Shown here: piece by piece, positions 1-64,000 of the stretch
Layout: every line of letters begins with the position of its first letter
How positions within the stretch are numbered: the stretch's first letter is position 1
Origin: Escherichia phage PhaxI
DNA length: 64,000 nucleotides
Sequence record: JN673056
Reading direction: 5' to 3' (one strand)
Notes under the pieces: generated by a model
What the model was told of the DNA's origin: nothing
The model's input: the letters and a program-made list of their open reading frames with translations, nothing else
The model's database searches: none
Translations under genes and position numbers: made by a program

Positions 1-215
1 TCCCAAGCTGTATTGGAAGCAATAGTGAAATTCCCGTCCAAGATTTGCATGTCAGTATATTTGTTGAAACCTAACACGGCATCAACGACTATTAAGCCAC
101 CTTGCTCTAGATAACGCTTTGGGGTCAACGTCACCTGATAATGTTTGTTTCGCTGATTCCATAACTCGACAGCGATATCACAAGCAATCTGAATTTCATC
201 TTTCTCTTCTGACAT
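1..215 (-). CDS. hypothetical protein, N-terminal part only (gene runs off window start)
   Basis: ATG at 213-215 on minus strand opens frame MSEEKDEIQIACDIAVELWNQRNKHYQVTL... that stays open to position 1; absent from ORF track because truncated. Confidence 0.3.
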   Translation of the reverse strand, partial: MSEEKDEIQIACDIAVELWNQRNKHYQVTLTPKRYLEQGGLIVVDAVLGFNKYTDMQILDGNFTIASNTAW

Positions 216-334
216 ATGTTTGTCTCAAATATTCAGTAAAAGATTTACCCAACTTACGGAATAGTTTAATACGACCGATCACTTTGACGTAAACATCCCC
301 GTGGCAGGGGCGTGGTTTACACCAGCACTAACCA

Positions 335-649
335 TCATGTCATGTCCTCATAATTAGATAGATTGATCAGGAAGGACAGATTCCGGTCTTCGACAAGGTC
401 AATTGCCTTGCGACTGCCCACAGCCTCACATGTCCAATACTTGTAATTCCCTGCGATCTTCATCGCCAAACGGATAACGCGCAGCTTCATCTGGTACTGG
501 GCGACTTGGTAGCGGACACGCGTCTTCTTGCGCCAGCATTGATTCTCCGCTTTGTACTTGTAGAGGATCATCAGGCGAACGGCTTTGTACAGGCGCTTTT
601 CAGCGCCCTTGGATTTCTTTGATACACGAATCAGGCTACCCATGATCAA
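335..649 (-). CDS. hypothetical basic protein (104 aa)
   Basis: ORF immediately downstream of and overlapping the Rad50-like gene stop (646-649); K/R-rich; no recognisable motif. Confidence 0.3.
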   Translation of the reverse strand: MIMGSLIRVSKKSKGAEKRLYKAVRLMILYKYKAENQCWRKKTRVRYQVAQYQMKLRVIRLAMKIAGNYKYWTCEAVGSRKAIDLVEDRNLSFLINLSNYEDMT

Positions 650-2979
650 TCCTTCTTAATCACTTCGGTCATGCCATTACGCAGACCATAACGAATGTTA
701 TGTTGGAAATATTCTTGGAACTCCTGCTCACGCTGACTGATGACAAACAGATTGTTCCCACCAAATTTATGTTTCAGCATCTCGATGGATTCTTGAACCC
801 CTCGCTCACTCATGTTTTCGAGTATCTCATCCAACACGAAGAGGTTACATTGTACAGACGCCTTCAGGTTAGCGACGTCCCGTAGGGCTAATGTCACAGC
901 CAGATTGAGTCGGCTGCGTTGTCCTGTAGACAGGGAGAATATGCTTTGCCCTTTACGACCAGCAGCGCTCATGGTGATTTCAAATGTATCATCAACAGCA
1001 ATATCCAAGAACATATTGAGTGCTTCAAGATACTCGTTTATTTTACTATTGAGGAAAGGCAAATACAGACTGATAATTCGAGCCTTGGTCTGATCATCTT
1101 TTAGGAAGAACAGAAGATGGTTCAGTCTTGCAATTTCCTCATCCAACTCTACGCGCCGCGCATTCAGATCTTCCATTAATGCCGTGATGCGAGCGATCTC
1201 TTCTTCCAGGGCGTCAGTTGGTGTCGGCTTAACCGCCAATTTACGCTCTAAATCAGCAATGGATGCCTCCAGAGGGGCACGGCGTGATTTCAGGCTGGTG
1301 AGTTTATCAGCCGTGTCGTTGATACTCTTAGAGAGCTGCTCACGCGCTTGACGGATTGACGTCGTGATATCTTCGTAACGGGTGTCTACGGCCTTGAGGA
1401 CGTCGTTAATTTTGGACTGTTGTTCCCGCTGTAAAGATGTTTTCTCAACAGCAGCGACATCATAGAATCCTTGGATGTCGCGTTTTAATGTAGCGATCGC
1501 CGATTCCGCTTCTCGAATTTCATTGCGCAAAGCATCCAGTTCTTTGTCAACAACCGAAATCTGAGAAGATAATTCTGAATCTCTGACATTGTAATTCTCA
1601 ATCAGGGAATTCACTTCTTCTAGGGCTGTATCAACCTGAAGAATCTTGTCAGTCAGTTCACTGATTTGTGGATAATATTGACTTTCAATGCGTGATTTGG
1701 TATCGTCCGACACTAATTGCGTACACGTAGGGCAAGTGCCCATATCGTGGAAACGTTTGATGGCAGATTCATGGCCTTCCATTTCTGTGACGAATTTGAA
1801 ACGGAAGTTCTCTCCCTGTTGACGCCGCGCCAACGCTTTATTCAGTTCGTCGAGATTAGCATTCCTCTGACCGACTAGTTCGTTTTTGCGTTCTGCGACC
1901 ACCGCCATTCTTTCGCGGATTTCTTGTAACGACCTTTCGCCGTCGGATACTTCTATGTGTTCATAATCTTCAGCCTTGGTATCGGCTTCATCCTGAACTG
2001 CTTGGATTTTGGCCGCATACTCTTCATTGATGGCATCGATATCCCCTTTCATTTCGGCATTCAGGCGATTACGGACTTCTGATAATTCTGATTCCAATTT
2101 AGAGTCTTGAGCACGGGACTCTGTCAGTTGTTCCTGCACTGCGCCGATATCTGAATTCAGGCTATTCAGACGTTCCTTCTCTTGGACAAGGATATCCGCA
2201 GATTGTTGCTGGATCATCGCATTGGAATTATTGATCTGTTCCAACTGCGCTTGCTGGCCTTTTAAATTTACATCATGAAAGGCGTAATCATTGGTGACCG
2301 TCGTGAGTTCATTCGTTACTGTCTTGATAGATGCTTTTACATCTTCATTCATCAGACTGAAGAACCCCAAATCCCAGATTGTCTCTACCATAGCGCGACG
2401 GTCGGCAGTGTACATTTCCGTGAATGGGATGAACTTCTCTTTGCCTAGAACCAGGGAGTTCTCAAACATCTTCTGGTCTACGCCAATCAGGTTCACAATA
2501 TATTTGTTCATGTCGGCTTTGGCCGCATCATTCACGACCTGCTTCCACTCACCGTCTACCATCTGATAGACTTCTACGAAATCAGGTTTGATATCACGAC
2601 GGACTTTCCATTCACTTCCTCGAGTGGAGAACTCAACTTCACCCACGCATTCCTTTTTGTTTTGGGAATTGACTAATCCGGCTTTCTTTTCTTTCTTGCT
2701 ATATGTGTCATTATACAGAACGAAGAACAGCAGCCAGACAAGCATGGTGGATTTACCAGCGCCATTGTCATCGGATGTAACCAAGGTTGCCGAATTGCGT
2801 TGGTAATCAATTTCCATGAATTCATTACCGATGGAACGGAAGTTTTTAGCGCGACCGCGATGGAATGTCAGTTTGTGGGTAATTTCCCCACGGATTTCAA
2901 ATGGTGCTTCAACAGAAACAGGAGTGTCCGCTTCTTTCAGAAGGGAACCGAATTTAGACAGTAGATCTACATTGCTCAT
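646..2979 (-). CDS. Rad50/SbcC-like recombination ATPase (T4 gp46-like)
   Basis: Walker A GAGKSTMLVWLL near N-terminus, long coiled-coil middle with CPTC zinc-hook (GTCPTCTQ), C-terminal signature LSTGQRS and Walker B/D-loop FVLDEILENMSERG; ATG 2977-2979 abuts stop of Mre11-like gene. Confidence 0.8.
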   Translation of the reverse strand: MSNVDLLSKFGSLLKEADTPVSVEAPFEIRGEITHKLTFHRGRAKNFRSIGNEFMEIDYQRNSATLVTSDDNGAGKSTMLVWLLFFVLYNDTYSKKEKKAGLVNSQNKKECVGEVEFSTRGSEWKVRRDIKPDFVEVYQMVDGEWKQVVNDAAKADMNKYIVNLIGVDQKMFENSLVLGKEKFIPFTEMYTADRRAMVETIWDLGFFSLMNEDVKASIKTVTNELTTVTNDYAFHDVNLKGQQAQLEQINNSNAMIQQQSADILVQEKERLNSLNSDIGAVQEQLTESRAQDSKLESELSEVRNRLNAEMKGDIDAINEEYAAKIQAVQDEADTKAEDYEHIEVSDGERSLQEIRERMAVVAERKNELVGQRNANLDELNKALARRQQGENFRFKFVTEMEGHESAIKRFHDMGTCPTCTQLVSDDTKSRIESQYYPQISELTDKILQVDTALEEVNSLIENYNVRDSELSSQISVVDKELDALRNEIREAESAIATLKRDIQGFYDVAAVEKTSLQREQQSKINDVLKAVDTRYEDITTSIRQAREQLSKSINDTADKLTSLKSRRAPLEASIADLERKLAVKPTPTDALEEEIARITALMEDLNARRVELDEEIARLNHLLFFLKDDQTKARIISLYLPFLNSKINEYLEALNMFLDIAVDDTFEITMSAAGRKGQSIFSLSTGQRSRLNLAVTLALRDVANLKASVQCNLFVLDEILENMSERGVQESIEMLKHKFGGNNLFVISQREQEFQEYFQHNIRYGLRNGMTEVIKKD

Positions 2980-2981
2980 TA

Positions 2982-4097
2982 TTATGCATCCAATGTGTTC
3001 AGGCGTTGTTGGGCAGCATTATAGAATTGTTCTGCTAATTTGCAAACATTTTCAGGGCGCTGGATATTATTGGCGGCGCGGATATCTTTCTTCAAGACTT
3101 CCACCGCATCAGTAGCCACCATCTCTTCAGTGACTTCTACCTTCTCGGAAGCAACAGTAATCGTCCGATCGATGAAGTTGTAATCGATGCATTTACAGCG
3201 CTTCAATGCGTCACAGAACTTTTCATAATGCTTGGCATTGTCACGGTTCTGTACAATCACCTTAACGATTTGCCCTTCAATACCCAAAACATTGTTTAAC
3301 CAATCGGGGTCGATCCAATTACCTTCAGTATCAGAAGACATTTGGGTGTAGTCGTATTCCACGAACCGGAACAACGTTTGTTGTTCGTTGTTGGGGATAA
3401 ACAATTCCCCGCCATTCATGTCGTCTACATAGAATCCTCGGTTCGTCCCGTCTTTGTGGTCTTCCCAGGTAAGGTGATAAGGAGTCCCAATATACTGAAT
3501 GTTACCTTCCATCGAACGGGTATGGAAATGTCCGGTATCCACGCGCTCGAATTTCGAAAGGAGCGCCAAGTCGATCTGACCTTTATCACATACAGAGGAC
3601 TGGTACATTTTGAACCCTGCCAACTCCAGATGCGCAAAACAGTACTTGGCGTCTGTATCTTGTATCGCTTTAATGGACGCATCATAGTTCTCTTTGTTAA
3701 TCCACGGCAGTAGGAGGGTCTTGACACCTTCAATCATTACTTCAGTTGGTTCGCTGTAATAATGATAAACCTCCGGTGCCAATTCATTAAGATAAGAAGG
3801 CCAGTTAATACGATTGGACTCTTCTAACGTGATATCATGGTTGCCGACGATGCCATTCCATTTAATACCTGCTTTGCGCAGCGCTGGCGTCAATTCATCT
3901 TTCAACCAATCTTTATCGCGACCATACATGAATTTGCGAACATCAAACGTATCACCAAATTGCCACACTTCTTTAATATCGGCGTCAACCAATTCTGGAA
4001 TAAAATAATTGATGAGATAATTCTTTATGAATTCTCGAACGTAACGGGAACCATTACGGCTCCCGATATGTAAATCGCCAATTTTAGCAATCGCCAT
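2982..4097 (-). CDS. Mre11/SbcD-like nuclease (T4 gp47-like)
   Basis: Calcineurin-like phosphoesterase motifs GDLHIG, GNHD, DTGHFH; directly upstream of Rad50-like gene as in T4 47-46. Confidence 0.8.
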   Translation of the reverse strand: MAIAKIGDLHIGSRNGSRYVREFIKNYLINYFIPELVDADIKEVWQFGDTFDVRKFMYGRDKDWLKDELTPALRKAGIKWNGIVGNHDITLEESNRINWPSYLNELAPEVYHYYSEPTEVMIEGVKTLLLPWINKENYDASIKAIQDTDAKYCFAHLELAGFKMYQSSVCDKGQIDLALLSKFERVDTGHFHTRSMEGNIQYIGTPYHLTWEDHKDGTNRGFYVDDMNGGELFIPNNEQQTLFRFVEYDYTQMSSDTEGNWIDPDWLNNVLGIEGQIVKVIVQNRDNAKHYEKFCDALKRCKCIDYNFIDRTITVASEKVEVTEEMVATDAVEVLKKDIRAANNIQRPENVCKLAEQFYNAAQQRLNTLDA

Positions 4098-4875
4098 TAT
4101 TTTGTTGCTCCCGTTCTAATGCTCGTTTCTTTGCTTCTTCCCAATCTGGTTCCATAGAACATATTTCGTCTTCCAGATTGAATTGAGTAGAGCCGAAGTC
4201 ATAGTCTGAATTATCTTCGGCGTCGGCGGTAATGGTATTTTCACTCTTTGTGAGACATTGAAGTATACCGCGAGGAATTTTCTTATTCTTTTCCTCTTCT
4301 TTGATGGCGATTTGCTTTTGGCGTTCCTTTTCGCGCTGGGCTTCTTTCTTAGTTTCAAAATTTCCGATACGCTCACGAAAGTCCATTGTTATACCAGTGC
4401 TGTCTACGAATGTCTGTTGCTGGAAGTCTGGGTCATCTGATAATGCAGCGAAACCACCTGCTTCTTCAAATGAACGCAACTTGATATAATTGTGTTCTTC
4501 TTCACTGGTGAGTTTCTTGGCGAATGAACGATCGGCGCACATCGTTACCCAAGAGAAGAAATTGATTTTTCCTTTCTTGCCGATATGACTGACGTCAAAT
4601 GTATGGAGGTAACGAAGGATGTTGACAACGGCCTCACTGACCATGTCTTCGCGGTATGGATAATCACGATAGTTGTAGCGCATACTCATGTTCTTAATAA
4701 TCATCTGAACATTCATGGCCACATAATTGGGGATTCTTGGTAGGGGTGTTCCTTCGGCCAAAGCCTTTTTGCGAGCCGGAATCCAATCTCTCAATATTCC
4801 AACAACACGGTCATTATCTTCGTCTGTGAAATATTTGGTGACGTTATCACCCCTGTCTACAAAATTCATACCCAT
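4084..4875 (-). CDS. late-transcription sigma factor (T4 gp55-like), with acidic C-terminal extension
   Basis: Positionally equivalent to T4 gene 55 next to gp47; segments LRDW, MNVQMIIKNMSMRYNYRDY, NFFSWVTMCADRSFAKKL align by eye with remembered gp55 (IIDW, [39 protein letters not shown]); start moved from TTG 4890 to ATG 4875 preceded by GAGGAT. Confidence 0.55.
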   Translation of the reverse strand: MGMNFVDRGDNVTKYFTDEDNDRVVGILRDWIPARKKALAEGTPLPRIPNYVAMNVQMIIKNMSMRYNYRDYPYREDMVSEAVVNILRYLHTFDVSHIGKKGKINFFSWVTMCADRSFAKKLTSEEEHNYIKLRSFEEAGGFAALSDDPDFQQQTFVDSTGITMDFRERIGNFETKKEAQREKERQKQIAIKEEEKNKKIPRGILQCLTKSENTITADAEDNSDYDFGSTQFNLEDEICSMEPDWEEAKKRALEREQQNNGDC

Positions 4876-4886
4876 CGTGATAATCC

Positions 4887-5414
4887 TCAAATACCAATGA
4901 ATTCATTGAAAGAACCAACGACTTTCTTGACCGAGAAACGGTTATTTTCAAGAACCATTGAACTATCTTCTTTGGCTCTAACGCTCCACTGATCCGCAAT
5001 TTCGTTGCCCATCGTTCCTGCATGACCTTTCACCCATTTTAATTCAAGTTCACAAATTGAACAAACTTTGTCATAATAATCGAACAACTCGAGCAGAAGT
5101 TCTGTGTTCTTAGGCGGCATTCCTTCATATTCCCATTTACGACGCCACTCCAAAACGCTATTGATAACATATTGGCTGTCGGATATAATGCGGGCTGGGG
5201 GAATGCAGCGTTCACCGCAATTAGAGAATTTCCATAGGATCTTCATCGCGTTTATAACCCCGAGTAACTCAGCTATATTGTTCGTTGACGGCGGGGGTAA
5301 ATACCCATAAAACACTTTCCATTGCTCTCCAGTGATTGGACTGATGGCAAATGCCCAACCAGCGGCTCGTGTCTTCTGAGGGGATGATGCCCCGTCAGTG
5401 TATATTTCAATCAT
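4887..5414 (-). CDS. rnhA: ribonuclease HI (bacterial rnhA type)
   Basis: RNase H motifs IYTDGA, NNIAEL, SDSQYV, WVKGHAG..NE.AD match E. coli RNase HI catalytic residues; start set to ATG 5412-5414 (track begins at TTG 5429). Confidence 0.75.
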   Translation of the reverse strand: MIEIYTDGASSPQKTRAAGWAFAISPITGEQWKVFYGYLPPPSTNNIAELLGVINAMKILWKFSNCGERCIPPARIISDSQYVINSVLEWRRKWEYEGMPPKNTELLLELFDYYDKVCSICELELKWVKGHAGTMGNEIADQWSVRAKEDSSMVLENNRFSVKKVVGSFNEFIGI

Positions 5415-5456
5415 GTATAAGTATCCCAAACTGGTTTTATCGATGAGGAACGAATC

Positions 5457-6224
5457 ATGTCAGAACGCGCATATCGTTTCAGTCTGACCGCCCCAGAAAT
5501 TGAGCGTTTGCTCTTGTCTATAAATGATTCCATACAAAAGCTGGACATCATTTATGACTACACGGCGGGTGGGACTGAAGGTCAAGTCGCAGCTGCGTCA
5601 GCTGTCAAAAACATGTGGCTAAAACTTAATGAGATGGTCACAGGTGAAGGTCTTAAAGACGCAATCAATGCAGCTAACGACAGCAACGTATTCACCGATT
5701 ATTATAAGTCTATTTTAGATCGCGAAACTTGGAAATTTATTGGTTCTCCGGCAGATTTATTAGCAAGGGACGATATAGACACTTCCAATTTTGAAGGCGG
5801 TGAAGTAATCCTCCTACAAAAGAACGCTTCGGGCAACCCAGAATTCCAATACTGGAAAAGAACTCCTGTGGCAGGAGGTGATCCAATATTTGGTTGGGAA
5901 TCTGTTTATGAAGGAAACTCCAACGACTCTTCTATTGATATTCCGGTTGTTGGGACCAGCATACTGAAGACAATCCCAAAAGCATTGTTTCATATGGTCG
6001 AATTCCGAGTACACGCTCGAGAGTCTACCCTCGGTCATTGGCAGGACACTGATGGCAAAATCGGTTATCGTGGTGAAGATCTGATTTATAGCCTGTATAA
6101 TCATGTTCAAACCAAACCGATCGCAAATATATCTTTCAGCCAAGATGTGGACAATATGATTATCACGATAACGACACTTGAACCAAATATCAAGTGCCAT
6201 TTATCGTTTATTGCGGGTTATTAA
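5457..6224 (+). CDS. hypothetical protein (255 aa), plus-strand
   Basis: ATG 5457 preceded by GAGGAA; convergent with flanking minus-strand genes; no motif recognised. Confidence 0.45.
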   Translation: MSERAYRFSLTAPEIERLLLSINDSIQKLDIIYDYTAGGTEGQVAAASAVKNMWLKLNEMVTGEGLKDAINAANDSNVFTDYYKSILDRETWKFIGSPADLLARDDIDTSNFEGGEVILLQKNASGNPEFQYWKRTPVAGGDPIFGWESVYEGNSNDSSIDIPVVGTSILKTIPKALFHMVEFRVHARESTLGHWQDTDGKIGYRGEDLIYSLYNHVQTKPIANISFSQDVDNMIITITTLEPNIKCHLSFIAGY

Positions 6225-7927
6225 ACCTCAAACACTGCATCGGTGAACCAGGTTGGGAAGAATTCTGGGTTGCGCATCATAAGAGATTCAAAGGATGAAT
6301 CAATGATGTATGTCGCAGCCCAGTCATCAACACCCCTGACCGAACGCCCACACATTTGAACAATGCGCAGTACTGCATTGCGGAAATATGCCGACGGATC
6401 CACTGAATTGATATGTGCTATCAGTGGATCGCCCAGATAATCATAAGGGACTTTGATCAGTATTTGGAAACGGCTGTAATCCCCTTTGAAATCATAACCT
6501 TCTTCCATAGCCGGACTGGCAATGACGCATGGGGACTTTGTTCTAAAAGCATTTTCCATAATATCCATCAACGCCTTTCGGGTACGCGGAACATGGATAA
6601 AATTCTGATATTTGCTGAATTTTTGTATTGCCAAGGCGCGATCATAACTCACTGTATGGATAATGCCGGACTGACCTGGGTGGAACGCGATTATTTCATC
6701 AATATATTCCGTCAACCTTTTCATTTCATAGTCACCCATATTGTTAGTCATCTTCACTATGGGCATATAGTTGACTTTTCTGTTTTCAATCGGGATAGGG
6801 TTGCCGATCTGAATGGAATGATAATCCCCCTGTCGAATACCCAATGAACGAGCATACAGATCGTGCTGACATATGAACGTGGATATCGCTTTTCGGAATA
6901 ACCCGAATTCGCTTACATCAGAAGGCATTACAGGTTTAAACCGGATAAAATCCTCCCCCTTTTCTTGCACAATAAATGTACTTGCTTGGGTTTGTGACAT
7001 AATACCGCAATAATCACTCAAGTTATGCAAGACATCTATAATGTCGGCGAGTTTCATCACTTGGCTTTCACTCAAGCGATCATCTTCGACCAATTCTTCA
7101 AGAACTTCCAACAAATTTTCTACTTTGAGATGGAGGGCTTCAAACATTGAATGCAGTTCACCAGACAAAGAATATAACTTGCCCAGGACATAGTCCTTGG
7201 TGCGTTCTACGATATCACCAATGGTAGAGACGATCTCCTTGCCCTCAGGGATAGAACGCAGCCCCTCCACGGCCTTTGTATTGTATTCCATGATCGTGTG
7301 CTCTAGGAGCGTAGAGGGCATTTTATGGCACTCGTCAAGGATCAGCATATCGGAACGGTTTTCGGGCTTCATGCAGATGGTTGTACACATTTCGATCATC
7401 ATGGCAGCATTAGTACAACGCAATGATGAAATATCCGTCCACAAATTACGCGCCTGTACATAAGGACAGCGGCGTTTGCTACAATGCCCGTCACGGCATG
7501 CTATACGGCATTGGACAGCATTGTAATACACATCTGGATGTACGTGGCAACGATAGTTCTTCTTGCCTTTTAGGATGTCTATCGCCACCGCCTTTTCAGC
7601 AGCATACTGATCTTGCAGACCTTTGGTCGGGGTGCTGATAGAAGTGCGAAATTGCCCATAAGGATCAGCCTGTAAAACTAGATGGCGAATCACTTTATGA
7701 ATGGTAGTGCCAATCAAAGATTTACCGACACCTGTCGGAGCTTCAATGATGACATGTTTAACCTTTTTGTTGATAAGCGCATCTATGGCTTCGACGATGC
7801 ATTCCATCTGGCCTGGGTTCGCTTTGTCATATGGGAATTCATCTTTGGTAAGGCGTTGTATTTCTTCCACAGGAACCTTACGGCCTATGGCGTCAATCGC
7901 CTTTCGGTGTTGATTAAATGCTGTCAC
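6221..7927 (-). CDS. SF2 DNA helicase, Rad3/XPD/DinG-like with Fe-S cysteine cluster
   Basis: Walker A APTGVGKS, DECH box (ILDECHK), cysteine-rich insert CHVHPDVYYNAVQCRIACRDGHCSKRRC typical of 4Fe-4S helicases; GTG start with strong SD AAAGGAGG. Confidence 0.65.
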   Translation of the reverse strand: MTAFNQHRKAIDAIGRKVPVEEIQRLTKDEFPYDKANPGQMECIVEAIDALINKKVKHVIIEAPTGVGKSLIGTTIHKVIRHLVLQADPYGQFRTSISTPTKGLQDQYAAEKAVAIDILKGKKNYRCHVHPDVYYNAVQCRIACRDGHCSKRRCPYVQARNLWTDISSLRCTNAAMMIEMCTTICMKPENRSDMLILDECHKMPSTLLEHTIMEYNTKAVEGLRSIPEGKEIVSTIGDIVERTKDYVLGKLYSLSGELHSMFEALHLKVENLLEVLEELVEDDRLSESQVMKLADIIDVLHNLSDYCGIMSQTQASTFIVQEKGEDFIRFKPVMPSDVSEFGLFRKAISTFICQHDLYARSLGIRQGDYHSIQIGNPIPIENRKVNYMPIVKMTNNMGDYEMKRLTEYIDEIIAFHPGQSGIIHTVSYDRALAIQKFSKYQNFIHVPRTRKALMDIMENAFRTKSPCVIASPAMEEGYDFKGDYSRFQILIKVPYDYLGDPLIAHINSVDPSAYFRNAVLRIVQMCGRSVRGVDDWAATYIIDSSFESLMMRNPEFFPTWFTDAVFEV

Positions 7928-7976
7928 GTTGTTCCTCCTTTGGATTCTGTTATAGTTTACCCGAATCCCAACAACG

Positions 7977-8010
7977 AAAAAGCCGAGGCATTAACCTCGG
8001 CTTCTCCTTT
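7977..8010. terminator. bidirectional rho-independent terminator hairpin (GCCGAGG-CATTAA-CCTCGGC)
   Basis: 7-bp GC-rich stem flanked by A-run upstream and T-rich run downstream on plus strand; lies between HU gene end and helicase gene start. Confidence 0.5.
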
Positions 8011-8062
8011 TAGCCTTGCGCCGCTGCACTGCAGACATGCGCTGGGCCGACGCCTGGTGTGA

Positions 8063-8341
8063 TTACTGGCCGTTGGCAGCAGCTTTCAGACCTTCACCGA
8101 CTTTGAATTTAACTACATTTTTCGCTTCGATCTGGATCTGTTGTCCGTTCAGCGGGTTGCGGCCAGTGCGCGCTTCCTGATGTTTAACTTCGAACGCGCC
8201 GAAGCCTACGAATTGGACAGATTGGCCAGCCGCGACTGCAGTTTTCACGCCATTGATAAAAGATGCAACGATTTTCTCAGCTTCGCCTTTGGTCATACCC
8301 TGGGTTTGAGCGATGTGAGCGATAAAATCAGTACGGTTCAT
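8063..8341 (-). CDS. HU/IHF-family DNA-binding protein
   Basis: MNRTDFIAHIAQ..GMTKGEAEKIVASF..GFGAFEVKHQEARTGRNPLNGQQIQIEAKNVVKFKVG is a canonical HU fold sequence; start set to ATG 8339-8341 with GGAG SD (track start 8377 is upstream). Confidence 0.85.
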   Translation of the reverse strand: MNRTDFIAHIAQTQGMTKGEAEKIVASFINGVKTAVAAGQSVQFVGFGAFEVKHQEARTGRNPLNGQQIQIEAKNVVKFKVGEGLKAAANGQ

Positions 8342-8428
8342 TCGGATTACTCCAGTTGGTTGTTTACGATGTTTCACTACAAGAGGACTACAGCTTACCT
8401 AACAAATATTATTGAATAAAGCGTTTAT

Positions 8429-9217
8429 TTACCGGGCATTTAGCATGTTACTTGAGCCTGAACCATCAACAGTCAGAGTACATTTCCCGGTGTTTGGGCA
8501 AGATTGCAACACCATGTTATATTCGTGGTGTAAATATTCAGGTGTCAGAGATGTCGTCAGTTTCTGATTCGCCCTGGCTTCTTGATCTGGAATTTCAACG
8601 TTCTTTCTTGCTGTATCCAAACGTTTGTCGGCCAGGACATTATCGCGGATAGATTGCTCAATCGAAGGATCTGTCAGCGCCTTTTTCACCAACACACGTG
8701 TGATTGTGAACATGCCAGGCGCAGCAGTTTCCAATTGCTGCTGGGTGCGTTCCTTGATCATCTTTTCTAACTCAGCCCGTTGGGTGTGAATTGTCATAGA
8801 ATCCAAAGAGGAAACGGCGTCCATCGTTGAGGATGCTGCGGCGGTTTTAACCAGGTTGAATCCCACCGCTATCGTGCCGTCACCGAGTTCAGCGCTCTGA
8901 CCTGCAAATTTGGTATGGAACCAAGGAACCTTCGCGACGTTCGGTGTGTAATAAACGTCCACATCCAGATCTTCCAAGGTCAGGTTGTCTTTGGCCTTTG
9001 GCGTCATTTTGGTCAGACTCACAACGGCTTCTTTGGTCGTGTAAACATCCACGCTTGAAACAAAGCTGGTGTAGATCCCCGCTGTTACAGGGTTCATGTC
9101 TACTTCACCCCATTGGGTGTGAACGCCGACATTACCTTCATCGATAACGCCACCACAACCAGAAAGTAGACTTGCAGCCAGAACCATAATTGCACCAAAC
9201 ACCAATTTCTTGAACAT
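8429..9217 (-). CDS. SPFH (band-7/stomatin-prohibitin-like) domain lipoprotein
   Basis: Signal peptide plus lipobox MMFKKLVFGAIMVLAASLLSGC; SPFH-like N-terminal motif VIDEGNVGVHTQWGEV and later AKDNLTLEDLDVDVYYTP resembling the TKDN..v.vd..v.yr block; start overlaps stop of upstream membrane protein gene. Confidence 0.5.
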   Translation of the reverse strand: MFKKLVFGAIMVLAASLLSGCGGVIDEGNVGVHTQWGEVDMNPVTAGIYTSFVSSVDVYTTKEAVVSLTKMTPKAKDNLTLEDLDVDVYYTPNVAKVPWFHTKFAGQSAELGDGTIAVGFNLVKTAAASSTMDAVSSLDSMTIHTQRAELEKMIKERTQQQLETAAPGMFTITRVLVKKALTDPSIEQSIRDNVLADKRLDTARKNVEIPDQEARANQKLTTSLTPEYLHHEYNMVLQSCPNTGKCTLTVDGSGSSNMLNAR

Positions 9218-9435
9218 CAATGTACCCCTTCAAAAATGTAGATATATGCACCCAATGTGAGTGCGGTTATTGTAACCGAAGAAATCAGCAGCAGGAAAGT
9301 TACCCTCACCCGTTTACGCCAACGTTTACTTCGGTAGATTTTAGTCTCTTTCAAGTATTTGAAAAAGAAAAATAAAATGAATGTTGAAATTACGAATATG
9401 AACAGATAACGGATTAACCCGATCATATTTCCCAC
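9217..9435 (-). CDS. small two-helix membrane protein (72 aa)
   Basis: Two hydrophobic segments (LIRYLFIFVISTFILFFFF and FLLLISSVTITALTLGAYIYIF) separated by basic loop KRWRKRVR; translationally coupled to the SPFH lipoprotein gene. Confidence 0.45.
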   Translation of the reverse strand: MGNMIGLIRYLFIFVISTFILFFFFKYLKETKIYRSKRWRKRVRVTFLLLISSVTITALTLGAYIYIFEGVH

Positions 9436-9743
9436 CCTGTGCTACGCAGATGATCAAAATAATCGTTGAGTTCGTCAATATCTTCGATATCAACCCAACG
9501 ATCATCCAGACCCATATCATTTAGATCTTCTTCAGTCAGATCATGTTGGTATATTTGAACGCCGGAAGCATTACAATAATCCGGCTTGATGTTATTGTTA
9601 TACTGAAACAGGTCGTAATCAGCCAGAGTATTCTTCAGGCGCTGCGCTTCTTCAAATGTTGGAACCTCAACATGAAAAGCGATCCCAGGAACCTGGGGAA
9701 TATGCCAAACGCGAAATTTAAGTTCAAACGGTTTATTCGACAT
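9423..9743 (-). CDS. hypothetical acidic protein (106 aa)
   Basis: ORF in operon context; acidic C-terminus DDRWVDIEDIDELNDYFD. Confidence 0.4.
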   Translation of the reverse strand: MSNKPFELKFRVWHIPQVPGIAFHVEVPTFEEAQRLKNTLADYDLFQYNNNIKPDYCNASGVQIYQHDLTEEDLNDMGLDDRWVDIEDIDELNDYFDHLRSTGWEI

Positions 9744-10062
9744 GGGGTTCTCCCTGAGACAGTATGGTTTTCATCTGTTCACGCGTGATAATTGTTTCAA
9801 CAAGATTCTCGTCAATCATCATTTCGTTTAACAGTTCACAACCCAGCACGTGTGGTCGCGCCATATACGGCATCGTGTTGAGTTTTTCTTCTATGTCAAG
9901 AACGCGCTTGACAGTCAGACCCATAGAAGAAAAGGGAACAGGATAAAAGAATGAAATGATCTGATTATCCATCCCGTTTGAAAATCTTACCAACAATACA
10001 TCACACCATACGCCGGACATATTACACCTCCAGACGGTTACAATGAGAAAGCGCGTTATCAA
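9733..10062 (-). CDS. hypothetical protein
   Basis: ORF in operon context; true start may be an internal Met. Confidence 0.35.
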   Translation of the reverse strand: MITRFLIVTVWRCNMSGVWCDVLLVRFSNGMDNQIISFFYPVPFSSMGLTVKRVLDIEEKLNTMPYMARPHVLGCELLNEMMIDENLVETIITREQMKTILSQGEPHVE

Positions 10063-10690
10063 TCTGTTCCCGAGACAGATATTCCCAACGGGTTGCGAGA
10101 AATACGCGTCTAACAGCAGCAGTTGAGCACAGCGCGATTACGAGTTTCCTCTCCATCATGATACCGTTCATATGTGGTGAACGGGCTGTCCATACAACAT
10201 ACTGACCTAAATCGTCGTTGGCAGTCAGGCTAATGCGAAACTGATTACACAATTTGTCGATTAACGCATAATCATATGTGAACGTCCCTTCAGTTTTCCA
10301 GCTTGATTTCTTCACCTGAAGAGCTTCACCACGAGTTCTGAATTCTAACGTCACTCCATGAGTTTCATTGTCGAAATGAACAACTCTCTGAGTTTCATTT
10401 TTCAGAGTCCGGTTCATATTATGTACGAAGAAACGGGCGTCGATCTCCCTATTGCTCATGGAATTAAAATCGATCGGCCAAAAACGAGCGCGCATAATCG
10501 CGCCTTCTGGCAATACAATTAGTCCATTTTCACGGGAGACATAGCAAAGACGTTTAACTACAGGGTCAGGATGTTCCACACAATAAACGGAAATTCCAGT
10601 GGGAAGGATAGCGTGGGCGACAACACCAGATCTTTCAAAATATAAATTACCCTGGTCAGCCCCGATGATAATACGGCTCTTGTTGTTCAT
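10022..10690 (-). CDS. hypothetical protein (222 aa)
   Basis: Long ORF in minus-strand operon, no motif recognised. Confidence 0.45.
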   Translation of the reverse strand: MNNKSRIIIGADQGNLYFERSGVVAHAILPTGISVYCVEHPDPVVKRLCYVSRENGLIVLPEGAIMRARFWPIDFNSMSNREIDARFFVHNMNRTLKNETQRVVHFDNETHGVTLEFRTRGEALQVKKSSWKTEGTFTYDYALIDKLCNQFRISLTANDDLGQYVVWTARSPHMNGIMMERKLVIALCSTAAVRRVFLATRWEYLSREQIDNALSHCNRLEV

Positions 10691-10747
10691 AATATAGATC
10701 TCTCAAATAAAAGGCGGTTTAATAATAACCGCCCTAATGTTATTGAA

Positions 10748-11542
10748 TTATTTTATATCACCGACATACATGTTCAAACTTTCATCCCATTCTAAACGAA
10801 CACGAATAGTGCCAGAATCGTTTGGGAAAGACAATTTGTCGCACATATGACGATTTGCATATGTTCCGCTCTTATTAACAGGATAATCTTTACCTTCACC
10901 GATTGCGAATCGTTTGAAGTTCCGACTCACCATCATATTGATGTTAGGCCACTGCAATTGTTCCCGTAGGGTTTTGCACAATATAATCTTCCCATTAGAC
11001 CGGAAAGACACGAATAAATCATTTGGTGAAGAAAATCGCCTTTCTTGCGGGCATAATTGCCTGATTGAAATAAACTCAGATTCTTCTTTATTCTCAACTG
11101 GAGACTTCACGGGTTCTTCTTTTCGTTTTTCTGCATATTGCTCAACAGCCTTTTGGCTGATAGGCGGCAGATCAATAGAAGGGGAGATGACTGCGGGCTT
11201 AACGACTGGTGAAGTACGAGCAGCAACAAGTTTTTCCTGAGCTTCCAGAATTCTCTCTTGGCGAGATTTTGGTCGAGTATCAACCTTGGAGCTGAAATCA
11301 CAAACCGTAACCCAATCACCCTGATCATTGCGCTTGGCAACCAGAGTCAGTTTATAGATGATGCCCTGCAGCTTGCTTTCGCGCATAGTGTCTGCGAACC
11401 AGAAAGCACAACCCTGCTCGAACTTTTCAGCGAAGATGACGCGTCCGTCTTCGTGAATCAGAATGACCTTTGCTTTGTTGGGCGCGAACATCTTATTCTT
11501 TTCAATGATCGATTCGGCGATCTTTTTGGTAATAATCATCAC
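10748..11542 (-). CDS. hypothetical protein (264 aa)
   Basis: Long ORF; no motif recognised. Confidence 0.45.
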   Translation of the reverse strand: MMIITKKIAESIIEKNKMFAPNKAKVILIHEDGRVIFAEKFEQGCAFWFADTMRESKLQGIIYKLTLVAKRNDQGDWVTVCDFSSKVDTRPKSRQERILEAQEKLVAARTSPVVKPAVISPSIDLPPISQKAVEQYAEKRKEEPVKSPVENKEESEFISIRQLCPQERRFSSPNDLFVSFRSNGKIILCKTLREQLQWPNINMMVSRNFKRFAIGEGKDYPVNKSGTYANRHMCDKLSFPNDSGTIRVRLEWDESLNMYVGDIK

Positions 11543-11589
11543 GAAGTATTTCCTTTCAGTTCAATGGAAGTTAAATTTTAACCTGAAAA

Positions 11590-11910
11590 TTATCTTTGAT
11601 TTCCAACGAAATTAGTCGCTATTTCCCGACACATAGTCAGATCTTTGATCGTCTGTTTGCTATTGTCGGCAGCGGACTCCATCATTGACAAATCCAAAGC
11701 ATTCTCTATTTGATCCACGCTGTAGAGATCAAGGCGTTTCAACTCACCTTCATAATCTGATAAAAGGATGGATGTATCTTTATCATCAGGGTGAAATTGT
11801 TGATAAGTAGACAACCAGGCCGCACACATATTCAATTTGCTAGCCGGAGTTGCCACAACTTGGAATGATGCCAACATAGAAAAGAATAACAAGAATATTA
11901 TGTTTCTCAT
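11590..11910 (-). CDS. small secreted protein (signal peptide)
   Basis: N-terminus MRNIIFLLFFSMLASFQVVA looks like a Sec signal peptide. Confidence 0.4.
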   Translation of the reverse strand: MRNIIFLLFFSMLASFQVVATPASKLNMCAAWLSTYQQFHPDDKDTSILLSDYEGELKRLDLYSVDQIENALDLSMMESAADNSKQTIKDLTMCREIATNFVGNQR

Positions 11911-12596
11911 CTTTCGTTCTCCTTCATCATATTATCACAGTCAATTCTTGTTTGCTTGAGTTCACGGGCAAGCCTGGGATCATCAAGATTGACAGACAAA
12001 TTAGTGGAAAGATCTTTCAAACCATTCTGAACACGGTCTTCATAATAATGATCATTTTCCACCAGCCATGCTCTCAGGCCAAGGGCGCGAGTCCGCCATT
12101 CCTTTTTCAAACGTCGATCTGATTCTTGATCAGCACTGTATTCAAATACTCGGATACATTGGTTGCCATCATTGATGAGATCCAGCTGACGTCGGCCAAC
12201 CTGCACACCTTTTTGTAATGCTGGAGAAGGAAGAGAACGGCACTGTCTTACGGTCATTCGTCCTTGTGTGCCCATACGACCAGTCATGATGAGATCGCCA
12301 GCCTCCATGCCTCCTCGATTAAATTCTTTGTCGTTCATATATCCTTTCAGGTTGAACGCGCCTTGCTTATATCGATTAAACTCAATACCAGCATTTACAA
12401 CGGCATCTGTGACATTACCTGTGGCCCAGAGTTCAGCAAAGTTCTCTATGGAACCAGTTTTGTCTATAGCGACGGCTTGGGAGAACCCAGCACAGTAGGA
12501 AAGATCAGACCACAGTTTTTCACCTGTGGAGTTCAGCTTGGCGGTGGCAGGAAGTGCCAGACCAGCCAGCACAACCCCGATGATTAAACGTTTCAT
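11907..12596 (-). CDS. secreted/periplasmic protein (229 aa)
   Basis: Start set to ATG 12594-12596 with SD AAGGAG giving MKRLIIGVVLAGLALPATA signal peptide; track ORF extends further upstream to 12761. Confidence 0.45.
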   Translation of the reverse strand: MKRLIIGVVLAGLALPATAKLNSTGEKLWSDLSYCAGFSQAVAIDKTGSIENFAELWATGNVTDAVVNAGIEFNRYKQGAFNLKGYMNDKEFNRGGMEAGDLIMTGRMGTQGRMTVRQCRSLPSPALQKGVQVGRRQLDLINDGNQCIRVFEYSADQESDRRLKKEWRTRALGLRAWLVENDHYYEDRVQNGLKDLSTNLSVNLDDPRLARELKQTRIDCDNMMKENER

Positions 12597-12675
12597 GGTG
12601 ATTCTCCTTATTTCATTGGATAAAATGATAGGGCTGTCACCATGTTGAGTAAAGGGTTTCAATAAACTATCGTAT

Positions 12676-13125
12676 TCAGAAACGGGTATCGCTGACCGTT
12701 CTGTATCGCACACCCTGAAACTGTTTAGCGAGTTTAACAAATTCCATCGCTGGCAAATCAACTTTGTAGACCTTCATGCGCTGTTTGCCGTCCATGTTCA
12801 ACGCAGCGACAAATCGGTGAGACCCGTCAACAACGTAATTGTCAGAAGACACCCAAACTCGACCCATGGGCTTCTTATTTCTGATCTGCTTCATAATCTT
12901 CCAGACCTTCATTTTATTGATTTCGTTCTGGGTAAGACGAAGCATTTTGATGGGCACTTGCGCAGCATCTATGGACACGCCGTTGTCTTCAAGATATTTG
13001 TGAAAATCTTCTTGTTTGTCGGCATCGATTTGCGGCATAGAAGAACGAGAAAGCCCGAGGTTCCCAACAGGAATCCTCAGGCCATTTATGATATTCATCC
13101 AGTCAATAAAGGATGTAAGGAACAT
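12676..13125 (-). CDS. ParB-like nuclease domain protein
   Basis: Motif ..KPMGRVWVSSDNYVVDGSHRFVAALNMDG.. matches the ParB/Srx N-terminal domain signature (vIDGhHR). Confidence 0.5.
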   Translation of the reverse strand: MFLTSFIDWMNIINGLRIPVGNLGLSRSSMPQIDADKQEDFHKYLEDNGVSIDAAQVPIKMLRLTQNEINKMKVWKIMKQIRNKKPMGRVWVSSDNYVVDGSHRFVAALNMDGKQRMKVYKVDLPAMEFVKLAKQFQGVRYRTVSDTRF

Positions 13126-13162
13126 GACACACCTCGGGATATAGGGTTATCCCTTAGTTAGT

Positions 13163-13441
13163 TCATTCGGACTTAAACAGCAATTCGCGAACAGAAGTCC
13201 CAACGATATTTTGGGCGTTCAACAAACGAGTTAAATCATCCATGTCGTATGCTGAATTGGTGACATGGCCCAAGATAATCGCCAACATTCCCTCCAGCGC
13301 TCTCCGATTGTTATTCTCTTCAATGTCAAACTTAATTTCAACAAATCGAGATAGCATTCTGGATTGAGCATGAGTTTCGTTGGTTTTGCTCTGTATAATA
13401 TCTTTGATTTCCGAACGAGCAATACTTCTTTGATCTGTCAT
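13163..13441 (-). CDS. hypothetical protein (92 aa) starting MTDQ
   Basis: Preceded by conserved hairpin-RBS cassette (see repeat 13425-13510); AAGGAA SD. Confidence 0.45.
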   Translation of the reverse strand: MTDQRSIARSEIKDIIQSKTNETHAQSRMLSRFVEIKFDIEENNNRRALEGMLAIILGHVTNSAYDMDDLTRLLNAQNIVGTSVRELLFKSE

Positions 13442-13510
13442 GATATAGTTCCTTCATTTCAAATGGGCGGGGCAAAGATACCCCGCCGTGGGTTTATAGG
13501 GTAACAAGTG
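13425..13510 (-). repeat. terminator-RBS-start cassette, copy A (hairpin GGCGGGG-N8-CCCCGCC then CATTTGAAATGAAGGAA..ATGACAGATCAA)
   Basis: About 75 percent identical over about 70 bp to 13985-14070, including the first four codons (MTDQ) of the downstream gene. Confidence 0.6.
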
Positions 13511-14000
13511 ATACGGTAAAAACCATCGTCCCATCTGTTGTCATTTTTCTTGAAACTGGGAAGACGCGAGGCTGACAGAATATCCATTCTTTCTCCATGG
13601 ACGCCAAGTCCAGCATATCCATTTCTGATTCATCGCCTTTGTTCACAAATTTTTCTAGAGAACCAAAGACATTAAGCCCCTCTGGGAGTCCGTTTCGATG
13701 TTTATAACAAATGCGGGCAACAGCTTTGGTTCCATACGATTTAGAAAATTGTTTGGCCACATGCTTCAGTTCGCTGAAACTAAGACAAGAATCCCATGTC
13801 TGAAACATGTCTCCTCGTTCAAACATCATCTCCAAACGCGCAACGTCCTCTTTAGGCAACCCGCGATAAAGTGTGGTCATCTGCGGTTCGCGTAATTCTT
13901 GCACCAGACCACGGATGGCAGGGGAAACAGTGCCAGGGCGCATGATGTGGGACTTATCATGGACGAGGTAAAATAAATCTTGAATTTGTTGATCGGTCAT
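13494..14000 (-). CDS. hypothetical protein (168 aa) starting MTDQ
   Basis: Preceded by copy B of the hairpin-RBS cassette; no motif recognised. Confidence 0.45.
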   Translation of the reverse strand: MTDQQIQDLFYLVHDKSHIMRPGTVSPAIRGLVQELREPQMTTLYRGLPKEDVARLEMMFERGDMFQTWDSCLSFSELKHVAKQFSKSYGTKAVARICYKHRNGLPEGLNVFGSLEKFVNKGDESEMDMLDLASMEKEWIFCQPRVFPVSRKMTTDGTMVFTVSLVTL

Positions 14001-14070
14001 GATGTATTTCCTTCATTTCAAATAGGCGGGGTAATCATACCCCACCCTAAGTTATAGAATTAACTGATGT
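13985..14070 (-). repeat. terminator-RBS-start cassette, copy B
   Basis: Hairpin GGGGTA-ATCA-TACCCC followed by CATTTGAAATGAAGGAAATACATCATGACCGATCAA on minus strand; paralogous to 13425-13510. Confidence 0.6.
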
Positions 14071-14350
14071 GCTTCAGAAGAGCGAAGAGGATCGCGGCCT
14101 TGGCTTTCACCTTTCCGACGACGCCTGTTTCGACATCGACTTCTTCGGCAACCCAATCTTTTCCCTTCTTGCTGATGATAACATCGCGGCGCTGGGCATA
14201 TACTTCTTTGGTCGCATACACACGACGGAACCCTTTAGCGCGGAGCAAGCCCCAATTACGATCATCTCCACTGAGTTCTACCATTTGTCTCATGATATAT
14301 CTACCTTTCACCTGTGAACCCATCGTTCGCCAGTTATTGAATATACGCAT
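14060..14350 (-). CDS. hypothetical protein
   Basis: ORF in operon; likely shorter than track ORF (internal Met MRQMVELSG). Confidence 0.35.
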   Translation of the reverse strand: MRIFNNWRTMGSQVKGRYIMRQMVELSGDDRNWGLLRAKGFRRVYATKEVYAQRRDVIISKKGKDWVAEEVDVETGVVGKVKAKAAILFALLKHIS

Positions 14351-14412
14351 TTGCCTTATAGAAGTAAACCCCTAAAAGTAAAAATCCCCCAACGTTTGTT
14401 GGGGATCTTCAG

Positions 14413-14745
14413 TTACTTGCGCAGGGCAACCACGTATTCGGCAAGTTCACCCATGGTCGGGTCGTCGCCTTTACCGCCCAGCCAGCCATCAGAGATCTCG
14501 ACATTGAACTCTTCTTCTAGTTCCATGACGATTTCGATGGCATCAAGATCGTCGCCGCCGAGGTCTTTCTTGGTGCGGAGGCCAGCCAGTTTATCCAGGG
14601 CGTCATTCATAATCACTTCCGCGTCGACGATGCCTTTGATGCTGCTCTTGTCTTCGTCACTGACTTCCAGGTTCAGATTGTCAGTGGCGTACTGAGCCAG
14701 GTGACGCATTACTTCAACATAAGTTGGTTTGTTTGACATAAGCAT
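14413..14745 (-). CDS. acyl-carrier-protein-like protein lacking the phosphopantetheine-attachment serine
   Basis: KDLGGDDLDAIEIVMELEEEFNVEISD aligns with E. coli ACP [27 protein letters not shown], but codons GAC GAT (DD) replace the DS of the DSL motif; checked on the DNA. Confidence 0.6.
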   Translation of the reverse strand: MLMSNKPTYVEVMRHLAQYATDNLNLEVSDEDKSSIKGIVDAEVIMNDALDKLAGLRTKKDLGGDDLDAIEIVMELEEEFNVEISDGWLGGKGDDPTMGELAEYVVALRK

Positions 14746-14758
14746 ATCTCAAAATGAA

Positions 14759-14774
14759 GGCGGGTTTCCCCGCC
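14759..14774 (-). terminator. GC hairpin (GGCGGG-TTTC-CCCGCC) between vWA gene stop and ACP-like gene start
   Basis: Perfect 6-bp GC stem followed on minus strand by TTCATTTTG; 13 nt upstream of the ACP-like ATG. Confidence 0.4.
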
Positions 14775-14782
14775 AGTTGAAT

Positions 14783-17035
14783 TTAGATTTTGACTTCTTT
14801 TTCAGCCAGTTCGGCAGTGACGGTGTATTTCACCCCATCAACGTCCACATCCATAGTGGATTCTTCCAAATCCAGGTCGGTAAACCAACCATGGCCTGCA
14901 ACAATCCCATAAACTACCTTGGACAGCGTTTTGTTCAGAGATCGAACTTCGTTGATAGCTGCTTTTGCTGCATCACCAATCCAACTTTCGATCAGCTTTT
15001 TCTGAGTCTCTTCCGGTACGCTGGTGATCATCGGCGATTTAACAAACGCATTGTATTCGGCCAGGGCATTAGCGATCAGCTGATCAGCGACATTCAGTTT
15101 TTTACCGTCCGTCTGTTTTTTGATAACAGACGCGATGCTCGGCAGTGAAGATGCGCCTTTGATTTTCACATTCAATTCACGACTCATATAGACATCGGTT
15201 GATTCTACAGAAGAAGTCTTCGGTGAAAATCCATAGTCGCGAATGCCGTTTGCTGACAGGAAATCAGCCGCTTCTTTGCCATATTTTGAAGCCAGACCCG
15301 TAGCGTTGCCTTTTCCAACCAGTTCATCACGGTAGAATTTCAGAACTTTCTGTTTTGCCTTCAATGCTTCACGGCGCACATTGTCTGCAAAGAATTCAGC
15401 AGCACTGATATTCTTTGTCATGGCGCGGTTAACCATTGGGACACTTTCCAGATTTACAATGAAGACTTCCGGCCCACCAAACACATGAACACCCATGGCA
15501 GTCAAATCCTGTGCCACCTTAGCCCGAACAATCGGAGAATCTGCAGTGATAGGCATTGTTTTCAGGTTGATGATACCATCCTTGACAATGGTGTAATTGC
15601 GATAACGCCATGTATCCAGCTCTTCAGGAAGTTCATATTTCTTCTGTACAAACTCGGGCACAACAACCGTCCCGTGTTGAACTGTCTGCACACTGATGTT
15701 AGGACGTTCTGAATTATAGACCAAATTGCTGATCGGGACAATCCCTTTATCATCTGCTGGATTGAATTCCGGCGTCCAATCTTCGTGCTCGGCCAGTTTG
15801 AGCGCCAGGGCTTTACGCTCTTCTTTAGAAGTCGCATTCGCAATCTCTTCGGCCAACTTGTCTTCGGTGTCGTCAACTTTTTGTATAGTACCGCGCCCAA
15901 TGCTCTTGTAAGAGAATAGCGGATGCTTGGTGACGATAGAGACATCTGCTTCAGCCAAATACGTCAGAACATCAACAATGGTGGTGGCGTCTTCAGCCGG
16001 AACCATATTATAATCGATGCCATCAACTCCTCGCAGAGATTCGTCTACGATAGCCTGAGTCAGATCGACTTTGATGTTGGAGTAATCCTGCTTGGTGAAA
16101 CAGTTGCTGTATTGTTTGATGAAGCGGACGTCACCCGTTTTCTTCAGCGCAGCCCAAACCAAATCTGCGTCCATGGTATACACGCCGTAAAATGCCAGCA
16201 CGTATGCCGCTTGGATGTCTGCCAGATTATCCAGCTGGTCGATCATGTTGGGGTTTACAACCCACAGCTGAGAAACGCTTTCAGGGATGCTGACGTGGCC
16301 AATAGGGTGCTCTTCATCAGGATGCACAGCTAAAACAGTCGCCACGCCATTTTCAACATAAATGGCATGGGTGTAAACCAGGGGAACATCGACCACCACT
16401 TTCGGTGAAGAAGTTTTTAGCACGTTTTCCAATTCGGTCTGATATTCATTCTGGCCTTCGGCGAATACGTGGGTCGCACCAGAACGTTCTGCCATTAGCG
16501 CCAGCAGTTCGCGATTACAATACCAACCGTATTCGATGAAGGTAATGTTATCAAACGCTTTGGGCAGTACTTCAGCGGCATCCAGGATTTCATTAGAGCG
16601 CCAGCAGTTGTCATATCCGTCGGTCATGAACGCCAGGTTATTGACATAACCAGGTTTGTTCAGGCTCATCGCGGTTTCAGCAGCCAACTTCAGAGGTTCT
16701 ACAAATCCCGTACAACCTGACGGTTGCAGGAAGCGGTCAATCAGTTTATTGATTTCACTGAGATCGGTCGCGCTATTGATCTGACGGCCAGCGAATACCG
16801 TACCGAAATCACCACGGGATGAAAAGTAAAGAATGCTGACGGTATCTTCTGGTTTAACCAGAGACGGGAGATTTTCCTTCAGATGCTTACGGACTTCTGG
16901 AAGTGAAAGATACATGGACCGGGAGATATCCACAACGATTACATGGTTAGACGGTGCGACGGTCGCAACCGCATTCTTAAATGTTAATGATTCAATCATC
17001 GTTATTACCTTCTTTGGTGGTTTGAGCGGCTTCAC
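14783..17035 (-). CDS. von Willebrand factor A (vWA) domain protein (750 aa)
   Basis: MIDAS motif DxSxS (VVVDISRSMY) in N-terminal domain followed by a long C-terminal region of unknown fold. Confidence 0.5.
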   Translation of the reverse strand: MKPLKPPKKVITMIESLTFKNAVATVAPSNHVIVVDISRSMYLSLPEVRKHLKENLPSLVKPEDTVSILYFSSRGDFGTVFAGRQINSATDLSEINKLIDRFLQPSGCTGFVEPLKLAAETAMSLNKPGYVNNLAFMTDGYDNCWRSNEILDAAEVLPKAFDNITFIEYGWYCNRELLALMAERSGATHVFAEGQNEYQTELENVLKTSSPKVVVDVPLVYTHAIYVENGVATVLAVHPDEEHPIGHVSIPESVSQLWVVNPNMIDQLDNLADIQAAYVLAFYGVYTMDADLVWAALKKTGDVRFIKQYSNCFTKQDYSNIKVDLTQAIVDESLRGVDGIDYNMVPAEDATTIVDVLTYLAEADVSIVTKHPLFSYKSIGRGTIQKVDDTEDKLAEEIANATSKEERKALALKLAEHEDWTPEFNPADDKGIVPISNLVYNSERPNISVQTVQHGTVVVPEFVQKKYELPEELDTWRYRNYTIVKDGIINLKTMPITADSPIVRAKVAQDLTAMGVHVFGGPEVFIVNLESVPMVNRAMTKNISAAEFFADNVRREALKAKQKVLKFYRDELVGKGNATGLASKYGKEAADFLSANGIRDYGFSPKTSSVESTDVYMSRELNVKIKGASSLPSIASVIKKQTDGKKLNVADQLIANALAEYNAFVKSPMITSVPEETQKKLIESWIGDAAKAAINEVRSLNKTLSKVVYGIVAGHGWFTDLDLEESTMDVDVDGVKYTVTAELAEKEVKI

Positions 17036-17266
17036 CTTCCGGCTTTGCCAGCATGTGTTCTATGAATTCGCGATTAGTTTCAATCTGTTGGATTAAAACT
17101 TCGCTGGGTTTAAACTGTGAGTCAAGAGAGTCAACTCTTGAACGCAAAAATGGTTTGGGCAAAGTAATTTCCCTCGCTTTACAATTGGGCCATTATACCT
17201 TGGCTTGTTAATTGAAACGCCCAGCAATTTGCCGGACGTTATTGATTTTGAAAGACTTTTGAAGAA

Positions 17267-17992
17267 TTACAAGTATGACACCACGATGGCTCTATACAGC
17301 GCCCCCACGGAATCACCAGGTTGGGCTTTCGGATCTAACAAGAATTTCTTAACACGATCACAAGCTGCTTGGCGTTTGTCTTCTGACAGGTCACACCACG
17401 GATAATCCCCTGAAGCAGCATTACACGTTTTCGCCAAACGCAGGACAAGTTCAGAATTTAGATCTTCAGAAGTCATAAACGAGCGAAGATACGCTTCCAC
17501 CAAAGATCTTGCTTCACCATTACGCCGTTCGTTATAACGTTCATTATCGGTGCGAACAAATTCAACTCGACATCCCCGACTTGGATCCTTGGGATGACGA
17601 AACACGACGGATTGTCCTTTACCCTCAAGGAATTCAGAACCACCCATCTCATGTATCGCTTCCCTTTCTGACACATATTCATCAATGTTGATCTTAGCAT
17701 CTTTGGCGGACACATCGATGATCTGCTTTTCTACTATCGCGCGATATGCTTCCAGTTCCCATAGTTGAGAAAGGGTCTTTTCATAGGCCAGCTGCTTGCC
17801 TATTTCTTCATCGAAGTGGCAGGGGTCTACCGATGTGGAACTATTCTTACCCCACACAATGAACCCATTGTCCATCTTGAAATGGCATGTAATGACGCGG
17901 TGACCACCAACTTCACGGTCTTCATAAATCACTTCGGCGATGTGGGACTTTAGAAGTTCTGGAGTGAGTTTAATCCCTTCACGATTACCCAT
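17267..17992 (-). CDS. hypothetical protein (241 aa)
   Basis: Long ORF, no motif recognised. Confidence 0.45.
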   Translation of the reverse strand: MGNREGIKLTPELLKSHIAEVIYEDREVGGHRVITCHFKMDNGFIVWGKNSSTSVDPCHFDEEIGKQLAYEKTLSQLWELEAYRAIVEKQIIDVSAKDAKINIDEYVSEREAIHEMGGSEFLEGKGQSVVFRHPKDPSRGCRVEFVRTDNERYNERRNGEARSLVEAYLRSFMTSEDLNSELVLRLAKTCNAASGDYPWCDLSEDKRQAACDRVKKFLLDPKAQPGDSVGALYRAIVVSYL

Positions 17993-18236
17993 TATCCACC
18001 CCCACTTTCACTAAACGGTCTAGTAATTGGCGGATATTACGGGGGCAATGTTCTAGATCTTCATCAGACAAATACAGCACGTTGGTCTGAATATCTTTAA
18101 AAGTTGAAAGGTTATTCAACTCAGATTCGACGACGGTTTTCAATTGCGTATACGCTTCATCGCAATAATTTCGGCGGTTGCAGTCGGTCATTACCTGAGA
18201 TAACTTTTCAAAAGATTCTTGTATTTCCTTTGACAT
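17985..18236 (-). CDS. hypothetical protein (83 aa)
   Basis: Overlapping start/stop with downstream gene. Confidence 0.35.
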   Translation of the reverse strand: MSKEIQESFEKLSQVMTDCNRRNYCDEAYTQLKTVVESELNNLSTFKDIQTNVLYLSDEDLEHCPRNIRQLLDRLVKVGVDNG

Positions 18237-18246
18237 CGTTTGACAC

Positions 18247-18645
18247 CTATAGTTGGTTACACACAGATATTACTTTACGGCACGTGTCGATATCGAACAA
18301 GCCGATATGGCAATCGCGCTTCTTGATCCCCAGATTATGAGCCAGCCAGTTGTAAGCATCACTCCTGCTCCTCTGCCCACTTTTCCAGATAGGGTCAAAC
18401 GACCTATGAGCTTCCTGCTTAGCAGCACGGAGAGCGGCATTCGCCATCCTTCCCATAGGGGTCTTTCCATCACCATGTTTATGGCAACCGACTCGGGCGT
18501 CACATGGAGTGCACACCCAGAACTTCAGATTGCGGAGTTCAGGGCGGTGGGGGTATACAGCATCACCACTGACGTATTTGGCAGGAAGGCCGCAATAATC
18601 ACAGATGACAGGTTTCATATTCTTTGTCCAAAAGAAACCCCGCAC
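18247..18645 (-). CDS. cysteine-rich zinc-finger-like protein
   Basis: CDYC...CTPCDARVGCHKH cysteine/histidine clusters. Confidence 0.4.
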   Translation of the reverse strand: MRGFFWTKNMKPVICDYCGLPAKYVSGDAVYPHRPELRNLKFWVCTPCDARVGCHKHGDGKTPMGRMANAALRAAKQEAHRSFDPIWKSGQRSRSDAYNWLAHNLGIKKRDCHIGLFDIDTCRKVISVCNQL

Positions 18646-18656
18646 ACGGCGGGGTT
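18636..18656 (-). terminator. rho-independent terminator (AACCCCGC-CGTGTG-CGGGGTT + TTTCTTTT on minus strand)
   Basis: GC stem plus T-run immediately downstream of stop of gene 18678-19049. Confidence 0.6.
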
Positions 18657-18677
18657 GCTTAGGCCGAGGCCGACAGA

Positions 18678-19049
18678 TTATTTCAGGAGTTTTTCCAGTT
18701 CTTCAACAGAGAGACCTTCCAGTTCCTGCTGTTTCTTACGCTGGATCAGTTCCATGATCGCCTGGTTATTCGCTTTGCGTTCGGCGGCGGTTGCGCTTTC
18801 GTCACGTTCTTTCAATTTGACACCGATGATCGCTTTCACGATATCGAAACGCAGTTGTAACTGAGAGTCGACTGCGCTTTTCACGCCGATGAAATCTTCT
18901 TCATCGCTGGCGGCTTCCTTCACCTGACGGCTGAGGTCTTTCGCCAGTTCGTTTAGGGCATTCAGGTTCAGATCCCAAACCTGCTCAACAGATAGCAGAC
19001 CTTTGTTAGAGTTGAAACGCAGTTTTAAACGGGTTGCTTGATCAAACAT
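18678..19049 (-). CDS. hypothetical protein (123 aa)
   Basis: ORF followed by clear terminator. Confidence 0.45.
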   Translation of the reverse strand: MFDQATRLKLRFNSNKGLLSVEQVWDLNLNALNELAKDLSRQVKEAASDEEDFIGVKSAVDSQLQLRFDIVKAIIGVKLKERDESATAAERKANNQAIMELIQRKKQQELEGLSVEELEKLLK

Positions 19050-19086
19050 TTCATTGTTCCTTATTACGAATTTGTGGTCAAATCAA

Positions 19087-21105
19087 TTAGAAAATGACTT
19101 TTACAGTACGGTTAAACGCGCCGGACACTTTGACGAACACGTGGTTGCGTTGCGTCGTCGAGAATCCCAGACCGGACAGTTGGTTTTCATTCGGCTGGAC
19201 TTTCATTTTACTACCCAACATTTCAAAAACCTTACGATGTTTATCCAGTTCCGGCTTCAGATATTCGTTGTAGAAACCACGAGTACCTTCAGGATTAGCA
19301 CAGCCTTCCAGGATGAAGAACACGTGCTTGTTGCCTGTCTGCTCGCCATCCCAATGGTTTGGTGAGTTCAGGACCAGCTGTACTTTCTGGAAGGTCGCAG
19401 TCTTGATACCCCAAACTTCTTTAGACTTATCAACATTAGCCAGTTCGGACTTAATGCCAACAACTTGTTTGTCTTTAACAGTCAAGATGACTGCGGTGAT
19501 ACGTCCCTGATCTTTCAGGCCAGGATGGCTGAAACGATGCGTTGCGCCTTTGTATTCTACTTCGACTTCAAACCCTTCGTCGATTTTTTCACGTTGATTG
19601 TAGTTGTGGATTTCGAAACGGTATTCACCATCGCGCAGCTTGCTTTCATCTGTAAAGATGATATTTTCCACCGGAGCGCGGTTTGGATCAATACCATCCA
19701 TACCGTTCATATCGATATCCAGATGGGCACCTGTCATAGAGCGGCGATCGCGGAAGTAAACGTGCTCCATGTTGTTGAACATATGCAGATCGAGGTCGTC
19801 GTTATTGTGCCACGCCAAGGAAACGCGCAGATACCCGTCAACTTTACCGCCAGCAGCCTTTACACGTTCTTTAATGGAATCGGTCACTTCACCGTTGTAA
19901 GACCAGGAGAACCCGTTGTTCCACTTGAACAGGTTAGGCGCATCTGGGTTCGCCGGAGCAACCAGGGACATCAGGTTGCTAGTATGAGAATTCTCTACAA
20001 GCACTTCCATTGAATGCGCTTTTGGCAGAACATTGCTCAGGAAATCATCAACGCTGATCTCTTCAACTTTTTCCAGGGACTTGGTCGGAGTTTTCACTTC
20101 GGCGGCCAGCTGTGCAAACGGATCCATCGCTTTCTGAGCAGCCAGATCTGCGAACAGAACGTTGTTGATTGTCAGATCATCGTAAACCGCATAACGACGC
20201 GCCAGTGAGTCTTCCAAACCCAGAGCAATAACTTCTTTCTGAGCGTTTTCGATCATGGATTTTGAAACCAGCGCTGTCGGACGTTTGTAGTTCGCCGGAG
20301 CAACTTTGGATTCAAACGATTTAACAGCCTTTTCCAGTTCCACGCCTTCACTGATATCTGTCAGCAGAGTGCCGATAACTGTGTTGCGGATGCCGTGTGG
20401 AACATGATTGTTTGAACGGTATCCAGTATGCCATGCCCAAAGAGAACGGGCTGATTCGGGGACTTGTTCATATGCCTTTTTGGTTTCAACAAATCCCTTC
20501 ACTGCTGCTTTGTGTTCTGCGCCGCGATACAGAGAATTCTGGTCAATCAGTTCCAGAACGATTTCAGCTGATTCCAGAGTAATTTCACGCAGACCGCGTT
20601 CAAACAATTCAATAGCCTGGCGGATTTCACCTTTTTTCGAAGCGATTGCGTCCGGACGCAGAACATAGCTACCAAGTAATTGGGTATGGAAATGATTGTA
20701 AGTACGGATTTTGCCATCTTCACCAGATTCGTGATTGTGAGACAGGCCGACTTTGGCAGAATCGTTAAAATAAACATCGACGATTGCGTGTTGTTTGACA
20801 TACGCGGAAAGAGCCGCAGCCACCACGTCATATTCATTACCCAGATCAATGTTGTCCCAGATAGAAATTACGTTCAGTTCTGAATCGATGGTGACAACAC
20901 CGCCGATGTTACGGATGAATTGTTTACAGCAGGTGCAATCGTGTTCAGTACGTTCGCGGTACAGCGGGTTAGTACCAGCAGGGAAAGATGCCAGATACAG
21001 ATCCCAAAGAGCATCTTTATCGATATTGGTCATGAACAGACCAGTTGCGGACATCGCCAGCACGTTGTTATTAACTGCCGTTGCGAAGGGTTTGAATTCT
21101 GCCAT
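19087..21105 (-). CDS. large hypothetical protein (672 aa)
   Basis: Long uninterrupted ORF; no Walker or polymerase motifs found by eye. Confidence 0.5.
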   Translation of the reverse strand: MAEFKPFATAVNNNVLAMSATGLFMTNIDKDALWDLYLASFPAGTNPLYRERTEHDCTCCKQFIRNIGGVVTIDSELNVISIWDNIDLGNEYDVVAAALSAYVKQHAIVDVYFNDSAKVGLSHNHESGEDGKIRTYNHFHTQLLGSYVLRPDAIASKKGEIRQAIELFERGLREITLESAEIVLELIDQNSLYRGAEHKAAVKGFVETKKAYEQVPESARSLWAWHTGYRSNNHVPHGIRNTVIGTLLTDISEGVELEKAVKSFESKVAPANYKRPTALVSKSMIENAQKEVIALGLEDSLARRYAVYDDLTINNVLFADLAAQKAMDPFAQLAAEVKTPTKSLEKVEEISVDDFLSNVLPKAHSMEVLVENSHTSNLMSLVAPANPDAPNLFKWNNGFSWSYNGEVTDSIKERVKAAGGKVDGYLRVSLAWHNNDDLDLHMFNNMEHVYFRDRRSMTGAHLDIDMNGMDGIDPNRAPVENIIFTDESKLRDGEYRFEIHNYNQREKIDEGFEVEVEYKGATHRFSHPGLKDQGRITAVILTVKDKQVVGIKSELANVDKSKEVWGIKTATFQKVQLVLNSPNHWDGEQTGNKHVFFILEGCANPEGTRGFYNEYLKPELDKHRKVFEMLGSKMKVQPNENQLSGLGFSTTQRNHVFVKVSGAFNRTVKVIF

Positions 21106-21201
21106 GGTATAGTCTTCCTGTTTCAGTTCAAAGTGAGCGCCCTTATCGGGGCGCGTCGTTAAAGTGAGGTCAATATACGCTGAAAAGATTTATTGAAAAG
21201 T

Positions 21202-21609
21202 TTAAACGGGAATCATGTTTACTCGAATACTTCTGAACTGTTTCCCGTCATAACTGGTGTAACCAACAACCGTAACTGATCTTGTTCCCTTTGGATAACC
21301 CTTTGGAGTACTCACAACGCGCACAGGGCGCTTGCTTTCTTTATCGTATTTCGAAATCAATTTCAAAAGATGTTTATCGATCTGGCTTAAACTATCACCA
21401 TACACGGTATATTGATATTGCTCGCAATTACCCAACAAAATGATAAATTTATAAATTTTGTCGACCAAAGATCGACATTTTGGATCATCATAATGATGCC
21501 GACAGACTTGACATTCATATTTCCCAGTATTCATGTTGAACAATTTTGTCGCCCGACTTGAACACGCTGGGCATACTTTCCATGAACGATGATGTTTTAC
21601 GGGTTTCAT
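21202..21609 (-). CDS. zinc-ribbon protein (135 aa)
   Basis: CPAC...CQVC pairs near N-terminus. Confidence 0.4.
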   Translation of the reverse strand: MKPVKHHRSWKVCPACSSRATKLFNMNTGKYECQVCRHHYDDPKCRSLVDKIYKFIILLGNCEQYQYTVYGDSLSQIDKHLLKLISKYDKESKRPVRVVSTPKGYPKGTRSVTVVGYTSYDGKQFRSIRVNMIPV

Positions 21610-22832
21610 TTTTTCATCTTCTCTAACAGATTAATAGAACGAACGGGAGTCTTCTGTAATGGCTGATTAACTTCACCACCATTATACCCCACCTTTCCTC
21701 GAGGTTTCTCCCCGCGCATCACCGCCTCAACGCAGCGGGTATATTTCTGAAGTTCACAGAACATGTTCTCCAACTGCATAACATTCATGCAACGGTCTTC
21801 CGGTTCTTCTGCCGACCAAAATTCATTACGTTTATACCCGTACTGAGCGAACAATTGATCTTGATGATCACGAACCCAGAATATGCATTCTTCATGCGTC
21901 ATGCCGTCCTTGTCCAAAAATAACAGATCGATACCAGCACGGCAACCTGGACCAGCGATAGTGAAGTGGTTTTCACTGAATGGATATTCATCGATGTATG
22001 TAAAATCAACCCAAATCTGGTATGCCAAGAATGGTCCAAGCCCCTCAATGTCGTCATACATCGCCTGGTAAACAGAGTCGGGACGGCTAAATTCCCTGAG
22101 GCGATCAAAGTAATGAGGGTGTTTGTTGACGAATGCCTTCAAAGAGCGGATGACTCGCATCGGCATGTATGGTTCCCAGCCTTCTATTTTGTATTCACCA
22201 GGATTATCTTCGGCCAGCTTCTTGGCAACCTTGTAATCCATTTCATCTATAACACCGCCAACCCGATGGACTTTTACCTTCATGCCGCCAAAGCGTTGCT
22301 CCTTGTGGTTGACAACTAGTTCAGGGAAAGCCAGGCATTGTTTCAGACCGCCTGTATTAAACGCATTGGTGAAAACTTTGCCACCTTTAGATTCGAATTC
22401 CTGAAGAACATCTCGACACCATTCAAGATTTATGTTTCCGAATTCTTCGATCGTCCATGGACCACCCAAAGCCTGTATAGGTTCCCACATGTTGTACATG
22501 CGGAACAATACACAGTTGAACATTTTGTCAGATAGCGTGAGATCCTGATCGAGGATGATATTATTGATCAAATTTCGAGACTGCCTATCGTGCTCTCTCC
22601 GGACGTTACAGAACTTGACCTGCCGTAGTATGGGATTATCCGTCCAAGGAGCAGGAAGACGCTGGACGTCCTTTCTCACGTGGATCTTATAACGCTCGCT
22701 CATCCATTCGTATGCGAGTTGTTTATGGAATGGGCTTAACATGGGATGTGCAGATTTAATTTTAACTTCCCGAACACCGCAATAAGGAATGTCACACGGT
22801 TTATCTTTCATGGTATCCTCTCTAGAATACAA
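21606..22832 (-). CDS. hypothetical protein (408 aa)
   Basis: Long ORF overlapping downstream gene start; no motif recognised. Confidence 0.45.
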   Translation of the reverse strand: MYSREDTMKDKPCDIPYCGVREVKIKSAHPMLSPFHKQLAYEWMSERYKIHVRKDVQRLPAPWTDNPILRQVKFCNVRREHDRQSRNLINNIILDQDLTLSDKMFNCVLFRMYNMWEPIQALGGPWTIEEFGNINLEWCRDVLQEFESKGGKVFTNAFNTGGLKQCLAFPELVVNHKEQRFGGMKVKVHRVGGVIDEMDYKVAKKLAEDNPGEYKIEGWEPYMPMRVIRSLKAFVNKHPHYFDRLREFSRPDSVYQAMYDDIEGLGPFLAYQIWVDFTYIDEYPFSENHFTIAGPGCRAGIDLLFLDKDGMTHEECIFWVRDHQDQLFAQYGYKRNEFWSAEEPEDRCMNVMQLENMFCELQKYTRCVEAVMRGEKPRGKVGYNGGEVNQPLQKTPVRSINLLEKMKK

Positions 22833-22833
22833 A

Positions 22834-22860
22834 AAACAGAGGCCATTATAGCCTCTGTTG
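22834..22860. terminator. bidirectional terminator hairpin (ACAGAGGC-CATTATA-GCCTCTGT)
   Basis: 8-bp stem, A6 upstream and T-rich downstream on plus strand (T6 on minus); between genes 22882-23838 and 21606-22832. Confidence 0.6.
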
Positions 22861-22881
22861 TTTAGTGAATAACGGATTATA

Positions 22882-23838
22882 TTAATCGAAGCGAGAGAGG
22901 TGTGTCACAGTGTTTTGAACAGGTGCGCACGCGTATACACGAACATTAGCACCCCACACCCCACACAGCTTAGGCATATTGGTATCGTTAATGATATACG
23001 CTGGCACATAACTTTCAATTTGGCCGTTAACATCTACGGGTCGAGAAGATTTTTCAACTGCCATAGAAAGAATTATTTCCAACGTTTTTGGAGATACCAA
23101 ACGCCACGCCGTCAAATCATCAACAAATACCTGACCTTCTTCAATTGCCATGCTGGCAACGATGTCATTGATCTGACGGGAAGGGGTATTCGTCAGCATA
23201 TCAGAGAAATCAGGCTCTTTGAACACAGCCATGTTTTTCAGGAATTTTCCTTTCGGATATTCTTTGCCATTCCACATCACAGTCTCATTCACTTTGATGC
23301 ATGCCTGAGGGAATTCACCTTCAACGCGTAACTGGCCAACTGGGAAACCGCGTGAATAATAATATTCCAGTGCCGGACCGACTTCATCTTCTGAGCGAAT
23401 AAATTTGCTCATGTTGGAGGCATAAACACGCTGCAAGCACTCATCGCCGTTGAAACCAGCAATGTGTGCCACGCCGTCATTGACTGTTGTGATGTCGCCC
23501 TGAGCGTCCAAAATCTGGCGCATAATGTCTTTGATGTCGACAACAGCAGGTTCTTTCAGGACTCGCGGAGATGCAGTGAACTCAATTTTCACCTCGTGGT
23601 CGAAATAAGCCGCTTCCAGTAATTCGCGGGTCTCTTCCAGAACCAGTTTGGCCTGATTGCGAATTTTACCGAAGTCAGGGGCTGTAATATCTCCAGCCGC
23701 ATTACCAAAAGCCAAATTCAGTCTCACGTTTTTATTAAATGTAGTTGTCATAATATAGCGACTCCAGTTATTCAATTTTTGCCCGACTTGGGCGAATGGT
23801 GTATTTTGGAACCAGTTTCCACTCTGAAACTTGGTCAT
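22882..23838 (-). CDS. hypothetical protein (318 aa)
   Basis: Long ORF; no motif recognised. Confidence 0.45.
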   Translation of the reverse strand: MTKFQSGNWFQNTPFAQVGQKLNNWSRYIMTTTFNKNVRLNLAFGNAAGDITAPDFGKIRNQAKLVLEETRELLEAAYFDHEVKIEFTASPRVLKEPAVVDIKDIMRQILDAQGDITTVNDGVAHIAGFNGDECLQRVYASNMSKFIRSEDEVGPALEYYYSRGFPVGQLRVEGEFPQACIKVNETVMWNGKEYPKGKFLKNMAVFKEPDFSDMLTNTPSRQINDIVASMAIEEGQVFVDDLTAWRLVSPKTLEIILSMAVEKSSRPVDVNGQIESYVPAYIINDTNMPKLCGVWGANVRVYACAPVQNTVTHLSRFD

Positions 23839-24232
23839 GTTTTACAACTTTGATCCGAGACATGTCAGCCACTTCGGTTATTTGTTCCGGATGCAAGATC
23901 TTAACCATATTCCATTGCTCCAGAAGCCGTATAATCCGATTCATACGCAGGACATCTTCACGCGTAAAGCCGTTATAGTGCCCATCTAGCATGAACAAAT
24001 GCTTGAAATGCACGATGTGATATCTGCCAAATTTATGCAGGATATGGCACGTTTGATACAAGGTGTTAGGCTCTTGACGAGTGTTAACCCCTATCCGACT
24101 CAGCGTTTCCTTGATACCCAGGAAAATCCCTGGTTTGTCTTGGTTCAATTGAACTTCAACCATACAGTCAACAATGCTGGCCTCATCGTTGACAGCTGAA
24201 AGTTTTAAGATGTCCAGCGTATTACGCGCCAT
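23768..24232 (-). CDS. regA: RegA-like translational repressor
   Basis: GIKETLSRIGVNTRQEPNTLYQTCHILHKFGRYHIVHFKHLFMLDG and EWKLVPKYTI match remembered T4 RegA (VKETLTRMGI..LYQSCHILQKKGLYYIVHFKEMLRMDG, EWKLVPKYTI); same position after gp62 as in T4; possible internal start at MVEVQ (24163). Confidence 0.75.
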   Translation of the reverse strand: MARNTLDILKLSAVNDEASIVDCMVEVQLNQDKPGIFLGIKETLSRIGVNTRQEPNTLYQTCHILHKFGRYHIVHFKHLFMLDGHYNGFTREDVLRMNRIIRLLEQWNMVKILHPEQITEVADMSRIKVVKHDQVSEWKLVPKYTIRPSRAKIE

Positions 24233-24261
24233 GACTCATACCCCTTTAACAATTATTTGAA

Positions 24262-24684
24262 TTACTTAGCCTTGCGCGGTTTGGCTTTTTCGTTGCTGTT
24301 GGAACGTTCGACCTTCGCCTTGATTTCAGCCAGGACTTCTTTCGGCAGGAATCGAACATATTCTGAAGCCTTTTCAGGACTGATGTAATAATACTCAGAA
24401 ATCAATTTCACATCAGGATCCATAGCTCCCTTCTTAGACCACTTGCCATAGCGACGTTTTGCCGGAATGCTATGAAACGCCAGGTTCCATTGCATCCAAG
24501 GAGTAATGGCATGAAAGCGGTTCATTTGTTCAGCAACCACAAGCGTGTCTTTACTCTGGGCAAGGCCGCGCCGAGTCATGAAAGGATCAAAAGCCTTTCT
24601 GATTTCGGGGTCTTCGGTCATCAACAGATTCTCTTTGGTGCTATTCAACGCACCGAGGTAATCGAACAGTGACGGAGCGGCCAT
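24262..24684 (-). CDS. clamp-loader small subunit (T4 gp62-like)
   Basis: Motif AKRRYGKWSKK matches T4 gp62 RGKRYGKWAK; gene order 45-44-62-regA conserved. Confidence 0.6.
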   Translation of the reverse strand: MAAPSLFDYLGALNSTKENLLMTEDPEIRKAFDPFMTRRGLAQSKDTLVVAEQMNRFHAITPWMQWNLAFHSIPAKRRYGKWSKKGAMDPDVKLISEYYYISPEKASEYVRFLPKEVLAEIKAKVERSNSNEKAKPRKAK

Positions 24685-24688
24685 AATA

Positions 24689-25678
24689 TTACTTCCATTT
24701 GATGTTGAGCATGACGTTAGTCAAGAAGTAAACGCCGTGTAACCAGACGTCGCCGACGGAACGATGTTCAATCTGAGACTGACCACAGACGCATACCAGA
24801 TCAGGGATTGACTCGTTTTGAATCAAAGGAGTCTTTTCCTTGTTCTGGGGAACGCAGAAATGGAAGAAACGGGAATAAAAATCTTCAGTGATGTAGTTTT
24901 GGTTGTCGGTCACCCACTGCTTCATCCCAGCCCAATCATTGGTTTTTAGGAAATCCACCAACGCTTGGAATTCCCCTGCTTTAACCTGTGCCAGAGCGCG
25001 TTCATCGATTTTACCAAACGTGGTGGCATTATCCTGAAGAGTTCCCATAATTTTGCGATTATCTGGGAAATATGATTTCACAATGGAAGCAATTACACCA
25101 GCTTCATACGGAATGCCTTCCTCTGTCAGGATAGTTGCGCAACGACGCATGAATTGAAGTTTAACTTCATCTGCTTCCTTTTCAGACCAGATAAAATCAA
25201 TTTCACGACAGCGGGAACGCAGAGGTTCGTTAACGCGCTGTTTCGCATTAGTCGTCAGGATGAAGGAGCAGTTTTTGGAGACTTTCTCTACGATGCCTTT
25301 CAGGGATTCCTGCGCCGCCATGGAAAGTCGCTCAACTTCATCGAGGATAACGACTTTGCGGCCACCGAAAACACTGACGCCAGTTGCGTATTGAATAACA
25401 CGGTCACGGATGACATCAATGCTGTTATCCAGTGACGCATTGATCATCAACGGTTTGATACAACCGATTTCGTTGCAAACAGCCAGAGCAGAAGTAGTCT
25501 TGCCCGTACCAGGCTGAGGGGAATAGAACAGCATTGAGGGGATGTTTCCATTGCCTGATGTAACATAGCCATGGATTTTTGCACGGACGTCTGAAGGGAG
25601 GACGATCTCATCCAGATTGTCAGGGCGATATTTGTTTTCCCACGCGTATTGATCTGTGACGATAGTGATGTTAGACAT
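24689..25678 (-). CDS. clamp-loader ATPase subunit (T4 gp44-like, RFC family)
   Basis: AAA+ motifs: KYRP box (ENKYRPDNLDE), Walker A PQPGTGKTT, Walker B ILDEVE, sensor SRC (LRSRCREI). Confidence 0.85.
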   Translation of the reverse strand: MSNITIVTDQYAWENKYRPDNLDEIVLPSDVRAKIHGYVTSGNGNIPSMLFYSPQPGTGKTTSALAVCNEIGCIKPLMINASLDNSIDVIRDRVIQYATGVSVFGGRKVVILDEVERLSMAAQESLKGIVEKVSKNCSFILTTNAKQRVNEPLRSRCREIDFIWSEKEADEVKLQFMRRCATILTEEGIPYEAGVIASIVKSYFPDNRKIMGTLQDNATTFGKIDERALAQVKAGEFQALVDFLKTNDWAGMKQWVTDNQNYITEDFYSRFFHFCVPQNKEKTPLIQNESIPDLVCVCGQSQIEHRSVGDVWLHGVYFLTNVMLNIKWK

Positions 25679-25707
25679 TGCAGCCTCTTTAGATAAAACG
25701 TTTCAAA

Positions 25708-25725
25708 GGGCGGGGAAACCCCGCC
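25708..25725 (-). terminator. GC hairpin (GGCGGGG-TTT-CCCCGCC) between gp45 stop and gp44 start, followed by CTTTGAAACG
   Basis: Perfect 7-bp stem; same hairpin-plus-TTTGAAA architecture as cassettes at 13.4 and 14.0 kb. Confidence 0.5.
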
Positions 25726-25755
25726 ACCGATAATAAAGCGCTGAATCGTTATTGA

Positions 25756-26424
25756 TTAATCCAGCTGCATGCCGACGTAATAGTTGATGGTGCCGTCTGC
25801 GGATTGGAAGTTAACCAGTTGCATTTCGGCACAGGCGCGGATCACGTAGTTTCCTTCGATCATTTTCAGGTTGACCACATCAACAGGCATAGCAAAATCG
25901 CCCAGAGTTGTTTCGCCCAATTCAACAGTGTAATCGTTGGAATTATCGATAGTAGTGGTCGTGCCTACCAGACGAGTTTTACCGCCGCTGGCAACCAGAC
26001 GTACAGTTTTGTGGCCCAGAGTAGAACAGGCGCGGGTCAGCTCTTTCATTTTTTCAGGAGTGACCGTTGCTTCGAATTCTACAGACGGGAGATCGATGCT
26101 GTCTGCTGGAACGACCGTCAATTCTTTAGCGGAACGCCAGAATTGCAGTTGGGAGTTTTCACCTTTCAGCAAAATGTGGTCTTCTGACATTTCAATTTTA
26201 CCGCCTTTGAAACTCGGAAGACGCTGGATTGCCAGCAGTTTGGTGAGATCTAGAATCGGGAATTCGAACGGGAAGTCTTCGTCGATATCAGCGATAGCGA
26301 TAACTGTACTGGAATCGTTAACGGTGCGCAGCTTTTTACCAGGTGCCAGAACGATAGAGGGGCAGATGGTTTCAAAGTTAGCCAGCAGTTGTAAAGTGCG
26401 TTCGGAGAGAGTGATCTCTTGCAT
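25756..26424 (-). CDS. sliding clamp (T4 gp45-like)
   Basis: 222 aa, immediately upstream of clamp loader genes in T4 order; size and synteny; no catalytic motif expected. Confidence 0.6.
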   Translation of the reverse strand: MQEITLSERTLQLLANFETICPSIVLAPGKKLRTVNDSSTVIAIADIDEDFPFEFPILDLTKLLAIQRLPSFKGGKIEMSEDHILLKGENSQLQFWRSAKELTVVPADSIDLPSVEFEATVTPEKMKELTRACSTLGHKTVRLVASGGKTRLVGTTTTIDNSNDYTVELGETTLGDFAMPVDVVNLKMIEGNYVIRACAEMQLVNFQSADGTINYYVGMQLD

Positions 26425-26761
26425 TGTTTATATCCTCAAAATATAGTGGGGTTCAAGTCATGTTTGACGCAAATTAGTATCGCGTGTTTGCAGTTATAGA
26501 ACAAGTGTTAAAATGCCCTACGCGCGATAAATAAATGCCTGACGGCATTTATAGTATTCTGTTTTAATAAAAACCTTTCTTTATCAGTCTACTCGCTTCG
26601 CTCGTGATAATACTCGTTGCTCGCAAAGCTCACAACTCGTATATTACGCACGGATTGTTCAACAAGAAAGCGATTTTTATTCAACTAGCAAAATAATTTA
26701 TTTGGTCTAAACACAGCATGAGATTATTATGTAGTTATGTTTACTAACAAGAGAGTGATAT

Positions 26762-27139
26762 ATGAAACAATTCGTGGGTTTATATGCAGTGGGGGAAGTT
26801 CAAGAATCCAACCTTTCAATGTCTTCAATGTTGGCAGAAGCACAACCGACATTGAAAGGTGTTTACTTACACAGCCTCTATCGCACTTCTAAGTTTGTTG
26901 TGACACCAATGATGGTGATTCCGTTACTGCCAGACACCAAAGGTCTGTATATCGGCATTATCCAACAAGGACAGGCGCGGGAAGTGAAAGTCATCCCGCT
27001 GATGGAATCTAATGAAGAACTGATGAGTCAGATTCTTGAGCCGGAAGTTCTACAACAATGCGTCAACACGATGGGTTGTTTGTTCGGTTCTAACAAAGAC
27101 GGCGAGGCAACCCCCGCCTATGTGAATCAAGATAAATGA
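26762..27139 (+). CDS. hypothetical protein (125 aa), plus-strand
   Basis: ATG 26762 after long AT-rich noncoding region; convergent with uvsW. Confidence 0.4.
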   Translation: MKQFVGLYAVGEVQESNLSMSSMLAEAQPTLKGVYLHSLYRTSKFVVTPMMVIPLLPDTKGLYIGIIQQGQAREVKVIPLMESNEELMSQILEPEVLQQCVNTMGCLFGSNKDGEATPAYVNQDK

Positions 27140-27141
27140 AT

Positions 27142-28647
27142 TTATTGGAGCGATACTTTCTTCATTTGTACAGGGTGTCGCTCCATAAGATAAAATTTAT
27201 ATCTCTCATGTGAATGTCTAAGGGCATGGTTGTACGAAAATCCTTTGTAACGCAAGTTGTCTACTAAATCCCAGATCTTGGCAACATCCTTTGAAGAGTG
27301 CTGGCGCATGAGACGCCCTAAAGTCTGTATGACACGGATATAGGATTTACTCGGGTGTGCCAATATCAGATGATGAAGTTTTTTGATCGACACGCCTTGC
27401 TGCATGGTTCCATATGACGCCAACAGTGTTATATCTTCACCCTCTTCCATCGCTGCCTGAATTTGTTTACGAACTTCTGTCTTAACTTCGCCGTTGATGA
27501 CAAATACGTTTTTCTTAACGGCTGAAAGCATTTCATAAACAATCATCATATGGGCGTCAATGCGTTCGAACATGACGGCCACGTTACCTTTCAAAGACAA
27601 TGCCATTCTGGCTATTAACTCGTTTCGACGTTCATTCGCTATGAGGAATTCTATTTCCTTTTGATACTCAGCACCATGCATTTCTATACAATCCGCCATG
27701 GGATGTATGACTTCAATCATGTTGACATGGATATCTGTGGCATAACCAAGATTGATCAAATCACGCGCTGTAATAATTTTATGATATGCACCAAAGTGAG
27801 CAACGACTTGTAACCCTGCGACCTTTGTATTCGCCAGAGTTCCAGTTACACCCAAACGTTGGTCAGCGTTAATACAGTTGTTCAGGATATAAGATAGCTT
27901 TTCAGATTTAGATGTGTGTACTTCGTCGACAACAATATCCCCAAATTGATGGAACCATTCTTTGGGCTGATTCTGAATTCCCTGCCAAGTGGAAATGACT
28001 ATGGGCTTGAATATATCCTTTGTTGCACCTTCACATATCATCTGGACATTCATCATCGGATTCCAATCTGTCCCGTGGCTGTATTCCTCAAAGTTGTCAT
28101 ACAACTGAGTCACCAAGTGAATGGAAGGTACAACGATCAACGTCTTGAGATTGCTTTCCAGTGCCTCTCTGCGTTGCCTGTAGTAACGCGCCATGATGTA
28201 CAAAATAAACGATTTACCCGCGCTCGTAGCCGCTTCTAGCACGCATCTGGATTGGCGTATTGCTGTGGCCACTGAGTCGAATTGATAGTCACGCACTGTT
28301 GCGATTTGGTATTGCTTGTTTTCATCACGGTAAACAGCGTCAGGAATGATAAATGTATGTATCTCTTCGTCTGGTATATCTTGGATATATTTTAAGGCGG
28401 GATCTAATTTGATGGTGTAACCATTCATCTTACAGAACTTAAACACCTCAAACAACAGACCGATGTCTATAAGGCCAGAACTCTTTGTGAACAAGCGTAC
28501 CACGCCGTCCCATTTACTGAATGGATTTGGTTGGAAATTAGGATCTTCAAATTTGAAGTAATCGTTGAGTTCTTCACGGATATAGTCCTCGGCAAGGATC
28601 CGCATTCTAACTTCGTTCACTTTGACTATTTGGATCTCAGACATCAC
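27142..28647 (-). CDS. uvsW: UvsW-like SF2 recombination/repair helicase
   Basis: Walker A-like TSAGKS, motif II DEVH, motif VI QTLGRLMR; blocks IVVPSIHLVTQ, TWQGIQNQPKEWFHQFG, LLASYGTMQQGVSIKKLHHLILAH match remembered T4 UvsW; length close to the 502 aa remembered for T4. Confidence 0.85.
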   Translation of the reverse strand: MMSEIQIVKVNEVRMRILAEDYIREELNDYFKFEDPNFQPNPFSKWDGVVRLFTKSSGLIDIGLLFEVFKFCKMNGYTIKLDPALKYIQDIPDEEIHTFIIPDAVYRDENKQYQIATVRDYQFDSVATAIRQSRCVLEAATSAGKSFILYIMARYYRQRREALESNLKTLIVVPSIHLVTQLYDNFEEYSHGTDWNPMMNVQMICEGATKDIFKPIVISTWQGIQNQPKEWFHQFGDIVVDEVHTSKSEKLSYILNNCINADQRLGVTGTLANTKVAGLQVVAHFGAYHKIITARDLINLGYATDIHVNMIEVIHPMADCIEMHGAEYQKEIEFLIANERRNELIARMALSLKGNVAVMFERIDAHMMIVYEMLSAVKKNVFVINGEVKTEVRKQIQAAMEEGEDITLLASYGTMQQGVSIKKLHHLILAHPSKSYIRVIQTLGRLMRQHSSKDVAKIWDLVDNLRYKGFSYNHALRHSHERYKFYLMERHPVQMKKVSLQ

Positions 28648-28673
28648 TAATTTCCCCCAATATTATGGAGTAT

Positions 28674-29447
28674 TTAGCGATCCGCCCAGATTCCTTTCTG
28701 TTCTTTATCCATTTTGTGATACAGGCGAACACGATCAAACATTTTAGAAATAACGTCTTTGCGATCGAATTCGATTATGGTGGGAACAAGGGCATTTTCG
28801 TTGGATATAATATTGATTAAACGCTCTATCTTAACATTAAACATCTGTTGAAACATGACTGAGTATAGGCACAATTGAATACTATAATCTTCTATCATGC
28901 TTCGAGTTTTCAGGGTGTTGGATGTTTTGAAATCGATTATGCTAGGGATTCCCTCGTAAACGCCGATGAGGTCAACACGACCAGCAAGACCCAGGACTTC
29001 GCTATATAACGGAATCTCCTGTGCGTATATCTTGCTCATTTTGTTCAGGTAGGGGAAGACCTGTTTAAACATAAACACGTATTCCCCTGCGGCTTCTAAC
29101 ACTTCCTTCATCGGCCTGTTTTTGAGATACAACTCACAAGCCAAATGAAGTTTTTCCCCACGGTCTGCGCAACGATGTGTTTCTATATCAGCAGCTTCAT
29201 GTCCCAACTTGTCCCGCCAGGCTTCTAACCATGTGTGGTCACCAGTACGCCCTAACATGGTCGTCACTGAAGTCAGTTTGACTCCAGTGGGAGAAACATA
29301 GTGACGACCATTTTCGGTAGTTACGCAAGTCAGTTCCTTAAACGGCAAGGAATATTGCTGAAATGTATGATGACGATTTTCAAAGTCATTAAGTTTGCGC
29401 AAAGCCTGTAGAGAAACCATTACATCCCATCCAAATATTTTCGCCAA
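28674..29447 (-). CDS. putative PD-(D/E)XK family nuclease
   Basis: GRVDLIGVYEGIPSIIDFKTS resembles the D..(D/E)xK core of RecB/Cas4-type nucleases; weak. Confidence 0.35.
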   Translation of the reverse strand: MAKIFGWDVMVSLQALRKLNDFENRHHTFQQYSLPFKELTCVTTENGRHYVSPTGVKLTSVTTMLGRTGDHTWLEAWRDKLGHEAADIETHRCADRGEKLHLACELYLKNRPMKEVLEAAGEYVFMFKQVFPYLNKMSKIYAQEIPLYSEVLGLAGRVDLIGVYEGIPSIIDFKTSNTLKTRSMIEDYSIQLCLYSVMFQQMFNVKIERLINIISNENALVPTIIEFDRKDVISKMFDRVRLYHKMDKEQKGIWADR

Positions 29448-29875
29448 TCAATAGCATTCTTCACTTCATATCCGAGTTTGTTCAAACGATCTAAGCAACT
29501 TTCGATAAACTTGACTTTGGCTTTCTGCTCCTGAAGCATGCTAGACAATTCGATATAATCATTATCTGCCTTTACCCATACGTCTATATCAGATTTCAGG
29601 GGTTTAACTTTTAATGGGCGTTCAACATAAACATTGGGCGGCAATTCCCCTGCATAAAATCGGCGTAAATAAAGATCTATTCGGCGGAATTTGCCAGTTA
29701 GATACTCAAGATATCTTCCTTCCCGAATATAATGGCGTTGCACAGTCATCCACGAACGACCAATTTTCAATGACATTTGGTCTAAGTTCATGTCTTCAGG
29801 ATTTACCGAAATAAGAGGATCCAATTCTGCCATTATATCTTCGGTTTTCATCGTTTCAAGTTTTGTTTCGCTCAT
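29420..29875 (-). CDS. uvsY: UvsY-like recombination mediator
   Basis: Position downstream of uvsW; by-eye alignment with remembered T4 UvsY (LRRFYAGEL vs ARLDYYSG; LKSDIDVWVKADNDYIELSSML vs MKTVLSADKDVLKVDTSLQY; CLDRLNKLGYEVKNAIDWRKYLDG vs ALDAIKSRGFAIKHIQDMRAFEAG). Confidence 0.5.
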   Translation of the reverse strand: MSETKLETMKTEDIMAELDPLISVNPEDMNLDQMSLKIGRSWMTVQRHYIREGRYLEYLTGKFRRIDLYLRRFYAGELPPNVYVERPLKVKPLKSDIDVWVKADNDYIELSSMLQEQKAKVKFIESCLDRLNKLGYEVKNAIDWRKYLDGM

Positions 29876-29913
29876 GATTTATTCCCTGCTGTTTCAACTC
29901 TCTGTATTATAAC

Positions 29914-30411
29914 TTATTGTTTATCAATTTCGCGGGTGACGCGAGTCGGAGTCAGTTTCAAATATTTGAACGTAACAGTCGTGACCAGTTGGGGAACCGC
30001 AGCATCCACATCCACCAATACGTTGTCCAAAGCTGTGGGACGGGCTTCTTCCAACAACAATTGTAGACCAATAGGTCGATTCATGTTATCAAGAAGGTCG
30101 ATGGTGATGTCGCGGCTGACAGCTAAATCAGATCCAGCATTGGACGCAATCCAATTGTAAATCTGTTCCCAGTTGTACCAACTCTCATCGATAACGAACG
30201 TAAATACGATGGGGTCATACGTGAGACGTTCTGAAGGTATAGAGTTTAGGACATCGCCAGGGGATGGGCCTTCGATACCTTCAGAATACACGCCAGGGAT
30301 ACTGAAGTCATGTATCGAACGGGTTAACAGCACCAGGTCTCCGATAGTTAAGCGCCATTTATCGGAAGCCGCGAAATTAGGATTTTCGTTTTTGAATTGT
30401 ACACCTGTCAT
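29914..30411 (-). CDS. hypothetical protein, possibly tail-tube-family (gp19/gp48/gp54-like) structural protein
   Basis: Weak resemblance of C-terminal half to tail tube proteins; T4 has baseplate genes after uvsY. Confidence 0.25.
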   Translation of the reverse strand: MTGVQFKNENPNFAASDKWRLTIGDLVLLTRSIHDFSIPGVYSEGIEGPSPGDVLNSIPSERLTYDPIVFTFVIDESWYNWEQIYNWIASNAGSDLAVSRDITIDLLDNMNRPIGLQLLLEEARPTALDNVLVDVDAAVPQLVTTVTFKYLKLTPTRVTREIDKQ

Positions 30412-30474
30412 GTTAGCACCTTTGCTGTGGAGAACGTTTTAGTGTTCCTGATACGTGGATTCAGAAAATGGATC

Positions 30475-31095
30475 ATGACGATGATAATGGTTCTTGTACT
30501 TACAAGCTGCCGTATCTTTGTCACGTCCGTCATTTCTGTCACCGATCTTTGGGATCCTGAAATCAGAACTATACCAGTCAATATTTCTGCTGATGTCGAC
30601 AAATGTAATAAAAAGTTACTGAATCAAGTTGTGGCAGACTTCCAGAATTTCCAAACCATACAAGTCGTCGGTTGTTTTTATGATAACAACCAGGCGTTGA
30701 GACCGTACTGGAAAACCACGATCCCTCTATTGAGGAAAGGTGATGAGGGAAAAATCCCTTATCTGTCTGCCAGTATTTACTACTCACAAAACAACAGCAT
30801 CATAGCCACATTCAATCCATCTTTCTTTGAAAAATTGAGGAGATATACAACAGCAAGAAATGTGGAATTGACAATGGATATCACGATATCTTTTCAGATA
30901 ATTAACAACACAAAAACGCCTATTCGGATTGCTACTCAAGGCGTTTTTGTGAATGGGTCTGCTGTTGGAAACGAGATGAACATCTATGAGATAAGGCCAG
31001 GGGGTAAGGTTTGGATTCGCCTGAGCGATGTTGGAGTGGACTCCCTGATGATCGAAGGCATCGAACCAGTGGGAGTCCTCCCTGCTCGTCATTGA
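30475..31095 (+). CDS. putative lipoprotein/membrane protein, plus-strand
   Basis: Internal ATG 30475 gives MTMIMVLVLTSC with lipobox-like LTSC; start uncertain (track ORF begins TTG 30397). Confidence 0.3.
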   Translation: MTMIMVLVLTSCRIFVTSVISVTDLWDPEIRTIPVNISADVDKCNKKLLNQVVADFQNFQTIQVVGCFYDNNQALRPYWKTTIPLLRKGDEGKIPYLSASIYYSQNNSIIATFNPSFFEKLRRYTTARNVELTMDITISFQIINNTKTPIRIATQGVFVNGSAVGNEMNIYEIRPGGKVWIRLSDVGVDSLMIEGIEPVGVLPARH

Positions 31096-31096
31096 T

Positions 31097-31825
31097 TTAT
31101 TTCAGGGATTCTTTTAATGCTGGAGTCCCTATTTTGTCAATAACACCTCCGGCGCACAGATCTTTAGCCCATTCCGCGAGCACGTTAGCAAAAGAGAAAT
31201 TCAAGCACTCTTTGATCATACTTTCAATATGAGCAAGTTCTGCAGCTATCCCATCGGTGATATCGTTTATAACTCCATTGACGGCGGTTATTGCCTCATT
31301 GATATGTCCTGTTACTTCAGCAGCCAATTGCTGTAGTTTTGCCATCCCTTCTGAGGCACCTTCCATAATCATGTCATACAATTCCGATATCTTGTTAGTC
31401 ACAGTCTGGAGAGCGCCTTCCATAGCATTCAGCCATTGGCGTCCTAAATCCTGAACAACACCAAAAGCCTTGTTGATCAGATCACAATTGTTTGGTTCCC
31501 GTGATATACTTTTCAAACCTGATTTATATGAAACGGAAGTCCCAATTCTTGAATACGCTTCATTTACACTCTGGTCGCCATATGTGTTCAGTGTCGTTAT
31601 CCCCGTGTTGGCAGAGCTATACATGTTTGTGGCTGCTGTAAGTTTATCTGGTGTTAATCCACCTGCTGACATAGCCACCTGCATCTCCGGAGTCGCGTTG
31701 GCAGTTATCAATGGTATATTGGTACTACCACTGGTGATTAAATCCTGTGAGGGACCGGAGAGGGACGGAAGCGGGTTGCTAAATGCATTACCAGAGGAAA
31801 GGACATCGTAGATTTGTGCGTTCAT
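31097..31825 (-). CDS. hypothetical protein (242 aa)
   Basis: Long ORF; Ser/Thr/Ala-rich N-terminal half. Confidence 0.45.
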   Translation of the reverse strand: MNAQIYDVLSSGNAFSNPLPSLSGPSQDLITSGSTNIPLITANATPEMQVAMSAGGLTPDKLTAATNMYSSANTGITTLNTYGDQSVNEAYSRIGTSVSYKSGLKSISREPNNCDLINKAFGVVQDLGRQWLNAMEGALQTVTNKISELYDMIMEGASEGMAKLQQLAAEVTGHINEAITAVNGVINDITDGIAAELAHIESMIKECLNFSFANVLAEWAKDLCAGGVIDKIGTPALKESLK

Positions 31826-31855
31826 AAAAATACCCCCAATTTTGGGGGTATTTAA

Positions 31856-32018
31856 TCATGGTAGATGATAAATAAAGTTTTCCGAGAACTTTTTGGCAAA
31901 CTTCTTCAGAAAGATGAATTTGGGGTCACGTGGGATACCCTTCATGTCATCTAAAGTAATAAAACAGATGCGCGCCATGAAGTACATGGTAAATGCGACA
32001 CAAAGCACCAACAGTATT
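31856..32018 (-). CDS. small single-pass membrane protein (54 aa)
   Basis: ATG 32016-32018 with SD GAGGAG; hydrophobic MLQILLVLCVAFTMYFMARICFI then basic tail KKFAKKF. Confidence 0.4.
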
Positions 32019-32056
32019 TGTAACATGGTATAACTCCTCATGGGTGGCAAATTTAT

Positions 32057-32524
32057 TTATAACAATCGTTTGGTTTTGGGTTTGCCCATGAGAGTGATAT
32101 TGACATTTATTCCCGCTTTCTTCATGCGCTTGATCATGTCTTGCGTCCCAGTAGACGAACCATCCCATAATGCAATTCCAAAGACCCTCAAGATCTTTTT
32201 GCTTTGCCACGATAGAGCATTGTCAGCATATCTTGGGTTGCGTTGATTCCCTGCGCTTTCCCATAATAATGTATGGTAATTCTTAGGAATTGCCATCGGG
32301 GTGATATGGACATAATTGATTTCACACCAATCACGGGATATCAGGTCGACACCCACCGCTTCGCCTTCTATAAAAGTTTCGATCTCGTGCGGATCTAACA
32401 GTTCATCCAGTTTGGTGAATATTTTGTCCCGTTCGGTTATAGAACGGGAACCCGTTATAAGAACGATATACTTCTTCATAGAACTCACAGCGCCCCAAGA
32501 TTGCTGATGACGTACAGGCTGCAT
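32057..32524 (-). CDS. DUF2493/SLOG-like Rossmann-fold protein
   Basis: IVLITGSRSITERDKIFTKLDELL..ETFIEGEAVGVDLISRDWC resembles the G-x-R ... G-A-x-G-x-D motifs of DUF2493-type phage proteins. Confidence 0.4.
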   Translation of the reverse strand: MQPVRHQQSWGAVSSMKKYIVLITGSRSITERDKIFTKLDELLDPHEIETFIEGEAVGVDLISRDWCEINYVHITPMAIPKNYHTLLWESAGNQRNPRYADNALSWQSKKILRVFGIALWDGSSTGTQDMIKRMKKAGINVNITLMGKPKTKRLL

Positions 32525-32844
32525 AGCGGGGTTCCTGACGAACGCGGTTCTATGTTCATCCCTGATAGGCGGATCAGTTCCAGCAAACCGTCGGTGGTCT
32601 GATACGCTCGAGTCGAACCGTTCGGACGATATAGCTCCAACTCGGTTCGCCCTTCCTTTAATGCGTTGCGGATACGGGTAAAGACACTATGTTCTTGATA
32701 TTTTTGGCGCAGAAGATCCAAGCGTGTGATGACGTTGCGACTACGGGTGCGCCGCCGAGGTGAAGAAACAACCAATTTCATTTCCGGTGATTTACAAGCC
32801 ATGTTGTAGTCCTCTATTTGTAGGGGAGGGTATGCGTTTAACAT
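32485..32844 (-). CDS. hypothetical protein (119 aa)
   Basis: ORF in operon. Confidence 0.35.
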   Translation of the reverse strand: MLNAYPPLQIEDYNMACKSPEMKLVVSSPRRRTRSRNVITRLDLLRQKYQEHSVFTRIRNALKEGRTELELYRPNGSTRAYQTTDGLLELIRLSGMNIEPRSSGTPLCSLYVISNLGAL

Positions 32845-32869
32845 ACCCCATTCAATGTTTTAGAACAAA

Positions 32870-33334
32870 TTACAGATCCTGACATTGATCACAATAATCG
32901 TCATATGTGAAAGTTTCATCACATAACCCGTCGCGGATCATATCCGCTTTGGCTTCACCAAACCTTTTTAACGTGATGACATTGCCGTCCAGATCGGTGC
33001 GCAGCGTCGTGGGCTTATTCTCAACGAAATCAAATACAACGAAGAAACCGTCAGTAATATATTTCACGGTTTTATTGGCTAGTTTGCGCATTTGTCCGTT
33101 CTTTTTAAAGATTGAAATGCGTAAGTTTTCAAATTCAGAAATATTGTCATCATGGTTTTTCAGAGCGCTCAACATTTCGTCGAGTTCAACTTCAGGGCGA
33201 AACATCTTAACTTTGTCTTCACGGTCATATGAAATAGATGATTGTATATCAGAAATTCCAAATCCATTTTTAACGAATGCGTCGAATTTGCTGAAATTGT
33301 TGAATGCCCAGACGGAGATTTTTACGATTGCCAT
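32870..33334 (-). CDS. hypothetical protein (154 aa)
   Basis: ORF in operon. Confidence 0.4.
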   Translation of the reverse strand: MAIVKISVWAFNNFSKFDAFVKNGFGISDIQSSISYDREDKVKMFRPEVELDEMLSALKNHDDNISEFENLRISIFKKNGQMRKLANKTVKYITDGFFVVFDFVENKPTTLRTDLDGNVITLKRFGEAKADMIRDGLCDETFTYDDYCDQCQDL

Positions 33335-33388
33335 GATGTATGTCCTTCATTTCAGAGTCAGTGTTGTGCTGCTTATGGAATGAAGTAT

Positions 33389-33445
33389 ACGGGGTTTATT
33401 GAAGAAGTAAACCCCGTTTATTGAAGAAGTAAACCCCGTTTATTG
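33389..33445 (-). repeat. tandem direct repeat (2.3 copies of a 25-bp unit GTTTATTGAAGAAGTAAACCCCG) forming alternative hairpins GGGGTTTA/TAAACCCC
   Basis: Visible as ggggtttattgaagaagtaaaccccgtttattgaagaagtaaaccccgtttattgaa; sits between stop of 33460-33696 and start of 32870-33334. Confidence 0.7.
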
Positions 33446-33459
33446 AATAAATTTAAAAA

Positions 33460-33696
33460 TTATTTGAAGCGATCCGGAAGGGTGTCGTGAACCTCGGCGC
33501 TCAGCACCAGGAACTTGCCGTCTTTAGTAGGGAAGCAGTAATCTTTCTTGATATGAAGCATGTGTTCAGCTGTAGCTGCTACGCAGTCGTCAGTCACATC
33601 AGTCTTCTCACCGACCCACATGCTGGTCTTGGTGTTCAAAGTTCCCTGGAAGATTGTCCCCGTGAGGGGGCTTGCGCCGATCTTTTTGATCCTCAT
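33460..33696 (-). CDS. hypothetical protein (78 aa)
   Basis: ORF followed by tandem hairpin repeat. Confidence 0.4.
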   Translation of the reverse strand: MRIKKIGASPLTGTIFQGTLNTKTSMWVGEKTDVTDDCVAATAEHMLHIKKDYCFPTKDGKFLVLSAEVHDTLPDRFK

Positions 33697-33704
33697 AATT
33701 GACC

Positions 33705-34145
33705 TCAGTTAATACGGAACAAATGTGGATAGCCACCAGGATGACCCTGGCCAGTAACGAACACGTCGAATTTTGAACCCTTGATCAGGCCAGGCAGATT
33801 GCCGGAGTCCAGCAATTCACGGATCTGATCCATCGCCAACATCCAGGTTTTGGCAGGTTCGGCTTCTGCTTCTCCTCGATTGAGTACGAGTTCACCTTCG
33901 GAATAGAACTTCCCGCTGTCCTTCATATAGTACAACGTGATATGAATGTACTGAGGGGACGGAACTAAACGCCAACCGTCGTCGATCAGATCTTGGCGAT
34001 CATTGTCCAGTGACTGATAATCAATATCACCAGATGGCAAACCATAGCTGCGCATGTAGCGGAACTTCTCAACACGATCTTTCACGTCGGAGATGAAGAA
34101 CTCCTTCGTAGCGGGGCTGATGAATATGTATTTTTCTTTTGACAT
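33705..34145 (-). CDS. hypothetical protein (146 aa)
   Basis: ORF in operon. Confidence 0.4.
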   Translation of the reverse strand: MSKEKYIFISPATKEFFISDVKDRVEKFRYMRSYGLPSGDIDYQSLDNDRQDLIDDGWRLVPSPQYIHITLYYMKDSGKFYSEGELVLNRGEAEAEPAKTWMLAMDQIRELLDSGNLPGLIKGSKFDVFVTGQGHPGGYPHLFRIN

Positions 34146-34205
34146 AATATAGATCTCTCAGTGATAGACAATATCATGATAGCACTGAGGGTAGATAAAG
34201 AAAAA

Positions 34206-34523
34206 CTACATGAAATCTTTTACCCATTCAGGGTCTTCCATAGGAACCCAATTTTCGTATTTGAACATTTTGTACATGTTATAGAACACTCGAATATTAT
34301 TCCCGTCGTTCATCCGGTTACAAAATCGTTCATGCCCCCAACCTTCATTCTTCCATAATTGATAGAATTGGTCAGCCATAGCCCAAACGTGTTGTAATGG
34401 TTTGGCTCTATTCGTTTGCCAAATGCTCAGAGAAGAGTTTCTTACTTTATTGGTGGCTGATACCTTTTCCCCAAATCCAGCGGGCTTCTTACGTCCTCTC
34501 AGGGAATCTGAAATGGAAGCCAA
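34206..34523 (-). CDS. hypothetical protein (105 aa)
   Basis: ORF in operon. Confidence 0.35.
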   Translation of the reverse strand: MASISDSLRGRKKPAGFGEKVSATNKVRNSSLSIWQTNRAKPLQHVWAMADQFYQLWKNEGWGHERFCNRMNDGNNIRVFYNMYKMFKYENWVPMEDPEWVKDFM

Positions 34524-34654
34524 CTCTTCGGGAGTTTTTGTTCTATTCTTATTGGTTGTATTGATTTTGTTTCTTAATTGTTGGTACGCTTCTGTTTGTT
34601 GGAAAGCCTTGACACCATCCCTTTGTGCTTCAGACCAAGTGGTTCCTGTTTTCC

Positions 34655-35053
34655 CTAATTTAATTCTTTCTCTTGTCTCCTTTGTCCTCTTTTTACCTTT
34701 GTTTGACGAAGAAATTTTCTGTCGTACCTTTTCAGAAGGAGTGCCGTATGTGCCCAGATGGACAGGCGTCCCATCTTTACGACAAAGGAAATTGATTCAA
34801 ACAACCCAGGAAACTTATGAGTCTTTGATATTAATAATCCTTCTACGCGTAGAGCATCTTCAGGAGTTTCACATACCATAACAATCTTGGTTTCAAAGAA
34901 TTCTAACCCATTTTCTTCTATCAAAGATTTAACTGGGAAGGAAGAAGTGAAATATGTTGCCCACAAATCATCAGGATGGCAATCTTTGGAATAACGACAT
35001 CCGTAATAGAAATGTCCTTGTTTAGATTTTATTCTGTACACATATGGGGTCAT
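34655..35053 (-). CDS. GIY-YIG-like nuclease domain protein (short, possible homing endonuclease remnant)
   Basis: N-terminus YVYRIKSKQGHFYYGCR fits the GIY-(x9-11)-YIG-x-R pattern, later conserved Glu (RVEGLL); only 132 aa, no DNA-binding domain. Confidence 0.35.
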   Translation of the reverse strand: MTPYVYRIKSKQGHFYYGCRYSKDCHPDDLWATYFTSSFPVKSLIEENGLEFFETKIVMVCETPEDALRVEGLLISKTHKFPGLFESISFVVKMGRLSIWAHTALLLKRYDRKFLRQTKVKRGQRRQEKELN

Positions 35054-35100
35054 AATGATCTCCTTTCTGAGTAATATAACCCCATATCTTAGAAAAGAAA

Positions 35101-35120
35101 ACCCCGCACATGGCGGGGTT
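35101..35120 (-). terminator. rho-independent terminator after major capsid gene (AAACCCCGCC-ATGT-GCGGGGTTTTCTTTTCT on minus strand)
   Basis: 7-bp GC stem and T-run immediately 3-prime of gp23 stop. Confidence 0.75.
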
Positions 35121-35150
35121 TGATTATAGCGTAAGTCTTTGTTTTAGCTA

Positions 35151-36473
35151 TTAAAACAGCGACTTTATCAGCCCCTTCCTGAAATACGGGTTGCTGTCTT
35201 GAGCAATACCGTCAGCAGTCACGTAAACCTGCGGGTCTTGGTTAGCCGGAATCTGAACGAACGGGTTAGCACAGATGCCGTAACGGGTTTTGAACGCCAT
35301 ACGCGGAGCGAAGGTGGTTTCACCCTGGGTGCGGTACATTTCCAGCGGCACATACGGCGCGAAGAAGATACCGGCATCCAGCGCAGTTGCGCCTTTGTAT
35401 GCCAGAGTGATATATTCTGCTACAGCATACGGGTCAACATAGACGCACATACCGTTGGACAGAACACCAGCGAAGGTCTGGCCAGTCGGGTCAACAGCCA
35501 GTTTAGTGTTTTCCTGCAGAACCGGAGCATAGTCCAGCATGCCAGACATCGCCAGAGCGGATGCCACGTTCGGAGAACACAGAACACGGTTGCCTTTACC
35601 ACGACGGGTGTCAACACCGATACCGTTCGCTTCAACTTCCAGCATGAAAGTCAGGAACTTCCATTTTTCCAGCGCCCAACGACCAGAGATGTCCTGCGCG
35701 ATATCAACAACACCGTTGGTGCCGAATTTTTTGAAGCGAACAGCACTGAAGTTCATGGTACGGATGAATTCACGGTTCATTTCCGCCTGAATTTCAGTTA
35801 CCATCACGTCAGACAGGATATTGTCCACGTCTTCGCCGTGAATTGCCATCATATCCTGACGCAGTTCATGGCTGTAATCAGCATACAGGCCGCGAGACTT
35901 GGCAGTAACGGTCGCTTTCTGAACGGTGATACCAACACGCGCCCACGGATTGGTGGTAGTACCCAGCAGTTCCGCGTCGGTTGACGGCATACCTTTACCG
36001 ATAGTGGTCACGACAGAGCCGGAACCTTCGATCTCAGCCTGACTGAAGCCTGACGGGTCGCCAGCCTGCACAGTGCCATCACCAGAGTAGCCGGAATCGG
36101 CTTCCTGCATGAACAGTTCTTTACGCGCCTGAGCGGTAGTAGAACCGTCGCCAACGCCTTGGCGAGCACGCAGTGCGAAGATCTGACCATCAGGACCAGA
36201 CAGCGGCTGAACGCCGAAGAAGTCCATCGCGATGTTGATCGGCGCCAGACGTTTTGCCATGTCGATCAGGACTGGCTGCCATTTACCGACAGTGCTGTTT
36301 ACAGAACCAGGAGCGTCGGATTCGCCCAGGTTTTTAGCGTTCCACTCGGCCTGGTTTTGCATCAGACGGATGGTTACGTTTTCGGCAGACAGAGGTTGGA
36401 TGGCTTCAGATTCTTTTTGGAGAACTGGCAGCCACTGTTTGCGCATTTCTTCGGTTACAAGTTTCTTAGTCAT
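35151..36473 (-). CDS. major capsid protein (T4 gp23-like)
   Basis: Blocks FGVQPLSGPDGQIFALRA, PWARVGITVQKATVTAKSRGLYADYSHELRQDMMAIHGED, YFAPYVPLEMY..FKTRYGICANPF, NPYFRKGL match remembered T4 gp23 (FDICGVQPMNSPTGQVFALRA, AKSRQLKAAYSIELAQDLRAVHGMD, YYAPYVALTPL..FKTRYGIGINPF, NAYFRRV). Confidence 0.9.
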   Translation of the reverse strand: MTKKLVTEEMRKQWLPVLQKESEAIQPLSAENVTIRLMQNQAEWNAKNLGESDAPGSVNSTVGKWQPVLIDMAKRLAPINIAMDFFGVQPLSGPDGQIFALRARQGVGDGSTTAQARKELFMQEADSGYSGDGTVQAGDPSGFSQAEIEGSGSVVTTIGKGMPSTDAELLGTTTNPWARVGITVQKATVTAKSRGLYADYSHELRQDMMAIHGEDVDNILSDVMVTEIQAEMNREFIRTMNFSAVRFKKFGTNGVVDIAQDISGRWALEKWKFLTFMLEVEANGIGVDTRRGKGNRVLCSPNVASALAMSGMLDYAPVLQENTKLAVDPTGQTFAGVLSNGMCVYVDPYAVAEYITLAYKGATALDAGIFFAPYVPLEMYRTQGETTFAPRMAFKTRYGICANPFVQIPANQDPQVYVTADGIAQDSNPYFRKGLIKSLF

Positions 36474-36512
36474 GATGCTCGTTCCTTACATTGATATTCA
36501 GTTAAGTTGAAA

Positions 36513-36520
36513 TTACTTAG
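36513..36520 (-). promoter_or_regulatory. late-promoter-like motif variant CTAAGTAA about 40 nt upstream of gp23
   Basis: Variant of the recurring CTAAATA motif. Confidence 0.25.
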
Positions 36521-36564
36521 TAGTTCAAAATCAAGCCCCCTTTCGAGGGCTGTGGCTGCTAAAA

Positions 36565-37404
36565 TTAGCCGTTCAGCAAGGCGCTGATCTGGCGACGGAC
36601 GGCTTCGTTGACTTCTTTGCCAACTTCGTCTTTGTCGTCGTCGTCTTTGTCGTCGCCAACATCATCACCTTCTTTTTTCTGTTTCTTACCTTCTTTGATG
36701 TCTTTTTCAGCCTTGTCACCATCCGGCTTACCCTTTTCATTGTCTTTACCGACTTTGTCAGAGAAGTCATCTTTACCTTCTACCAGATTACGGAAGGTGC
36801 GAACACGCGATTCGAATTCAGACTCGGTCTGGAATTCAATACCTTCCAGCAGGTTGACAACAGTGTCTTTCTTGGTGTCAACCATGCCTTCACAAATGCG
36901 ATCAATTACGTCGGTGCGCTGGCGTTTAGTCTCGCTTTCTTTGAGTTGGCTCAACTCTGTATTAGCCATATTGGCGCGTTGTTCTGCTTCAGCAAGGCGA
37001 CTGGTGAGGGCGGCAATCTGACCGTCTGGGTCAGTAGCGAAACTCACACCTGCTTCTTTCAGCACGTTGGAGAAACCAGTGAGGAAGCGTTCAGCAGCTT
37101 CAGTTTTGATCTGAGCGTCAATAGCTGGGGCATTTTTGTTAGCCCATTCTTCAACCACCGCGTTGAGGAATGAGTCAACTTTCCCAGCCAATTGCAGAAT
37201 GAAATTTTCTTTCAGGTCGGCGATTTCTTTCTGGTGAGATTCTACCAAATTCAGGCGCTCGACGTTGCCAGCTGCTTCGGTTTCTTGGATAGCTTTCAGA
37301 CGAGCCGCTTCAACTTTCGATTCCAGCAAATTGGATACTTTATCCAGGAAATCTGGGCTGATGCCGTTAACGCCTTCAAACAGATTTTGCAATTCAGGTT
37401 TCAT
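36565..37404 (-). CDS. prohead scaffold/core protein (T4 gp22-like)
   Basis: Position between gp21 and gp23; coiled-coil, highly acidic/lysine-rich C-terminal region (KDDDDKDEVGK). Confidence 0.6.
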   Translation of the reverse strand: MKPELQNLFEGVNGISPDFLDKVSNLLESKVEAARLKAIQETEAAGNVERLNLVESHQKEIADLKENFILQLAGKVDSFLNAVVEEWANKNAPAIDAQIKTEAAERFLTGFSNVLKEAGVSFATDPDGQIAALTSRLAEAEQRANMANTELSQLKESETKRQRTDVIDRICEGMVDTKKDTVVNLLEGIEFQTESEFESRVRTFRNLVEGKDDFSDKVGKDNEKGKPDGDKAEKDIKEGKKQKKEGDDVGDDKDDDDKDEVGKEVNEAVRRQISALLNG

Positions 37405-37431
37405 GATAGTTTCCTTCTGAACGATTTTTCA

Positions 37432-37439
37432 GTATTTAG
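37432..37439 (-). promoter_or_regulatory. late-promoter-like motif CTAAATAC, 28 nt upstream of gp22 start
   Basis: Minus-strand CTAAATAC; same motif recurs before gp18, gp14, gp67-like, the 1612-aa gene and a tailspike gene. Confidence 0.4.
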
Positions 37440-37450
37440 TGAGCTGAAAT

Positions 37451-38119
37451 TCAGCCCAGATGATTCAATGCTGCATCAAGGCGGCGCAGGAAATCGTCTT
37501 CAACCTGGATATTGGTTTTCACCAACTGGTCTACAACTTTCCCTTTAACATCACGAGGCATCCAAATACCCGAAGCCTCATCAAGCTGCCATTCAACAGA
37601 TTCACTCACAGCCTTAACATAACAAACTTGTCCAGAAGGACGGTCGACTGCATCAACAGCGGTGAGCATAAAGCCAGGTTGAACGTCATCATAACCGTTT
37701 ACTGACTTGGTCTCACCCAGGCCACGTGTAGACACGGCCAGATTGAAGTCTGCTTCGGCCAATGCACGTATGATTTGGCCTTTTGGTGTATTTAAAATTC
37801 GCGCCCGACCGATGGCATTAGTGCCTTCCCAGCGAAGGGATTCGGTTTTGAGTGCAGCTTCCACCAGATTAGGGAAAGGATAGTCAGGATGTGTGACTTC
37901 ACCGATTGCGCGACGATCTTGGATATACTCTTTGTCGTATGCTTCGACAGCAGGAATACCCACTTTCTGCAGATCATAGTTACGCCCGTTACGGTTGACT
38001 TGGTTACACATCACAAACGGACCTTCGATGAACATGGCCTTCCCACCAGTTGAGGTTGTGGCCTCACCGATTTGAAGATCCTTCCCTATCGCTGTGATCT
38101 CACGCAACAGTTTCATCAT
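37451..38119 (-). CDS. prohead protease (T4 gp21-like)
   Basis: Synteny (between gp68-like and gp22) and size 222 aa; not checked at motif level. Confidence 0.5.
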   Translation of the reverse strand: MMKLLREITAIGKDLQIGEATTSTGGKAMFIEGPFVMCNQVNRNGRNYDLQKVGIPAVEAYDKEYIQDRRAIGEVTHPDYPFPNLVEAALKTESLRWEGTNAIGRARILNTPKGQIIRALAEADFNLAVSTRGLGETKSVNGYDDVQPGFMLTAVDAVDRPSGQVCYVKAVSESVEWQLDEASGIWMPRDVKGKVVDQLVKTNIQVEDDFLRRLDAALNHLG

Positions 38120-38126
38120 AAACTCC

Positions 38127-38444
38127 TTACTTGTTCTTACTCAGTCCCATCATTTTGCGGAACTTCATAGCCTTTTTCTTGCGGCGCTCGATTTTACGTT
38201 GATAGCCCATTCCCATACGCTTTTTAGAGCGGAGGGCTTTGCGGTTGCCGATCTTGCGAACACGACGTTCGCTGGCGTCCATAACTTCACAACGTGAACC
38301 ATCAGCCGACAATTTGAACCCAGGGGCACATTTCAAGCGGCGGCGGCGTTTACCACGAGCGTTCACTTTATCGATGACTCGCTGCTCGTCCATACGAGAG
38401 GCCAGGAAATCAGCGAACGTGGCGATCTCTGTGATTTCCATCAT
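38127..38444 (-). CDS. basic prohead core/internal protein (gp68 position)
   Basis: Highly basic (KRRRRLK, RKKKAMKFRK); occupies T4 gene 68 position. Confidence 0.4.
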   Translation of the reverse strand: MMEITEIATFADFLASRMDEQRVIDKVNARGKRRRRLKCAPGFKLSADGSRCEVMDASERRVRKIGNRKALRSKKRMGMGYQRKIERRKKKAMKFRKMMGLSKNK

Positions 38445-38452
38445 GCATCTCC

Positions 38453-38623
38453 TTACTGGCCGTTGTTGTTTGAATTCATATCGGCTGCGATAGAATCCAG
38501 AACATATGCTGTGCCTTGGTTTAATAGTTCTTGACTACGTGCATCAAGTTCCATGTTGCATTCTGCAACAGCAGTTTCAGTGTCACCGTCAATTACTGCA
38601 CGAACGATATCAATTGCGCTCAT
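38453..38623 (-). CDS. small acidic protein (56 aa), gp67 position
   Basis: Not in ORF track (under 60 aa); ATG 38621-38623 with SD GGAGAT; MSAIDIVRAVIDGDTETAVAECNMELDARSQELLNQG... Confidence 0.4.
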   Translation of the reverse strand: MSAIDIVRAVIDGDTETAVAECNMELDARSQELLNQGTAYVLDSIAADMNSNNNGQ

Positions 38624-38650
38624 GATTTTGATCTCCGAATTAATTTTCTA

Positions 38651-38657
38651 TATTTAG
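38651..38657 (-). promoter_or_regulatory. late-promoter-like motif CTAAATA upstream of gp67-like gene
   Basis: Minus-strand AACTAAATATAG about 28 nt upstream of ATG. Confidence 0.35.
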
Positions 38658-38664
38658 TTGAACT

Positions 38665-40347
38665 TTAAATACTATCGTCTGTTGAACCGGAGAATGGGAT
38701 AGTCTCAGGTTTAAACTTCAACGGACTAACATCTGAACCGCTATAATTGCCAGTTTCATCTGCTTGAACCTTCGGATAGAGACCTTTCTTCTTCTCTTCC
38801 GCGATCTTAGCCTGTTGTTCTTTAACTTCTTCGTCTGACATACGCAGAACATTCCGCATGACATAATCGATGGAGAATATAGAACCAACAAAAGGCTCAA
38901 CAGTGTTCAGAGAAGCCAGGCGATCATTTAATATGGCGTTTTCTTGTTGCTCACGAATATAGCTATCAGAAGTGAATTCAAACTTAATAAACGGCTTGAT
39001 TTTTTCATTCCAATCTTTTTCGTCAGTCACGCCTTTCAAAATTAATTGGCGACGTAAAAACTCCATAAAGAAATGGGAGTAACGACGACGTAACCCAGCA
39101 CAGAACTTGCTGAAACGCAGCTCTTCCTGTGTAATCTCCGCGAGGTTGGAACCCCCAATGTTAATAGATCCTTCCTCTTGGAGGCGGCTCTTAGGGATCA
39201 TTAGAGCATCATAGAGTTTTTCACGGAAATAGTTCACGTGATCCATTTCGCCCAATTGATTCCCACCCCCAACAGTCGCAATCTCTGTAGCATTCTGACC
39301 TTCGCGGCGCGGCAACCAATAATCCTCTGCAATACCCATAAGATGGGCATTACCTGTTATCTTACCAGTGGTGCGGTCATATGCGTTGCGGTTTTTGAAT
39401 TTACCCATCATCATGGTCATGTATTCTTCAGCAGATTTCTTACCGAGAGTACCGACGTCAAGATAGAATGCGCGTTTCTCAGGGGCGCGAGTGATGGCAT
39501 AAATTACTGTTGCGTCTTCAGTCGTAACCAAGTTGTTCAACGGGCGGATTGCAGGATTTAAAAGCCCTGGGACAATACCGTTAGCCAATGGTTCTTCACC
39601 ACTATCGATATAAACGATACTTTCGTCATCAAACACGAGTTCTTGTTGTGAAGGTTGGAAGTTTTGAGAAGTACCTGATTGACCAGTGAATTGGTTCCGA
39701 TTATAATTCGGATTGTAATAGTATTTCAGCGTTACAGATTCGATCGCTTCTATACCACCTTCACGCATTGCCTTTTCAACGATGTACACAGGACGAATAC
39801 AACGAGAATCCAGCATGACCAATTTCTTGATCCCGCCCTTCTTATTCGTTGGGTCAACAATCACATGATACGCTTGTCGACCATCTACATACCATTTCCG
39901 AATCTTTTGATACGCCGTATTTTCAAAATCCATCAAATGAATCACTTCTTTGAAACATTCGGTGATAGATTCTTTGACTGATTCAGAAATACCATCAACT
40001 TTGTCAAGATTGACTGTCACCGGAGTTTCGTCTTCCTCACATGTGACAACGTCATTAACAATGATGTCCACAGCTTTGCGGATTTCTGGCTGCTGGGCCA
40101 TGGACTGATATTCTTCCACAACTGTTTTAACGCTGAGAAGTTCACTCTCAACGCCAACATAGTTGTAGGTGTTTGCACCGCCCTGAAGGATTATAGAACC
40201 GTCTTGAGCATCGTCCAGAGCAACAACTGTCGCCTTGGTGAGCAACAATTCATCTTGTTTTTGGGCTAACTTATCGGTGTCGACTTTGGCATTGACTAAA
40301 CCGCCGCCACCAAACAAACCGAAGAACCCCATGCCGTATCCAGCCAT
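38665..40347 (-). CDS. portal vertex protein (T4 gp20-like)
   Basis: VIYAITRAPEKRAFYLDVG..KFKNRNAYDRTTGKITGNAHLMGIAEDYWLPRREGQNATE matches remembered T4 gp20 ([50 protein letters not shown]). Confidence 0.85.
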   Translation of the reverse strand: MAGYGMGFFGLFGGGGLVNAKVDTDKLAQKQDELLLTKATVVALDDAQDGSIILQGGANTYNYVGVESELLSVKTVVEEYQSMAQQPEIRKAVDIIVNDVVTCEEDETPVTVNLDKVDGISESVKESITECFKEVIHLMDFENTAYQKIRKWYVDGRQAYHVIVDPTNKKGGIKKLVMLDSRCIRPVYIVEKAMREGGIEAIESVTLKYYYNPNYNRNQFTGQSGTSQNFQPSQQELVFDDESIVYIDSGEEPLANGIVPGLLNPAIRPLNNLVTTEDATVIYAITRAPEKRAFYLDVGTLGKKSAEEYMTMMMGKFKNRNAYDRTTGKITGNAHLMGIAEDYWLPRREGQNATEIATVGGGNQLGEMDHVNYFREKLYDALMIPKSRLQEEGSINIGGSNLAEITQEELRFSKFCAGLRRRYSHFFMEFLRRQLILKGVTDEKDWNEKIKPFIKFEFTSDSYIREQQENAILNDRLASLNTVEPFVGSIFSIDYVMRNVLRMSDEEVKEQQAKIAEEKKKGLYPKVQADETGNYSGSDVSPLKFKPETIPFSGSTDDSI

Positions 40348-40414
40348 GATCTAAGTCCTCAACGTTTTCTTGTAATTAGTGAGGGGGAATAACATTCCCC
40401 CAGCACCGAGGACA

Positions 40415-40948
40415 TTACAAAGACTTGTCAGAAACGGCTTGGAAATAACGCAAGTCGACAGTGAACTGTGTGTAAGAGTCCATTGCCGACATATCGAGTT
40501 CCAGTTGGCCGAGGTTTTGAGGCCAGCCGCCCTGTAAAGTCCATGTCTTAGTCACGTTGTCATTCGCGTCCAGAAGTTCCATGATGATATCACGGAAATA
40601 ATCATCTGGATTCGCGCTGGCGCGGTTGTTTTCACTACCGTTGATGAATTGCTGCCACACTTCAAAAGCATTGTATGGAGCGTTGTTCACCACGTTAATG
40701 AACGTCACAGGAAGCGCTTCGAAACGACGATCCCCTGGGAACGGAAGTTCACGTCCACCCCAGGGCACCAGAATTTCGCCCAGCTGACCTGTTGGGGTGT
40801 TGGTGGTTACAGCCAGCAAGGACACGTCACGAATTGTGTCGGAACCAGCAACAAAAGAAGGAAAGTTTACAGTCACACGCCAGCGGTGTTGGCGTTGTAC
40901 GCCGCCCCCTCGTGACATGGCTGCGCGAAACTCATTGACTGTCGCCAT
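40415..40948 (-). CDS. tail tube protein (T4 gp19-like)
   Basis: Synteny between gp18 and gp20; C-terminal LQGGWPQNLGQLELD resembles T4 gp19 IKGLWPTNVGELQLDW. Confidence 0.65.
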   Translation of the reverse strand: MATVNEFRAAMSRGGGVQRQHRWRVTVNFPSFVAGSDTIRDVSLLAVTTNTPTGQLGEILVPWGGRELPFPGDRRFEALPVTFINVVNNAPYNAFEVWQQFINGSENNRASANPDDYFRDIIMELLDANDNVTKTWTLQGGWPQNLGQLELDMSAMDSYTQFTVDLRYFQAVSDKSL

Positions 40949-40978
40949 TTTTATATCTCCAAATAAGAGTACACAATT

Positions 40979-41437
40979 CTAATTAGTCGTCAATCTTTTA
41001 ATCTTCATGGAAGAAAAATCAAATCCGTGGTCAACATTGCTTAAAACGGGTTCTATTTCACACAATTCCCAACGGGGATCTATGAGAGAAACAAGACCAA
41101 TGTGTTCACCTGTGGATGTCAATTTTGCTGCAGTTTTACCCAGCATATGACTTCCATCATTACCGCCTTTATTCATGTTGTAACCCATCTCATAAGAATT
41201 ATATTGAGCGATGAGTTGCTTCTCTAATTCCCATTTATGGACTTCATCGGTCTGAGCAATTACAACGAAAGTAAATCCAGATGTTCCATACTTACGCATG
41301 GCATCATACAATTCACTTTGGACTCCATGATGAAAAGCATTCGCAAAATGCTGATCATATCTTCGTTGTGGGTTATTGGTTACACCGATGTAGACCTTTC
41401 CATTAGTTATCGTTTCAATTTTGTATGCGTATATCAT
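40979..41437 (-). CDS. GIY-YIG homing endonuclease
   Basis: MIYAYKIETITNGKVYIGVTNNPQRRYDQHF is a canonical GIY-YIG motif with the conserved Arg; inserted between gp19 and gp18. Confidence 0.7.
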   Translation of the reverse strand: MIYAYKIETITNGKVYIGVTNNPQRRYDQHFANAFHHGVQSELYDAMRKYGTSGFTFVVIAQTDEVHKWELEKQLIAQYNSYEMGYNMNKGGNDGSHMLGKTAAKLTSTGEHIGLVSLIDPRWELCEIEPVLSNVDHGFDFSSMKIKRLTTN

Positions 41438-41504
41438 TTCAAATTCACCTCTATTTTATTTAGTGTTGAACAATTTCGGGGTATTATGCTCTTGGAGGTG
41501 TTAT

Positions 41505-42293
41505 ATGATCGGTCATATCTACATGTTAACCGTCGGTAAAAAGAAGTATATCGGACAAACTAGAAACGGCGTTGAGTATCGAGTAAATGAACATTTGGGT
41601 GAAGCAAGAAGAGGGAATAAAACTATCCTCTACAACTATATCCGAAAGTATGGAATTACCAGCCAAGAAATATTGCTAGAATGCCATGTCGATGACCTAA
41701 ACTCTAACGAAATTGAACTCATAAAATTGCATAAGACTCATATCTCTGAAGGTGGGCTGAATATCAGCCGTGGCGGTCAGATAGACATATCTGGTATGGC
41801 CGCAGCATATGATATAGAAAGCAGGGAATTCATCGGAATGAAACCAGTTAATGATGCTGGTTGGAATGTTTTGTTTGTGGCAAAACAATACGGTTTAGTA
41901 CATAAAGAAGAAAGTAAAACAAAAATGTCCCAATCCCAAGCGGTCGTGTGGACAGAAGAAAAGAAAGAATTGCAATCCCGGCGAATTACAAAGGCATACG
42001 AGAATCCAAAATGTAAAGAAAATCTTCGTATCGCTATGAACAAAGTGCGTATGAATCCTGAATTTCAAGAGAAAATAAATCGATCTCTCGGGAGATGGTT
42101 TACACTTCTTTCACCAGCTGGTGAAGAATATGAAATCAAGAATCTAAACAAATTTTGTCAAGAACAATGTTTGTGTATAGAATCTTTCAACATGGCATTA
42201 GCTGGAAGGATGCAGAATCCCATCCCTAAACCTTACAGGAAATCTTCATTGAAGAGAACAAATACCACAGGATGGCATATCAGTAGGAAATAA
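41505..42293 (+). CDS. GIY-YIG homing endonuclease (Seg-like), plus-strand
   Basis: ATG 41505 with SD GGAGGTG; HIYMLTVGKKKYIGQTRNGVEYRVNEH canonical GIY-YIG; divergent from adjacent minus-strand GIY-YIG gene. Confidence 0.7.
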   Translation: MIGHIYMLTVGKKKYIGQTRNGVEYRVNEHLGEARRGNKTILYNYIRKYGITSQEILLECHVDDLNSNEIELIKLHKTHISEGGLNISRGGQIDISGMAAAYDIESREFIGMKPVNDAGWNVLFVAKQYGLVHKEESKTKMSQSQAVVWTEEKKELQSRRITKAYENPKCKENLRIAMNKVRMNPEFQEKINRSLGRWFTLLSPAGEEYEIKNLNKFCQEQCLCIESFNMALAGRMQNPIPKPYRKSSLKRTNTTGWHISRK

Positions 42294-42316
42294 AAACCCC
42301 GCCGAAGCGGGGTTGT
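42293..42316. terminator. bidirectional terminator (CCCCGC-CGAA-GCGGGG) shared by plus-strand HEG and minus-strand gp18
   Basis: A-run before and T-rich run after stem on both strands. Confidence 0.65.
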
Positions 42317-42320
42317 TGTC

Positions 42321-44216
42321 TTAGGATGCAGCAACGATGCCGCCGCCTGATTCGATCTCGGAGAATTCCATATCTGGTCGAACTGCAGCAAAATCCAAAT
42401 ATACCCAATTAATGCTGTACTCAGGCTTCAACCAAATGCCTGCAACCATGGTGTTGGCTGCGATAACATCAGCAGTGTTGTTATCTTCGTCACACTTGAC
42501 TTTACCATCGTAGATCGCACCCATATTTGCCAGTTGGCGAATATAAGGACGAACAGCGTTGCTGAACAGGCTGCGAGTGAACGCATCATTGTTCTCACCA
42601 AGGTAATATTTGGCGATTGCAGCGATGTTCTGTTCTGCCATAATGAACAAGCCACGAACATTGATACGATCGAAAGCAGACGGACGAGTCAGGCCAGTTT
42701 TGTCACCATACAACACGATACCTTCATTGGAGAAGGTTACGATGCTGTTAATCTGGTTGCGGTACAACACGGCACGTTCATCGGAAGACGCAGACCACGC
42801 CATTCGATTGTAGTTGTTGTATTTGCCACGGTTGTGGAACGCAGGAGATTTGTAGATACCCGCGATTTCAATGCTTCGCGCCCAAACACCTGCGGTGCCA
42901 CCACAAGCCGGAATCCAACGCATTTTGTCGTTGTACTTGTCGTACACATATGCCCAGTTATCATCCATGAAGAAATAAGAAGAGTCGCGAACAAGGCTTT
43001 CACGCCAAGCAACGACATCATCCATTTCACGACCACGGTTGCCAACAACCGTATCACGGAGCGGGGATACGAAAGATACCGTATCTTTTCGCTCAGTAGA
43101 TAAGTCGATCAATGCTTGTTGCTCAATCAGTTCTTCACAGTACGCAAATACTGGCTTCGCATCATATGCTTCAGCATTGTTCAAGACTTGGATAGCTGCC
43201 ACGCGGTTGATGTTATAATCGTCTACGCCGCCTTCTAATTCAACAACACCTGCGGACAGAGCGGTAGCGAAGGTGTACACCCAATTTGATGTATCATTGA
43301 TGACATCTTTGAAGTACGCATTCGCGCCATCGGACTTTTTGGAACCCTGTGTGTTCTGCATGAGTTCGTATTTTTCGATAATAGAACCAGATGCGCCAAC
43401 AGTGGTAATCACGGCGGTTGCAGTCAGCCCCTTATCATCTGGAACAATAGCAGTAACTGTCTGGGGACCAATAGCTTTATGGGTCACGATGACAGTGTTG
43501 GACTTCACGACAACAGAAGAATAAACACTTGTCAGGGAAGTTAGTGCTGTACCGATTTTGGTTGCCAAATCGGCTGGAGTATCAGTATCCAGATATGCGA
43601 TATCTTCACCTGCCACACTGATGGTGCCAGCAGCAGTAGCCGTACCAGAAACGGAGATACGGTCAACCTGACCGACCGCGCCAGCAGAGTCGGTAATGCG
43701 ACCAACTTTGTCTACGACAACTACATGGAATTCACCAGACTGAGGTGCGTATGCAAAGTTATTACGGAATTCCCAAGTTGAGAATCCAGCAGCATCACAA
43801 ACATTGATAGCAATATCATTACCCAGGGAACCTGGATAACGACCAGTCCAAGTGATGGACGCCGAAGGACTTGCTGTTTCAAAATCCAGTTTGTTTTTGA
43901 TCGCAATCGCTGTCTGACCTTTGGTAACAGAGTTCTTGGCCAGAGGACCAACAACACGGGTCACCCATGCCATAGAGCTGTAAGACAAAAAGTCCGCGAT
44001 TACGAGAAAATCGGTCGCAGTACTGTCGTTGGGTTTGAAGAATTTCTTCACCAAACCTGTCTCACCACCAGTCACCAGCACTGGAAGTTCAACTTCACCC
44101 CATTGAAATTTGCCGACGGTCGCGCCCTGAACAACAACGGACGGGGACGTCTGAAGCGTGGCATCACGCTCAGTCCACTGAACGGACGGCGCAACGCTGA
44201 AGCTTTGAGTTGCCAT
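42321..44216 (-). CDS. tail sheath protein (T4 gp18-like)
   Basis: N-terminus MATQSF..GKFQWGEVELP matches T4 gp18 GKFQWGPAFQ; start set to ATG 44214-44216 with SD AAGGAA (track starts at TTG 44249). Confidence 0.85.
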   Translation of the reverse strand: MATQSFSVAPSVQWTERDATLQTSPSVVVQGATVGKFQWGEVELPVLVTGGETGLVKKFFKPNDSTATDFLVIADFLSYSSMAWVTRVVGPLAKNSVTKGQTAIAIKNKLDFETASPSASITWTGRYPGSLGNDIAINVCDAAGFSTWEFRNNFAYAPQSGEFHVVVVDKVGRITDSAGAVGQVDRISVSGTATAAGTISVAGEDIAYLDTDTPADLATKIGTALTSLTSVYSSVVVKSNTVIVTHKAIGPQTVTAIVPDDKGLTATAVITTVGASGSIIEKYELMQNTQGSKKSDGANAYFKDVINDTSNWVYTFATALSAGVVELEGGVDDYNINRVAAIQVLNNAEAYDAKPVFAYCEELIEQQALIDLSTERKDTVSFVSPLRDTVVGNRGREMDDVVAWRESLVRDSSYFFMDDNWAYVYDKYNDKMRWIPACGGTAGVWARSIEIAGIYKSPAFHNRGKYNNYNRMAWSASSDERAVLYRNQINSIVTFSNEGIVLYGDKTGLTRPSAFDRINVRGLFIMAEQNIAAIAKYYLGENNDAFTRSLFSNAVRPYIRQLANMGAIYDGKVKCDEDNNTADVIAANTMVAGIWLKPEYSINWVYLDFAAVRPDMEFSEIESGGGIVAAS

Positions 44217-44258
44217 AATATCATTCCTTCTCGGTAGAGTTTCGCTCAATTTGAAAGA

Positions 44259-44265
44259 TATTTAG
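44259..44265 (-). promoter_or_regulatory. late-promoter-like motif CTAAATA between terminase stop and gp18 start
   Basis: Minus-strand CACTAAATATC about 40 nt upstream of gp18 ATG. Confidence 0.4.
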
Positions 44266-44268
44266 TGA

Positions 44269-46479
44269 TCAATTCTTAAACCACTCATCCATGGTCATCC
44301 CTGACATTTCGTTGAAAACTTGAATACCCCCGAAACCAGGCAAATGCTCAGTTTCGGATGGGGTGTCTCCAACGACTAAACCGCCAAATGGGAATACCTG
44401 CTGGGATTCAGTTGAAGACATTCGGTTTCTCATGTCCTGAGAAATACTTGTAGATGTCAAGTCACTGAACCATTCTTGTTTTACCGCCCATGAATATAAG
44501 ACCAACGGCATGACACAGTCATCGTGACAACCGTCATCGGCTTCATACCGAGCGCCTTTGAACACAAATGTACTGAGTTCATCTATCGTGTCCTGGTCTT
44601 CTATCACCAACATTTCTTTCTCAATGAGCGCTTTCAGGTTAGCACAACCGATAGATCGGACTTTTCTGTTGGTATTGATACCAGGTTCCGGTTTACGTCC
44701 ACCAATCCGTTTCCCCGTCCCTTTGTTATCTGTTGATGTGAATATGATTTCTGGATATTCTATCTCTTGATAAAGAATTGTAATAACCTGACCGCCGACG
44801 TCGTTGTTTGTTTCAACAAGGACAGGACATTCCCCGTATTCGGTGCACATATCAGCTATCGTGTATGCATACATCATAGGAGGTATCGTATTATTCCTGT
44901 ACTTGGCTGCTATGACATGCGGATATTCAGTTATATCCAGAATTGTTAAGACGGAATAATCTCCTTCCACCCCCTTCCCAGTGTCCGCAATCCCAAAGTA
45001 GAGACGTTGTGGGTCGTATTCCTTATAAATCTTGGTGAATTCATTAGGTTCCCGATACAACTTGGACGTCATTTTATCTAAGCATTTGGCCGGAATCAAT
45101 GAACCCACGGAACCACGGAACTTAATGCCAAATTCTTGATCGAAACGAGCATCCCCCAGACGGGCACGTTGTTTGGTTTCCCAATCTGGATCTTTGGTAT
45201 ATGCCGGAACCTTATACCATGGGACTTCAGTTAGGTGGAAGTCGTTGTATGGTGGATGGCGTGGATCTGCTTTGGTGACAATATCATAGAACAACCCTCG
45301 CTGGCCTTTCGGAGTACTTGTCAAAATACAGCGTGATGTATCGGCAGATGCAATGGCTGGGAAAGTTGATTCCCAAAATTCAAAGTCGTTTTCGATAAAC
45401 GCGACTTCGTCAACATACAGGAGCGATCGACGACCACGGATGGAGTTCCGAAGACTCGTGGCATAAGCGTATATCTTAGAACCATTCTCAAACTCTATCA
45501 GGGTAGAACCAAACTTCTCACAACCCTGCTGAAGGAAGAATGGAAGGTCTTGGTATGCCTTTCTGATACGGTCAAGAATTTCTATCGCTTGTTTCTCTTT
45601 GTTTGCCAGTACTGCGATTTCCTTATCAGAATGGAACATCGCGTACCAAAGAAGAAACGCCGCCACCACGGTCGTGTTATGACTGAGAAAGCCATTCGTG
45701 TAATAACGTTGATCACTAGATTTGACCTGCAGATCGTACATATGGTGATATTCACCAGTCTGCCAAATCTCACGGATTTCTTCTGGACCTTCGGTCGTCA
45801 TGATGTATGACCCAGCATTCAGGTCTTTGGCAAATATCTCCTTCATGTCCGGAGTGAAGAACATATGTTCATCGGCCACGTTAATTCGCCTTCCGGTAAC
45901 GGTGACAATAACGAATTCCGCATATTTCTTCGTCTTATGCGCTGCGATAACCGGAACCCAGCCACTATCGGATTGTACAAAGTAACGTTTGCCGAAGCGG
46001 CTGTCCACGAACTTGTCATGGTTGCCAATGGTATTCAGCGGCACAGCGTGGTTGACGTCCTCGAAGCGGCTGTGAAGCTCCCCTATAGTCAGGAGCAACT
46101 CCTCTTGGCTGAGAGTATCGTAAACTGTGACAAGCGTGTCGCCTTTTACACATTTTCCGGACTGACGAGCCTGGACGACCGCATTAAATCGATAGTCCTG
46201 AAAGTCGTGGAACAACTGCTTCTGATAATCATGCATATCGAAAAGGATAAAGCCCTTATCGATCGTGGTTATCTTGTAATAGTTGGCGGCGAAGTAGTGT
46301 GCATCCATAGAACATTCAACGAATTCGTCTTCTTGTTCATCTGTCAGCATTAACTCGACTCGAGGAGCACGCACAGAAAGTTTGCGCATGAACGTTTGGT
46401 CCATACGCAATTTTACATCGTCTATTTTGAACCCCGTTTTAATTGGGGCATATTCTATATCACGCTTCTGATACGCCAT
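44269..46479 (-). CDS. terminase large subunit (T4 gp17-like) interrupted by a mini-intein
   Basis: C-terminal nuclease/ATPase blocks (LLYVDEVAFIENDFEFW, ILTSTPKGQRGLFYDI) match remembered T4 gp17; Walker A ARQSGK is separated from its TTVVAAFL continuation by a 159-aa insert. Confidence 0.9.
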   Translation of the reverse strand: MAYQKRDIEYAPIKTGFKIDDVKLRMDQTFMRKLSVRAPRVELMLTDEQEDEFVECSMDAHYFAANYYKITTIDKGFILFDMHDYQKQLFHDFQDYRFNAVVQARQSGKCVKGDTLVTVYDTLSQEELLLTIGELHSRFEDVNHAVPLNTIGNHDKFVDSRFGKRYFVQSDSGWVPVIAAHKTKKYAEFVIVTVTGRRINVADEHMFFTPDMKEIFAKDLNAGSYIMTTEGPEEIREIWQTGEYHHMYDLQVKSSDQRYYTNGFLSHNTTVVAAFLLWYAMFHSDKEIAVLANKEKQAIEILDRIRKAYQDLPFFLQQGCEKFGSTLIEFENGSKIYAYATSLRNSIRGRRSLLYVDEVAFIENDFEFWESTFPAIASADTSRCILTSTPKGQRGLFYDIVTKADPRHPPYNDFHLTEVPWYKVPAYTKDPDWETKQRARLGDARFDQEFGIKFRGSVGSLIPAKCLDKMTSKLYREPNEFTKIYKEYDPQRLYFGIADTGKGVEGDYSVLTILDITEYPHVIAAKYRNNTIPPMMYAYTIADMCTEYGECPVLVETNNDVGGQVITILYQEIEYPEIIFTSTDNKGTGKRIGGRKPEPGINTNRKVRSIGCANLKALIEKEMLVIEDQDTIDELSTFVFKGARYEADDGCHDDCVMPLVLYSWAVKQEWFSDLTSTSISQDMRNRMSSTESQQVFPFGGLVVGDTPSETEHLPGFGGIQVFNEMSGMTMDEWFKN
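45676..46152 (-). mobile_element. mini-intein (Hint domain only, 159 aa) inserted in the terminase Walker A P-loop
   Basis: Insert begins Cys (CVKGDTLV, block A), contains VYDLQV...NGFLSHN ending in His-Asn, and is followed by Thr (+1 nucleophile) that completes QSGK-T of the P-loop; no homing endonuclease domain. Confidence 0.75.
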
Positions 46480-47140
46480 CGTCTTCTTCCTTCACATCAA
46501 CTGTTTCACCATCAATGATTTCATCTTCTGGTTGTTGTGCGGCCTTTGCTTGTGCTCTTTCTTCAGCGCGACGGCGGGCATCTTCAATCGTCTTCAATAA
46601 ATCGCGAGAAGATCGCGCCTTTTTCCCAACCGATACTGTTGTTGTTCCGTCTGGTGAAGTTGTAACATCCACTGTCGTGTCATCAACAGGTGGTTCTTTA
46701 TCACCTGTTACTGCCTTGATGGTTTTCTGGTTTTCCATCAAGTCTTTATTCAGACCGCGCATGAGTTCACCCAATTCACGGAAAACAGAAAATGCTCGCG
46801 GAGCTTCTGTGGATGCAGCCAATTTAGCGGCTTGTCCCATCATGAACATTGTGGCTTCTTGCATAGCATATGTTGTGTCGCGTATCCGTTTGTAATCCGT
46901 TGTAGCATCAGTGTCCGCAAACTCAGGTACTTTGGATTCCTTGGAAGCAATATCCTCCAATGAAGGCGGTTCAGGAATCGGCTGATACCCTTCCGGACGT
47001 TCACCAAACCATTCACCTGTATTTTCATCGAAGTCAATACCTGGACGAGGGGCGACAGCCTCCATCGCCTCCTTCCCGACTTCGTCTCGGGCAGTCACTG
47101 CATCAAGCGTGGCGAGTAACCTTTCTGACATATTGCTCAT
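46460..47140 (-). CDS. terminase small subunit (gp16 position)
   Basis: Directly upstream of and overlapping terminase large subunit; acidic C-terminus; start set to ATG 47138-47140 with SD GGAGG. Confidence 0.6.
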   Translation of the reverse strand: MSNMSERLLATLDAVTARDEVGKEAMEAVAPRPGIDFDENTGEWFGERPEGYQPIPEPPSLEDIASKESKVPEFADTDATTDYKRIRDTTYAMQEATMFMMGQAAKLAASTEAPRAFSVFRELGELMRGLNKDLMENQKTIKAVTGDKEPPVDDTTVDVTTSPDGTTTVSVGKKARSSRDLLKTIEDARRRAEERAQAKAAQQPEDEIIDGETVDVKEEDDGVSEA

Positions 47141-47142
47141 GA

Positions 47143-47841
47143 TCAATCCTCCGGATGATGTATGCCGTCTTTATCAACTCGGAACCACTCAGGAAGTTCC
47201 GACCATGGCATGTTCAAATCATTAGACATTTCAATAATTATCTCTTTGATGACGTTTGGGTCCCCACCGCCCGAACCATCATCAACCCAATAATCTTCTC
47301 CATAGATGTGACCATGTAATTGAAAATTGAATGAACAATCTATGTGTGGTGATTCTGTTGCGTCTCCTTCCCAGTTGTCAGAAATCGTGTGATTTACCAA
47401 CATTATCTTCACGTTCTGATCTTGAGATAGCGTATCCGTGTCTTTTATCTGACAATCAATAGAAGGAGTGAACACAGAATAAATTTGTTCTAATACTTGC
47501 AACATTTCGACCAATTTTTTAGTTCTGATATTGTATTCAAAATCTATAATGATCGGAATGCGTTGTTTGGACCGTGCCGTAGCGGTCGATATTTGGTTGT
47601 GGTATGACTTCGTCACCTGTTTATTGATTTCGAACTGACCAAAGGACATTGTTGCAAATGGCAGCATATTGGCTGGCACGTTCCTGTTGAGGTCATTACG
47701 GCGGCCAATGGCCATATGCAGCGGGATTTCCATCAAGCCACGTTCGGTTTTGACTTTTAAATCTGACATGATAGCGTTGAACACATGTATGTATTTCAAC
47801 AATGATTCATGATAGAAATATTTTTCAAATGGTCTGGCCAT
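47143..47841 (-). CDS. tail sheath stabiliser/completion protein (T4 gp15-like)
   Basis: N-terminus YFYHESLLKYIHVFNAIMSDLKVK resembles T4 gp15 YFYNSSFRRYATLMGDLFSNIQIK; synteny. Confidence 0.65.
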   Translation of the reverse strand: MARPFEKYFYHESLLKYIHVFNAIMSDLKVKTERGLMEIPLHMAIGRRNDLNRNVPANMLPFATMSFGQFEINKQVTKSYHNQISTATARSKQRIPIIIDFEYNIRTKKLVEMLQVLEQIYSVFTPSIDCQIKDTDTLSQDQNVKIMLVNHTISDNWEGDATESPHIDCSFNFQLHGHIYGEDYWVDDGSGGGDPNVIKEIIIEMSNDLNMPWSELPEWFRVDKDGIHHPED

Positions 47842-47843
47842 GA

Positions 47844-48485
47844 TTATTCCCCGAAGTCTATCTTCATTTTATTGGGCGAAAGATCTTTCTCTATTTCGTC
47901 CGCAAATTGGTTATCCGTTTGCAGGCTGGCGTCTTTGTACACACCGTCTCCTTCCAGATCCTGCAATCGTTTATCGATATCGTCTATTTCAGATACACCT
48001 GTATCGAAATCTTCGTTACCGTATTGGAACAACGTACATGGTAGGGAATATGTGTACCATTTCCCAAATTGCATGAATTCTTCATCGTTATTCGGGTTAT
48101 TCACTTTAAATATTTTGTTAGCCATAGGCAGATATATCAAATCACCTTCTTGAGGCATTTGTTCAAGGCCTGGACCATTACCAATAACTTCTGAAAAACG
48201 ACGACGAGCAATAGTGAATGTCACTTCATCTTGTAATTGGATACCGCCGAACTTTTCCCACATCTGTGTGTTGAAGCCTTGATAATCCTGCATATAAACT
48301 TCGATGTCAAACGCTTGGTCGAATTTGTGTTCGGCCTCGTTTAAAATTGGGTATTTTTCAACAATAGAACGTGGGATATACTTGACGTCAATCCCACGCA
48401 ATTGTATCATCTCGACCACCAAGTCATCAATTAATTTTTGAGTACCTTGGTGTGAAGTGTAATTAAAGTATCGAGAAGTAGCCAT
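47844..48485 (-). CDS. neck protein (gp14 position)
   Basis: Synteny only (upstream of gp15). Confidence 0.4.
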   Translation of the reverse strand: MATSRYFNYTSHQGTQKLIDDLVVEMIQLRGIDVKYIPRSIVEKYPILNEAEHKFDQAFDIEVYMQDYQGFNTQMWEKFGGIQLQDEVTFTIARRRFSEVIGNGPGLEQMPQEGDLIYLPMANKIFKVNNPNNDEEFMQFGKWYTYSLPCTLFQYGNEDFDTGVSEIDDIDKRLQDLEGDGVYKDASLQTDNQFADEIEKDLSPNKMKIDFGE

Positions 48486-48509
48486 AATATTTTCCTCAAG
48501 ATTTAAATA

Positions 48510-48516
48510 TATTTAG
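48510..48516 (-). promoter_or_regulatory. late-promoter-like motif CTAAATA upstream of gp14-position gene
   Basis: Minus-strand AACTAAATATAT about 25 nt upstream of ATG 48485. Confidence 0.35.
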
Positions 48517-48543
48517 TTGAATTTGTTTTTAAGGTGAATCAAT

Positions 48544-49254
48544 ATGATCGTCCTGACAGAAGGAATTGCTTCTAAAAGAATCAAATCATATGCTTCTTCT
48601 AGAGGTGGAATATTTCACGGATTTGTCGGTGGTAAATTTGTCACCAACCAAACTAAGTGCATTTTGTCTTGCGAATTTGGTCATGAATGGAACTCAGCAA
48701 CTTATGCGAATTTGATAAATAAAGGAAGTTGGTGTCCTTCGTGTCGTGGAAACAAGAAGATCTCAAATGAAGAAGCTAAAATCAGGATATCGGAGTACGC
48801 CGTAAGCAACGGTGGTAAATTCATAAATTTCATTGGCGGGAAGTACAAAGACAACGTGACAATTTGTGTCATGGAATGTTCTGAAACGCACAGGTGGGAA
48901 TCCAGGTACGGTAATTTAGTCAACAGCCGAAGTTGGTGTCCGTATTGCGCAGAATCGGGTTACAATTATTCTAAGGAAGGTTTCTTATATATTCTAGTCA
49001 ACGACGAAGGTTGTATGAAAGTGGGAATAACCAACTCGCCTAAGAAACGTATAAATTGTTTGAGAAGCACCACCCCGTTTTACTTCAACGTTCTAGAAAT
49101 ATTTAATTCAACTGACGGATTATTTGTTTCCAGGTTGGAAAGAATTGCCCATAGAATGTGTAAGAGCGCGGGGTATAAGGATTTTGACGGTGCTACCGAA
49201 TGGTTTGTATACGATGGATCAGTCGTAGATTTTATCAGAAATATTTTGAAGTAG
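48544..49254 (+). CDS. T5orf172/GIY-YIG-superfamily nuclease domain protein with two N-terminal zinc-ribbon repeats, plus-strand
   Basis: C-terminal GFLYILVNDEGCMKVGITNSPKKR...EWF fits the T5orf172 pattern; N-terminus has two about 70-aa repeats each with C..C..H.W...SWCP.C; SD AAGGTG. Confidence 0.55.
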   Translation: MIVLTEGIASKRIKSYASSRGGIFHGFVGGKFVTNQTKCILSCEFGHEWNSATYANLINKGSWCPSCRGNKKISNEEAKIRISEYAVSNGGKFINFIGGKYKDNVTICVMECSETHRWESRYGNLVNSRSWCPYCAESGYNYSKEGFLYILVNDEGCMKVGITNSPKKRINCLRSTTPFYFNVLEIFNSTDGLFVSRLERIAHRMCKSAGYKDFDGATEWFVYDGSVVDFIRNILK

Positions 49255-49316
49255 CCATGACTTTACCTCAATTTTGAAGGTATTTAGTCAATCATTAATT
49301 CTTTTGAGAATGATAA

Positions 49317-49529
49317 ATGATGGTGGAAGATATTAAAGAAACTCGTGACGGAAGGCGTGTGAGAATTATCTGTGTAGACGCTAAATCCGCCGATGGTTCA
49401 TATAACATTGTGGGTCTTATCAAAGACGAAAAGGGAAATGATTTTATTGAATGGTGGGATGAAAAGAACTTGGTTGATGGTTATATTCTAGCAAATTCAA
49501 ATCCTTCCGACCGCGACATCAAGTTATAA
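49317..49529 (+). CDS. small hypothetical protein (70 aa), plus-strand
   Basis: ORF between T5orf172 gene and bidirectional terminator. Confidence 0.35.
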   Translation: MMVEDIKETRDGRRVRIICVDAKSADGSYNIVGLIKDEKGNDFIEWWDEKNLVDGYILANSNPSDRDIKL

Positions 49530-49530
49530 A

Positions 49531-49558
49531 AGAAAGGCGGGATAACCCGCCTTTCTCT
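49531..49558. terminator. bidirectional terminator (AAAGGCGGG-ATAA-CCCGCCTTT)
   Basis: 9-bp stem with T-rich flanks on both strands; separates plus-strand island from gp13. Confidence 0.7.
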
Positions 49559-50310
49559 TATCCCATCATAAAATCGATAGGGTATTGCTGGCCAGTACGC
49601 AATTCTTCCTCCAACCGCTCTATCTCGGTCTCGGCCTCACTGAACATACTATCACCATCCAGTTCGATACCACCAGGGAGACGGATGCCTCTTGCCTTCT
49701 TAAGCACCTCTGCCCAACGGCGCTTGACCAATGCAGTCGCATACGCTTTCAACCACATATCATTCCATGCTTCAGCGTTTTCTTCCGATTCGGGGTCGAT
49801 ATTTTGATAACAACGAAAAGCCAGGGTTTCATCAACAATGGCAGCAAACTGCGGGTAAAGGCGTCGCTGGAACTTCTTGTACACAAAATTACGGCGAACA
49901 TTTAAGACGCTTGTGATATCCGACAGGCGTTGTTGCATGGAAACATAATCAATGAGACGAATAGAAACCAGCGCTGCTTTGGGGACAAGCATTGCTTGAG
50001 CCATTTGCCATTGAGGAGTTGCCCAGTTTCCGATTGACTCAATAGGAGGTCCAGGGATAACTTCAATCACATCGTCAATATCATCGGGAAATTCTATATA
50101 TCCCTTGTCGATATCTTCTTGTTTAACTTGGTACAGGAAGAACGCATCTTGGCTACCATCACGATGATATTCCCAAAATTTCTGCAGAGCATCATCGACT
50201 GCATCTTCGACTTGTGAACTGTCAAGGTTAATTTGGATCACAGGAGCGCCCAATTTACGCAAGACATAATTCATAAAAGATTTTTTGTCTCGAATCTTAT
50301 TGACGGCCAT
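49558..50310 (-). CDS. neck protein (T4 gp13-like)
   Basis: MAVNKIRDKKSFMNYVLRKLGAPVIQINLD matches T4 gp13 N-terminus ([21 protein letters not shown]); start set to ATG 50308-50310 with SD AAGGGG. Confidence 0.7.
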   Translation of the reverse strand: MAVNKIRDKKSFMNYVLRKLGAPVIQINLDSSQVEDAVDDALQKFWEYHRDGSQDAFFLYQVKQEDIDKGYIEFPDDIDDVIEVIPGPPIESIGNWATPQWQMAQAMLVPKAALVSIRLIDYVSMQQRLSDITSVLNVRRNFVYKKFQRRLYPQFAAIVDETLAFRCYQNIDPESEENAEAWNDMWLKAYATALVKRRWAEVLKKARGIRLPGGIELDGDSMFSEAETEIERLEEELRTGQQYPIDFMMG

Positions 50311-50638
50311 TGTTATTCCCCTTTTGCTGCAAATCAGATACAGTAATCCGCAGTGTGCGAACATCATCTGAAAGACTGCTGCTATTGAGTTTTAACTCAG
50401 CCATGTTTTGTTTGACATATGCGAGGTCAGTATTCATGATCGCCATACGTTCACTCATGTCATTCACTTTCTGAAGAACTTGATCCATCTTGTTGGAATC
50501 TCGTTCCAATACATTCACGCGCGTTTCCATCCCGCCCATGAACCAAAGGAACGATGCTGCCGAGACCAATGCAGAAGCCACGACGGCAGTTAAGATACCA
50601 CGGATGTCAAGCCCCGTTCTTTCAGCTTGCGTCGCCAT
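50297..50638 (-). CDS. membrane-anchored coiled-coil protein (113 aa)
   Basis: N-terminal TM segment ILTAVVASALVSAASFLWFMGG then heptad-like region. Confidence 0.4.
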   Translation of the reverse strand: MATQAERTGLDIRGILTAVVASALVSAASFLWFMGGMETRVNVLERDSNKMDQVLQKVNDMSERMAIMNTDLAYVKQNMAELKLNSSSLSDDVRTLRITVSDLQQKGNNNGRQ

Positions 50639-50909
50639 TCTGACCTCCTTCGGGGATTTCGATCCCCAACTTTTCGGCCATCATTTTGATTGTCGCCTCC
50701 AGATTAGATATCTGGTTTGATTGTTCAACAATGGTGGCTTCACGAGTTTCATTGCGTTGACGGGCTTGCAATGCAGCCATGCCAGCAGCGTGATCGGTGC
50801 AAATAATCGCGCCAGGGCAAGAACTGCTTCTCAACATGGATGCGTGCCCCTGTACTTTCATTCCACGCATATTTTTATCCTCTATTGGTTTGGTGGGCGT
50901 AAAGCCCAC
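50622..50909 (-). CDS. hypothetical protein (95 aa)
   Basis: ORF in operon between large structural gene and membrane protein. Confidence 0.35.
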   Translation of the reverse strand: MGFTPTKPIEDKNMRGMKVQGHASMLRSSSCPGAIICTDHAAGMAALQARQRNETREATIVEQSNQISNLEATIKMMAEKLGIEIPEGGQNGDAS

Positions 50910-50923
50910 CTTTCAACATTATT

Positions 50924-53900
50924 TCATGCCAGAGCAATAAGACGGAAGTCTTTGAATGAAGGAGGAGCAACTCGGTTCCCCCTTACAAGTGCTCTGACTT
51001 TCAGTCCAACGAACGGATTGTTGCTTGCCACAGTCTTATCATACTCATATTCAAAGAATGTAGAACCGTCGTTAACCAGAGGCGAAGTTGGAGTAACGTC
51101 TTCCCAATCCACGCTATCCATCTCTTGACCTGCTCGGAGCAGTTTTACCTGCACCTTCATGGAGGATTGAGAAGGCAGCATCGCCCCGAAGAACAACTTC
51201 ACAGTAGAACACGGATTATCAAATCCGATGTCCTTTGTCACGTATTTGAAGACATCTTCAAATGGATCCACACCGTATGAGTTGAAGATTACGCTCAGGT
51301 CATCGCCATCAATCATTGGAGCAGTGTACACGTTGTTTTCACTACGCGTCATGGTGGCTCGGATTTGGAAATCCCCGACCTGACGATAGATACCTTCAGT
51401 CGGCAATGCCACGTCAGTGTCAGTTTCAAACTCAGCCCAATCAGACATAGAATTTGAAGTGGCATCGCGATAACGGTATTCCAATTTCAGAATTGAACCT
51501 TCCAGAGCCGAATTGGTAACGCTGGCATAGAACATATCAACCAGATAATTGCCCAAGAAAGAAGCATTATCTCCACCGATTTGTCCATTGCTGTCTGCTG
51601 CCGTACCGACGTCAATCTTGAATGAAGTATAGCTCGCATCTGTCACAGTAAACGTTTTGTTAAGTTGTTCAGGAGTAAAGCCACAACCGCCTGTCAATTC
51701 AGAAAGAGTGACATTGTTCCCAGCAACCAAACCATGACCAGGTGCAAACACAGTCACAACAGAAGACCCGCTTACGCAGTTCAGAGTATTCAATCCCAAC
51801 GGACGTTGTTTTGGCCCGAGCTTCGGATCAAATGTTACAACGTTCTGCCCCGCAGCGAAGTTACAACGATATATGCGGAATTTCATATCAGCCATTTGGT
51901 TTGGAGACCATGTAGAACCGTTTGAAGAAGTGAAGAACACCCCTGTATACGGTTGTTTGGCGATATATTCGTTGGACAGAAGGTTTTTCTTGCCCATTTC
52001 CGCGATATACGCGTTGTAATCCTGAGTATTCGCCAACAAAACGATAGCAAACTCAGTCGATGCTTGCAGATACACCGGATAATCAAAGGTGAACTTCGTA
52101 CCGCCGGAAGAGTCTGTAGAGATCGTCACTTCAGACGGGTTCAAAGTTTTACGAGTAATGACTGTATGAGAAGGTAAGCCATTCTCCATCTCGCGAATTT
52201 CCAGAGTGATCGGAACATCACGTGACTTGGTAGAGAAGAATACTTCCACGCCTTCAATATACTCGCCGCCATTCTTAGTCGCTACCATAAACGATTGGGC
52301 AATCGGATCACGCCATTGGTCGACCACAACTTCAGAAGTGCTGGTTTCGGTGCGAGTACTAGCAGTGTAACCCAGGACACGAGTGTTGACAAAGGTCTTT
52401 TGAATACCTTGTTTCTTACCGAAAGATTTATGAACAATTTCTGCATTGGTCAGTGTATCATCCGCAGATTTACTGTCAACAGGGCTATCCGTTAAGCGGA
52501 ACACGTTGTCGCCTGTGTTGAACTTGATTGTATCGTTCTGTGGAACGCGGAATATACCTTTAACAGCACCATTGGCATCAGTGGTGATTGGGTCACCGAA
52601 ATTACCACCATTCGGTTTGCAATACAGATTGACGTCACGACCAGAGAAGAACGCATACATACGAGTGAAAGGTCGCAGCCCAGATGCGTCGAAAGAAATA
52701 TCGATCTCGCGCATGTATGGGATAACTTGCGTCTCCACAATCTGTTCACCAGTCATGGTCGTGGTTGTTTTGTCCGTGTATGTATATGCGGTGACATCAC
52801 GGGCAGAAACAGTCGTGCGGTAAGGATATCCCCCCCACACACCACCAGCGCCATGCGGTTCCCAAACACGATCAGAAACAGAAACAGTATGCCATGTTCC
52901 GTACACTGAACCTTCTTGTACAGTACCACGGGTGTTGATCGTTTCATTGATAATACGCGGCGCAACATAATAGTTTTCGAACCAGTAGTCTGTGGTCGGG
53001 TTAATCTTCAAGAAACCTTCCCAATTGAATACTGCATACGGGTTAACGTTGATCGTCGTCGTCGCATATTCTTGGTTCACTGAGATTTCAGGCGTGTAAT
53101 TACAAACCACCATCCCATCCATCACTTTGTTCCAGCCAACAGGAGTCATGTCAACAACGTTCTGTTGTACAAACGGGCGTAGACGTCCGTTTTCGGTATC
53201 GATAGAACCCATCCAATCTTCAGACAAGTCATCAATCAACCGGAAGTCTTTGAACGGATCAGCTGCAATACCATTTTTGAAACGGGGATTGCCCGTGATG
53301 GGGTCGAACACTTGCTGTGTCATCGCTGAAGATTCCAACTGTGACAGAGAGGTATAGTATTCAACATTGGAAATACGGGTTTCCAGTTTACCGATATCGC
53401 GCATTGTATACCGACGATTATCAATAGTTCGAATTTGGATATCATCAATATTCGGCGTATACGGCGGGATCAACAGTTCATACAAACGCATGGCGTTCGC
53501 TGGGATTGCTGGAGAAGCCAGGTTGTTAGAACTGATGCCACGAGCCACTCCGAACACGCCGTTGTCTGCCAGATAAATCGCGTCGATGCGCGGCAGATAA
53601 TATTCTGTGTCCAGAATAACTGCAGTGTTTGGACGAACCATATCTGTGTCAGAAGTTCCGTTGGTGATTTTCGGACGGAAATCCAAACTATCTGCCAGGC
53701 CGTACACCGCGCCTGATGTAGAAGATGTATAATTCGGGATATCTTTATAATCCATCGAAGTATACGAATCAGCAGAGAAGAAATCACCGGAACTGTGGGC
53801 GAAGTATTGATACACCACTGTATACGTCCCTGAGATTGCTCCAGCGCTGGATAACAAGTTAGACTTGTAATACCCTGCATCACGCTGTCCGCCGTCTAGG

Positions 53901-55762
53901 ACGAAGCTGGAGGTCACGTCTGCGCCAGTATCGTTTTTTACCGACACCAATTTCCAACCATCGTGATTCGCCAAAGGACGGCTAGTCTGCGAGGTGAACG
54001 TCACTGTTTCAGTTGTTTCAGTGATGGTCTTCGTTTTGATTGTGGCCGTGGTACGAATCATCAGCGCCAGCAAATTGATTGACTGGTTAGCATTACCACT
54101 GCCTAGAGAAATCTGCAGCGCCGAACCGACCGGAGAACCAGTCAAAGACAAAGAACCAGAGATATCGAACTGCGCTTCAGAACCATCAGATTTCGCTGCA
54201 GAGTACAACGAAAATTCTGGGGAAAAACTATATCCCAATGGAGCAGAAATAGAACCCGCGCCGCTGTTGTCCAACGTCACTTTATACGTTCTGAGAACAG
54301 TGTAGTTGATATCCACGGAGCCAGTTGGTGCTAAAGTCTTGACACCGAATACCGGAAGAGAGAAGATCAGATCTATCATAGAACTCTGGTTAAACTGATT
54401 GGATTCCAGTTCAGCAGAGAACATGGTGATACCGCTTTCTTCGTAAGACACTTTGGTGATAGTGGACGCGTCCCCAGTCACAACTAAATCACGCATGTAC
54501 AGGCGGAATTCAGTTGAATTGCGTTCAGCGGATATACACAACGCCGTGGCTTGAGTAGCGCCGGATGCATTCAATAACTTGTATCGCACAGTGCGAGATA
54601 TTACTGGAACACCTTTGGAGTTCTTGGTGACCAGATAATTCCCTGTAGCAACTGCGACAGGCGTGTTATTCAGGACATCGGTATCCCGTGCCTTGTCAAC
54701 GATCACCAACTCTTCCCCGACGTTTTCGATACGACGACCGCGAACATAGGAAATACCTGGTTTCATTACAGACACGAATTTACTTTCGTCGCCGCCATCA
54801 GCAGCATTGAATACACCACCATTGTTATTGACTTTCAGGTGTTCGCGGATGTCGATCTGGTGCGTTGAAACGTTGTAATCGCCGTTGGTTTCATACGTCC
54901 GTTGGGCCAACGTGTCTTCCAGAATATTATAGGTGGACTGAGTCACCATAGACTGGATTTTACCATCACGAACTTTGGCCAGTTCAACAAAGTCTTCAAC
55001 CACAGCATCATAATCAAATCGAGATAAGACCAGATCTATTCGAAGACGATGAGCGCCTGGGGCTTTGGAGTTAATCGTTCCCTGAGCATTTGAATAAAGG
55101 GATTCGTCTTCAGATTCAGTCACGATGGTTTCAGTGACTTTAAATCCGACGCGGTGGGAAGACGTGTTCGAAGTTTTATCAACGATAAGAGTTGCGTCAT
55201 CAACGTCTAGGAACATCCCACGAATGAAGTAAACGCCTTTCGTCATACGAGCAACGATAGAACCAGTCACAGCAGCCGCGATACCATAACCAATACGAAT
55301 GAAATTATCATTCACGTCGTAAGTCTGGAAATACAGATTATCGTTAACATGGAATCCGTCAGCATTACCCGCTTCAGTCATCTCAAGGATAGCCAGCATT
55401 GTATCAGGAGCAGACAGATCACGTTCAAGAGACAACACACGCGCTTTGGCGTTATTGTCTTTCCCCAAAACGTAGAGTTCAGAAATACCTTCCAGATCAG
55501 TGAATTCAGTACCACCAGCCAAAGTGAATTTCAAAGAGACTGCGGCATTGGTAATCGTCAGACCACCAGGGATAACCATAGAACCATCTTTGAACAAATG
55601 GTTGCCCAGTTTTTCAATTTGATCCTGAAGAATAGTCTGCATCTGGTTCAGTTCGCGAGTCTGAACCTTGATAGGCATCGGACGAAAAAGAATCCGTGAA
55701 AAACGTTTCCCAGGATTCCAGTCATCCCAATACGGGCGACGGTTTAAATTTGTAGATTGCAT
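50924..55762 (-). CDS. very large virion structural protein (1612 aa; putative baseplate/tail fibre component)
   Basis: Single uninterrupted ORF, ATG 55760-55762; location between tailspike cluster and neck genes; Thr/Ser/Gly/Asn-rich as in fibrous proteins; function inferred from context only. Confidence 0.5.
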   Translation of the reverse strand: MQSTNLNRRPYWDDWNPGKRFSRILFRPMPIKVQTRELNQMQTILQDQIEKLGNHLFKDGSMVIPGGLTITNAAVSLKFTLAGGTEFTDLEGISELYVLGKDNNAKARVLSLERDLSAPDTMLAILEMTEAGNADGFHVNDNLYFQTYDVNDNFIRIGYGIAAAVTGSIVARMTKGVYFIRGMFLDVDDATLIVDKTSNTSSHRVGFKVTETIVTESEDESLYSNAQGTINSKAPGAHRLRIDLVLSRFDYDAVVEDFVELAKVRDGKIQSMVTQSTYNILEDTLAQRTYETNGDYNVSTHQIDIREHLKVNNNGGVFNAADGGDESKFVSVMKPGISYVRGRRIENVGEELVIVDKARDTDVLNNTPVAVATGNYLVTKNSKGVPVISRTVRYKLLNASGATQATALCISAERNSTEFRLYMRDLVVTGDASTITKVSYEESGITMFSAELESNQFNQSSMIDLIFSLPVFGVKTLAPTGSVDINYTVLRTYKVTLDNSGAGSISAPLGYSFSPEFSLYSAAKSDGSEAQFDISGSLSLTGSPVGSALQISLGSGNANQSINLLALMIRTTATIKTKTITETTETVTFTSQTSRPLANHDGWKLVSVKNDTGADVTSSFVLDGGQRDAGYYKSNLLSSAGAISGTYTVVYQYFAHSSGDFFSADSYTSMDYKDIPNYTSSTSGAVYGLADSLDFRPKITNGTSDTDMVRPNTAVILDTEYYLPRIDAIYLADNGVFGVARGISSNNLASPAIPANAMRLYELLIPPYTPNIDDIQIRTIDNRRYTMRDIGKLETRISNVEYYTSLSQLESSAMTQQVFDPITGNPRFKNGIAADPFKDFRLIDDLSEDWMGSIDTENGRLRPFVQQNVVDMTPVGWNKVMDGMVVCNYTPEISVNQEYATTTINVNPYAVFNWEGFLKINPTTDYWFENYYVAPRIINETINTRGTVQEGSVYGTWHTVSVSDRVWEPHGAGGVWGGYPYRTTVSARDVTAYTYTDKTTTTMTGEQIVETQVIPYMREIDISFDASGLRPFTRMYAFFSGRDVNLYCKPNGGNFGDPITTDANGAVKGIFRVPQNDTIKFNTGDNVFRLTDSPVDSKSADDTLTNAEIVHKSFGKKQGIQKTFVNTRVLGYTASTRTETSTSEVVVDQWRDPIAQSFMVATKNGGEYIEGVEVFFSTKSRDVPITLEIREMENGLPSHTVITRKTLNPSEVTISTDSSGGTKFTFDYPVYLQASTEFAIVLLANTQDYNAYIAEMGKKNLLSNEYIAKQPYTGVFFTSSNGSTWSPNQMADMKFRIYRCNFAAGQNVVTFDPKLGPKQRPLGLNTLNCVSGSSVVTVFAPGHGLVAGNNVTLSELTGGCGFTPEQLNKTFTVTDASYTSFKIDVGTAADSNGQIGGDNASFLGNYLVDMFYASVTNSALEGSILKLEYRYRDATSNSMSDWAEFETDTDVALPTEGIYRQVGDFQIRATMTRSENNVYTAPMIDGDDLSVIFNSYGVDPFEDVFKYVTKDIGFDNPCSTVKLFFGAMLPSQSSMKVQVKLLRAGQEMDSVDWEDVTPTSPLVNDGSTFFEYEYDKTVASNNPFVGLKVRALVRGNRVAPPSFKDFRLIALA

Positions 55763-55795
55763 TTTGATGCTCCATCGATTGCCATTTTATAGAGA

Positions 55796-55802
55796 TATTT
55801 AG
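55796..55802 (-). promoter_or_regulatory. late-promoter-like motif CTAAATA (also TATAAAAT nearby) upstream of 1612-aa gene
   Basis: Minus-strand TACTAAATATCTCTATAAAATGG 20-40 nt upstream of ATG. Confidence 0.4.
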
Positions 55803-55830
55803 TATACAGCCAATAAACAGATAGAAATAA

Positions 55831-55856
55831 AAACCCCGCCTAAGCGGGGGTTTTGT
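55831..55856. terminator. bidirectional terminator (CCCCGC-CTAA-GCGGGGG) with T-runs on both strands
   Basis: AAAACCCCGCCTAAGCGGGGGTTTTGTT. Confidence 0.7.
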
Positions 55857-55919
55857 TAAACAGTTACGTTATAATGTTTACTACATCATTAAAATATTGA
55901 TTAATTTACTACTATGCTG

Positions 55920-56543
55920 TTAATCAGTATACGCCATCAAGAACATAATAAGCTCATCATAGCGTACTCCGTACCTTACTCCTGCTGGTTTAACTATTAC
56001 AACTTCTTCTAACGTTTCTGGATTAATGATTATTTCAGAAGACGCTTCCCATTCGTCCTTGCACCAGAATGCGTAATCCTCTGGTTTAAGTCCGTGCTTT
56101 GTCAGGATAGAACCAACAGTTTGCGCACCAACGCCGAAGTGGACTCGTGCAGACTCTTCTCCCTTAATTTCTATAGCGTCAGTAAACTTATAGCGAATAA
56201 TATTATTGCGAATTTCATTAGCCGCTTCCCTTTCCGCACTCTCGTTTGTTGCTGGGGTTTTTACCTTCAGTGTTTCATCGGAGGTGCTTATTGTTCCCGT
56301 TGCAGCATAGACAACAGACCATCTATGTGATGTATATCCTAATACGGTCGTATTGTCTGTATCAGGCATAAATCCATTGTATCCACCAATCTTAAGGTCG
56401 CCATTTGGGTTTCCGGATGACGTTTTACCATCATAACTTCTCAGAGTTACTCCTTTCGTTCCGGCAGTGGTATCTACCAAGATACCAGCGTTGGTAGAAC
56501 CTAGAAGCTGAATTCCACTATTATCATTACGCAAATCCTGCAC
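55920..56543 (-). CDS. hypothetical protein (207 aa), possible C-terminal fragment or accessory of tailspike
   Basis: GTG start in track; frame is open about 50 codons further upstream; lies directly downstream of a short tailspike ORF. Confidence 0.35.
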   Translation of the reverse strand: MQDLRNDNSGIQLLGSTNAGILVDTTAGTKGVTLRSYDGKTSSGNPNGDLKIGGYNGFMPDTDNTTVLGYTSHRWSVVYAATGTISTSDETLKVKTPATNESAEREAANEIRNNIIRYKFTDAIEIKGEESARVHFGVGAQTVGSILTKHGLKPEDYAFWCKDEWEASSEIIINPETLEEVVIVKPAGVRYGVRYDELIMFLMAYTD

Positions 56544-56738
56544 AGGTGCTTCAAGTACAGTTGCTGTAAATTTCCATTTTGTATCGGAATAAAATTCAGC
56601 AGGTGAAGTATCATCACTTTGTATGATTACCGCTTGTTTGCCAGATTCTCTTCTACGACACCAGCAATATTTTTCTGGGTTGGATCCCAGTTACTAGAGA
56701 CAAGCACCCCATCAAATTCTACTAATGATTCAAAAGGT

Positions 56739-58163
56739 TTACCTACTGCACGCGTTGGGGTTTGGGACAAAAATACCCCAGTTCCAATCAAAGAAATTGT
56801 TATACGTACCAACATTATCATCTATCTGATACCCACGAGTGCATAATTCGCCAAAATAACCATAGAATCGCAAGTTACCAGCAACTTGGGTGTCACTGCT
56901 CACCCTTTTAACAACACGTACCGCACAAGGTACATCAGCAGGCCAAGTGCCTTGTGTGATGTTCTCTGAATGTCCACCGAATACGCGAAGGCTATCTGTA
57001 CTTTCAATCCAGAAGCTACAGTTACCGGTTGCATGGTGCGGGTCGTATATATGAATGCGGGTATTATTATTATCGCCACTCTCTGATCGTTCGAAGAAGA
57101 AACCACAGTCAACACGTTCGAAGTTAGGATTCATAATGGAATGGTAATAAGCACCACTATTGCTACCACCTACAGTTGGGCCAGGTTTGAACTTGATACC
57201 AATCTTAACACCACGTGCTCGTGGGTTCTCCATTACACAGAACTGCTGAGATACACGCACTGTTGTTTGAGTTTCATTTTCTGGTGCAATAGCATAGGCG
57301 ATAACGTCAGTGTGGTTACTTGGGTTAATTACTGTTGGATTTATAACGTGGCAGAAATCATGACTCATGCGAATACAGGTAATGTTATTGGCACCTGCCA
57401 CAATCACTGTCCCAGTGAAATCCAGATAGCGAGTTGACATTACATCCTGGGTATATGAACCGTCAAATTTCATTACGAGGCTATTCGTAATGAGATACTT
57501 AGCCCCAGGTCTGCCAACCAACTTACCGAAAGGTATCCCCTCTAGCCACACTAATGCTTCCAACATTGAGGCAGTGTCATTAGTAACCCCATCTCCAATC
57601 GCACCAAACTCTTCAAATGATTTTATTGTAGTAACCCGATGGGCAATTTGGTCAATTGTTGGACCATACTTTGTTAGGTCAGTTATAAGAGACGTAGCCC
57701 CAACACTAACCCAAGCACCCACGCCAATCCCGCCAGATTCTTCTGGTGTTGAACTGGCAGGTACACTTTTAGGCAATGCCCCATCCCAACGGTATCTACC
57801 ATCTGTAAAAGTAACCAATTCATTCTTGGTATTAACAGTTACACCAGTAGAGAATGAACCAGGTAGAGTTACATACTCTTCACGAGTAACAGCTAATGCA
57901 CCAAGGTCTACATTACCTCCAGAATGAACCAATACACCAGCAGTATTAAGACTGACGGCAGTAGTACCAGCACCAAGGTCAGTAGGTAAGGAATAAGCTC
58001 TCTGTGTTACTTTATCATAGATGACTTTATAGCCACTTAATACAGCACCGATAGAGAAGTAAACAACCTCAGATTGCTTAACTCCAAAGTGACGAGCTAC
58101 TGCTTGCTTGTTGGTTAAGATTCCAGTTGAACCTTTTCCACCTTGTGAGAACAGTTCGTTCAT
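56739..58163 (-). CDS. tailspike protein, short (474 aa) with conserved N-terminal module and start of beta-helix
   Basis: N-terminal 140 aa near-identical to residues 275-412 of tailspike at 61088-64000; GAIGDGVTNDTASMLEAL is typical of pectate-lyase-like beta-helix entry. Confidence 0.6.
   Translation of the reverse strand: MNELFSQGGKGSTGILTNKQAVARHFGVKQSEVVYFSIGAVLSGYKVIYDKVTQRAYSLPTDLGAGTTAVSLNTAGVLVHSGGNVDLGALAVTREEYVTLPGSFSTGVTVNTKNELVTFTDGRYRWDGALPKSVPASSTPEESGGIGVGAWVSVGATSLITDLTKYGPTIDQIAHRVTTIKSFEEFGAIGDGVTNDTASMLEALVWLEGIPFGKLVGRPGAKYLITNSLVMKFDGSYTQDVMSTRYLDFTGTVIVAGANNITCIRMSHDFCHVINPTVINPSNHTDVIAYAIAPENETQTTVRVSQQFCVMENPRARGVKIGIKFKPGPTVGGSNSGAYYHSIMNPNFERVDCGFFFERSESGDNNNTRIHIYDPHHATGNCSFWIESTDSLRVFGGHSENITQGTWPADVPCAVRVVKRVSSDTQVAGNLRFYGYFGELCTRGYQIDDNVGTYNNFFDWNWGIFVPNPNACSR
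57690..58100 (-). repeat. tailspike N-terminal module, DNA copy A (paralogous to 62750-63160)
   Basis: Encodes SEVVYFSIGAVLSGYKVIYDKVTQRAY...YRWDGALPKSV..GGIGVGAWVSVG; roughly 80 percent nucleotide identity by eye to copy B. Confidence 0.7.
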
Positions 58164-58213
58164 ACATACCTCTTTGTTTTTCTAGTGATATCCCTCCGAA
58201 GAGGGGTATATTT

Positions 58214-60997
58214 TTAAATAGAAGAATCCAATATACGGTAACTAATTAACTTAGTAGGGTCTACAGGATTAATCAGGTTGTAGTACCGTGAAGATACATA
58301 ATCATTCTCAGAAGAGAACATACCAACATACACTTTAGCACCTACACCAGAACAGGCATCCCCACCAGCATTGCTATCCGAGAAGAATGTTAATGAGGAA
58401 GTTAATCCGAATATAGAATTAAATGGTACGGCTAAATAAGCGCCTCGGAATGACCGTCTGATTCTCTTACCCGTCTGAATATTAAGAATACTCCACCAGA
58501 AATATCCAGGTTTAGCACCAATAGCTATATGATATGGTACACCACTTTGTAGTTTAAGGTCGTTAGGTAAATCCCCAGATAAAATTTGGGTTGTACCATC
58601 GCCCCCCAATAGCAAAGCAATTGTTTGTTTTCCAGAAGCGTCTATAACTAATTGAAGATGAAGACTGTTGGATGTATCACTAAACCCTGAACCAATGGCC
58701 ATGAAGTTAAATACTTCAGCTCCAGATATGGTAGGTACTACAACAGCAGCCATGGTAATACCTTCTGGACCTGCTGTTCTTGAATACAGTAATTTATCTT
58801 TGTTGGCTTGTGATAGTCTCAGACCATTTACTTGCCCTACAGAAGATGGGACACTTACATAAACAGGTGTAGTGCTAACACCATCAAATGTAGGGGTCTC
58901 GTTCATGGTTTGCAAACCAGTCTTGGAATAATTAACCAATCCGTTAATGCTCAGGTCGGAATTGGTGGGGTTGATAATATTGTTATCACCAATAAAGTTA
59001 ATGCCCATATAACCAGTCTCAACCACACCATTAATGGTGACACTACAATCATTAGACAGGAACTGAAAATTGCCTGCACTAGAGTTAGCACCTGAACCAC
59101 TATTCGCGGCATAATTGAGTCCTACGAATCCGTTGATAACTGCATCGCTTTTGTTAAATACGATGTTGTAGAAAGTGTTGTTAGCATTGATGCCGTTACG
59201 ATTGGTGTTCAATCCGTTCATGGAAATTGAATATGAATCGCTAATCTCAATGCCATTCCCGCCACAATCTTGTACCTCAATACCATTAATAACCATATTC
59301 TGGCTGTTATTAATAGTAATGCCTGGGAACTGTCCTACTGTACCATAAGGTTGCCAGTTAGCCCAAATGAATTTACCGCCCAATAAATACGAACCATTAC
59401 CACAACCATCAAGAACCAGACATTGTTTACCGCAGGTATTAACCTGGATATTTGTCCAAGTCCAATCAGTAGTAGCACAACGGACACCCACCTGATTGAT
59501 GTGGTTGACTAAAAGAGAATCTGTAGTAACACTAAAGTTACCACTATCAATATTTAACCCATATTCATCAAAACCTGCTATATGGACCTTAGAAATACAC
59601 AAGTCGCGTCTTGGGTCTGCGGTAGTGTGGAACGGATAATCGGCTGAGAGACCTGAAGGAGTTTCTACATAGATACCTGTTGTGCCCGCAGTAAATGGCA
59701 TGCCTTGTTGTGCACCTGTGCCATATACCCCAAAGGCGTCTAATACAATAAGGGAGCATGTATCTTTTATGGTAATACAATTCCCAGTAGCAGAAGGCAA
59801 CTGATGCAACCTTGAGTAATGTAATCCAGACCCATAAATAGACGACGTATTATATTTTAACTGGATATTGCTAACGTAATGTGCATCAGTTAATTGTGTG
59901 GCCTTACCACTATCCACACAAGATTGTACTGGAATAGTATCATCATTAGAACCACCCAAAGCACCAAACATGAATGGGTTAACTCTATCAGCATTAACAC
60001 GTAACCATGCCGCGCCGCCAACAGTTTTGATCACAGTACCGTTATTATCAGTCTTTCCTGTACCATCAATTAACGCACGGAATACCCCTCCACCAAGAAG
60101 AGTACCCGCAGTGTGTTGCTTAAGAATAATGCGTTGTCCATCCATAGTGGGTTCAGTATTCCTGAGATCAGCAACAGAATGGCATTCTCCAATATACTTG
60201 GCACCATCATTGCGCCCCAGAGTGTTTATCACATTAATAAATGAATCCTCTAAAGGCAACAAATCAACCTGCACATCACCTGGGTTGTAATTCAATTTCC
60301 CAGCAGATACAGAAGAAATGACAGAACCATCAGGAATGGTTGGTAAACCATAACTGGTTTGCGTCGCTATATCATAAACAACTTTCTTCCCATCCAACAA
60401 AGATATGGTGTCCGTACTAACGATGACTTCAGAGTCTTTTACATTAGCAGAACGGGCGATTTCTTGAATACTTCGGTCAAACGCCGGACTGATATTCGGT
60501 TGTTTAACAGACATTTCAGCGACTACCCAAACGCCTGCAGTCAGTGCAGTTTGCAAAGACACTTTCCCTGTCGTGCTGTTATAGGAATATTCAATTTCGG
60601 GTGTTTTGTACTCGCCACCGATATAAAGAGATTGGACACCATAGGATGTGAAATCAGGAGTGAACTCGGTTTCACCTCCCACGGCCTGAAATTTGTATAT
60701 GCGGATACCTTTGGCTGTATCTTCTGGCGAAAGAATTTTATCGAATAAGCAATACACAACATCGCCTTTGGACAATGCGCGCCCGAGATTCAACGTATTT
60801 CCTTCGATTTCAAAGTTGTCTAACGGAACTTGCATACCACCGTTGATTGTGACTACGCCAGTGACAGGATAGAACGGCAAGGAAAGGAAAGTTTCTCCAC
60901 CAACATTTGATTTATACGTGAAAGGAATCTGGTGGGGAGCTGTGATTACGCCGCCGAATAATTCTTCTACATTTCTGGTCATTTGAAAATACCCCAT
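58214..60997 (-). CDS. tailspike protein (927 aa) with beta-helix and C-terminal lectin-like domain
   Basis: Contains weaker copy of shared module (ARSANVKDSEVIVSTD..VVYDIATQTSYGLP), Gly/Asn-rich repetitive beta-helix region, C-terminal domain LHLQLVIDASGKQTIALLLGGDG. Confidence 0.6.
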   Translation of the reverse strand: MGYFQMTRNVEELFGGVITAPHQIPFTYKSNVGGETFLSLPFYPVTGVVTINGGMQVPLDNFEIEGNTLNLGRALSKGDVVYCLFDKILSPEDTAKGIRIYKFQAVGGETEFTPDFTSYGVQSLYIGGEYKTPEIEYSYNSTTGKVSLQTALTAGVWVVAEMSVKQPNISPAFDRSIQEIARSANVKDSEVIVSTDTISLLDGKKVVYDIATQTSYGLPTIPDGSVISSVSAGKLNYNPGDVQVDLLPLEDSFINVINTLGRNDGAKYIGECHSVADLRNTEPTMDGQRIILKQHTAGTLLGGGVFRALIDGTGKTDNNGTVIKTVGGAAWLRVNADRVNPFMFGALGGSNDDTIPVQSCVDSGKATQLTDAHYVSNIQLKYNTSSIYGSGLHYSRLHQLPSATGNCITIKDTCSLIVLDAFGVYGTGAQQGMPFTAGTTGIYVETPSGLSADYPFHTTADPRRDLCISKVHIAGFDEYGLNIDSGNFSVTTDSLLVNHINQVGVRCATTDWTWTNIQVNTCGKQCLVLDGCGNGSYLLGGKFIWANWQPYGTVGQFPGITINNSQNMVINGIEVQDCGGNGIEISDSYSISMNGLNTNRNGINANNTFYNIVFNKSDAVINGFVGLNYAANSGSGANSSAGNFQFLSNDCSVTINGVVETGYMGINFIGDNNIINPTNSDLSINGLVNYSKTGLQTMNETPTFDGVSTTPVYVSVPSSVGQVNGLRLSQANKDKLLYSRTAGPEGITMAAVVVPTISGAEVFNFMAIGSGFSDTSNSLHLQLVIDASGKQTIALLLGGDGTTQILSGDLPNDLKLQSGVPYHIAIGAKPGYFWWSILNIQTGKRIRRSFRGAYLAVPFNSIFGLTSSLTFFSDSNAGGDACSGVGAKVYVGMFSSENDYVSSRYYNLINPVDPTKLISYRILDSSI

Positions 60998-61017
60998 AAA
61001 GGATTTGCCAATATGGG

Positions 61018-61025
61018 GTATTTAG
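61018..61025 (-). promoter_or_regulatory. late-promoter-like motif CTAAATAC upstream of 927-aa tailspike gene
   Basis: Minus-strand CAGCCTAAATACCCCAT about 25 nt upstream of ATG 60997. Confidence 0.4.
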
Positions 61026-61087
61026 GCTGAACTAATAAAATTTATAATAAGATCCCCCCGCTTTTGGCGAGGAGGGATGGTTGTTAA

Positions 61088-64000
61088 TCATATCAATCCG
61101 TAAATGACATTGTGTATTGCAATACCACCAACAATAGAGGAAACATTGAAATTAATTTCAGCTTTGTAAGCTCCTGGCGGAACGCAATCCACCAAAGCAT
61201 AAAAGTTGAACGTGTTTCCTACTGGGATGTTATATCCTATGGAATCCGCGACAGCATTTCCTTGCTGGTCCAGGAATCTAATTGATGCCAGGGTGGTTGT
61301 TGTATTTTTAGCCCAAAAACCAAGTTGAAAATAACGCCCAGGCTCACAGTCAATGATTGTCTGGGTGAAATTAGCCGCTGCACCCACTGATGGTACGGAT
61401 AAGACAAAAGAAGTTGAAAACATTAAATCATTAGGGACATCATTTCCTACAGTAGCGGTGACAACGCCGGATCCAGTTTGTGACAGCGCCCAGTTAGATA
61501 TATTATTAAACTGTCCTGAACCGTTACTAATACTGTTTATATGAGGGCTTACAATGCATCCTAAATCCCAGTTACTTGTGATAAATCCTGCGCGTGGATA
61601 GCAACCTCTAGACATTACTTTTTTACTTAATCCGCCTATCAACTGCCTTGTGGCAAATCCAGTAGCAATCGTTGTATTCCCATAGAGTGGTAGCGAACAA
61701 TTATTTAGAATAACAACCCCATCCCCGTTGTTTACAATAGGTACTGTAGAATAATCATTTGGCAACAGTATCGTCGAATCACTGATGCTTAATCGTGAAC
61801 TACCATCCACAGTAAACCCAACGAAACTCTGACCTGGTTGATACTCAATGTTACCGTTTGTGAAAACCATAGTTGCGTTATCAGATAACGCGACAACAGG
61901 GTCAAAATATCGTGATTTTTTTACTGCTGGCAGAGAGCAGCTATCGAATATAAATTGACCATTAACAAACGTGAAAGGTCCACCGTTGTCAACCATCCAA
62001 CAATGATTAAATTTTATAACCTCACCGGAATTCGCTGGTGAATTGAAAATAACAGAATTTGTAAAACTTCTGGACAACGTACATTTATCAAAAAGAATAC
62101 GATATGCATTATCAAGAAACTCAATTCCGGCAGTTGAGATAAACCCGCAATTAGATATTCTTAACTCTGAGACTTCTCCACTGGTAGAACCACCGATCGC
62201 CAATTTCCTGGTCCCTTTTCCAACAAATGACACTCCAGTCATTAACGCAGTTGCGTTAATTACATCTCTATTGGTGTAATCCGTGTCTGTATTAACAATG
62301 GTTAGATAGTAGCCGCCCGTTGCAGATGCAGATTCTATTAGAGTACATTTATTTTTTCCAATAAGTGCACCTTTTGCTATATCAAAAATAATCGGTGTTG
62401 TTATCTCACCAGAAACAGGGACTACACAGTCAAATCCGACGGCATTTATTTTATTGATGAATATAGCCAAATCTCCGGTTCCTGTATAACCAGCTTCGTA
62501 CACATCCACCACACCGTTGAATAATTTCCTTTTCCAAACGACACCATTGCCTTGGAAAGTAACGATATTATCTACCACAGTATCTGAGTTAACAGCCACC
62601 ATAACACCGCCACCAAGATTAAACCCGTCAACATACGAATCAAGAATTATAGAATCACCAATTAATCCTGCTATTGATGATAATTCAGAAACTGATGATA
62701 CGGTTCCTATATAAGATAAGCCATTCGGTTTATTTAAATTACTTTTCAGAGATGCAACACCAACACTCAACCATGCACCTAAACCAACGCCACCAGATGT
62801 TTCAGGTGTTGAGCCAGCATCGACAGTTTTAGGAAGTGAACCATCCCAGCGATACTTACCGTTCGTATGGGTGAGTAATTCATTTTTAGTATTGATGACA
62901 GCACCAGAATCAAATGTCCCAGACAAGGTAACATACTCTTCACGAGATACAGCTAATGCGCCCAGATCAACACTACCAGCAGAATGCACAAGCACAGCCG
63001 AAGAACTAAGGCTGACCGCCGTGGTTCCAGTCGGTAGCTCTGGAATAAAATATGATCTCTGTGTTACTTTATCATAGATAACTTTATACCCGCTTAACAC
63101 TGCACCAACACTAAAATAAACAACCTCTGTATCTTTAACATTGGTTACACGAGCCACTTCCCGCAAAGTATAATCAATTTGATTATAGATGTTTGGCGTT
63201 CCATTGATAATTACAACAACTTCATCCTCTGCATCCAGTTCTTGCGCAAGAGTGATTTTACTGGTTAATGGATCGAATGTGAACCCCAGGTTTTTATACT
63301 GGCGACTTCCGTTTATATCAATGGCTGGAACATCATCGACAACGATGTCTAACGTGATTTCGGTTTCACCACCAATCGCAGAACCACCATTATAGACCCA
63401 GGTAATCGTAGAAGAACTAGAACCACCGCCATTACCCAATTGAATAGGAGTATATTCTATTACCTGCAATTCAGTGCTGGCTGGCAAAGAAGGACTGAAA
63501 GTGATTACATTCCCATCTAATGAATATTTGGATTCCGCAAGACGTTTTCCGTCAGCATACACGTCCACAATTGTTGGTGGAGTATTGAGAGTGACAGCAC
63601 TTGTTTCAGACGCCAAAATTTGTGTAAAGATTTCACGACTGTAGACACGGCCTTGACCAAGACCGACGCCGGATGTGATAACCCAACCTTGTTCATGTCC
63701 AGACCAAGTGAACGTTGCTGAAACATTATCAGTTGTTATAGCCATGTCTTCAGTGGAACCATACAAATTATTTCCAGAAGGAGACACGGTCAATGGGTAA
63801 GTGGCAAATTTCCCATAAGCATCACAAATAGTAACGGAATCCCCAATACGCGTAGGGGAAGGGAGAACCACTGTAGATGTCCCTGTGGTATTATTAATGA
63901 GATATCCACGACCTTCTAACAAATTGCTAGAGGGAGCGTGAGGGAGCGTTTCCCAGCGTATTCCACCACCCCCCAAAGACAACCAACCACCGTTTTCGTA
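61088..64000 (-). CDS. tailspike protein, 5-prime partial (more than 964 aa; frame open to window end)
   Basis: Track start at 63982 is TTG and frame continues to 64000; contains shared attachment module (residues 275-412) and long beta-helix-like region. Confidence 0.6.
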   Translation of the reverse strand, partial: YENGGWLSLGGGGIRWETLPHAPSSNLLEGRGYLINNTTGTSTVVLPSPTRIGDSVTICDAYGKFATYPLTVSPSGNNLYGSTEDMAITTDNVSATFTWSGHEQGWVITSGVGLGQGRVYSREIFTQILASETSAVTLNTPPTIVDVYADGKRLAESKYSLDGNVITFSPSLPASTELQVIEYTPIQLGNGGGSSSSTITWVYNGGSAIGGETEITLDIVVDDVPAIDINGSRQYKNLGFTFDPLTSKITLAQELDAEDEVVVIINGTPNIYNQIDYTLREVARVTNVKDTEVVYFSVGAVLSGYKVIYDKVTQRSYFIPELPTGTTAVSLSSSAVLVHSAGSVDLGALAVSREEYVTLSGTFDSGAVINTKNELLTHTNGKYRWDGSLPKTVDAGSTPETSGGVGLGAWLSVGVASLKSNLNKPNGLSYIGTVSSVSELSSIAGLIGDSIILDSYVDGFNLGGGVMVAVNSDTVVDNIVTFQGNGVVWKRKLFNGVVDVYEAGYTGTGDLAIFINKINAVGFDCVVPVSGEITTPIIFDIAKGALIGKNKCTLIESASATGGYYLTIVNTDTDYTNRDVINATALMTGVSFVGKGTRKLAIGGSTSGEVSELRISNCGFISTAGIEFLDNAYRILFDKCTLSRSFTNSVIFNSPANSGEVIKFNHCWMVDNGGPFTFVNGQFIFDSCSLPAVKKSRYFDPVVALSDNATMVFTNGNIEYQPGQSFVGFTVDGSSRLSISDSTILLPNDYSTVPIVNNGDGVVILNNCSLPLYGNTTIATGFATRQLIGGLSKKVMSRGCYPRAGFITSNWDLGCIVSPHINSISNGSGQFNNISNWALSQTGSGVVTATVGNDVPNDLMFSTSFVLSVPSVGAAANFTQTIIDCEPGRYFQLGFWAKNTTTTLASIRFLDQQGNAVADSIGYNIPVGNTFNFYALVDCVPPGAYKAEINFNVSSIVGGIAIHNVIYGLI
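62750..63160 (-). repeat. tailspike N-terminal module, DNA copy B
   Basis: Encodes TEVVYFSVGAVLSGYKVIYDKVTQRSY...YRWDGSLPKTV..GGVGLGAWLSVG. Confidence 0.7.

Follow-up and report, generated by a model that had tools for sequence, protein, structure and literature searches.

The ACP-like gene of Escherichia phage PhaxI (sequence record JN673056; the 64,000-nucleotide stretch analyzed here is referred to as the window) raises a simple question: what does an acyl carrier protein (ACP) do for a phage when an acidic residue stands in place of the serine to which phosphopantetheine is attached? Hundreds of phages that are candidates for therapy or biocontrol (the Vi01/CBA120 group) carry this gene under the label “acyl carrier protein,” a name that implies a part in lipid or polyketide metabolism which the protein, judging from its sequence, cannot perform, so that it appears to be mislabelled in databases. 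Mentions of the Ackermannviridae gene in the searchable literature are annotation tables only, in which it is listed as “acyl carrier protein” (PMC3220722, PMC10892097). In the literature on phage ACPs, on serine loss, and on Ackermannviridae transcriptomes, we found the missing serine unmentioned, no functional study, and no data on expression timing. Few enterobacterial proteins are hubs as highly connected as AcpP, and a conserved ACP that no longer serves as a carrier would be a concrete lead.

The window derives from a Kuttervirus-like phage of the family Ackermannviridae; over positions 13000-18000, its identity is 97.9% with Salmonella phage SS9 and 96.9% with Escherichia phage CBA120. 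The 110-aa open reading frame (ORF) described in an earlier sequence-only reading of this locus was found on the minus strand (Table 1). Its second ATG, from which the protein begins MSNKPTYVEV... and is the same as database protein P0001, is probably the true start, because it has a better-spaced GAGA upstream and agrees with P0001 and with most homologues. Residues are therefore numbered in the 108-aa form unless stated otherwise; Asp64 in this form corresponds to Asp66 in the 110-aa form. The protein has a net charge of approximately -14 and a pI of 4.2. No convincing promoter was found in the 37-nt spacer upstream of the gene, which sits behind a terminator-like hairpin, and Klebsiella phage May has a terminator annotated at the equivalent place. 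An ORF on the plus strand (14351..14695; 114 aa, rich in Ser and Pro) was considered and rejected as the antisense shadow of the ACP-like gene.

Table 1. Features of the ACP-like locus, in coordinates of the window; residue numbers refer to the 108-aa form.
Feature	Coordinates	Strand	Remarks
Terminator-like hairpin	14386..14405	-	Directly 3' of the stop codon of the ACP-like gene
Serine-less ACP-like CDS	14413..14739	-	108 aa, from ATG 14739 (probable start); matches database protein P0001
Longer in-frame ORF	14413..14745	-	110 aa, from ATG 14745
Family-specific loop W-x-G-x-x-G-D-D-P-T, residues 86-95	14455..14484	-	Between helices III and IV; from alignment A2
DLGGD[D/E]LD motif, recognition helix II and following strand, residues 59-84, DLGGDDLDAIEIVMELEEEFNVEISD	14488..14565	-	Best-conserved block of the family
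Asp64 codon GAT	14548..14550	-	At the position of E. coli AcpP Ser36, from sequence and alignment
Hypervariable segment, residues 25-52	14584..14667	-	Two short predicted helices; extra relative to the canonical loop between helix I and helix II
Conserved N-terminal helix, residues 5-24, PTYVEVMRHLAQYATDNLN	14668..14727	-	AF2 helix at 7-21
GC-rich hairpin, then T-run	14759..14774	-	Between the stop codon of the VWA gene and the start codon of the ACP-like gene
VWA protein	14783..16999	-	738 aa (750 aa from an upstream GTG); Pfam VWA_3, N-terminal; upstream of the ACP-like gene

Profile and sequence searches related the protein to ACPs. It passed the gathering cutoff of the Pfam PP-binding model PF00550 (E = 3e-7; 31 bits against 20.8 bits), and it matched PHROG 4154, named “acyl carrier protein,” with E = 2.6e-57, residues 3-110 of the 110-aa form aligning with positions 1-108 of a 108-position profile. 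A sequence search of the PDB gave 102 matches at E ≤ 10, and all 60 of those listed (E < 1e-3) were ACPs; the best among those listed was B. subtilis ACP (2x2b; E = 7e-7), with the Asp-Asp of the query lying over the Asp-Ser of DSLD. Across 27 residues of the helix II region, 17 were identical to E. coli AcpP. The resemblance to bacterial ACP over helix II that the sequence-only reading had pointed out was thus borne out, and the profile searches placed the protein among ACPs.

Structure prediction led in the same direction. An AF2 model built on 28 homologues (pLDDT 73.7) contained helices at residues 7-21, 28-39, 45-52, 64-78, 84-89, and 96-106. With this model as query, the top PDB matches in Foldseek were ACPs only, at a probability of ~1.0 and a TM(target) of 0.6-0.75, with an E-value of just 0.04; the first of these was E. 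coli AcpP in complex with FabZ (probability 1.0, TM 0.69 normalized to the target). In the model, the helix II equivalent begins with the serine-equivalent position, as in real ACPs. These comparisons indicate homology to ACPs well beyond chance. All 11 NCBIfam ACP equivalog models were nevertheless missed (30-36 bits against a required 66-106 bits), and the cutoff of TIGR00517 was not reached (35.3 bits against 70.45 bits). These scores lie far below the equivalog cutoffs, and the protein is a divergent member of the superfamily rather than an AcpP orthologue.

According to the sequence-only reading, the serine of the DSL motif is replaced by Asp-Asp, encoded GAC GAT, and the codons read exactly so at 14553-14548 on the minus strand, where GAC (14553-14551) precedes the GAT of Asp64 within GAC CTC GGC GGC GAC GAT CTT GAT (14565-14542; DLGGDDLD). 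We aligned 29 database homologues, which were 51-100% identical, with E. coli AcpP. One of them (P0029) is truncated and ends short of the Ser36 column; the other 28, all full-length, carried D or E in this column, in the form GGD[D/E]LD. More distant relatives followed the same pattern, with CDDLD in Aglimvirinae phage CRW-SP2 (37% identity), GDELD in Taipeivirus May, and D or E in all seven full-length metagenomic relatives (within P0030-P0037; 33-48% identity), which were retrieved by a profile search of 1.84 billion representatives. In Erwinia phage Bue1, six-frame ORFs searched with family HMMs revealed an un-annotated ACP-like ORF with MDELD directly after the gene for a VWA protein, and Serratia phage 3M carries a displaced ACP-like ORF of canonical length (90 aa) with FDELD. 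The site was encoded by GAT, GAC, GAA, or GAG in the 22 homologous genes that we tabulated, none of which had a Ser codon. The serine site is therefore acidic in all Ackermannviridae lineages that were sampled and in relatives with as little as 33% identity, and since all homologues share the acidic residue and all four acidic codons are in use, a sequencing error or a strain-specific mutation was ruled out.

No conserved serine was found elsewhere in the protein; Ser 2, 27, 32, 33, and 83 of the window protein vary among the aligned homologues. A tblastn search with E. coli AcpS (an approximate query sequence) gave no match in Ackermannviridae, and its phage matches were confined to Listeria, Staphylococcus, Enterococcus, and Microcystis phages. 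With D or E fixed in the whole family and no conserved serine to take its place, the protein is predicted not to be phosphopantetheinylated at the canonical site, as the sequence-only reading had proposed, and hence not to be an acyl carrier.

To describe which parts of the protein are conserved, we used an alignment of closer homologues (A2) and a diverse alignment (A3). Within residues 59-84, D63, L65, I68, E69, E75, and D84 were invariant and D59, D66, M72, and I82 nearly so, and the AF2 helix at residues 64-78 covers recognition helix II. Expressed in AcpP numbering, the contact equivalents D35, L37, E41, E47, and D56 did not vary at all in A3, where D38 and M44 were nearly invariant; the equivalent of E48 (E76) was nearly invariant in A2, and V40 also belongs to the conserved set. 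This face of helix II is the surface contacted by ACP-dependent enzymes in ACP-enzyme complexes. The partner-binding surface of AcpP is thus retained in the phage protein, in agreement with the earlier statement that the acidic recognition helix had been kept. Since the attachment serine is absent and the partner-binding helix is kept, we infer that the protein carries no acyl groups and that its action must consist in binding.

Conservation outside helix II was concentrated in two elements. W86, D92, P94, Y7, and V10 were also invariant or nearly so across the diverse alignment. The loop at residues 86-95, which is three residues longer than its counterpart in E. coli AcpP, had W86, G88, D92, D93, P94, and T95 invariant in A2. 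Within residues 5-24, Y7 and V10 were invariant and M11, L14, A15, Y17, and A18 nearly invariant in A2; this N-terminal helix is either helix I or an extra helix ahead of helix I. The 90-aa form of Serratia phage 3M has neither the N-terminal helix nor the W-G-DDPT loop, and both elements appear, from these alignments, to be family-specific additions of the main lineage. The segment at residues 25-52 was the least conserved part of the protein; it is acidic, its pLDDT was 56-63, and its dN reached 0.5-1.0.

The spread and the evolution of the gene point to a protein in use. Homologues were present in 269 phage records, with hosts including Salmonella, Klebsiella, Escherichia, Dickeya, Shigella, Enterobacter, Serratia, and others, and those among the listed homologues that bear a name are almost always called “acyl carrier protein.” Pairwise dN/dS was approximately 0.03-0.3 for the whole gene and 0.03-0.16 in the core (residues 53-108). 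These low values show that the gene is under purifying selection and that the protein is functional and constrained.

At the same time, the gene varies far more than its surroundings. Compared with CBA120, nucleotide identity over the ACP-like gene was 78%, 69%, and 40% in successive 100-nt segments, with flanks at approximately 100%, and the 40% minimum falls in the part encoding residues 25-52. At least three ACP alleles, 61-73% identical to the window protein, lie behind VWA genes that are 95-99% identical. The window allele is rare: 14 records carry it at ≥99% identity and 187 records fall at 60-80%, and its closest relatives are found in Shigella phage Ag3, Enterobacter phage EspM4VN, and Salmonella phage SKML-39 (89-92%). 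The VWA neighbor was always far better conserved than the ACP-like protein across the family; in CRW-SP2, for example, the VWA protein was 82% identical and the ACP-like protein 37%. Based on these comparisons, the gene behaves like a cassette that evolves fast and recombines, with helix II and the C-terminal core staying rigid. Swapping of a cassette between genomes that are otherwise approximately 100% identical, combined with fast evolution, is a pattern common for host-interaction genes.

How, then, might an ACP that carries nothing act? The reading that we favor, tentatively and at somewhat below an even chance, is that the protein docks through helix II on an ACP-binding site, most likely that of a host protein, and serves there as a non-productive competitor. 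Its action would be stoichiometric, with helix II docking onto the basic ACP-binding patch of another protein. The preferred class of targets would be host proteins that normally bind AcpP, such as PlsB (an acyltransferase), MukB, or enzymes of fatty-acid and lipid A metabolism, and on such a target the phage protein would compete while being unable to donate or take up an acyl group. The sequence-only reading had proposed an ACP mimic or decoy, or else a structural scaffold, and a decoy is a reasonable hypothesis. At the serine site, the carboxylate would lie in the N-terminal first turn of helix II, at the place of the prosthetic-group phosphodiester, where it may either mimic the charge of the phosphodiester at the mouth of the partner's active site or just stabilize the helix, two options that do not exclude each other. 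Additional specificity would come from the N-terminal helix and the W-G-DDPT loop, and nothing would keep the hypervariable insert from drifting or from evading recognition.

Observations on host ACP give this proposal both precedent and bounds. Apo-ACP inhibits glycerol-3-phosphate acyltransferase, and over-produced unmodified AcpP blocks the growth of E. coli through this enzyme (PMC3896788). An ACP without its prosthetic group thus acts as a competitive binder of an ACP-dependent enzyme, as proposed here for the phage protein, although the inhibition by apo-ACP results from artificial over-expression of the host's own protein. Apo- and holo-AcpP activate the MukB ATPase to the same extent (PMC8602292), which indicates that for at least one host hub the protein surface alone matters. 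SpoT, in contrast, does not bind apo-ACP (PMC3896788), and some AcpP partners are therefore not candidates. Because host AcpP is present at approximately 100 µM (PMC8602292), a competitor would need high expression or a much higher affinity. Helix II of the phage protein is about equally similar to the B. subtilis and E. coli ACPs and so gives no sign of specific mimicry of enterobacterial AcpP. Moreover, other serine-less ACP-like proteins have A at the serine site (a GDALD phage lineage), or T, G, F, and others, and the preference for D or E could well reflect the stability of the helix N-terminus alone, with acidic residues being favored in the first turn after the need for the serine has gone.

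A bolder version of the favored competitor reading, which we consider unlikely but worth stating, describes an “armless” ACP. Here the carboxylate at the serine site would imitate the prosthetic-group phosphate, so that the protein could lock onto a mainly gamma-proteobacterial host hub that depends on AcpP and jam it, for instance PlsB in the synthesis of membrane phospholipids or MukBEF in the organization of the chromosome, and the insert would evolve to escape host recognition. If true, this would define a new kind of phage protein for takeover of the host or action against it, one that works by mimicry of a cofactor-bearing protein. More generally, binding to a host AcpP partner would represent a new takeover strategy and would yield a natural probe or inhibitor of ACP-dependent enzymes that cannot itself be acylated; in the searchable literature, we found no phage protein that exploits AcpP binding sites.

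The immediate neighbor of the gene suggests a partner of another kind. The AF2 model of the VWA protein (pLDDT 86.8) and profile searches matched VWA-domain proteins only, and the single protein sequence gave no match in the PDB. Some of the matches carry an attached beta-sandwich (4fx5, archaeal ArnB, and ITIH1), and no match came near the full 738 residues, TM(query) being at most 0.31. The MIDAS residues D24, S26, S28, T97, and D127 were invariant in alignment A4, and the same D24-x-S26-x-S28, T97, and D127 were invariant or nearly so in alignment A5, which covers 41 diverse homologues down to 27% identity.

A MIDAS site requires an acidic ligand residue, as in integrin I-domains, and the D/E-tipped ACP-like protein, whose gene follows 40 nt downstream, readily suggests itself as the ligand. 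According to this alternative, the ACP-like protein is a small subunit or ligand of a phage protein, foremost the 738-aa VWA protein, and the Asp or Glu at the tip of helix II would complete the metal coordination of the MIDAS; we regard it as distinctly improbable. The conservation of the MIDAS over diverse homologues is in its favor, and so is gene order, with the ACP-like gene following the VWA gene at approximately 40 nt in Cvivirinae, Aglimvirinae, Taipeivirus, Erwinia phage Bue1, and divergent relatives from metagenomes. The two proteins also appeared together as single-peptide traces in one virion preparation (PMC10892097). This adjacency held in every Ackermannviridae locus examined except that of Serratia phage 3M, where three genes lie between the pair, but the whole region is collinear across Ackermannviridae, so the adjacency may be inherited synteny. 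In addition, three ACP alleles exchange behind nearly unchanged VWA genes, and across seven Kuttervirus loci no VWA residues emerged that co-varied with the ACP alleles, with too few VWA substitutions for a telling comparison. When we searched six-frame ORFs with family HMMs around VWA homologues (23-64% identity), no ACP-like ORF was found within 3-4 kb in T4-like KP15 and Citrof4, Bacillus phage Internexus, Rhizobium phage RL38J1, Shewanella phage Thanatos-1, metagenomic contig L099, or an Aeromonas-associated contig. Phage records with the VWA protein likewise outnumber those with the ACP-like gene (502 versus 269). An obligatory partnership was accordingly rejected as unlikely, since the VWA protein occurs without a nearby ACP-like gene in five other phage lineages and clearly functions without the ACP-like protein; a functional link between the two is possible but unsupported. 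If the VWA/MIDAS protein is bound, the ACP-like protein would offer the first handle on a large protein family, spread over several phage families, that lacks an assigned role.

Three further alternatives were considered. In a generic acidic helper, the ACP fold would be a handy acidic scaffold not tied to ACP sites, for a divalent-cation binder, a chaperone-like factor, or a nucleic-acid mimic. The charge and pI of the protein would suit such a role, and at cation site A of ACP an extra carboxylate beside D63 and D66 would strengthen metal binding. Phages also direct acidic mimic proteins at host complexes, MukBEF among them (PMC7617805). The conservation, however, lies on the helix II contacts and on hydrophobic residues (I68, M72, and W86) rather than on overall charge, and the acidic variable insert is the least conserved part, so we give this explanation a low probability. 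That the protein is still a carrier, modified at a non-canonical residue or loaded through a carboxylate, seems very improbable. T95 is invariant in A2 and replaced solely by Ser in the wider set, but in the AF2 model it caps the N-terminus of helix IV, a long way from the geometry recognized by phosphopantetheinyl transferases (PPTases); the family has neither a conserved serine nor an AcpS-type PPTase match in Ackermannviridae, and we know of no case of phosphopantetheinyl transfer to Asp or Glu. Finally, a decaying, functionless remnant of a captured ACP gene would account for the faster evolution relative to the neighboring genes. This reading has next to no probability and is essentially refuted already by the intact ORFs in 269 phage records and many metagenomic contigs, by a dN/dS well below 1, and by many invariant residues, family-specific additions included. 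The protein is, as far as these sequence comparisons reach, a genuine ACP-fold protein that is kept by selection but does not act as a carrier, and so a “dead” ACP.

Comparison with known systems places this protein at some distance from its relatives. It shares the small, acidic, helical fold, here a predicted one, with the bacterial type II ACPs (E. coli AcpP and B. subtilis AcpA; PF00550, TIGR00517), and its helix II region retains the equivalents of F50 and I54 of AcpP in addition to those of D35, L37, D38, E41, M44, E47, E48, and D56. Unlike AcpP, all members have Asp or Glu at the position of Ser36, the phage protein is approximately 30 residues longer, with an N-terminal helix or insert, it has the extra W-G-DDPT loop, and its scores are about half the NCBIfam equivalog cutoffs. 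It resembles an ACP in its surface but lacks the DSL serine, the feature by which functional ACPs are defined.

Serine-less proteins of the ACP fold are already known, and the Ackermannviridae form is a further variant, found throughout a large and much-sequenced family. The attachment site of Plasmodium mACP has undergone a change from Ser to Phe. The mitochondrial mACP of Plasmodium falciparum is serine-less and binds Isd11-Nfs1 of the Fe-S machinery, of which it is purely a binding subunit (bioRxiv 10.1101/2021.04.13.439690; PMC8547962). In both cases the attachment serine has been lost and the ACP-fold gene retained, and by analogy the phage protein may serve as a binding subunit. Whereas mACP has a hydrophobic residue at the site and a known LYR-protein partner, the phage protein is acidic there and viral. 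Plasmodium mACP is the nearest conceptual relative, with a likeness at the level of the fold.

Other phages also carry ACPs. Those that contain the serine (PHROG 5934 and many IMG/VR contigs) are common, match PP-binding, and have a helix II nearly identical to that of the phage family described here. Most of them keep DSLD and a canonical length (71-90 aa), and these are presumably true carriers, whereas PHROG 4154 never has Ser. Other serine-less ACP-like proteins from metagenomes and phages have D or E at the same site, for example P0084 (82 aa, DDLD, on a 147-kb phage contig), but the rest of their sequence is unrelated, their gene neighborhoods differ, and some contain tandem domains. In a cluster look-up, these distant serine-less relatives were named “acyl carrier protein” or had no name. 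More than 35 further domains with D or E at the site were present among the best 150 hits of a profile that is itself biased toward D/E.

The conserved block consists of three genes, a small ORF, a gene for a VWA-domain protein and the ACP-like gene, because the position of the small ORF is kept in all Ackermannviridae loci examined, where it encodes 53-70 aa. The ORF in the window, for which no family match was found, extends into the 5' end of the VWA gene. Homologues of the VWA protein occur in 502 phage records, spanning Ackermannviridae, T4-like Straboviridae, phages of Bacillus, Rhizobium and Shewanella, and Aeromonas-associated phages. Its AF2 model was confident (pLDDT 86.8), and its PDB counterparts were limited to the N-terminal, VWA-containing part. 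In Erwinia phage vB_EamM-Bue1, the ORF for the ACP-like protein lies within a 440-nt "gap" after the VWA gene, and its product carries MDELD at the serine position and matches the family HMM with E=1.5e-11.

Coordinates of the features and of the compared loci (L-handles)
Feature	Location	Strand
65-nt direct repeat, copies 83% identical	window 13430-13494 and 13989-14053	
168-aa ORF	window 13494-14000	-
738-aa protein, N-terminal VWA domain with invariant MIDAS metal-site residues	window 14783-16999	-
56-aa ORF overlapping VWA gene start	window 16992-17162	-
Both inserted genes, Klebsiella phage May	L003 1045-3560	
Both inserted genes	L091 1027-3542	
Un-annotated ORF for ACP-like protein, Erwinia phage vB_EamM-Bue1 (MG973030.1)	L096 6313-6612	
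82-aa DDLD ACP form, ENA contig (147 kb)	L004 8001-8249	
GDALD lineage of serine-less ACPs	L027-L034, L038, L061, L062	
Two DELD forms of serine-less ACP	L047, L065	

Directly upstream of this block, some relatives carry inserted genes resembling ribose-phosphate pyrophosphokinase and nicotinamide phosphoribosyltransferase. Both are missing from the window, where the corresponding spot lies at about 17035-17267, which suggests a hot spot at which accessory genes are inserted.

At the DNA level, the ACP-like gene forms a sharp island of local divergence from phage CBA120 (window 14383-14676). Taken 100 nt at a time within the gene, consecutive segments were 78%, 69% and 40% identical, with both flanks approximately 100% identical. 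At least three alleles of the gene circulate among Kutterviruses that are near-identical elsewhere, and the allele of the window is rare, with a match of at least 99% in 14 of 269 records.

The two copies of the 65-nt repeat are located at the 5' ends of consecutive minus-strand genes. Each includes a GC-rich hairpin together with the ribosome-binding site and start codon, and both are followed by the same first encoded residues (MTDQ). A similar hairpin and ribosome-binding site precede the ACP-like gene, and the repeat unit looks like a reused intergenic cassette. The 168-aa ORF is named "RNA polymerase ADP-ribosylase" in RefSeq relatives. It had no Pfam family match, and in a PHROG profile of 1480 positions its alignment covered only 1270-1425 (E=9e-16). 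The name may have been over-transferred from a much larger protein.

ACP homologues lacking the serine are also present in other, unrelated phage lineages, including DDLD, GDALD and DELD forms; most phage ACPs of IMG/VR retain DSLD. The 82-aa DDLD gene is flanked by genes for a 306-aa protein and a Mu Gam-like protein. A 113-aa ACP-like protein from a JGI metagenome (P0148) combines D at the serine position with an N-terminal lipoprotein-type signal (…LLLLAGC), features that imply an exported, non-carrier ACP fold.

Follow-up and report, generated by a model that had tools for sequence, protein, structure and literature searches.

A widely conserved phage protein with a predicted vWA/MIDAS domain and its lineage-restricted ACP-like neighbor in a Kuttervirus genome

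The gene for a large von Willebrand A (vWA) protein in Escherichia phage PhaxI is a real, already catalogued gene of Vi01/CBA120-like phages. We tentatively favor the view that its product is a stand-alone, widely conserved phage adaptor built on a metal-ion-dependent adhesion site (MIDAS), that it acts late in infection, and that the adjacent gene for a protein resembling acyl carrier protein (ACP) is a lineage add-on. The window analyzed here, 64,000 nucleotides in length, is a segment of a Kuttervirus (Ackermannviridae) genome with 97% identity to Kuttervirus genomes. An earlier note on this DNA had read the two genes as a possible undescribed two-component system, which is unsupported as a property of the vWA family because the co-occurrence is one-way and confined to one lineage. 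Both genes are already present in GenBank, as 'putative vWa containing protein' and 'acyl carrier protein', and a 2006 publication (PMC1524935) had reported a vWA match for RB43 ORF119c. A word search of the main text of a 2024 Ackermannviridae review returned no mention of either protein. All genes, domains and hairpins of the window located by coordinates below lie on the minus strand.

Results

The 750-codon open reading frame (ORF) described earlier exists, running from a GTG at 17035 to a stop at 14783, but the protein itself is 738 aa long. Translation almost certainly begins at the ATG at 16999, so that the coding sequence spans 14783..16999 (81.6 kDa, pI 5.0; PHROG 2426 / VOG3102). We favor this start because the PHROG 2426 profile alignment begins at residue 13 of the 750-aa ORF, because a 2.2-kb coding sequence is what GenBank lists for Mutine, barely, Menlow and LIMEstone1, because all 39 of 39 aligned homologues open with MI..L.FKN, and because this ATG and the stop of a 56-aa ORF located upstream (16992..17162; PHROG 8656) overlap by 8 nt. 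The 12-codon extension from the GTG (17000..17035) is probably not translated, to judge from where the PHROG alignment starts and how homologues are annotated. The 56-aa ORF corresponds by homology to the last 50 aa of LIMEstone1 ORF109, which is 180 aa long, and a TATAAT box is located upstream of it.

The vWA protein matches PHROG 2426 over its full length (E=0, 1261 bits, profile positions 2-736 of 736). This family (VOG3102, 'VWA domain-containing protein') stands on its own and includes RB43 ORF119c, LIMEstone1 ORF108 and AR9 g068, to which the protein is 48%, 83% and about 26% identical, respectively. It comprises about 995 clusters at 50% identity (E<=1e-30), and the best 150 of the 995 are all 678-823 aa in length. 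Phage T4 itself lacks the gene, in line with the earlier remark that the pairing is not part of the canonical T4 gene set. The vWA family is nonetheless widespread in T4-type phages. No neighbor common to the lineages was found by BLAST, and the neighbors differ in every lineage examined.

The N-terminal third of the protein is assigned by high-confidence prediction to a vWA domain with an intact MIDAS, in agreement with the earlier reading of a DISRSM motif. Pfam VWA_3 matches residues 32-186 of the 750-aa ORF above its cutoff (E=9.6e-7, 29.4 bits versus 27). The Rossmann-like vWA domain extends over residues of about 1-195 (16415..16999) and carries the DxSxS motif as D24-I-S26-R-S28 (DISRS; 16916..16930), assigned from sequence and conservation. 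With T97 and D127 (738-aa numbering) the MIDAS is complete, and each of the five residues is conserved in 38/38 or 39/39 of the aligned homologues that have a residue at the position. A beta-sandwich (residues about 196-249) and a helical bundle (about 250-320) follow at 16040..16414, and residues 1-320 together are predicted to form a module like those of ArnB, 4fx5 and the Sec23/24 core. The closest solved structures to this module are 4fx5, inter-alpha-trypsin-inhibitor heavy chains (ITIH), ArnB and Sec23/24. A profile search of the PDB yielded matches to ArnB and ITIH, and a single-sequence search of the same database yielded none. AlphaFold models have pLDDT values of 86.6 and 89.4. An NCBIfam search gave only a sub-threshold vWA match, and none of the PADLOC defence models match the protein.

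The remainder is a family-specific alpha/beta module (residues 321-738; 14786..16039) that is modelled confidently and contains the invariant residues R432, N434, S436, N468, D474, G475, G585, G590, F591, P593, W705 and F706. The domain annotation that had been suggested for the C-terminal part was carried out and revealed no known relative in the PDB, Pfam or the viral structure library. Likewise, Pfam searches with 39 PHROG 2426 members detected generic vWA families only, and Foldseek against the viral structure library detected uncharacterised phage proteins only, most of them family members and one from SP-15. Instead of providing a binding surface, this module could have enzymatic activity.

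The SP-15 match bears on whether the vWA protein belongs to a thymidine hypermodification pathway derived from 5-hydroxymethyldeoxyuridine (5-hmdU). Ackermannviridae DNA is hypermodified, and a 5-hmdU DNA kinase (5-HMUDK) gene lies 4.6 kb upstream of the vWA gene at 21606..22832; SP-15, the source of the remote structural match, is itself a hypermodified phage. However, several unrelated genes separate the vWA gene from the kinase, and no hypermodification genes were seen in the examined 4-5 kb flanks of close homologues from RB43/KP15-like T4 phages, pf16, Rhizobium phages and PBS1, a phage with dU-DNA. We consider this assignment very improbable and reject it on phyletic distribution.

A second candidate role, as cofactor of a MoxR/CobS-type AAA+ ATPase in the manner of CobT/BchD/NorD-like chelatase or chaperone subunits, draws on the MoxR-vWA pairs known in jumbo phages (PMC7824862). 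None of the 39 members matches a CobT or chelatase Pfam family, and matches of the CobT/BchD/NorD type score well below those to ArnB, ITIH and 4fx5. A Pfam scan of 39 window ORFs, which covered most ORFs longer than 200 aa, revealed the gp44 clamp loader as the only AAA+ protein, and the homologous contexts examined hold no AAA+ neighbor save one ClpB-like gene. This gene is unrelated and is located 6 kb from the homologue in a single cellular-looking contig. A chelatase or MoxR partnership is thus scarcely credible and was rejected, given the lack of a CobT/BchD signature and of a MoxR/CobS-type ATPase among the ORFs scanned in the 64-kb window; the same two results count against the cobalt-chelatase identity that the earlier note had set against its own proposal.

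Directly downstream of the vWA gene, across an intergenic gap of 37-43 nt, lies the ACP-like gene (14413..14739), identified by PF00550, PHROG 4154 and alignment and encoding 108 aa with a pI of 4.2. Annotations and the PHROG profile use the conserved ATG at 14739 (MSNKPTY), with an alternative ATG at 14745. The PF00550 match (E=3e-7, 31 bits versus a cutoff of 20.8) indicates a PP-binding helical domain, and the protein falls far under the cutoffs of NCBIfam ACP models (36 versus 71 bits). The phosphopantetheine-attachment Ser is replaced by Asp (DLGGDDLDA; codon at 14548..14550), so the earlier label of pseudo-ACP is apt. The equivalent position is Asp or Glu in 50/50 relatives, whereas 34/34 cellular ACPs retrieved alongside them have Ser. 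From its sequence, such a protein cannot carry acyl groups in the canonical manner.

A short GC hairpin does separate the two genes, as described previously (14759..14774; GGCGGG-GAAA-CCCGCC, with a 6-bp stem and a 4-nt loop), and it is followed by TTCATTTTGA. The distance of 13 nt reported from hairpin to ACP start holds for the first ATG at 14745 but becomes 19 nt for the conserved ATG at 14739. Folding of the local sequence gives -19 kcal/mol (z=-3.0). The hairpin is conserved in four other phages, Mutine, barely, Menlow and LIMEstone1, which represent three further genera, and in Menlow one G-C pair is exchanged for C-G, a compensatory change. It is annotated as a terminator in the Menlow and LIMEstone1 GenBank records. 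Judged as an intrinsic terminator, it has an all-GC stem that is short (6 bp) and a following tail, TTCATTTT, that is interrupted. A second, stronger terminator-like hairpin (14386..14405; an 8-bp stem then ATTTTT) lies just past the ACP-like gene and is annotated as a terminator in Mutine and LIMEstone1. Co-transcription of the two genes, which had been suggested before, appears nearly forced because the 13-19 nt between hairpin and ACP start leave no space for a promoter. No T4-type late promoter TATAAATA was found upstream of the vWA gene; the sole exact match in 64 kb, at 32054, makes this search uninformative because one match is fewer than expected by chance. A literature search for Kuttervirus transcriptomics returned nothing relevant.

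Discussion

The distribution of the two genes is asymmetric. By tblastn, the vWA family is found in 502 phage records versus 272 for the ACP-like gene, all of the latter of Ackermannviridae type. The check on co-occurrence thus shows that the vWA gene is often without this neighbor, and genomes lacking the pair, which the earlier note had named as evidence against its idea, are readily found for the vWA gene. RB43/KP15-like T4 phages, pf16, Rhizobium phages and PBS1/AR9 carry it without an ACP-like partner; no ACP-like ORF was found near it in RB43, pf16, PBS1/AR9, Rhizobium phage TM30, Aeromonas phage phiA8-29 or five metagenomic contexts, and an ACP profile HMM run against six-frame translations of 19 loci matched in Ackermannviridae only.

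Within Ackermannviridae, it is still conceivable, though rather unlikely, that the vWA protein and the pseudo-ACP constitute a dedicated two-component accessory system, in which the acidic residue (Asp/Glu) that is invariant at the N-terminal end of ACP helix II could complete the vWA MIDAS site. The ACP-like gene has never been found apart from the vWA gene and is always just downstream; at least 207 of 224 records, drawn from Kuttervirus, Taipeivirus and Limestonevirus, keep the same order and orientation. The adjacency extends to Nezavisimistyvirus, where a 99-aa ACP-like ORF lies unannotated in Erwinia phage Bue1 (L008:6310-6609), with identities of only 50% (vWA) and 24% (ACP). The nearly forced co-transcription and the acidic residue in every relative are also in keeping with such a system. 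Nevertheless, no ACP-like gene accompanies the vWA protein in about 230 phage records and roughly 1000 protein clusters, and phiA8-29, itself a member of Ackermannviridae, has a different 262-aa gene at the ACP position. Moreover, the two genes diverge independently within Kuttervirus, with ACP alleles exchanged while the vWA gene is kept (99.2% versus 64.8% identity between the window and Mutine for vWA and ACP, respectively). Because Ackermannviridae genomes are collinear, conserved adjacency is weak evidence of a functional link, and synteny inside one such family does not count as independent evidence.

A more speculative scheme, which we regard as distinctly unlikely, is that the pseudo-ACP is a decoy of host holo-ACP. 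The Asp/Glu would mimic phosphorylated Ser36 and dock in the vWA MIDAS, and, late in infection, the resulting complex would tie up or divert host enzymes that bind ACP. If this were true, candidate targets would include enzymes of fatty-acid or lipid A synthesis, SpoT and MukB, and the vWA family in general would represent a previously unrecognized class of phage adaptors that rely on a MIDAS and have a novel effector fold at the C-terminus.

According to the stand-alone adaptor model that we tentatively prefer, the vWA protein would bind other proteins in a Mg2+/MIDAS-dependent manner, with the cation completed by an acidic side chain of the partner (Asp/Glu or a phosphorylated residue). The C-terminal module would supply a family-specific activity or a second binding surface. 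The ACP-like gene would be an Ackermannviridae-specific addition, located downstream on the same transcript and reached via read-through of the conserved, leaky terminator-like hairpin, which would lower the ACP:vWA transcript ratio or stabilize the vWA 3′ end. Its product would not be an obligate partner of the vWA family.

The protein probably acts late, in assembly or else in association with the virion at low copy number. We infer this timing because the AR9 homologue is a late gene and because the protein has been detected in LIMEstone1 virion preparations. AR9 g068 has a mapped primary late promoter (PMC5312081, Tables S3 and S4), and its FPKM values are 0.96, 105.6 and 431.5 at 5, 20 and 40 min (PMC5312081), although this timing may not transfer because the homologue is only about 26% identical. 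Mass spectrometry of LIMEstone1 virions recovered 6 vWA-protein peptides (11.4% coverage; PMC3296691), and the LIMEstone1 annotation reads 'confirmed structural protein'. Together with late transcription in AR9, this might suggest a genuine structural or ejected virion protein, such as a low-copy adhesin or internal protein whose MIDAS binds a host-surface or periplasmic ligand. However, the evidence from virions is slender, and the LIMEstone1 virion list includes obvious non-structural contaminants (DNA ligase, clamp loader and PhoH; PMC3296691). Sajous1 mass spectrometry yielded one peptide each for the vWA and ACP proteins (PMC10892097), with the vWA protein placed among the non-structural proteins. 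Word searches of the main texts of the phiD3, PD10.3/PD23.1 and CBA120 papers found no mention of vWA or Willebrand, nor of the ACP-like protein, and the AR9 annotators do not label g068 a virion protein. The gene, furthermore, is surrounded by replication and small accessory genes and lies outside the structural module. A role as a genuine structural or ejected virion protein is rather unlikely.

PHROG 2426 is among the larger conserved families without an assigned function in T4-superfamily phages. Phages for therapy and biocontrol of Salmonella, E. coli O157, Klebsiella and Dickeya carry members of it. What is gained is a hypothesis that can be tested by mutagenesis, namely an intact ArnB/Sec23-like MIDAS adaptor joined to a confidently modelled, unmatched 420-residue module. 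The role of the pseudo-ACP is narrowed to that of a lineage-specific add-on, and the result is mainly a clarification, with no new system demonstrated.

The helix II-III region of the ACP-like protein (DLGxDxLDxIExVMxLEEEF) resembles AcpP and matches PF00550, but unlike AcpP the phage protein lacks the phosphopantetheine Ser and has an N-terminal extension of about 30 aa. The Sec23/Sec24 COPII core, which is eukaryotic and includes zinc finger and gelsolin domains, and the ITIH proteins, which are eukaryotic and secreted, share only the fold with the phage vWA protein and offer no functional parallel. Another likeness is to ArnB of Sulfolobus acidocaldarius (PDB 8s05, 5a8j) and to the structural-genomics vWA protein 4fx5, whose order of vWA domain, beta-sandwich and helical region is predicted for the phage protein too, with sequence identity of only 12-16%. 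ArnB forms a phosphorylation-dependent complex with the FHA/zinc-ribbon protein ArnA; neither an FHA partner nor a second vWA protein was found among the 39 window ORFs by Pfam scan. ArnB is 380 aa long, whereas the phage protein carries an extra module of 420 residues that ArnB lacks.

Results

The vWA gene (14783..16999(-)) belongs to a catalogued, uncharacterised family, PHROG 2426, and is already known, since the vWA match of RB43 ORF119c was tabulated in 2006 (PMC1524935), LIMEstone1 ORF108 has been annotated as a 'putative vWa containing protein' since 2012, and PHROG 2426 itself carries the label 'unknown function'. The features described in the earlier note are real and, the start codon excepted, accurate, but they had already been annotated. 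What remains of value is a large uncharacterised phage family, with a metal-ion-dependent adhesion site (MIDAS) as a handle for testing and a C-terminal fold that has no match.

An ORF listing does contain the 750-codon frame with a GTG start (14783..17035, minus strand) that was first read as the gene. However, translation almost certainly begins with the ATG at 16999, which gives 738 aa, because the PHROG 2426 profile alignment begins at residue 13 of the 750-aa ORF, a 2.2-kb CDS is annotated in GenBank for Mutine, barely, Menlow and LIMEstone1, and MI..L.FKN forms the N-terminus in all 39 of 39 diverse homologues. Moreover, this ATG is preceded by GAAGG and overlaps by 8 nt with the stop of an upstream 56-aa ORF (16992-17162(-), TTG start). 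Since its homology is limited to the C-terminal 50 residues of LIMEstone1 ORF109 (180 aa), the 56-aa ORF looks like a truncated remnant or a minimal domain, kept in Kuttervirus and Taipeivirus.

The proposed vWA/MIDAS domain holds up well. The Pfam VWA_3 match exceeds its threshold (29.4 bits versus 27), DISRS is encoded at 16916..16930, and D24, S26, S28, T97 and D127 are kept in every homologue having a residue there, which argues that metal-dependent ligand binding is under selection. Given a 39-sequence alignment, AlphaFold modelled the full-length protein with a mean pLDDT of 86.6 and no segment below 50, and a separate model of residues 248-738 is more confident (pLDDT 89.4, pTM 0.81). 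Domain annotation of the C-terminal part, as the earlier note had suggested, therefore yields a confident fold with no characterised match: all Foldseek matches in a viral structure library were uncharacterised phage proteins, most of them evident members of the family and one from Bacillus phage SP-15, and none of 39 members had a Pfam domain in this part. Because neither search gave a characterised match, residues ~321-738 would constitute a conserved alpha/beta module without a matching fold or function, and this module has an invariant polar cluster (R432, N434, S436, N468, D474). The possibility that the protein is a chelatase subunit with an AAA partner, or a MoxR cofactor, is not supported. 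BchD and NorD do match, but more weakly than ArnB and ITIH; no member matched a CobT or chelatase Pfam family, and the clamp loader was the only AAA+ protein among the 39 window ORFs scanned against Pfam.

Full-length relatives were found by tblastn in 502 phage records, including all major Ackermannviridae genera. Relatives are ~48% identical in RB43-, KP15- and Cronobacter-type Straboviridae, 35% in Pseudomonas phage pf16, 26% in Bacillus phages PBS1/AR9 and 23% in Rhizobium Kleczkowskaviridae. In an exhaustive profile search 995 clusters at 50% identity reached E<=1e-30, and the best 150 of these all measure 678-823 aa. One member, 32% identical, is encoded at 8001-10169 of a 294-kb ENA metagenome scaffold (L011), where its neighbours look cellular (ankyrin-repeat proteins, MBOAT, a T2SSE ATPase and a ClpB-like AAA+ protein), so that the family also extends beyond genomes that can be recognised as phage.

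Kuttervirus genomes (Ackermannviridae) match the 2.9-kb region surrounding the vWA gene at 95-97% identity; examples are the Salmonella phages SS3/SS9 and PhiSH19 and the Escherichia phages FEC14 and CBA120. Nearly all window genes lie on the minus strand. For T4-type replication the window encodes a clamp loader and a UvsW-like helicase, and its structural genes include those for gp23, portal, sheath, terminase and tailspikes. The large terminase subunit (44269-46479(-), 736 aa) has a match to an intein-splicing domain at residues 125-228, below the Pfam cut-off and ahead of Terminase_6N, which suggests an intein insertion. Upstream of the vWA gene, 17267-17992(-) and 18247-18645(-) encode a member of the N4 gp49/Sf6 gp66 family (PF13876) and a zinc-finger protein with DUF3268, two uncharacterised proteins that are conserved in Ackermannviridae. 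A 168-aa ORF (13494-14000(-)) matches PHROG 832 'RNA polymerase ADP-ribosylase' (E 9e-16) over its C-terminal region only (positions 1270-1425 of 1480).

A 5-hmdU DNA kinase, the signature enzyme of thymidine hypermodification, is encoded upstream of the vWA gene at a distance of 4.6 kb (21606-22832(-); PF18723, E 6e-85), which suggested a role of the vWA protein in this pathway. Such a role is nevertheless unlikely, because close homologues occur in groups such as RB43-like phages, pf16 and PBS1, where the flanks examined lack hypermodification genes. A conserved 672-aa protein of PHROG 1735, labelled 'unknown function', is encoded between kinase and vWA gene (19087-21105(-)) and had no match in Pfam, NCBIfam or PADLOC. 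The vWA protein itself matched none of the PADLOC defence models.

The ACP-like protein (14413..14739(-), 108 aa) matches PF00550 with DLGGDDLDA where ACPs read DSL, in keeping with its description as a pseudo-ACP. Its family is narrow, with 272 phage records of which 269 are full-length and in Ackermannviridae-type genomes (two carry Pseudomonas or Enterococcus names); the remaining three matches are short, partial and in Listeria phages. About 50 protein clusters of 104-113 aa are followed by a sharp fall to ordinary cellular ACPs. The family is a uniform pseudo-ACP, very acidic (pI 4.2) and with an N-terminal extension of ~30 aa.

Between the two genes lies the hairpin GGCGGG-GAAA-CCCGCC (14774..14759(-)), followed by TTCATTTTGA. 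From its end there are 13 nt to the first ATG of the ACP-like frame (14745), as originally reported, and 19 nt to the conserved start (14739). The hairpin is kept in Mutine, barely, Menlow and LIMEstone1, with a compensatory change in Menlow (GCCGGG...CCCGGC versus GGCGGG...CCCGCC; the loop also differs), and is annotated as a factor-independent terminator in the records of Menlow and LIMEstone1. With only 6 bp its stem is short, and its U-tract is interrupted; a stronger terminator-like hairpin follows the ACP-like gene (14405..14386). Since the gap from hairpin to ACP start is too short to hold a promoter, expression of the ACP-like gene needs read-through, and the proposed co-transcription with attenuation, by partial termination, can reasonably be inferred.

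Discussion

Taken as a property of the vWA family, the proposed two-component system of vWA protein and pseudo-ACP is not supported. The ACP-like gene directly follows the vWA gene in Kuttervirus, Taipeivirus and Limestonevirus, and in Erwinia phage Bue1 (L008, MG973030.1) a profile HMM detected a 99-aa ACP-like ORF with the motif MDELD (L008:6310-6609(+)), which had been left unannotated in a gap immediately downstream of the vWA gene. However, an unrelated 262-aa gene fills this position in Aeromonas phage phiA8-29 (Ackermannviridae), and the 4-8 kb around the vWA gene hold no ACP-like ORF in RB43, pf16, PBS1, TM30 or any of five metagenomic contexts; nor was any other neighbour found conserved across vWA lineages. 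Clearly, the vWA family functions without an ACP-like partner. Within Kuttervirus the two genes evolve separately: relative to Mutine, the vWA protein of the window is 99.2% identical and its ACP only 64.8%, the latter being closer to the LIMEstone1 allele (77.8%), which indicates a gene mosaic in which the ACP-like gene alone was replaced by recombination. The ACP-like gene could be a lineage-specific client or modulator of the vWA protein, although an order kept inside one collinear virus family cannot show this.

Indirect evidence from expression and particle data points to a late role for the vWA protein. In AR9, a giant phage of Bacillus, a primary late promoter has been mapped for the homologue g068 (PMC5312081, Tables S3 and S4), whose expression rises from 0.96 FPKM at 5 min (essentially silent) to 105.6 at 20 and 431.5 at 40 min, resembling AR9 virion genes (PMC5312081). 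Purified LIMEstone1 particles yielded six peptides of the vWA protein (11.4% coverage; PMC3296691). A major structural role is weakened, because the LIMEstone1 list also holds DNA ligase, clamp loader and PhoH (PMC3296691), the vWA and ACP proteins are each represented by one peptide in the virion proteome of Sajous1 (PMC10892097), and word searches found no mention of the vWA protein in the main text of further proteome papers on Ackermannviridae. No T4-type late promoter was found before the vWA gene in the window; the 56-aa ORF has a TATAAT box upstream.

The protein has a confidently predicted, intact vWA/MIDAS domain with an ArnB/Sec23-like beta-sandwich and helical extension, together with a conserved, unmatched C-terminal module, and its distribution is stand-alone. 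We propose that it would serve as a Mg2+/MIDAS-dependent adaptor that captures a partner protein by an acidic or phosphorylated residue, with the C-terminal module supplying the family-specific function. It would probably act at a late stage, either in assembly or as a particle-associated protein of low copy number. More speculatively, the acidic pseudo-ACP may be one such MIDAS ligand in Ackermannviridae. Among known systems, the beta-sandwich and helical extension of ArnB/Sec23 resemble those behind the phage vWA domain. Cellular ACPs differ from the phage ACP-like family at the phosphopantetheine position: Ser of the DSL motif is kept in 34 of 34 cellular ACPs showing the motif in the same search, and the phage proteins carry Asp (5/50) or Glu (45/50) instead.

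Follow-up and report, generated by a model that had tools for sequence, protein, structure and literature searches.

In the map of T4, gene 43, which encodes the DNA polymerase, comes after regA. The window, which is the whole stretch of DNA analysed (64,000 nucleotides of Escherichia phage PhaxI), comes from a Kuttervirus, and the region studied shows 97.4% identity to CBA120 across 9.5 kb. All ORFs of the interval of interest (19087-23838) lie on the minus strand, downstream of gp45, gp44, gp62 and regA. The order 45-44-62-regA is present within the window and then continues without a polymerase, as a first-pass annotation of this DNA had correctly noted; the polymerase of CBA120 is orf237, at ~145 kb, beyond the 64-kb window. 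We consider it likely, taking the explanation developed below as a whole, that the interval holds three independent units rather than a single system at the position of the T4 polymerase gene.

The first-pass annotation had listed ORFs of 318, 408 and 672 aa together with two zinc-ribbon proteins. The three large ORFs and a 135-aa zinc-ribbon ORF are all real, conserved genes, but the 318-aa reading (22882-23838) was over-extended and is really a 289-aa protein (22882-23751, minus strand). The longer reading runs 70 nt into regA, whose stop codon lies at 23768-23770. After the regA stop comes a GGAG Shine-Dalgarno sequence, spaced ~9 nt from the ATG at 23751, the annotations of CBA120 and ViI give 289 and 288 aa from the downstream ATG, and the PHROG match begins at residue 30. 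The 5' extension (23752-23838, minus strand), which overlaps the 3' end of regA, is probably not translated with this gene. The 408-aa ORF (21606-22832, minus strand) begins at a TTG and its relatives begin at the ATG at 22811, corresponding to 401 aa, which is probably the true start. One zinc-ribbon protein was found inside the interval, namely a 135-aa product (21202-21609, minus strand; orf154 in CBA120) with an N-terminal CxxC...CxxC zinc ribbon, weak Zn_ribbon Pfam matches and membership of phrog_16119, a family of unknown function. The second is probably a DUF3268 zinc-finger protein that is encoded outside the interval (18247-18645). Two terminator-like hairpins, each with a T run after its stem, were seen on the minus strand. 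One (22835-22859; 11-bp stem) lies between the 289-aa and 408-aa genes, and the other (18636-18656; 8-bp stem, 6 of its pairs being G-C) comes after a 123-aa gene. Both are consensus matches only, and the total number of such sites in the region was no higher than in shuffled sequence.

The 408-aa protein matched the Pfam family PF18723 (HMUDK_hel, formerly aG/PT-PPlase clade 1), as a standalone domain, with an E value of 6.1e-85 and 285.4 bits (cutoff 25) over profile positions 5-278 of 281. It is 80% identical to orf00160 of Salmonella phage ViI and 97% identical to orf156 of CBA120, and shares with ViI orf00160 its position beside orf00161 and regA. The product of the ViI gene, gp160, is listed as a clade 1 aG/PT-PPlase (Lee et al., 2018; PMC5889632, Table 3). 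Homologs of the 408-aa protein numbered 911, and it aligned with residues 313-598 of SP10 gp186, a segment in the C-terminal half that also matches PF18723. At E <= 1 it did not match the ADDT model PF18724, to which CBA120 orf248 scored 195 bits. Judged by orthology, the 408-aa protein is the counterpart of a published putative enzyme in a phage thymidine-hypermodification system, and is called the gp160 ortholog here.

These assignments revise much of what had been said of the three proteins. They had been described as showing no recognised motifs, which reflected a lack of tools: the 408-aa protein belongs to a curated Pfam family with an E value of 6e-85. No pathway enzyme had been positively recognised at that stage; the 408-aa protein is orthologous to ViI gp160 and scores 285 bits with PF18723. 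Among the families that had been suggested for comparison, the aGPT-pyrophosphorylases proved to be the right one for the 408-aa protein (clade 1, PF18723). No 5-hmdU DNA kinase model matched any of the three proteins, and searches for PLP enzymes and glycosyltransferases gave no Pfam, NCBIfam or fold match with any of them. The 408-aa protein is not a 5-hmdU DNA kinase (PF18748 HMUD1 or PF18747 HMUD2, both P-loop kinases): it matched no kinase model and its sequence contains no GxxxxGK[ST]. The proposal that the three are nucleotide-metabolism or DNA-modification proteins fits the 408-aa protein as the gp160 ortholog and the 289-aa protein as a putative NTP pyrophosphohydrolase, but the 672-aa protein could be placed in no family of enzymes.

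ViI gp160 was among five proteins whose mixed lysates yielded 5-NeOmdU, and virion DNA of CBA120 contains the same 301-Da nucleoside at ~40% of T (PMC5889632). From its orthology, the product of 21606-22811 is taken to be part of the 5-hmdU-based hypermodification system responsible for 5-NeOmdU in ViI and CBA120. No dUMP hydroxymethylase, 5-hmdU DNA kinase or clade 2 transferase is encoded within the 64-kb window; in CBA120, the hydroxymethylase, kinases and clade 2 transferase are orf073, orf074, orf243 and orf248, all confirmed by Pfam, with orf074 and orf243 being the kinases. The PLP decarboxylase of CBA120 (orf228), like its kinases and serine:DNA transferase, also lies outside the region matching the window. 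SP10 gp186 is an HMUD1 kinase fused to HMUDK_hel, and in Epa43 the kinase and HMUDK_hel ORFs overlap by 4 nt within a cluster of ADDT, FAD enzyme, acetyltransferase, kinase, HMUDK_hel and TS-like genes. Vibrio phage D504 and Pseudomonas phage Cygsa01 both have an HMUD2 kinase gene followed by ADDT, two small genes and HMUDK_hel, in that order.

Conservation within the family pointed to a candidate active site. Numbering from the ATG at 22811, residues E348, C352, E353, K356 and Y357 (E-x3-C-E-x2-K-Y) are invariant in a 35-sequence alignment, and the motif is also kept in six members down to ~23% identity, including SP10 gp186C and Epa43. The segment E348-N-M-F-C352-E353-L-Q-K356-Y357 is encoded at 21741-21770 (minus strand) and is proposed to hold the catalytic Glu and Cys. 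Clade 1 and clade 2 have been treated as paralogs (PMC5889632, PMC8989533), and the Cys and Glu of clade 2 are essential (PMC8989533), being E243 and C247 in PaMx11 gp46 (PMC11472151). Three motifs are collinear and similarly spaced in the two groups, at 258, 287 and 348 in the gp160 ortholog and 183, 217 and 282 in ADDT. A profile comparison of HMUDK_hel with ADDT (hhalign) was not significant (E 0.2), so that the proposed equivalence of the active sites is based on a short motif and on how it is spaced.

We infer that gp160 acts on DNA after replication, on 5-hmdU phosphorylated by the kinases (5-PmdU). The base would be flipped out, Cys352 would attack C6 with the aid of Glu348, and the phosphate would then leave to give an exocyclic methylene at C5; this is the chemistry that has been shown for clade 2. 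An acceptor that is not serine would then resolve the intermediate. For HMUDK_hel itself, the literature searched reports no activity of any member, including on 5-hmdU or 5-PmdU DNA.

The gp160 ortholog could instead assist the 5-hmdU DNA kinases without any catalysis of its own, by binding DNA or flipping bases. It would then choose the hmdU sites for phosphorylation and thereby fix the ~40% modification pattern. The fusion in SP10 gp186 and the overlapping ORFs of Epa43 are what one would expect of such a partner, Pfam curators named the family 'kinase, helical domain', and the ViI pathway steps were performed by purified kinase, gp247 and gp226 without gp160 (PMC8989533). We nevertheless regard this as somewhat unlikely, because activity has been shown for an SP10 gp186 construct with the kinase domain only and for standalone kinases (PMC8989533), and because in Kuttervirus tens of kilobases separate the gene from those of the two kinases. 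In addition, a motif that is invariant to ~23% identity and mirrors the essential Glu and Cys of clade 2 is unexpected in a helper. A further possibility, which we consider unlikely, is that the gp160/HMUDK_hel clade supplies the missing enzyme for converting phosphorylated 5-hmdU back to thymidine in newly replicated DNA. Here, a Cys-linked exocyclic methylene would form as in clade 2 and be reduced, instead of having serine added. How 5-hmdU becomes thymidine was stated to be unknown (Lee et al., 2018; PMC5889632), and a clade 2 enzyme with borohydride produced thymidine from 5-PmdU (Lee et al., 2021). If true, this would explain why ~60% of T positions escape hypermodification. Clade 1 is fused or adjacent to a kinase in several phages, with the E-x3-C dyad kept.

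The 289-aa protein, whose gene ends the gp45-gp44-gp62-regA run, matched phrog_2144 (E 5e-133) and phrog_671 (E 2.5e-19), PHROG families named for NTP pyrophosphohydrolase function. We found 204 homologs, and it is 100% identical to an Escherichia phage PhaxI protein. Neither the 289-aa nor the 318-aa version gave a direct match to MazG, PRA-PH or dUTPase in Pfam, NCBIfam or PDB, but two homologs provided the connection. P184 gp093 (47% identity) scored 27.5 bits with PRA-PH against a cutoff of 21.3, and FBPa45_0037 (32% identity, tblastn E 2e-18) scored 31.6 bits with PRA-PH (cutoff 21.3) and 22.0 with MazG (cutoff 22). Metal-binding motifs in the MazG/PRA-PH superfamily lie on two helices, one of the E-x-x-E and the other of the E/D-x-x-x-D type. 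Residues E40, E43, D82 and D86 of the 289-aa protein are invariant across members from Ackermannviridae, Schitoviridae and Samunavirus. Its N-terminal helical catalytic part is followed by a family-specific subdomain (~70 aa) to ~residue 186 and by a C-terminal domain of ~100 aa found only in Ackermannviridae. An AlphaFold2 model placed four helices in residues 27-133, but its mean pLDDT of 49.5 is poor. Through its homologs, the protein is placed in this superfamily of all-alpha NTP pyrophosphohydrolases, and it is predicted to act as a metal-dependent enzyme of that kind. Most likely it would reshape or clean the dNTP pool during replication, with dTTP and dUTP as candidate substrates only.

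A more specific role would tie this protein to the gp160 pathway, as a phage dTTPase/dUTPase that clears dTTP in favour of 5-hmdUTP incorporation, and thus as a pre-replicative step. Phages with hmdU do require dTTP depletion (PMC8989533), a pathway-linked dTTPase/dUTPase has been demonstrated in gp18 of Acinetobacter phage 15599 (PMC13458397), the modification cluster of Vibrio phage D504 includes an NTP-PPase gene, and the 289-aa gene adjoins gp160 inside the replication module. We find this role unlikely, as the D504 enzyme and CBA120 orf070 are dUTPase_2 proteins encoded beside the hydroxymethylase, and the 289-aa protein showed no detectable similarity to the dUTPase_2 model, orf070 or D504_0186. 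Standalone relatives also occur in Schitoviridae and Samunavirus phages, among podophages and siphophages for which no T modification is known, and a terminator-like hairpin separates the 289-aa gene from gp160. CBA120 orf070 is the better candidate for a dTTPase/dUTPase.

The 672-aa protein (19087-21105, minus strand; phrog_1735) is a multidomain protein of unassigned function, and is placed in DUF8224 (PF26675) by its homologs' matches, not by a score of its own: full-length homologs with 49% to 97% identity all carry precomputed PF26675. There are > 7,500 homolog clusters, and 4,493 clusters at the level of 50% identity, and the family extends to giant viruses. The AlphaFold2 model had a mean pLDDT of 84.6. 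Searches of Pfam, NCBIfam, PADLOC, PDB (sequence and profile) and Foldseek assigned it to no enzyme family. Its only structural match was a TerD-like beta-sandwich with the fold of TerD, at ~residues 420-560 (19426-19848, minus strand), which contains invariant D437-L-D439, D463, D465 and E480-N481. In sequence terms, TerD gave no Pfam match, the family profile found no TerD chain in PDB, and hhalign of DUF8224 against TerZ/A/D/E/F returned an E value of 0.011 and a probability of 3.9%. Directly downstream lies the gene for a 123-aa helical protein (18678-19049, minus strand; phrog_2018). A homolog of this protein (35-45% identity) directly follows DUF8224 in all four distant contigs with available DNA, and in a fifth contig its place is taken by a 130-aa gene.

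The surroundings of DUF8224 bear on whether it serves the thymidine pathway as one more enzyme of DNA modification or nucleotide metabolism. Its gene here comes after gp160 and the zinc-ribbon gene, and the ATG of the latter shares the sequence ATGA with the stop codon of gp160. No terminator is predicted between these genes and DUF8224, and the two hairpins (22859-22835 and 18656-18636) flank the four genes. Arg, Asn, Tyr, His, Asp and Cys residues are invariant at many positions of DUF8224, which suggests a constrained active or binding site. This role is nonetheless very improbable. The four distant phage contigs carry DUF8224 without modification genes nearby, and the 123-aa partner is the only window gene near it there, which argues against a dedicated function in thymidine hypermodification. 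DUF8224 clusters are also ~five times as numerous as those of HMUDK_hel, its structural relatives include proteins of giant eukaryotic viruses, and no enzyme family or fold matched. We favour DUF8224 and its ~125-aa partner as a separate two-gene module, present in many large phages, that would be unrelated to the modification pathway. Its only recognisable part, the TerD-like beta-sandwich, probably binds Ca2+, and our best guess, made with low confidence, is that the module has a metal-responsive host-takeover or stress function.

Compared with known systems, the 289-aa protein shares with MazG (PF03819), PRA-PH/HisE (PF01503) and MazG-like proteins (PF12643) the acidic motifs E39-E40-x-x-E43-x-x-E46 and D82-x-x-x-D86 on predicted helices. 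It differs from them in its extra subdomain and C-terminal domain, and in falling below the Pfam thresholds that its homologs pass. SH-Ab 15599 gp18, CBA120 orf070 and D504_0186 are also NTP pyrophosphatases of thymidine-hypermodifying phages (PMC13458397), but they form a different family, dUTPase_2 (PF08761). The likeness of the 672-aa protein to the TerD family (PF02342; PDB 2kxt, 2qz7) covers about one fifth of its length, and its other domains match nothing. The clade 2 aGPT-PPlases, which are amino acid:DNA transferases (PF18724, ADDT; ViI gp247, M6 gp51 and PaMx11 gp46, PDB 8Z2M/8Z2N), occur in the same gene clusters as HMUDK_hel and share with the gp160 ortholog a collinear HhH-like segment, Gly-rich loop and E-x3-C-x3-K. 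In the gp160 ortholog, a Glu comes right after the Cys of the motif, which also has a Lys-Tyr pair lacking in ADDT, and transferase activity is known for clade 2 but not for clade 1. ViI gp160 (orf00160, Vi01_130c) has its ortholog here, with about equal length, the same position and the same Pfam family; the present lineage carries after it the 135-aa zinc-ribbon gene, absent at this position in ViI, and nothing else of substance differs.

On the minus strand of the window the genes gp45 (25756-26424), gp44 (24689-25678), gp62 (24262-24684) and regA (23768-24232) are followed by open reading frames (ORFs) of 318 aa (22882-23838), 408 aa (21606-22832), 135 aa (21202-21609) and 672 aa (19087-21105). 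With Escherichia phage CBA120 (Kuttervirus, Ackermannviridae) the region shares 97.4% identity across 9.5 kb. The three sizeable ORFs downstream of regA are indeed conserved, and we regard them as real genes because every one has many homologs. Two of their boundaries required correction. The 318-aa reading shares 70 nt with regA, and the sequence between the regA stop codon and an ATG at 23751 is CTGGAGTCGCTATATT. Relatives are annotated from this ATG, and the gene therefore spans 22882-23751 and encodes a protein of 289 aa, 100% identical to its phage PhaxI counterpart. The 408-aa ORF opens with TTG, while relatives use an ATG at 22811, giving 401 aa.

The earlier reading that no polymerase lies at this locus agreed with our searches, and the DNA polymerase of CBA120 is orf237, at ~145 kb, beyond the part of that genome corresponding to the window. 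Searches of Pfam and NCBIfam lent no support to a polymerase identity, or to the kinase, PLP-enzyme and glycosyltransferase identities that had been proposed for checking, for any of the three proteins. Of two zinc-ribbon proteins reported at the locus, one is the 135-aa protein; for the second, the DUF3268 protein at 18247-18645, outside the locus, is the probable candidate. The start of the 135-aa gene overlaps the stop codon of the 408-aa ORF (ATGA); it is found in CBA120-like phages and is missing at the same position from Salmonella phage ViI, and it looks like a lineage-specific insertion. The corresponding region in Salmonella phages Se-G and Se-F is ~12.3 kb, against 9.5 kb; an NAD-salvage insertion there, with a nicotinamide phosphoribosyltransferase and a ribose-phosphate pyrophosphokinase gene by annotation, has no counterpart in the window. 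Elsewhere in the window, the genes for tail tube and tail sheath are separated by one for a GIY-YIG homing endonuclease (40979-41437, located through synteny with CBA120 orf195).

The 408-aa protein matched Pfam PF18723, HMUDK_hel ("5-hmdU DNA kinase, helical domain"), with an E value of 6e-85, and matched no kinase model in Pfam. It is a member of the aGPT-pyrophosphorylase family, one of those named for testing in the first-pass annotation. With ViI orf00160 it shares 80% identity and its place, adjoining orf00161 and regA. ViI gp160 is listed as "aG/PT-PPlase1" in Table 3 of Lee et al. (2018; PMC5889632), where mixed lysates of five ViI proteins (gp67, gp160, gp226, gp243 and gp247) converted 5-hmdU DNA to 5-NeOmdU, and where CBA120 virion DNA carried the same 301-Da nucleoside at ~40% of thymidines. 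Pfam names have changed since that study: SP10 gp186, called a kinase/PPlase1 fusion there (PMC5889632), scores in Pfam as HMUD1 kinase (residues 35-193) and HMUDK_hel (313-598), and CBA120 orf248, the clade 2 enzyme that corresponds to ViI gp247, comes out as PF18724 ADDT ("amino acid:DNA transferase"). By this scoring, therefore, the 408-aa protein stands alone as a clade 1 member and is neither kinase nor ADDT. In RefSeq it goes under "hypothetical protein" for CBA120 and the majority of relatives, although its place is in the published thymidine-hypermodification gene set. Sequence and profile searches against PDB chains returned nothing usable for it, and orf248 was likewise without a sequence match there to the solved ADDT structures.

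The genomic company of HMUDK_hel points to the same pathway. The domain is fused to the kinase in SP10, and in Pseudomonas phage Epa43 a kinase ORF (4411-4983) and an HMUDK_hel ORF (4980-5867, E 1e-44) overlap by 4 nt within a cluster ordered ADDT, FAD oxidoreductase, acetyltransferase, kinase, HMUDK_hel and TS-like gene. Vibrio phage D504 and Pseudomonas phage Cygsa01 share the order HMUD2 kinase, ADDT, two small genes and HMUDK_hel, and the Cygsa01 modification cluster adjoins clamp, clamp-loader and regA genes. The Kuttervirus pathway is scattered, with HMUD1 kinase, TS-like hydroxymethylase, dNMP kinase and the dUTPase_2 enzyme at 34-37 kb and the PLP enzyme, HMUD2 kinase and ADDT at 140-152 kb; of these scattered pathway genes, only the gp160 ortholog falls inside the window. 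Proteins of small Microbacterium phages (~40 kb) match gp160 over its C-terminal third alone (residues ~258-380), where the HhH-like, GPG and E-x3-C motifs lie, and could be a minimal form of the domain.

With purified proteins, Lee et al. (2021; PMC8989533) showed that the kinases generate 5-PmdU, that gp247 adds serine and that gp226 decarboxylates the product; gp160, mentioned once in that paper, was dispensable for these three steps, and our literature search found no paper giving it an activity. In a family alignment of 35 sequences, E348, C352, E353, K356 and Y357 (numbered from ATG 22811) were invariant, and E-x3-C-E-x2-K-Y was kept in six further-compared members down to ~23% identity, with SP10 gp186C and Epa43 among them; the "GPGC" Cys was not invariant. 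ADDT proteins carry E-[ST]-x2-C-x2-K-K at a comparable place. E243 and C247 are among the mutated active-site residues of PaMx11 gp46 (PMC11472151), and M6 gp51 and ViI gp247 both require the Cys and the Glu near it (PMC8989533, section 17). An HhH-like segment, a Gly-rich loop and E-x3-C follow one another in the same order and at similar distances in the 408-aa protein (258/287/348) and in orf248 (183/217/282), and greedy hhalign sets them in register, in an alignment of HMUDK_hel with ADDT that was not significant in either default or greedy mode (E 0.2).

From these shared motifs we infer that clade 1 is a catalytic paralog of the ADDT enzymes, using the same chemistry. The gp160 ortholog would then act on 5-PmdU through a C6-thiolate and an exocyclic methylene. 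The main rival is that clade 1 serves as a non-catalytic helper of the kinase, as its fusion to the kinase and its Pfam name would suggest; against it speak the invariant Glu/Cys dyad and the activity reported for the SP10 kinase domain in isolation (PMC8989533, section 15). M6 gp51 was found to produce thymidine from 5-PmdU in the presence of borohydride (Lee et al., 2021; PMC8989533). If clade 1 is catalytic, it is conceivable, but unlikely, that it reduces the methylene and is the source of the ~60% unmodified T.

The 289-aa protein matched phrog_2144 ("MazG-like pyrophosphatase") and phrog_671 ("nucleotide pyrophosphohydrolase", E 2.5e-19), and had no direct match of its own in Pfam, NCBIfam or PDB; its AlphaFold2 model was poor (mean pLDDT 49.5) and was left out of the fold search. 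In tblastn, its first 186 residues matched homologs that stand alone, with lengths of 183-204 aa in Schitoviridae (phiA41, 51% identity; P184, 47%) and 248 aa in a Samunavirus (32%). P184 gp093 matches Pfam PRA-PH at 27.5 bits (cutoff 21.3), and the Samunavirus homolog, from a Pseudomonas phage, matches PRA-PH at 31.6 bits, MazG at 22.0 bits (cutoff 22) and MazG-like. E40, E43, D82 and D86 are invariant in the 289-aa protein and the tblastn homologs. The Pfam matches of the homologs and these acidic residues therefore support, through intermediates, membership of the all-alpha NTP pyrophosphohydrolase superfamily. Kutterviruses carry three different NTP-pyrophosphatase-like proteins, the 289-aa protein (CBA120 orf157), orf013 (7895-8473; no Pfam match) and orf070 (34616-35161), and hhalign showed no kinship of the 289-aa family to either of the other two. 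The dUTPase_2 enzyme orf070 adjoins the hydroxymethylase, as does its Vibrio phage D504 counterpart. Given what is known of gp18 from phage 15599 (PMC13458397), orf070 would be a more obvious dTTPase/dUTPase than the 289-aa protein.

The 672-aa protein matched nothing in the Pfam copy searched, NCBIfam or PADLOC, and sequence and profile searches of PDB chains gave nothing usable for it or for the 289-aa protein. Its homologs carry PF26675, DUF8224, a very large and uniform family: one search matched >7,500 clusters, and at 50% identity there are 4,493 representative clusters, nearly all of about 670 aa. The term "DUF8224" was not found in the literature searched. Among predicted viral structures every significant match was an uncharacterised protein, including those of Cellulophaga phage phi4:1, jumbo phages and giant eukaryotic viruses (E 1e-8 to 1e-6), and the best Foldseek match in PDB, the PLAT domain of a lipoxygenase (E 0.017), was judged a generic beta-sandwich match. 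In the ViI record (7358-9377) the protein is annotated as two overlapping CDSs of 491 and 183 aa, and N- and C-terminal pieces are also separate in other phages, in PHROGs 23228, 25920 and 21434 and in BFVD A0A1I9S6F6/F7; these could be frameshifts, sequencing errors or real splits.

In four distant contigs DUF8224 is followed immediately downstream by a gene whose product is homologous (35-45% identity) to the 123-aa ORF at 18678-19049, and no other window gene is shared there; at this site a fifth contig has a gene of 130 aa. The conserved partner and the lack of other shared genes therefore indicate, on four or five contigs, that DUF8224 and its partner make up a module of two genes whose spread is independent of the thymidine genes. 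The 123-aa protein is helical (phrog_2018), with its pairing conserved in every distant contig examined, and the pair has not been described before. A strong terminator-like hairpin (22859-22835) separates the 289-aa gene from the gp160 ortholog, no terminator is predicted between gp160, the Zn-ribbon gene and the DUF8224 module, and a hairpin at 18656-18636 closes the group, evidence that is weak because terminator-like sites in the region are no more numerous than in shuffled sequence.

A 750-aa protein (14783-17035) with an N-terminal vWA domain (VWA_3, E 1e-6; phrog_2426) lies 2 kb from the DUF8224 protein with its TerD-like domain. In real ter operons TerD proteins are paired with the vWA protein TerF. 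For DUF8224 against real TerZ/A/D/E/F sequences, hhalign gave only a weak alignment, in the expected register. A Ter-like pairing was set aside, as the vWA gene was not near DUF8224 in the four distant contigs. A metal-responsive host-takeover or stress role for the module is a low-confidence guess. Just downstream of the vWA gene, CBA120 has orf142 and orf140, annotated as acyl carrier protein, an unusual gene for such a context, and RNA polymerase ADP-ribosylase; their window counterparts by synteny lie at about 14413-14745 and 13494-14000.

Taken together, the first-pass annotation was largely right in observation and partly right in interpretation: its proposal of nucleotide-metabolism or DNA-modification candidates holds for the 408-aa and 289-aa proteins, and the 672-aa protein is probably unrelated to DNA modification. 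Novelty is low, the genes having published or annotated orthologs, and what the work gives for two of the three proteins is chiefly annotation. The remaining interest lies in the clade 1 reaction and in the size and obscurity of DUF8224, which is among the larger wholly uncharacterised virus protein families, with a constant small gene as partner and structural relatives that extend to giant viruses; once found, its function would hold for thousands of phages. Clade 1, for its part, conserves the apparent catalytic Glu/Cys of its characterised paralogs, which offers a concrete candidate, open to testing, for how 5-hmdU in phage DNA is turned into thymidine, a conversion so far without explanation.

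Follow-up and report, generated by a model that had tools for sequence, protein, structure and literature searches.

Our analysis indicates that the 132-aa open reading frame (ORF) lying just behind the major capsid gene of Escherichia phage PhaxI is the 5' part of a Seg-like GIY-YIG homing endonuclease gene of the free-standing kind, which is common in ViI-like phages directly after the major capsid gene and which has here probably been disrupted by two real insertions. The locus is a frameshift-disrupted, or miscalled, copy of a known and already annotated gene family. The DNA analyzed, called the window below, is the whole 64,000-nucleotide stretch of this phage (sequence record JN673056), and a megablast search of positions 33700-35160 against the GenBank phages identified it as belonging to a Kuttervirus (ViI-like Ackermannviridae). 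An earlier note on this DNA had placed the ORF after gp23 and the gp23 terminator; the ORF list returns the ORF with the same start and minus-strand coordinates, and its position relative to gp23 and the terminator is as described (Table 1). The terminator is annotated as such in the relatives Marshall and AKM_ssTn, and an Rfam search over it produced no more than chance matches to leader families, all of them sub-threshold. An antisense ORF at 34402..34881 (+) and the 105-aa ORF 34206..34523 (-) were considered as separate genes and rejected as by-products of the endonuclease gene, for which a tblastn search found no paralogue elsewhere in the window.

Table 1. Position of the disrupted endonuclease gene, its parts and its neighbours in the window.
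Feature	Position	Strand	Description
132-aa ORF	34655..35053	-	starts MTPYVYRIKSKQGHFYYGCR; residues 1-82 GIY-YIG catalytic core, residues 83-132 out-of-frame tail
Whole disrupted homing endonuclease gene	34206..35053	-	848 bp in the window against 846 bp (281 codons) for the intact gene in relatives
Insertion 1	34805..34807	-	GGG on the gene strand against GG in all relatives; alignment column 255
Insertion 2	34789..34791	-	TTT on the gene strand against TT in all relatives; alignment column 271
Displaced 3' part of the gene	34206..34790	-	linker, NUMOD3-type repeats and helical HTH-like C-terminal DNA-binding domain; 194 codons plus stop, still open
Predicted RNA hairpin	35042..35087	-	13-bp stem, AUAUGGGGUUAUA / UAUGACCCCAUAU
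Shine-Dalgarno AAGGAG	35060..35065	-	6 nt 5' of the ATG at 35053; read from the sequence
Intrinsic terminator of the major capsid gene	35099..35121	-	9-bp stem with 6 GC pairs, U-tract
Exchangeable cassette (hairpin and endonuclease gene)	34160..35093	-	bounded by sequence common to the endonuclease-less Vi01
gp23-type major capsid gene, upstream neighbour	35151..36473	-	Pfam Gp23, E 2.3e-121; 99.3% identity to the SJ2 capsid protein
Conserved 146-aa protein of unknown function, downstream neighbour	33705..34145	-	phrog_4181, E 5.7e-83; 99.3% identity to SJ2 ORF174

The gp23 3' flank, which the earlier note had proposed to compare among related phages, carries an intact endonuclease coding sequence at the same site in the closest relatives. 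The DNA of positions 33700-35160 is 97.6-98.2% identical over 1.46 kb to that of Marshall, Maynard, EP75, SJ2, SJ3, AKM_ssTn and KFSST3, and these seven phages as well as KE31 have an uninterrupted 846-bp orthologue encoding 281 aa. The coding sequence is annotated in Marshall (Marshall_60), EP75 (ORF146), KE31, AKM_ssTn, SJ2 (ORF173) and KFSST3, and the Marshall product, gp60 (AGY47577.1), is described as 'GIY-YIG homing endonuclease; nuclease, NUMOD3 DNA binding domain'. All these phages share one gene, located between the gp23 terminator and the 146-aa ORF, and within each frame segment its protein is 96-99% identical to that of the window; the orthologues are intact, whereas the window copy is split over three frames by two 1-nt insertions.

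The GIY-YIG-like motif reported from the first reading of the sequence was confirmed by profile comparison, in which PHROG 314 ('homing endonuclease') matched the fragment with an E value of 2.4e-15 and the intact protein with one of 6e-40. The 132-aa ORF by itself stays under the Pfam gathering thresholds, with 18.3 bits for PF19835 SegE_GIY-YIG (threshold 25) and 14.6 bits for PF01541 GIY-YIG (threshold 22.6); the evidence from the family as a whole and from the structure is nonetheless clear. Among 16 homologues taken from a search of 5.8 billion proteins, 15 matched PF19835 at E <= 0.01 (best 6.2e-7), two have precomputed PF19835 matches and ten matched NUMOD3. Residues Y6, Y16, Y17, G18, R20 and E71 are invariant in the 16 homologues, and N86, which is part of an LN motif, is found in at least 90% of them. 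The two motifs that give the superfamily its name have the form YVY (residues 4-6) and YYG (residues 16-18), both models contain strands E4-10 and E15-20, and the alpha/beta fold is that of a GIY-YIG domain. R20 is invariant but stands two residues past G18, against a canonical spacing of about eight and unlike the spacing of R27 after the YIG motif in I-TevI. E71, at the position of the metal-binding Glu, is kept in the 132-aa ORF and was aligned by hhalign, at low overall probability, with the Glu of the canonical GIY-YIG ORF at 40979-41437; the conserved Asn that lies C-terminal to the Glu helix (N86) is not encoded in the frame of the 132-aa ORF. The intact 281-aa protein begins with a GIY-YIG nuclease core, continues with a linker that bears NUMOD3-type repeats and ends in a helical DNA-binding domain; it joins a nuclease domain to sequence-tolerant DNA-binding modules (NUMOD3 / HTH). 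An hmmsearch of the family profile against PDB sequences gave no relevant match, the best being to unrelated proteins at E 0.18, an hhalign comparison of the family with the I-TevI sequence aligned only a NUMOD3-like stretch with a probability of 2.5%, and NCBIfam gave no usable match.

The absence of a recognizable DNA-binding domain, as recorded in the earlier note, is correct for the ORF as translated but not for the gene, the DNA-binding half of which lies downstream in another frame. The N-terminus of the ORF is 96% identical over 83 aa to the intact orthologues, and a three-frame translation shows that a second minus-strand frame opens where the homology in the frame of the ORF ends, running for 194 codons to the stop at 34206. 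This downstream frame reads ...INFLCRKDGTPVHLGTYGTPSEKVRQKISSSNKGKKRTKETRERIKLGKTG...WVPMEDPEWVKDFM, resembling NUMOD3-type repeats followed by the C-terminal domain, and its 194 codons (34209..34790) correspond to residues 88-281 of the intact protein with 97-99% identity. In a tblastn search the intact protein was recovered piecewise from three frames, with residues 1-83 from frame -1, 80-88 from frame -2 and 88-281 from frame -3. We then have, from a four-way DNA alignment of the window with Marshall, EP75 and KE31 (mean column identity 99%), the cause of the split: the sequences differ in length only because the window has two extra bases, GG having become GGG and TT having become TTT at sites 16 nt apart. 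The first insertion shifts the frame after codon 82 and the second adds another +1 shift, with the result that the intact KFPGCLNQFLCRKDG becomes KFPGLFESISFVVKMG in the window frame (...KFPGLFESISF... against ...KFPGCLNQFLC... in the intact protein) and Asn86, which falls between the insertions, is lost. Residues 83-132 result from reading the linker/NUMOD3 region out of frame, and the model shows them as disordered; judged from the reading frames, the 3' end of the ORF is a frameshift artefact. The ORF is made up of codons 1-82 followed by 50 out-of-frame codons. The seemingly missing DNA-binding domain is present but displaced, and the window copy of the gene has no uninterrupted reading frame. 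Besides the insertions, the gene contains three window-specific substitutions, two of them synonymous and one changing A182 to D. The inactivation would be recent, since no other damage is seen in the 194 codons downstream.

Both changes lengthen a homopolymer by one base, and a change of homopolymer length is the classic signature of a sequencing error. The phage might then possess the intact 281-aa gene, the two extra bases being homopolymer miscalls, and the public record is consistent with such an error. Neither insertion was found in the 21 GenBank records covering the site, all of which span 2 nt less than the window; a 31-mer spanning both insertions was not found in IMG/VR, the JGI metagenomes or the GTDB genomes, and its intact version is present in IMG/VR. 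Nor is there any record of the exact 132-aa product, and, insertions apart, the gene is essentially undamaged, which also suits an error. The quality of the remaining sequence argues against it. When 45 + 26 SJ2 proteins were mapped to the window, covering about 58 kb, each was found in a single frame and no other gene was split, so that about 70 other genes are free of frame breaks; and in the conserved block 33692-48517 (14.8 kb) no uncompensated indel other than the two insertions has a length that is not a multiple of three. Two random errors separated by 16 nt within a single dispensable gene of 848 bp are improbable, roughly (848/58000)^2 by our own estimate, while true frameshifts should last only where a gene can be dispensed with, a description that suits a homing endonuclease gene particularly well. 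We regard a pair of miscalls as rather unlikely and a real, recent inactivation of the endonuclease gene as the likely explanation, in which case the insertions would be biological.

Between the two possibilities raised at first, a decayed homing endonuclease or a minimal nuclease, the data agree with the former in that the gene is a disrupted homing endonuclease gene, and the out-of-frame tail speaks against the latter. It is very improbable that the 132-aa protein is a functional product in the form of a stand-alone minimal GIY-YIG nuclease, given its nonsense tail, which is modelled as disordered, the loss of the conserved Asn86, the occurrence of the allele in this genome alone among all records examined, and the reliance of GIY-YIG homing enzymes such as I-TevI on a separate DNA-binding domain for binding of the substrate. 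Any 132-aa product is almost certainly inactive as a site-specific enzyme. Even smaller is the chance that recoding restores the full length or that a C-terminal domain made from an internal TTG at 34523 works together with the N-terminal fragment: the downstream frame is indeed fully open and the 105-aa ORF beginning at this TTG was listed, but the native sequence would take two separate +1 events, a single -1 slip is possible only past an in-frame TGA between the insertions and even then residues 83-90, Asn86 among them, would be replaced, the sequence there contains no X XXY YYZ slippery heptamer, no obvious Shine-Dalgarno was seen before the TTG, and all relatives have a plain single-frame gene.

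The disrupted endonuclease gene belongs to a family with the distribution of a mobile element. In four genera, Kuttervirus, Limestonevirus (RC-2014), Nezavisimistyvirus (Bue1) and Miltonvirus (3M), a member of the family follows gp23 at a distance of about 100 nt; the Kuttervirus alleles of FrontPhageNews and SM5 are in the same place, as is the endonuclease in all four of the metagenomic contigs looked up. Vi01 and CBA120 have no endonuclease and carry small ORFs in its place. A blastn comparison of the window with Vi01 shows that homology ends at 35094 and resumes at 34159, Vi01 having instead 495 bp with two small ORFs, and the site thus displays a presence/absence polymorphism at one fixed intergenic position in relatives that are collinear elsewhere. 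KE31 looks like a CBA120-type flank or allele to which the cassette has been added. As a separate observation, the region downstream of gp23 is a hot spot of cassette exchange, with two small ORFs in Vi01, four in CBA120, and in KE31 the endonuclease together with three small ORFs that have no relation to the Vi01 ones.

A second allele, encoding 215 aa and present in Kuttervirus phages of the S117/S118/GG32 type, occupies exactly the same slot relative to Vi01, and the cassette boundaries are the same for both alleles. It is without about 66 residues of the NUMOD3 repeat region, its best local protein alignment with the 281-aa allele is only about 45% identical, and its N-terminal nuclease domain is much more divergent than its 3' end. 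The last 63 or so codons together with the downstream flank are about 98% identical in DNA (34206-34394 in the window, 3006-3194 in the S117 allele). Because the 3' ends are about 98% identical in DNA and the overall protein identity is about 45%, we infer an intragenic recombination breakpoint, with a common DNA-binding module and a swapped nuclease/linker. F-LimVI of Dickeya phage LIMEstone1 has an N-terminal nuclease domain that is 52.6% identical over residues 3-116, the F-LimVI-type Limestonevirus genes combining a related nuclease domain with a different C-terminus, and in Dickeya phage Ds5CZ an F-LimVI-type match, confined to the N-terminal domain (residues 3-116), is situated about 16 kb from the capsid gene. 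Modular domain shuffling has been described for phage homing endonuclease genes (PMC10448857), and the pattern of the F-LimVI and S117-type genes is of that kind; presence/absence polymorphism together with domain shuffling has likewise been reported (PMC2988022, PMC3296691, PMC10448857). Our literature search found no experimental paper on cleavage or homing by any member of this endonuclease family.

A further parallel is the Seg family of free-standing GIY-YIG homing endonucleases of T4. Both the T4 Seg genes and the window family are free-standing intergenic GIY-YIG genes with NUMOD3-type modules that lie beside an essential conserved gene, and the catalytic domain of the SegE type (PF19835) is the best Pfam family for the window gene family. 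T4 segD is located directly after gene 23, between genes 23 and 24 (PMC2988022); it is antisense to both, whereas the window gene runs in the same direction as gp23. The sequences are not closely related, the Pfam matches being mostly sub-threshold, and no T4 record was among the tblastn matches listed. I-TevI, the endonuclease of the T4 td intron (catalytic domain 1LN0), is 18% identical in sequence and differs in being intron-encoded, the window gene being free-standing.

The start of the gene is enclosed in a predicted RNA hairpin that contains the Shine-Dalgarno and pairs the AUG and codons 2-4 (dG -20.6 kcal/mol, z -4.15, none of 200 shuffles as good). A ribosome-binding site (RBS) is annotated in Marshall at the place equivalent to the AAGGAG of the window. 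A hairpin is also predicted upstream of the start in every other allele examined, often with a different sequence, and in most of them it includes the Shine-Dalgarno, the AUG or both; covariation is weak, consisting of one AU to GC exchange that involves a synonymous Tyr codon, and its score was reached by 21 of 500 shuffles. RBS-sequestering hairpins are documented for I-TevI, I-TevII, I-TevIII, segB and mobE (PMC2988022), and the hairpin of the window may similarly gate translation of the endonuclease by hiding the RBS and the AUG. Motif searches of the 64-kb window did not identify a promoter for the gene. The T4 late motif TATAAATA occurs once in the 64 kb, which is no enrichment, and T4-type late promoters are not evident at the locus. 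A box resembling GTTATA(A/T)(A/T) is found about 20-30 nt 5' of the ATG in most alleles (35073-35080 in the window), in the 5' arm or the loop of the hairpin. Its enrichment in the window is marginal (15 found, 8.6 expected, with 15 reached by 7 of 100 shuffles), and it might be a phage promoter element.

Other endonuclease-like genes are found elsewhere in the window. Two GIY-YIG ORFs stand back to back between the tail tube gene gp19 and the tail sheath gene gp18, one at 40979-41437 (-) with 152 aa and a Pfam GIY-YIG match of E 1.9e-11, the other at 41505-42293 (+) with 262 aa and a weak GIY-YIG match (E 0.0066); both are present in SJ2, with 95% and 100% identity. A 236-aa ORF at 48544-49254 (+), flanked by the neck gene gp14 and the gene that follows it, has CapR-homology repeats and a MUG113/T5orf172 domain of the GIY-YIG superfamily (E 3e-13, 3e-9 and 1.3e-6). 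Because SJ2 has only a 62-bp spacer at this place, the ORF is a further endonuclease-like insertion polymorphism, the fourth in the structural module. The window also differs from SJ2 after the 1612-aa VrlC-like gene, where ORFs of 207 and 474 aa (55920-56543 and 56739-58163, both on the minus strand) were only partly matched, with 83% identity over the first 163 aa of SJ2 ORF153; the region 55920-58163 is probably a variable tailspike module.

By analogy with the Seg enzymes of T4, the intact enzyme would make a cut near the gp23 3' flank in a co-infecting relative whose allele has no endonuclease, and the endonuclease gene would then be copied in by recombinational repair, its translation being gated by the hairpin that hides the RBS and the AUG. 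In this genome, the two 1-nt homopolymer insertions 16 nt apart would have broken the frame after codon 82, leaving as product a putative nuclease core deprived of Asn86 and of every DNA-binding module and extended by a 50-residue nonsense tail, and such an inactivation may represent an early step in the decay of a selfish gene. A broader and tentative proposal, which we hold with some doubt, is that the gp23 3' flank is a family-wide homing site of the Ackermannviridae, at which GIY-YIG alleles with a common C-terminal module and differing nuclease/linker modules compete, each gated by an RBS/AUG-sequestering hairpin, and that the window has caught the first step of degeneration. In a more exotic variant, the truncated nuclease core may be expressed and somehow active, for example by interfering with an incoming intact enzyme.

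For annotation, the consequence is that positions 34206-35053 should be described as one disrupted homing endonuclease gene instead of being listed as two items, a small novel nuclease and a hypothetical ORF. Turnover of endonuclease genes is a pattern known from T4-like phages and others (PMC2988022, PMC3296691, PMC10448857), and the present locus is one more case of it beside an essential structural gene in the ViI-like phages.
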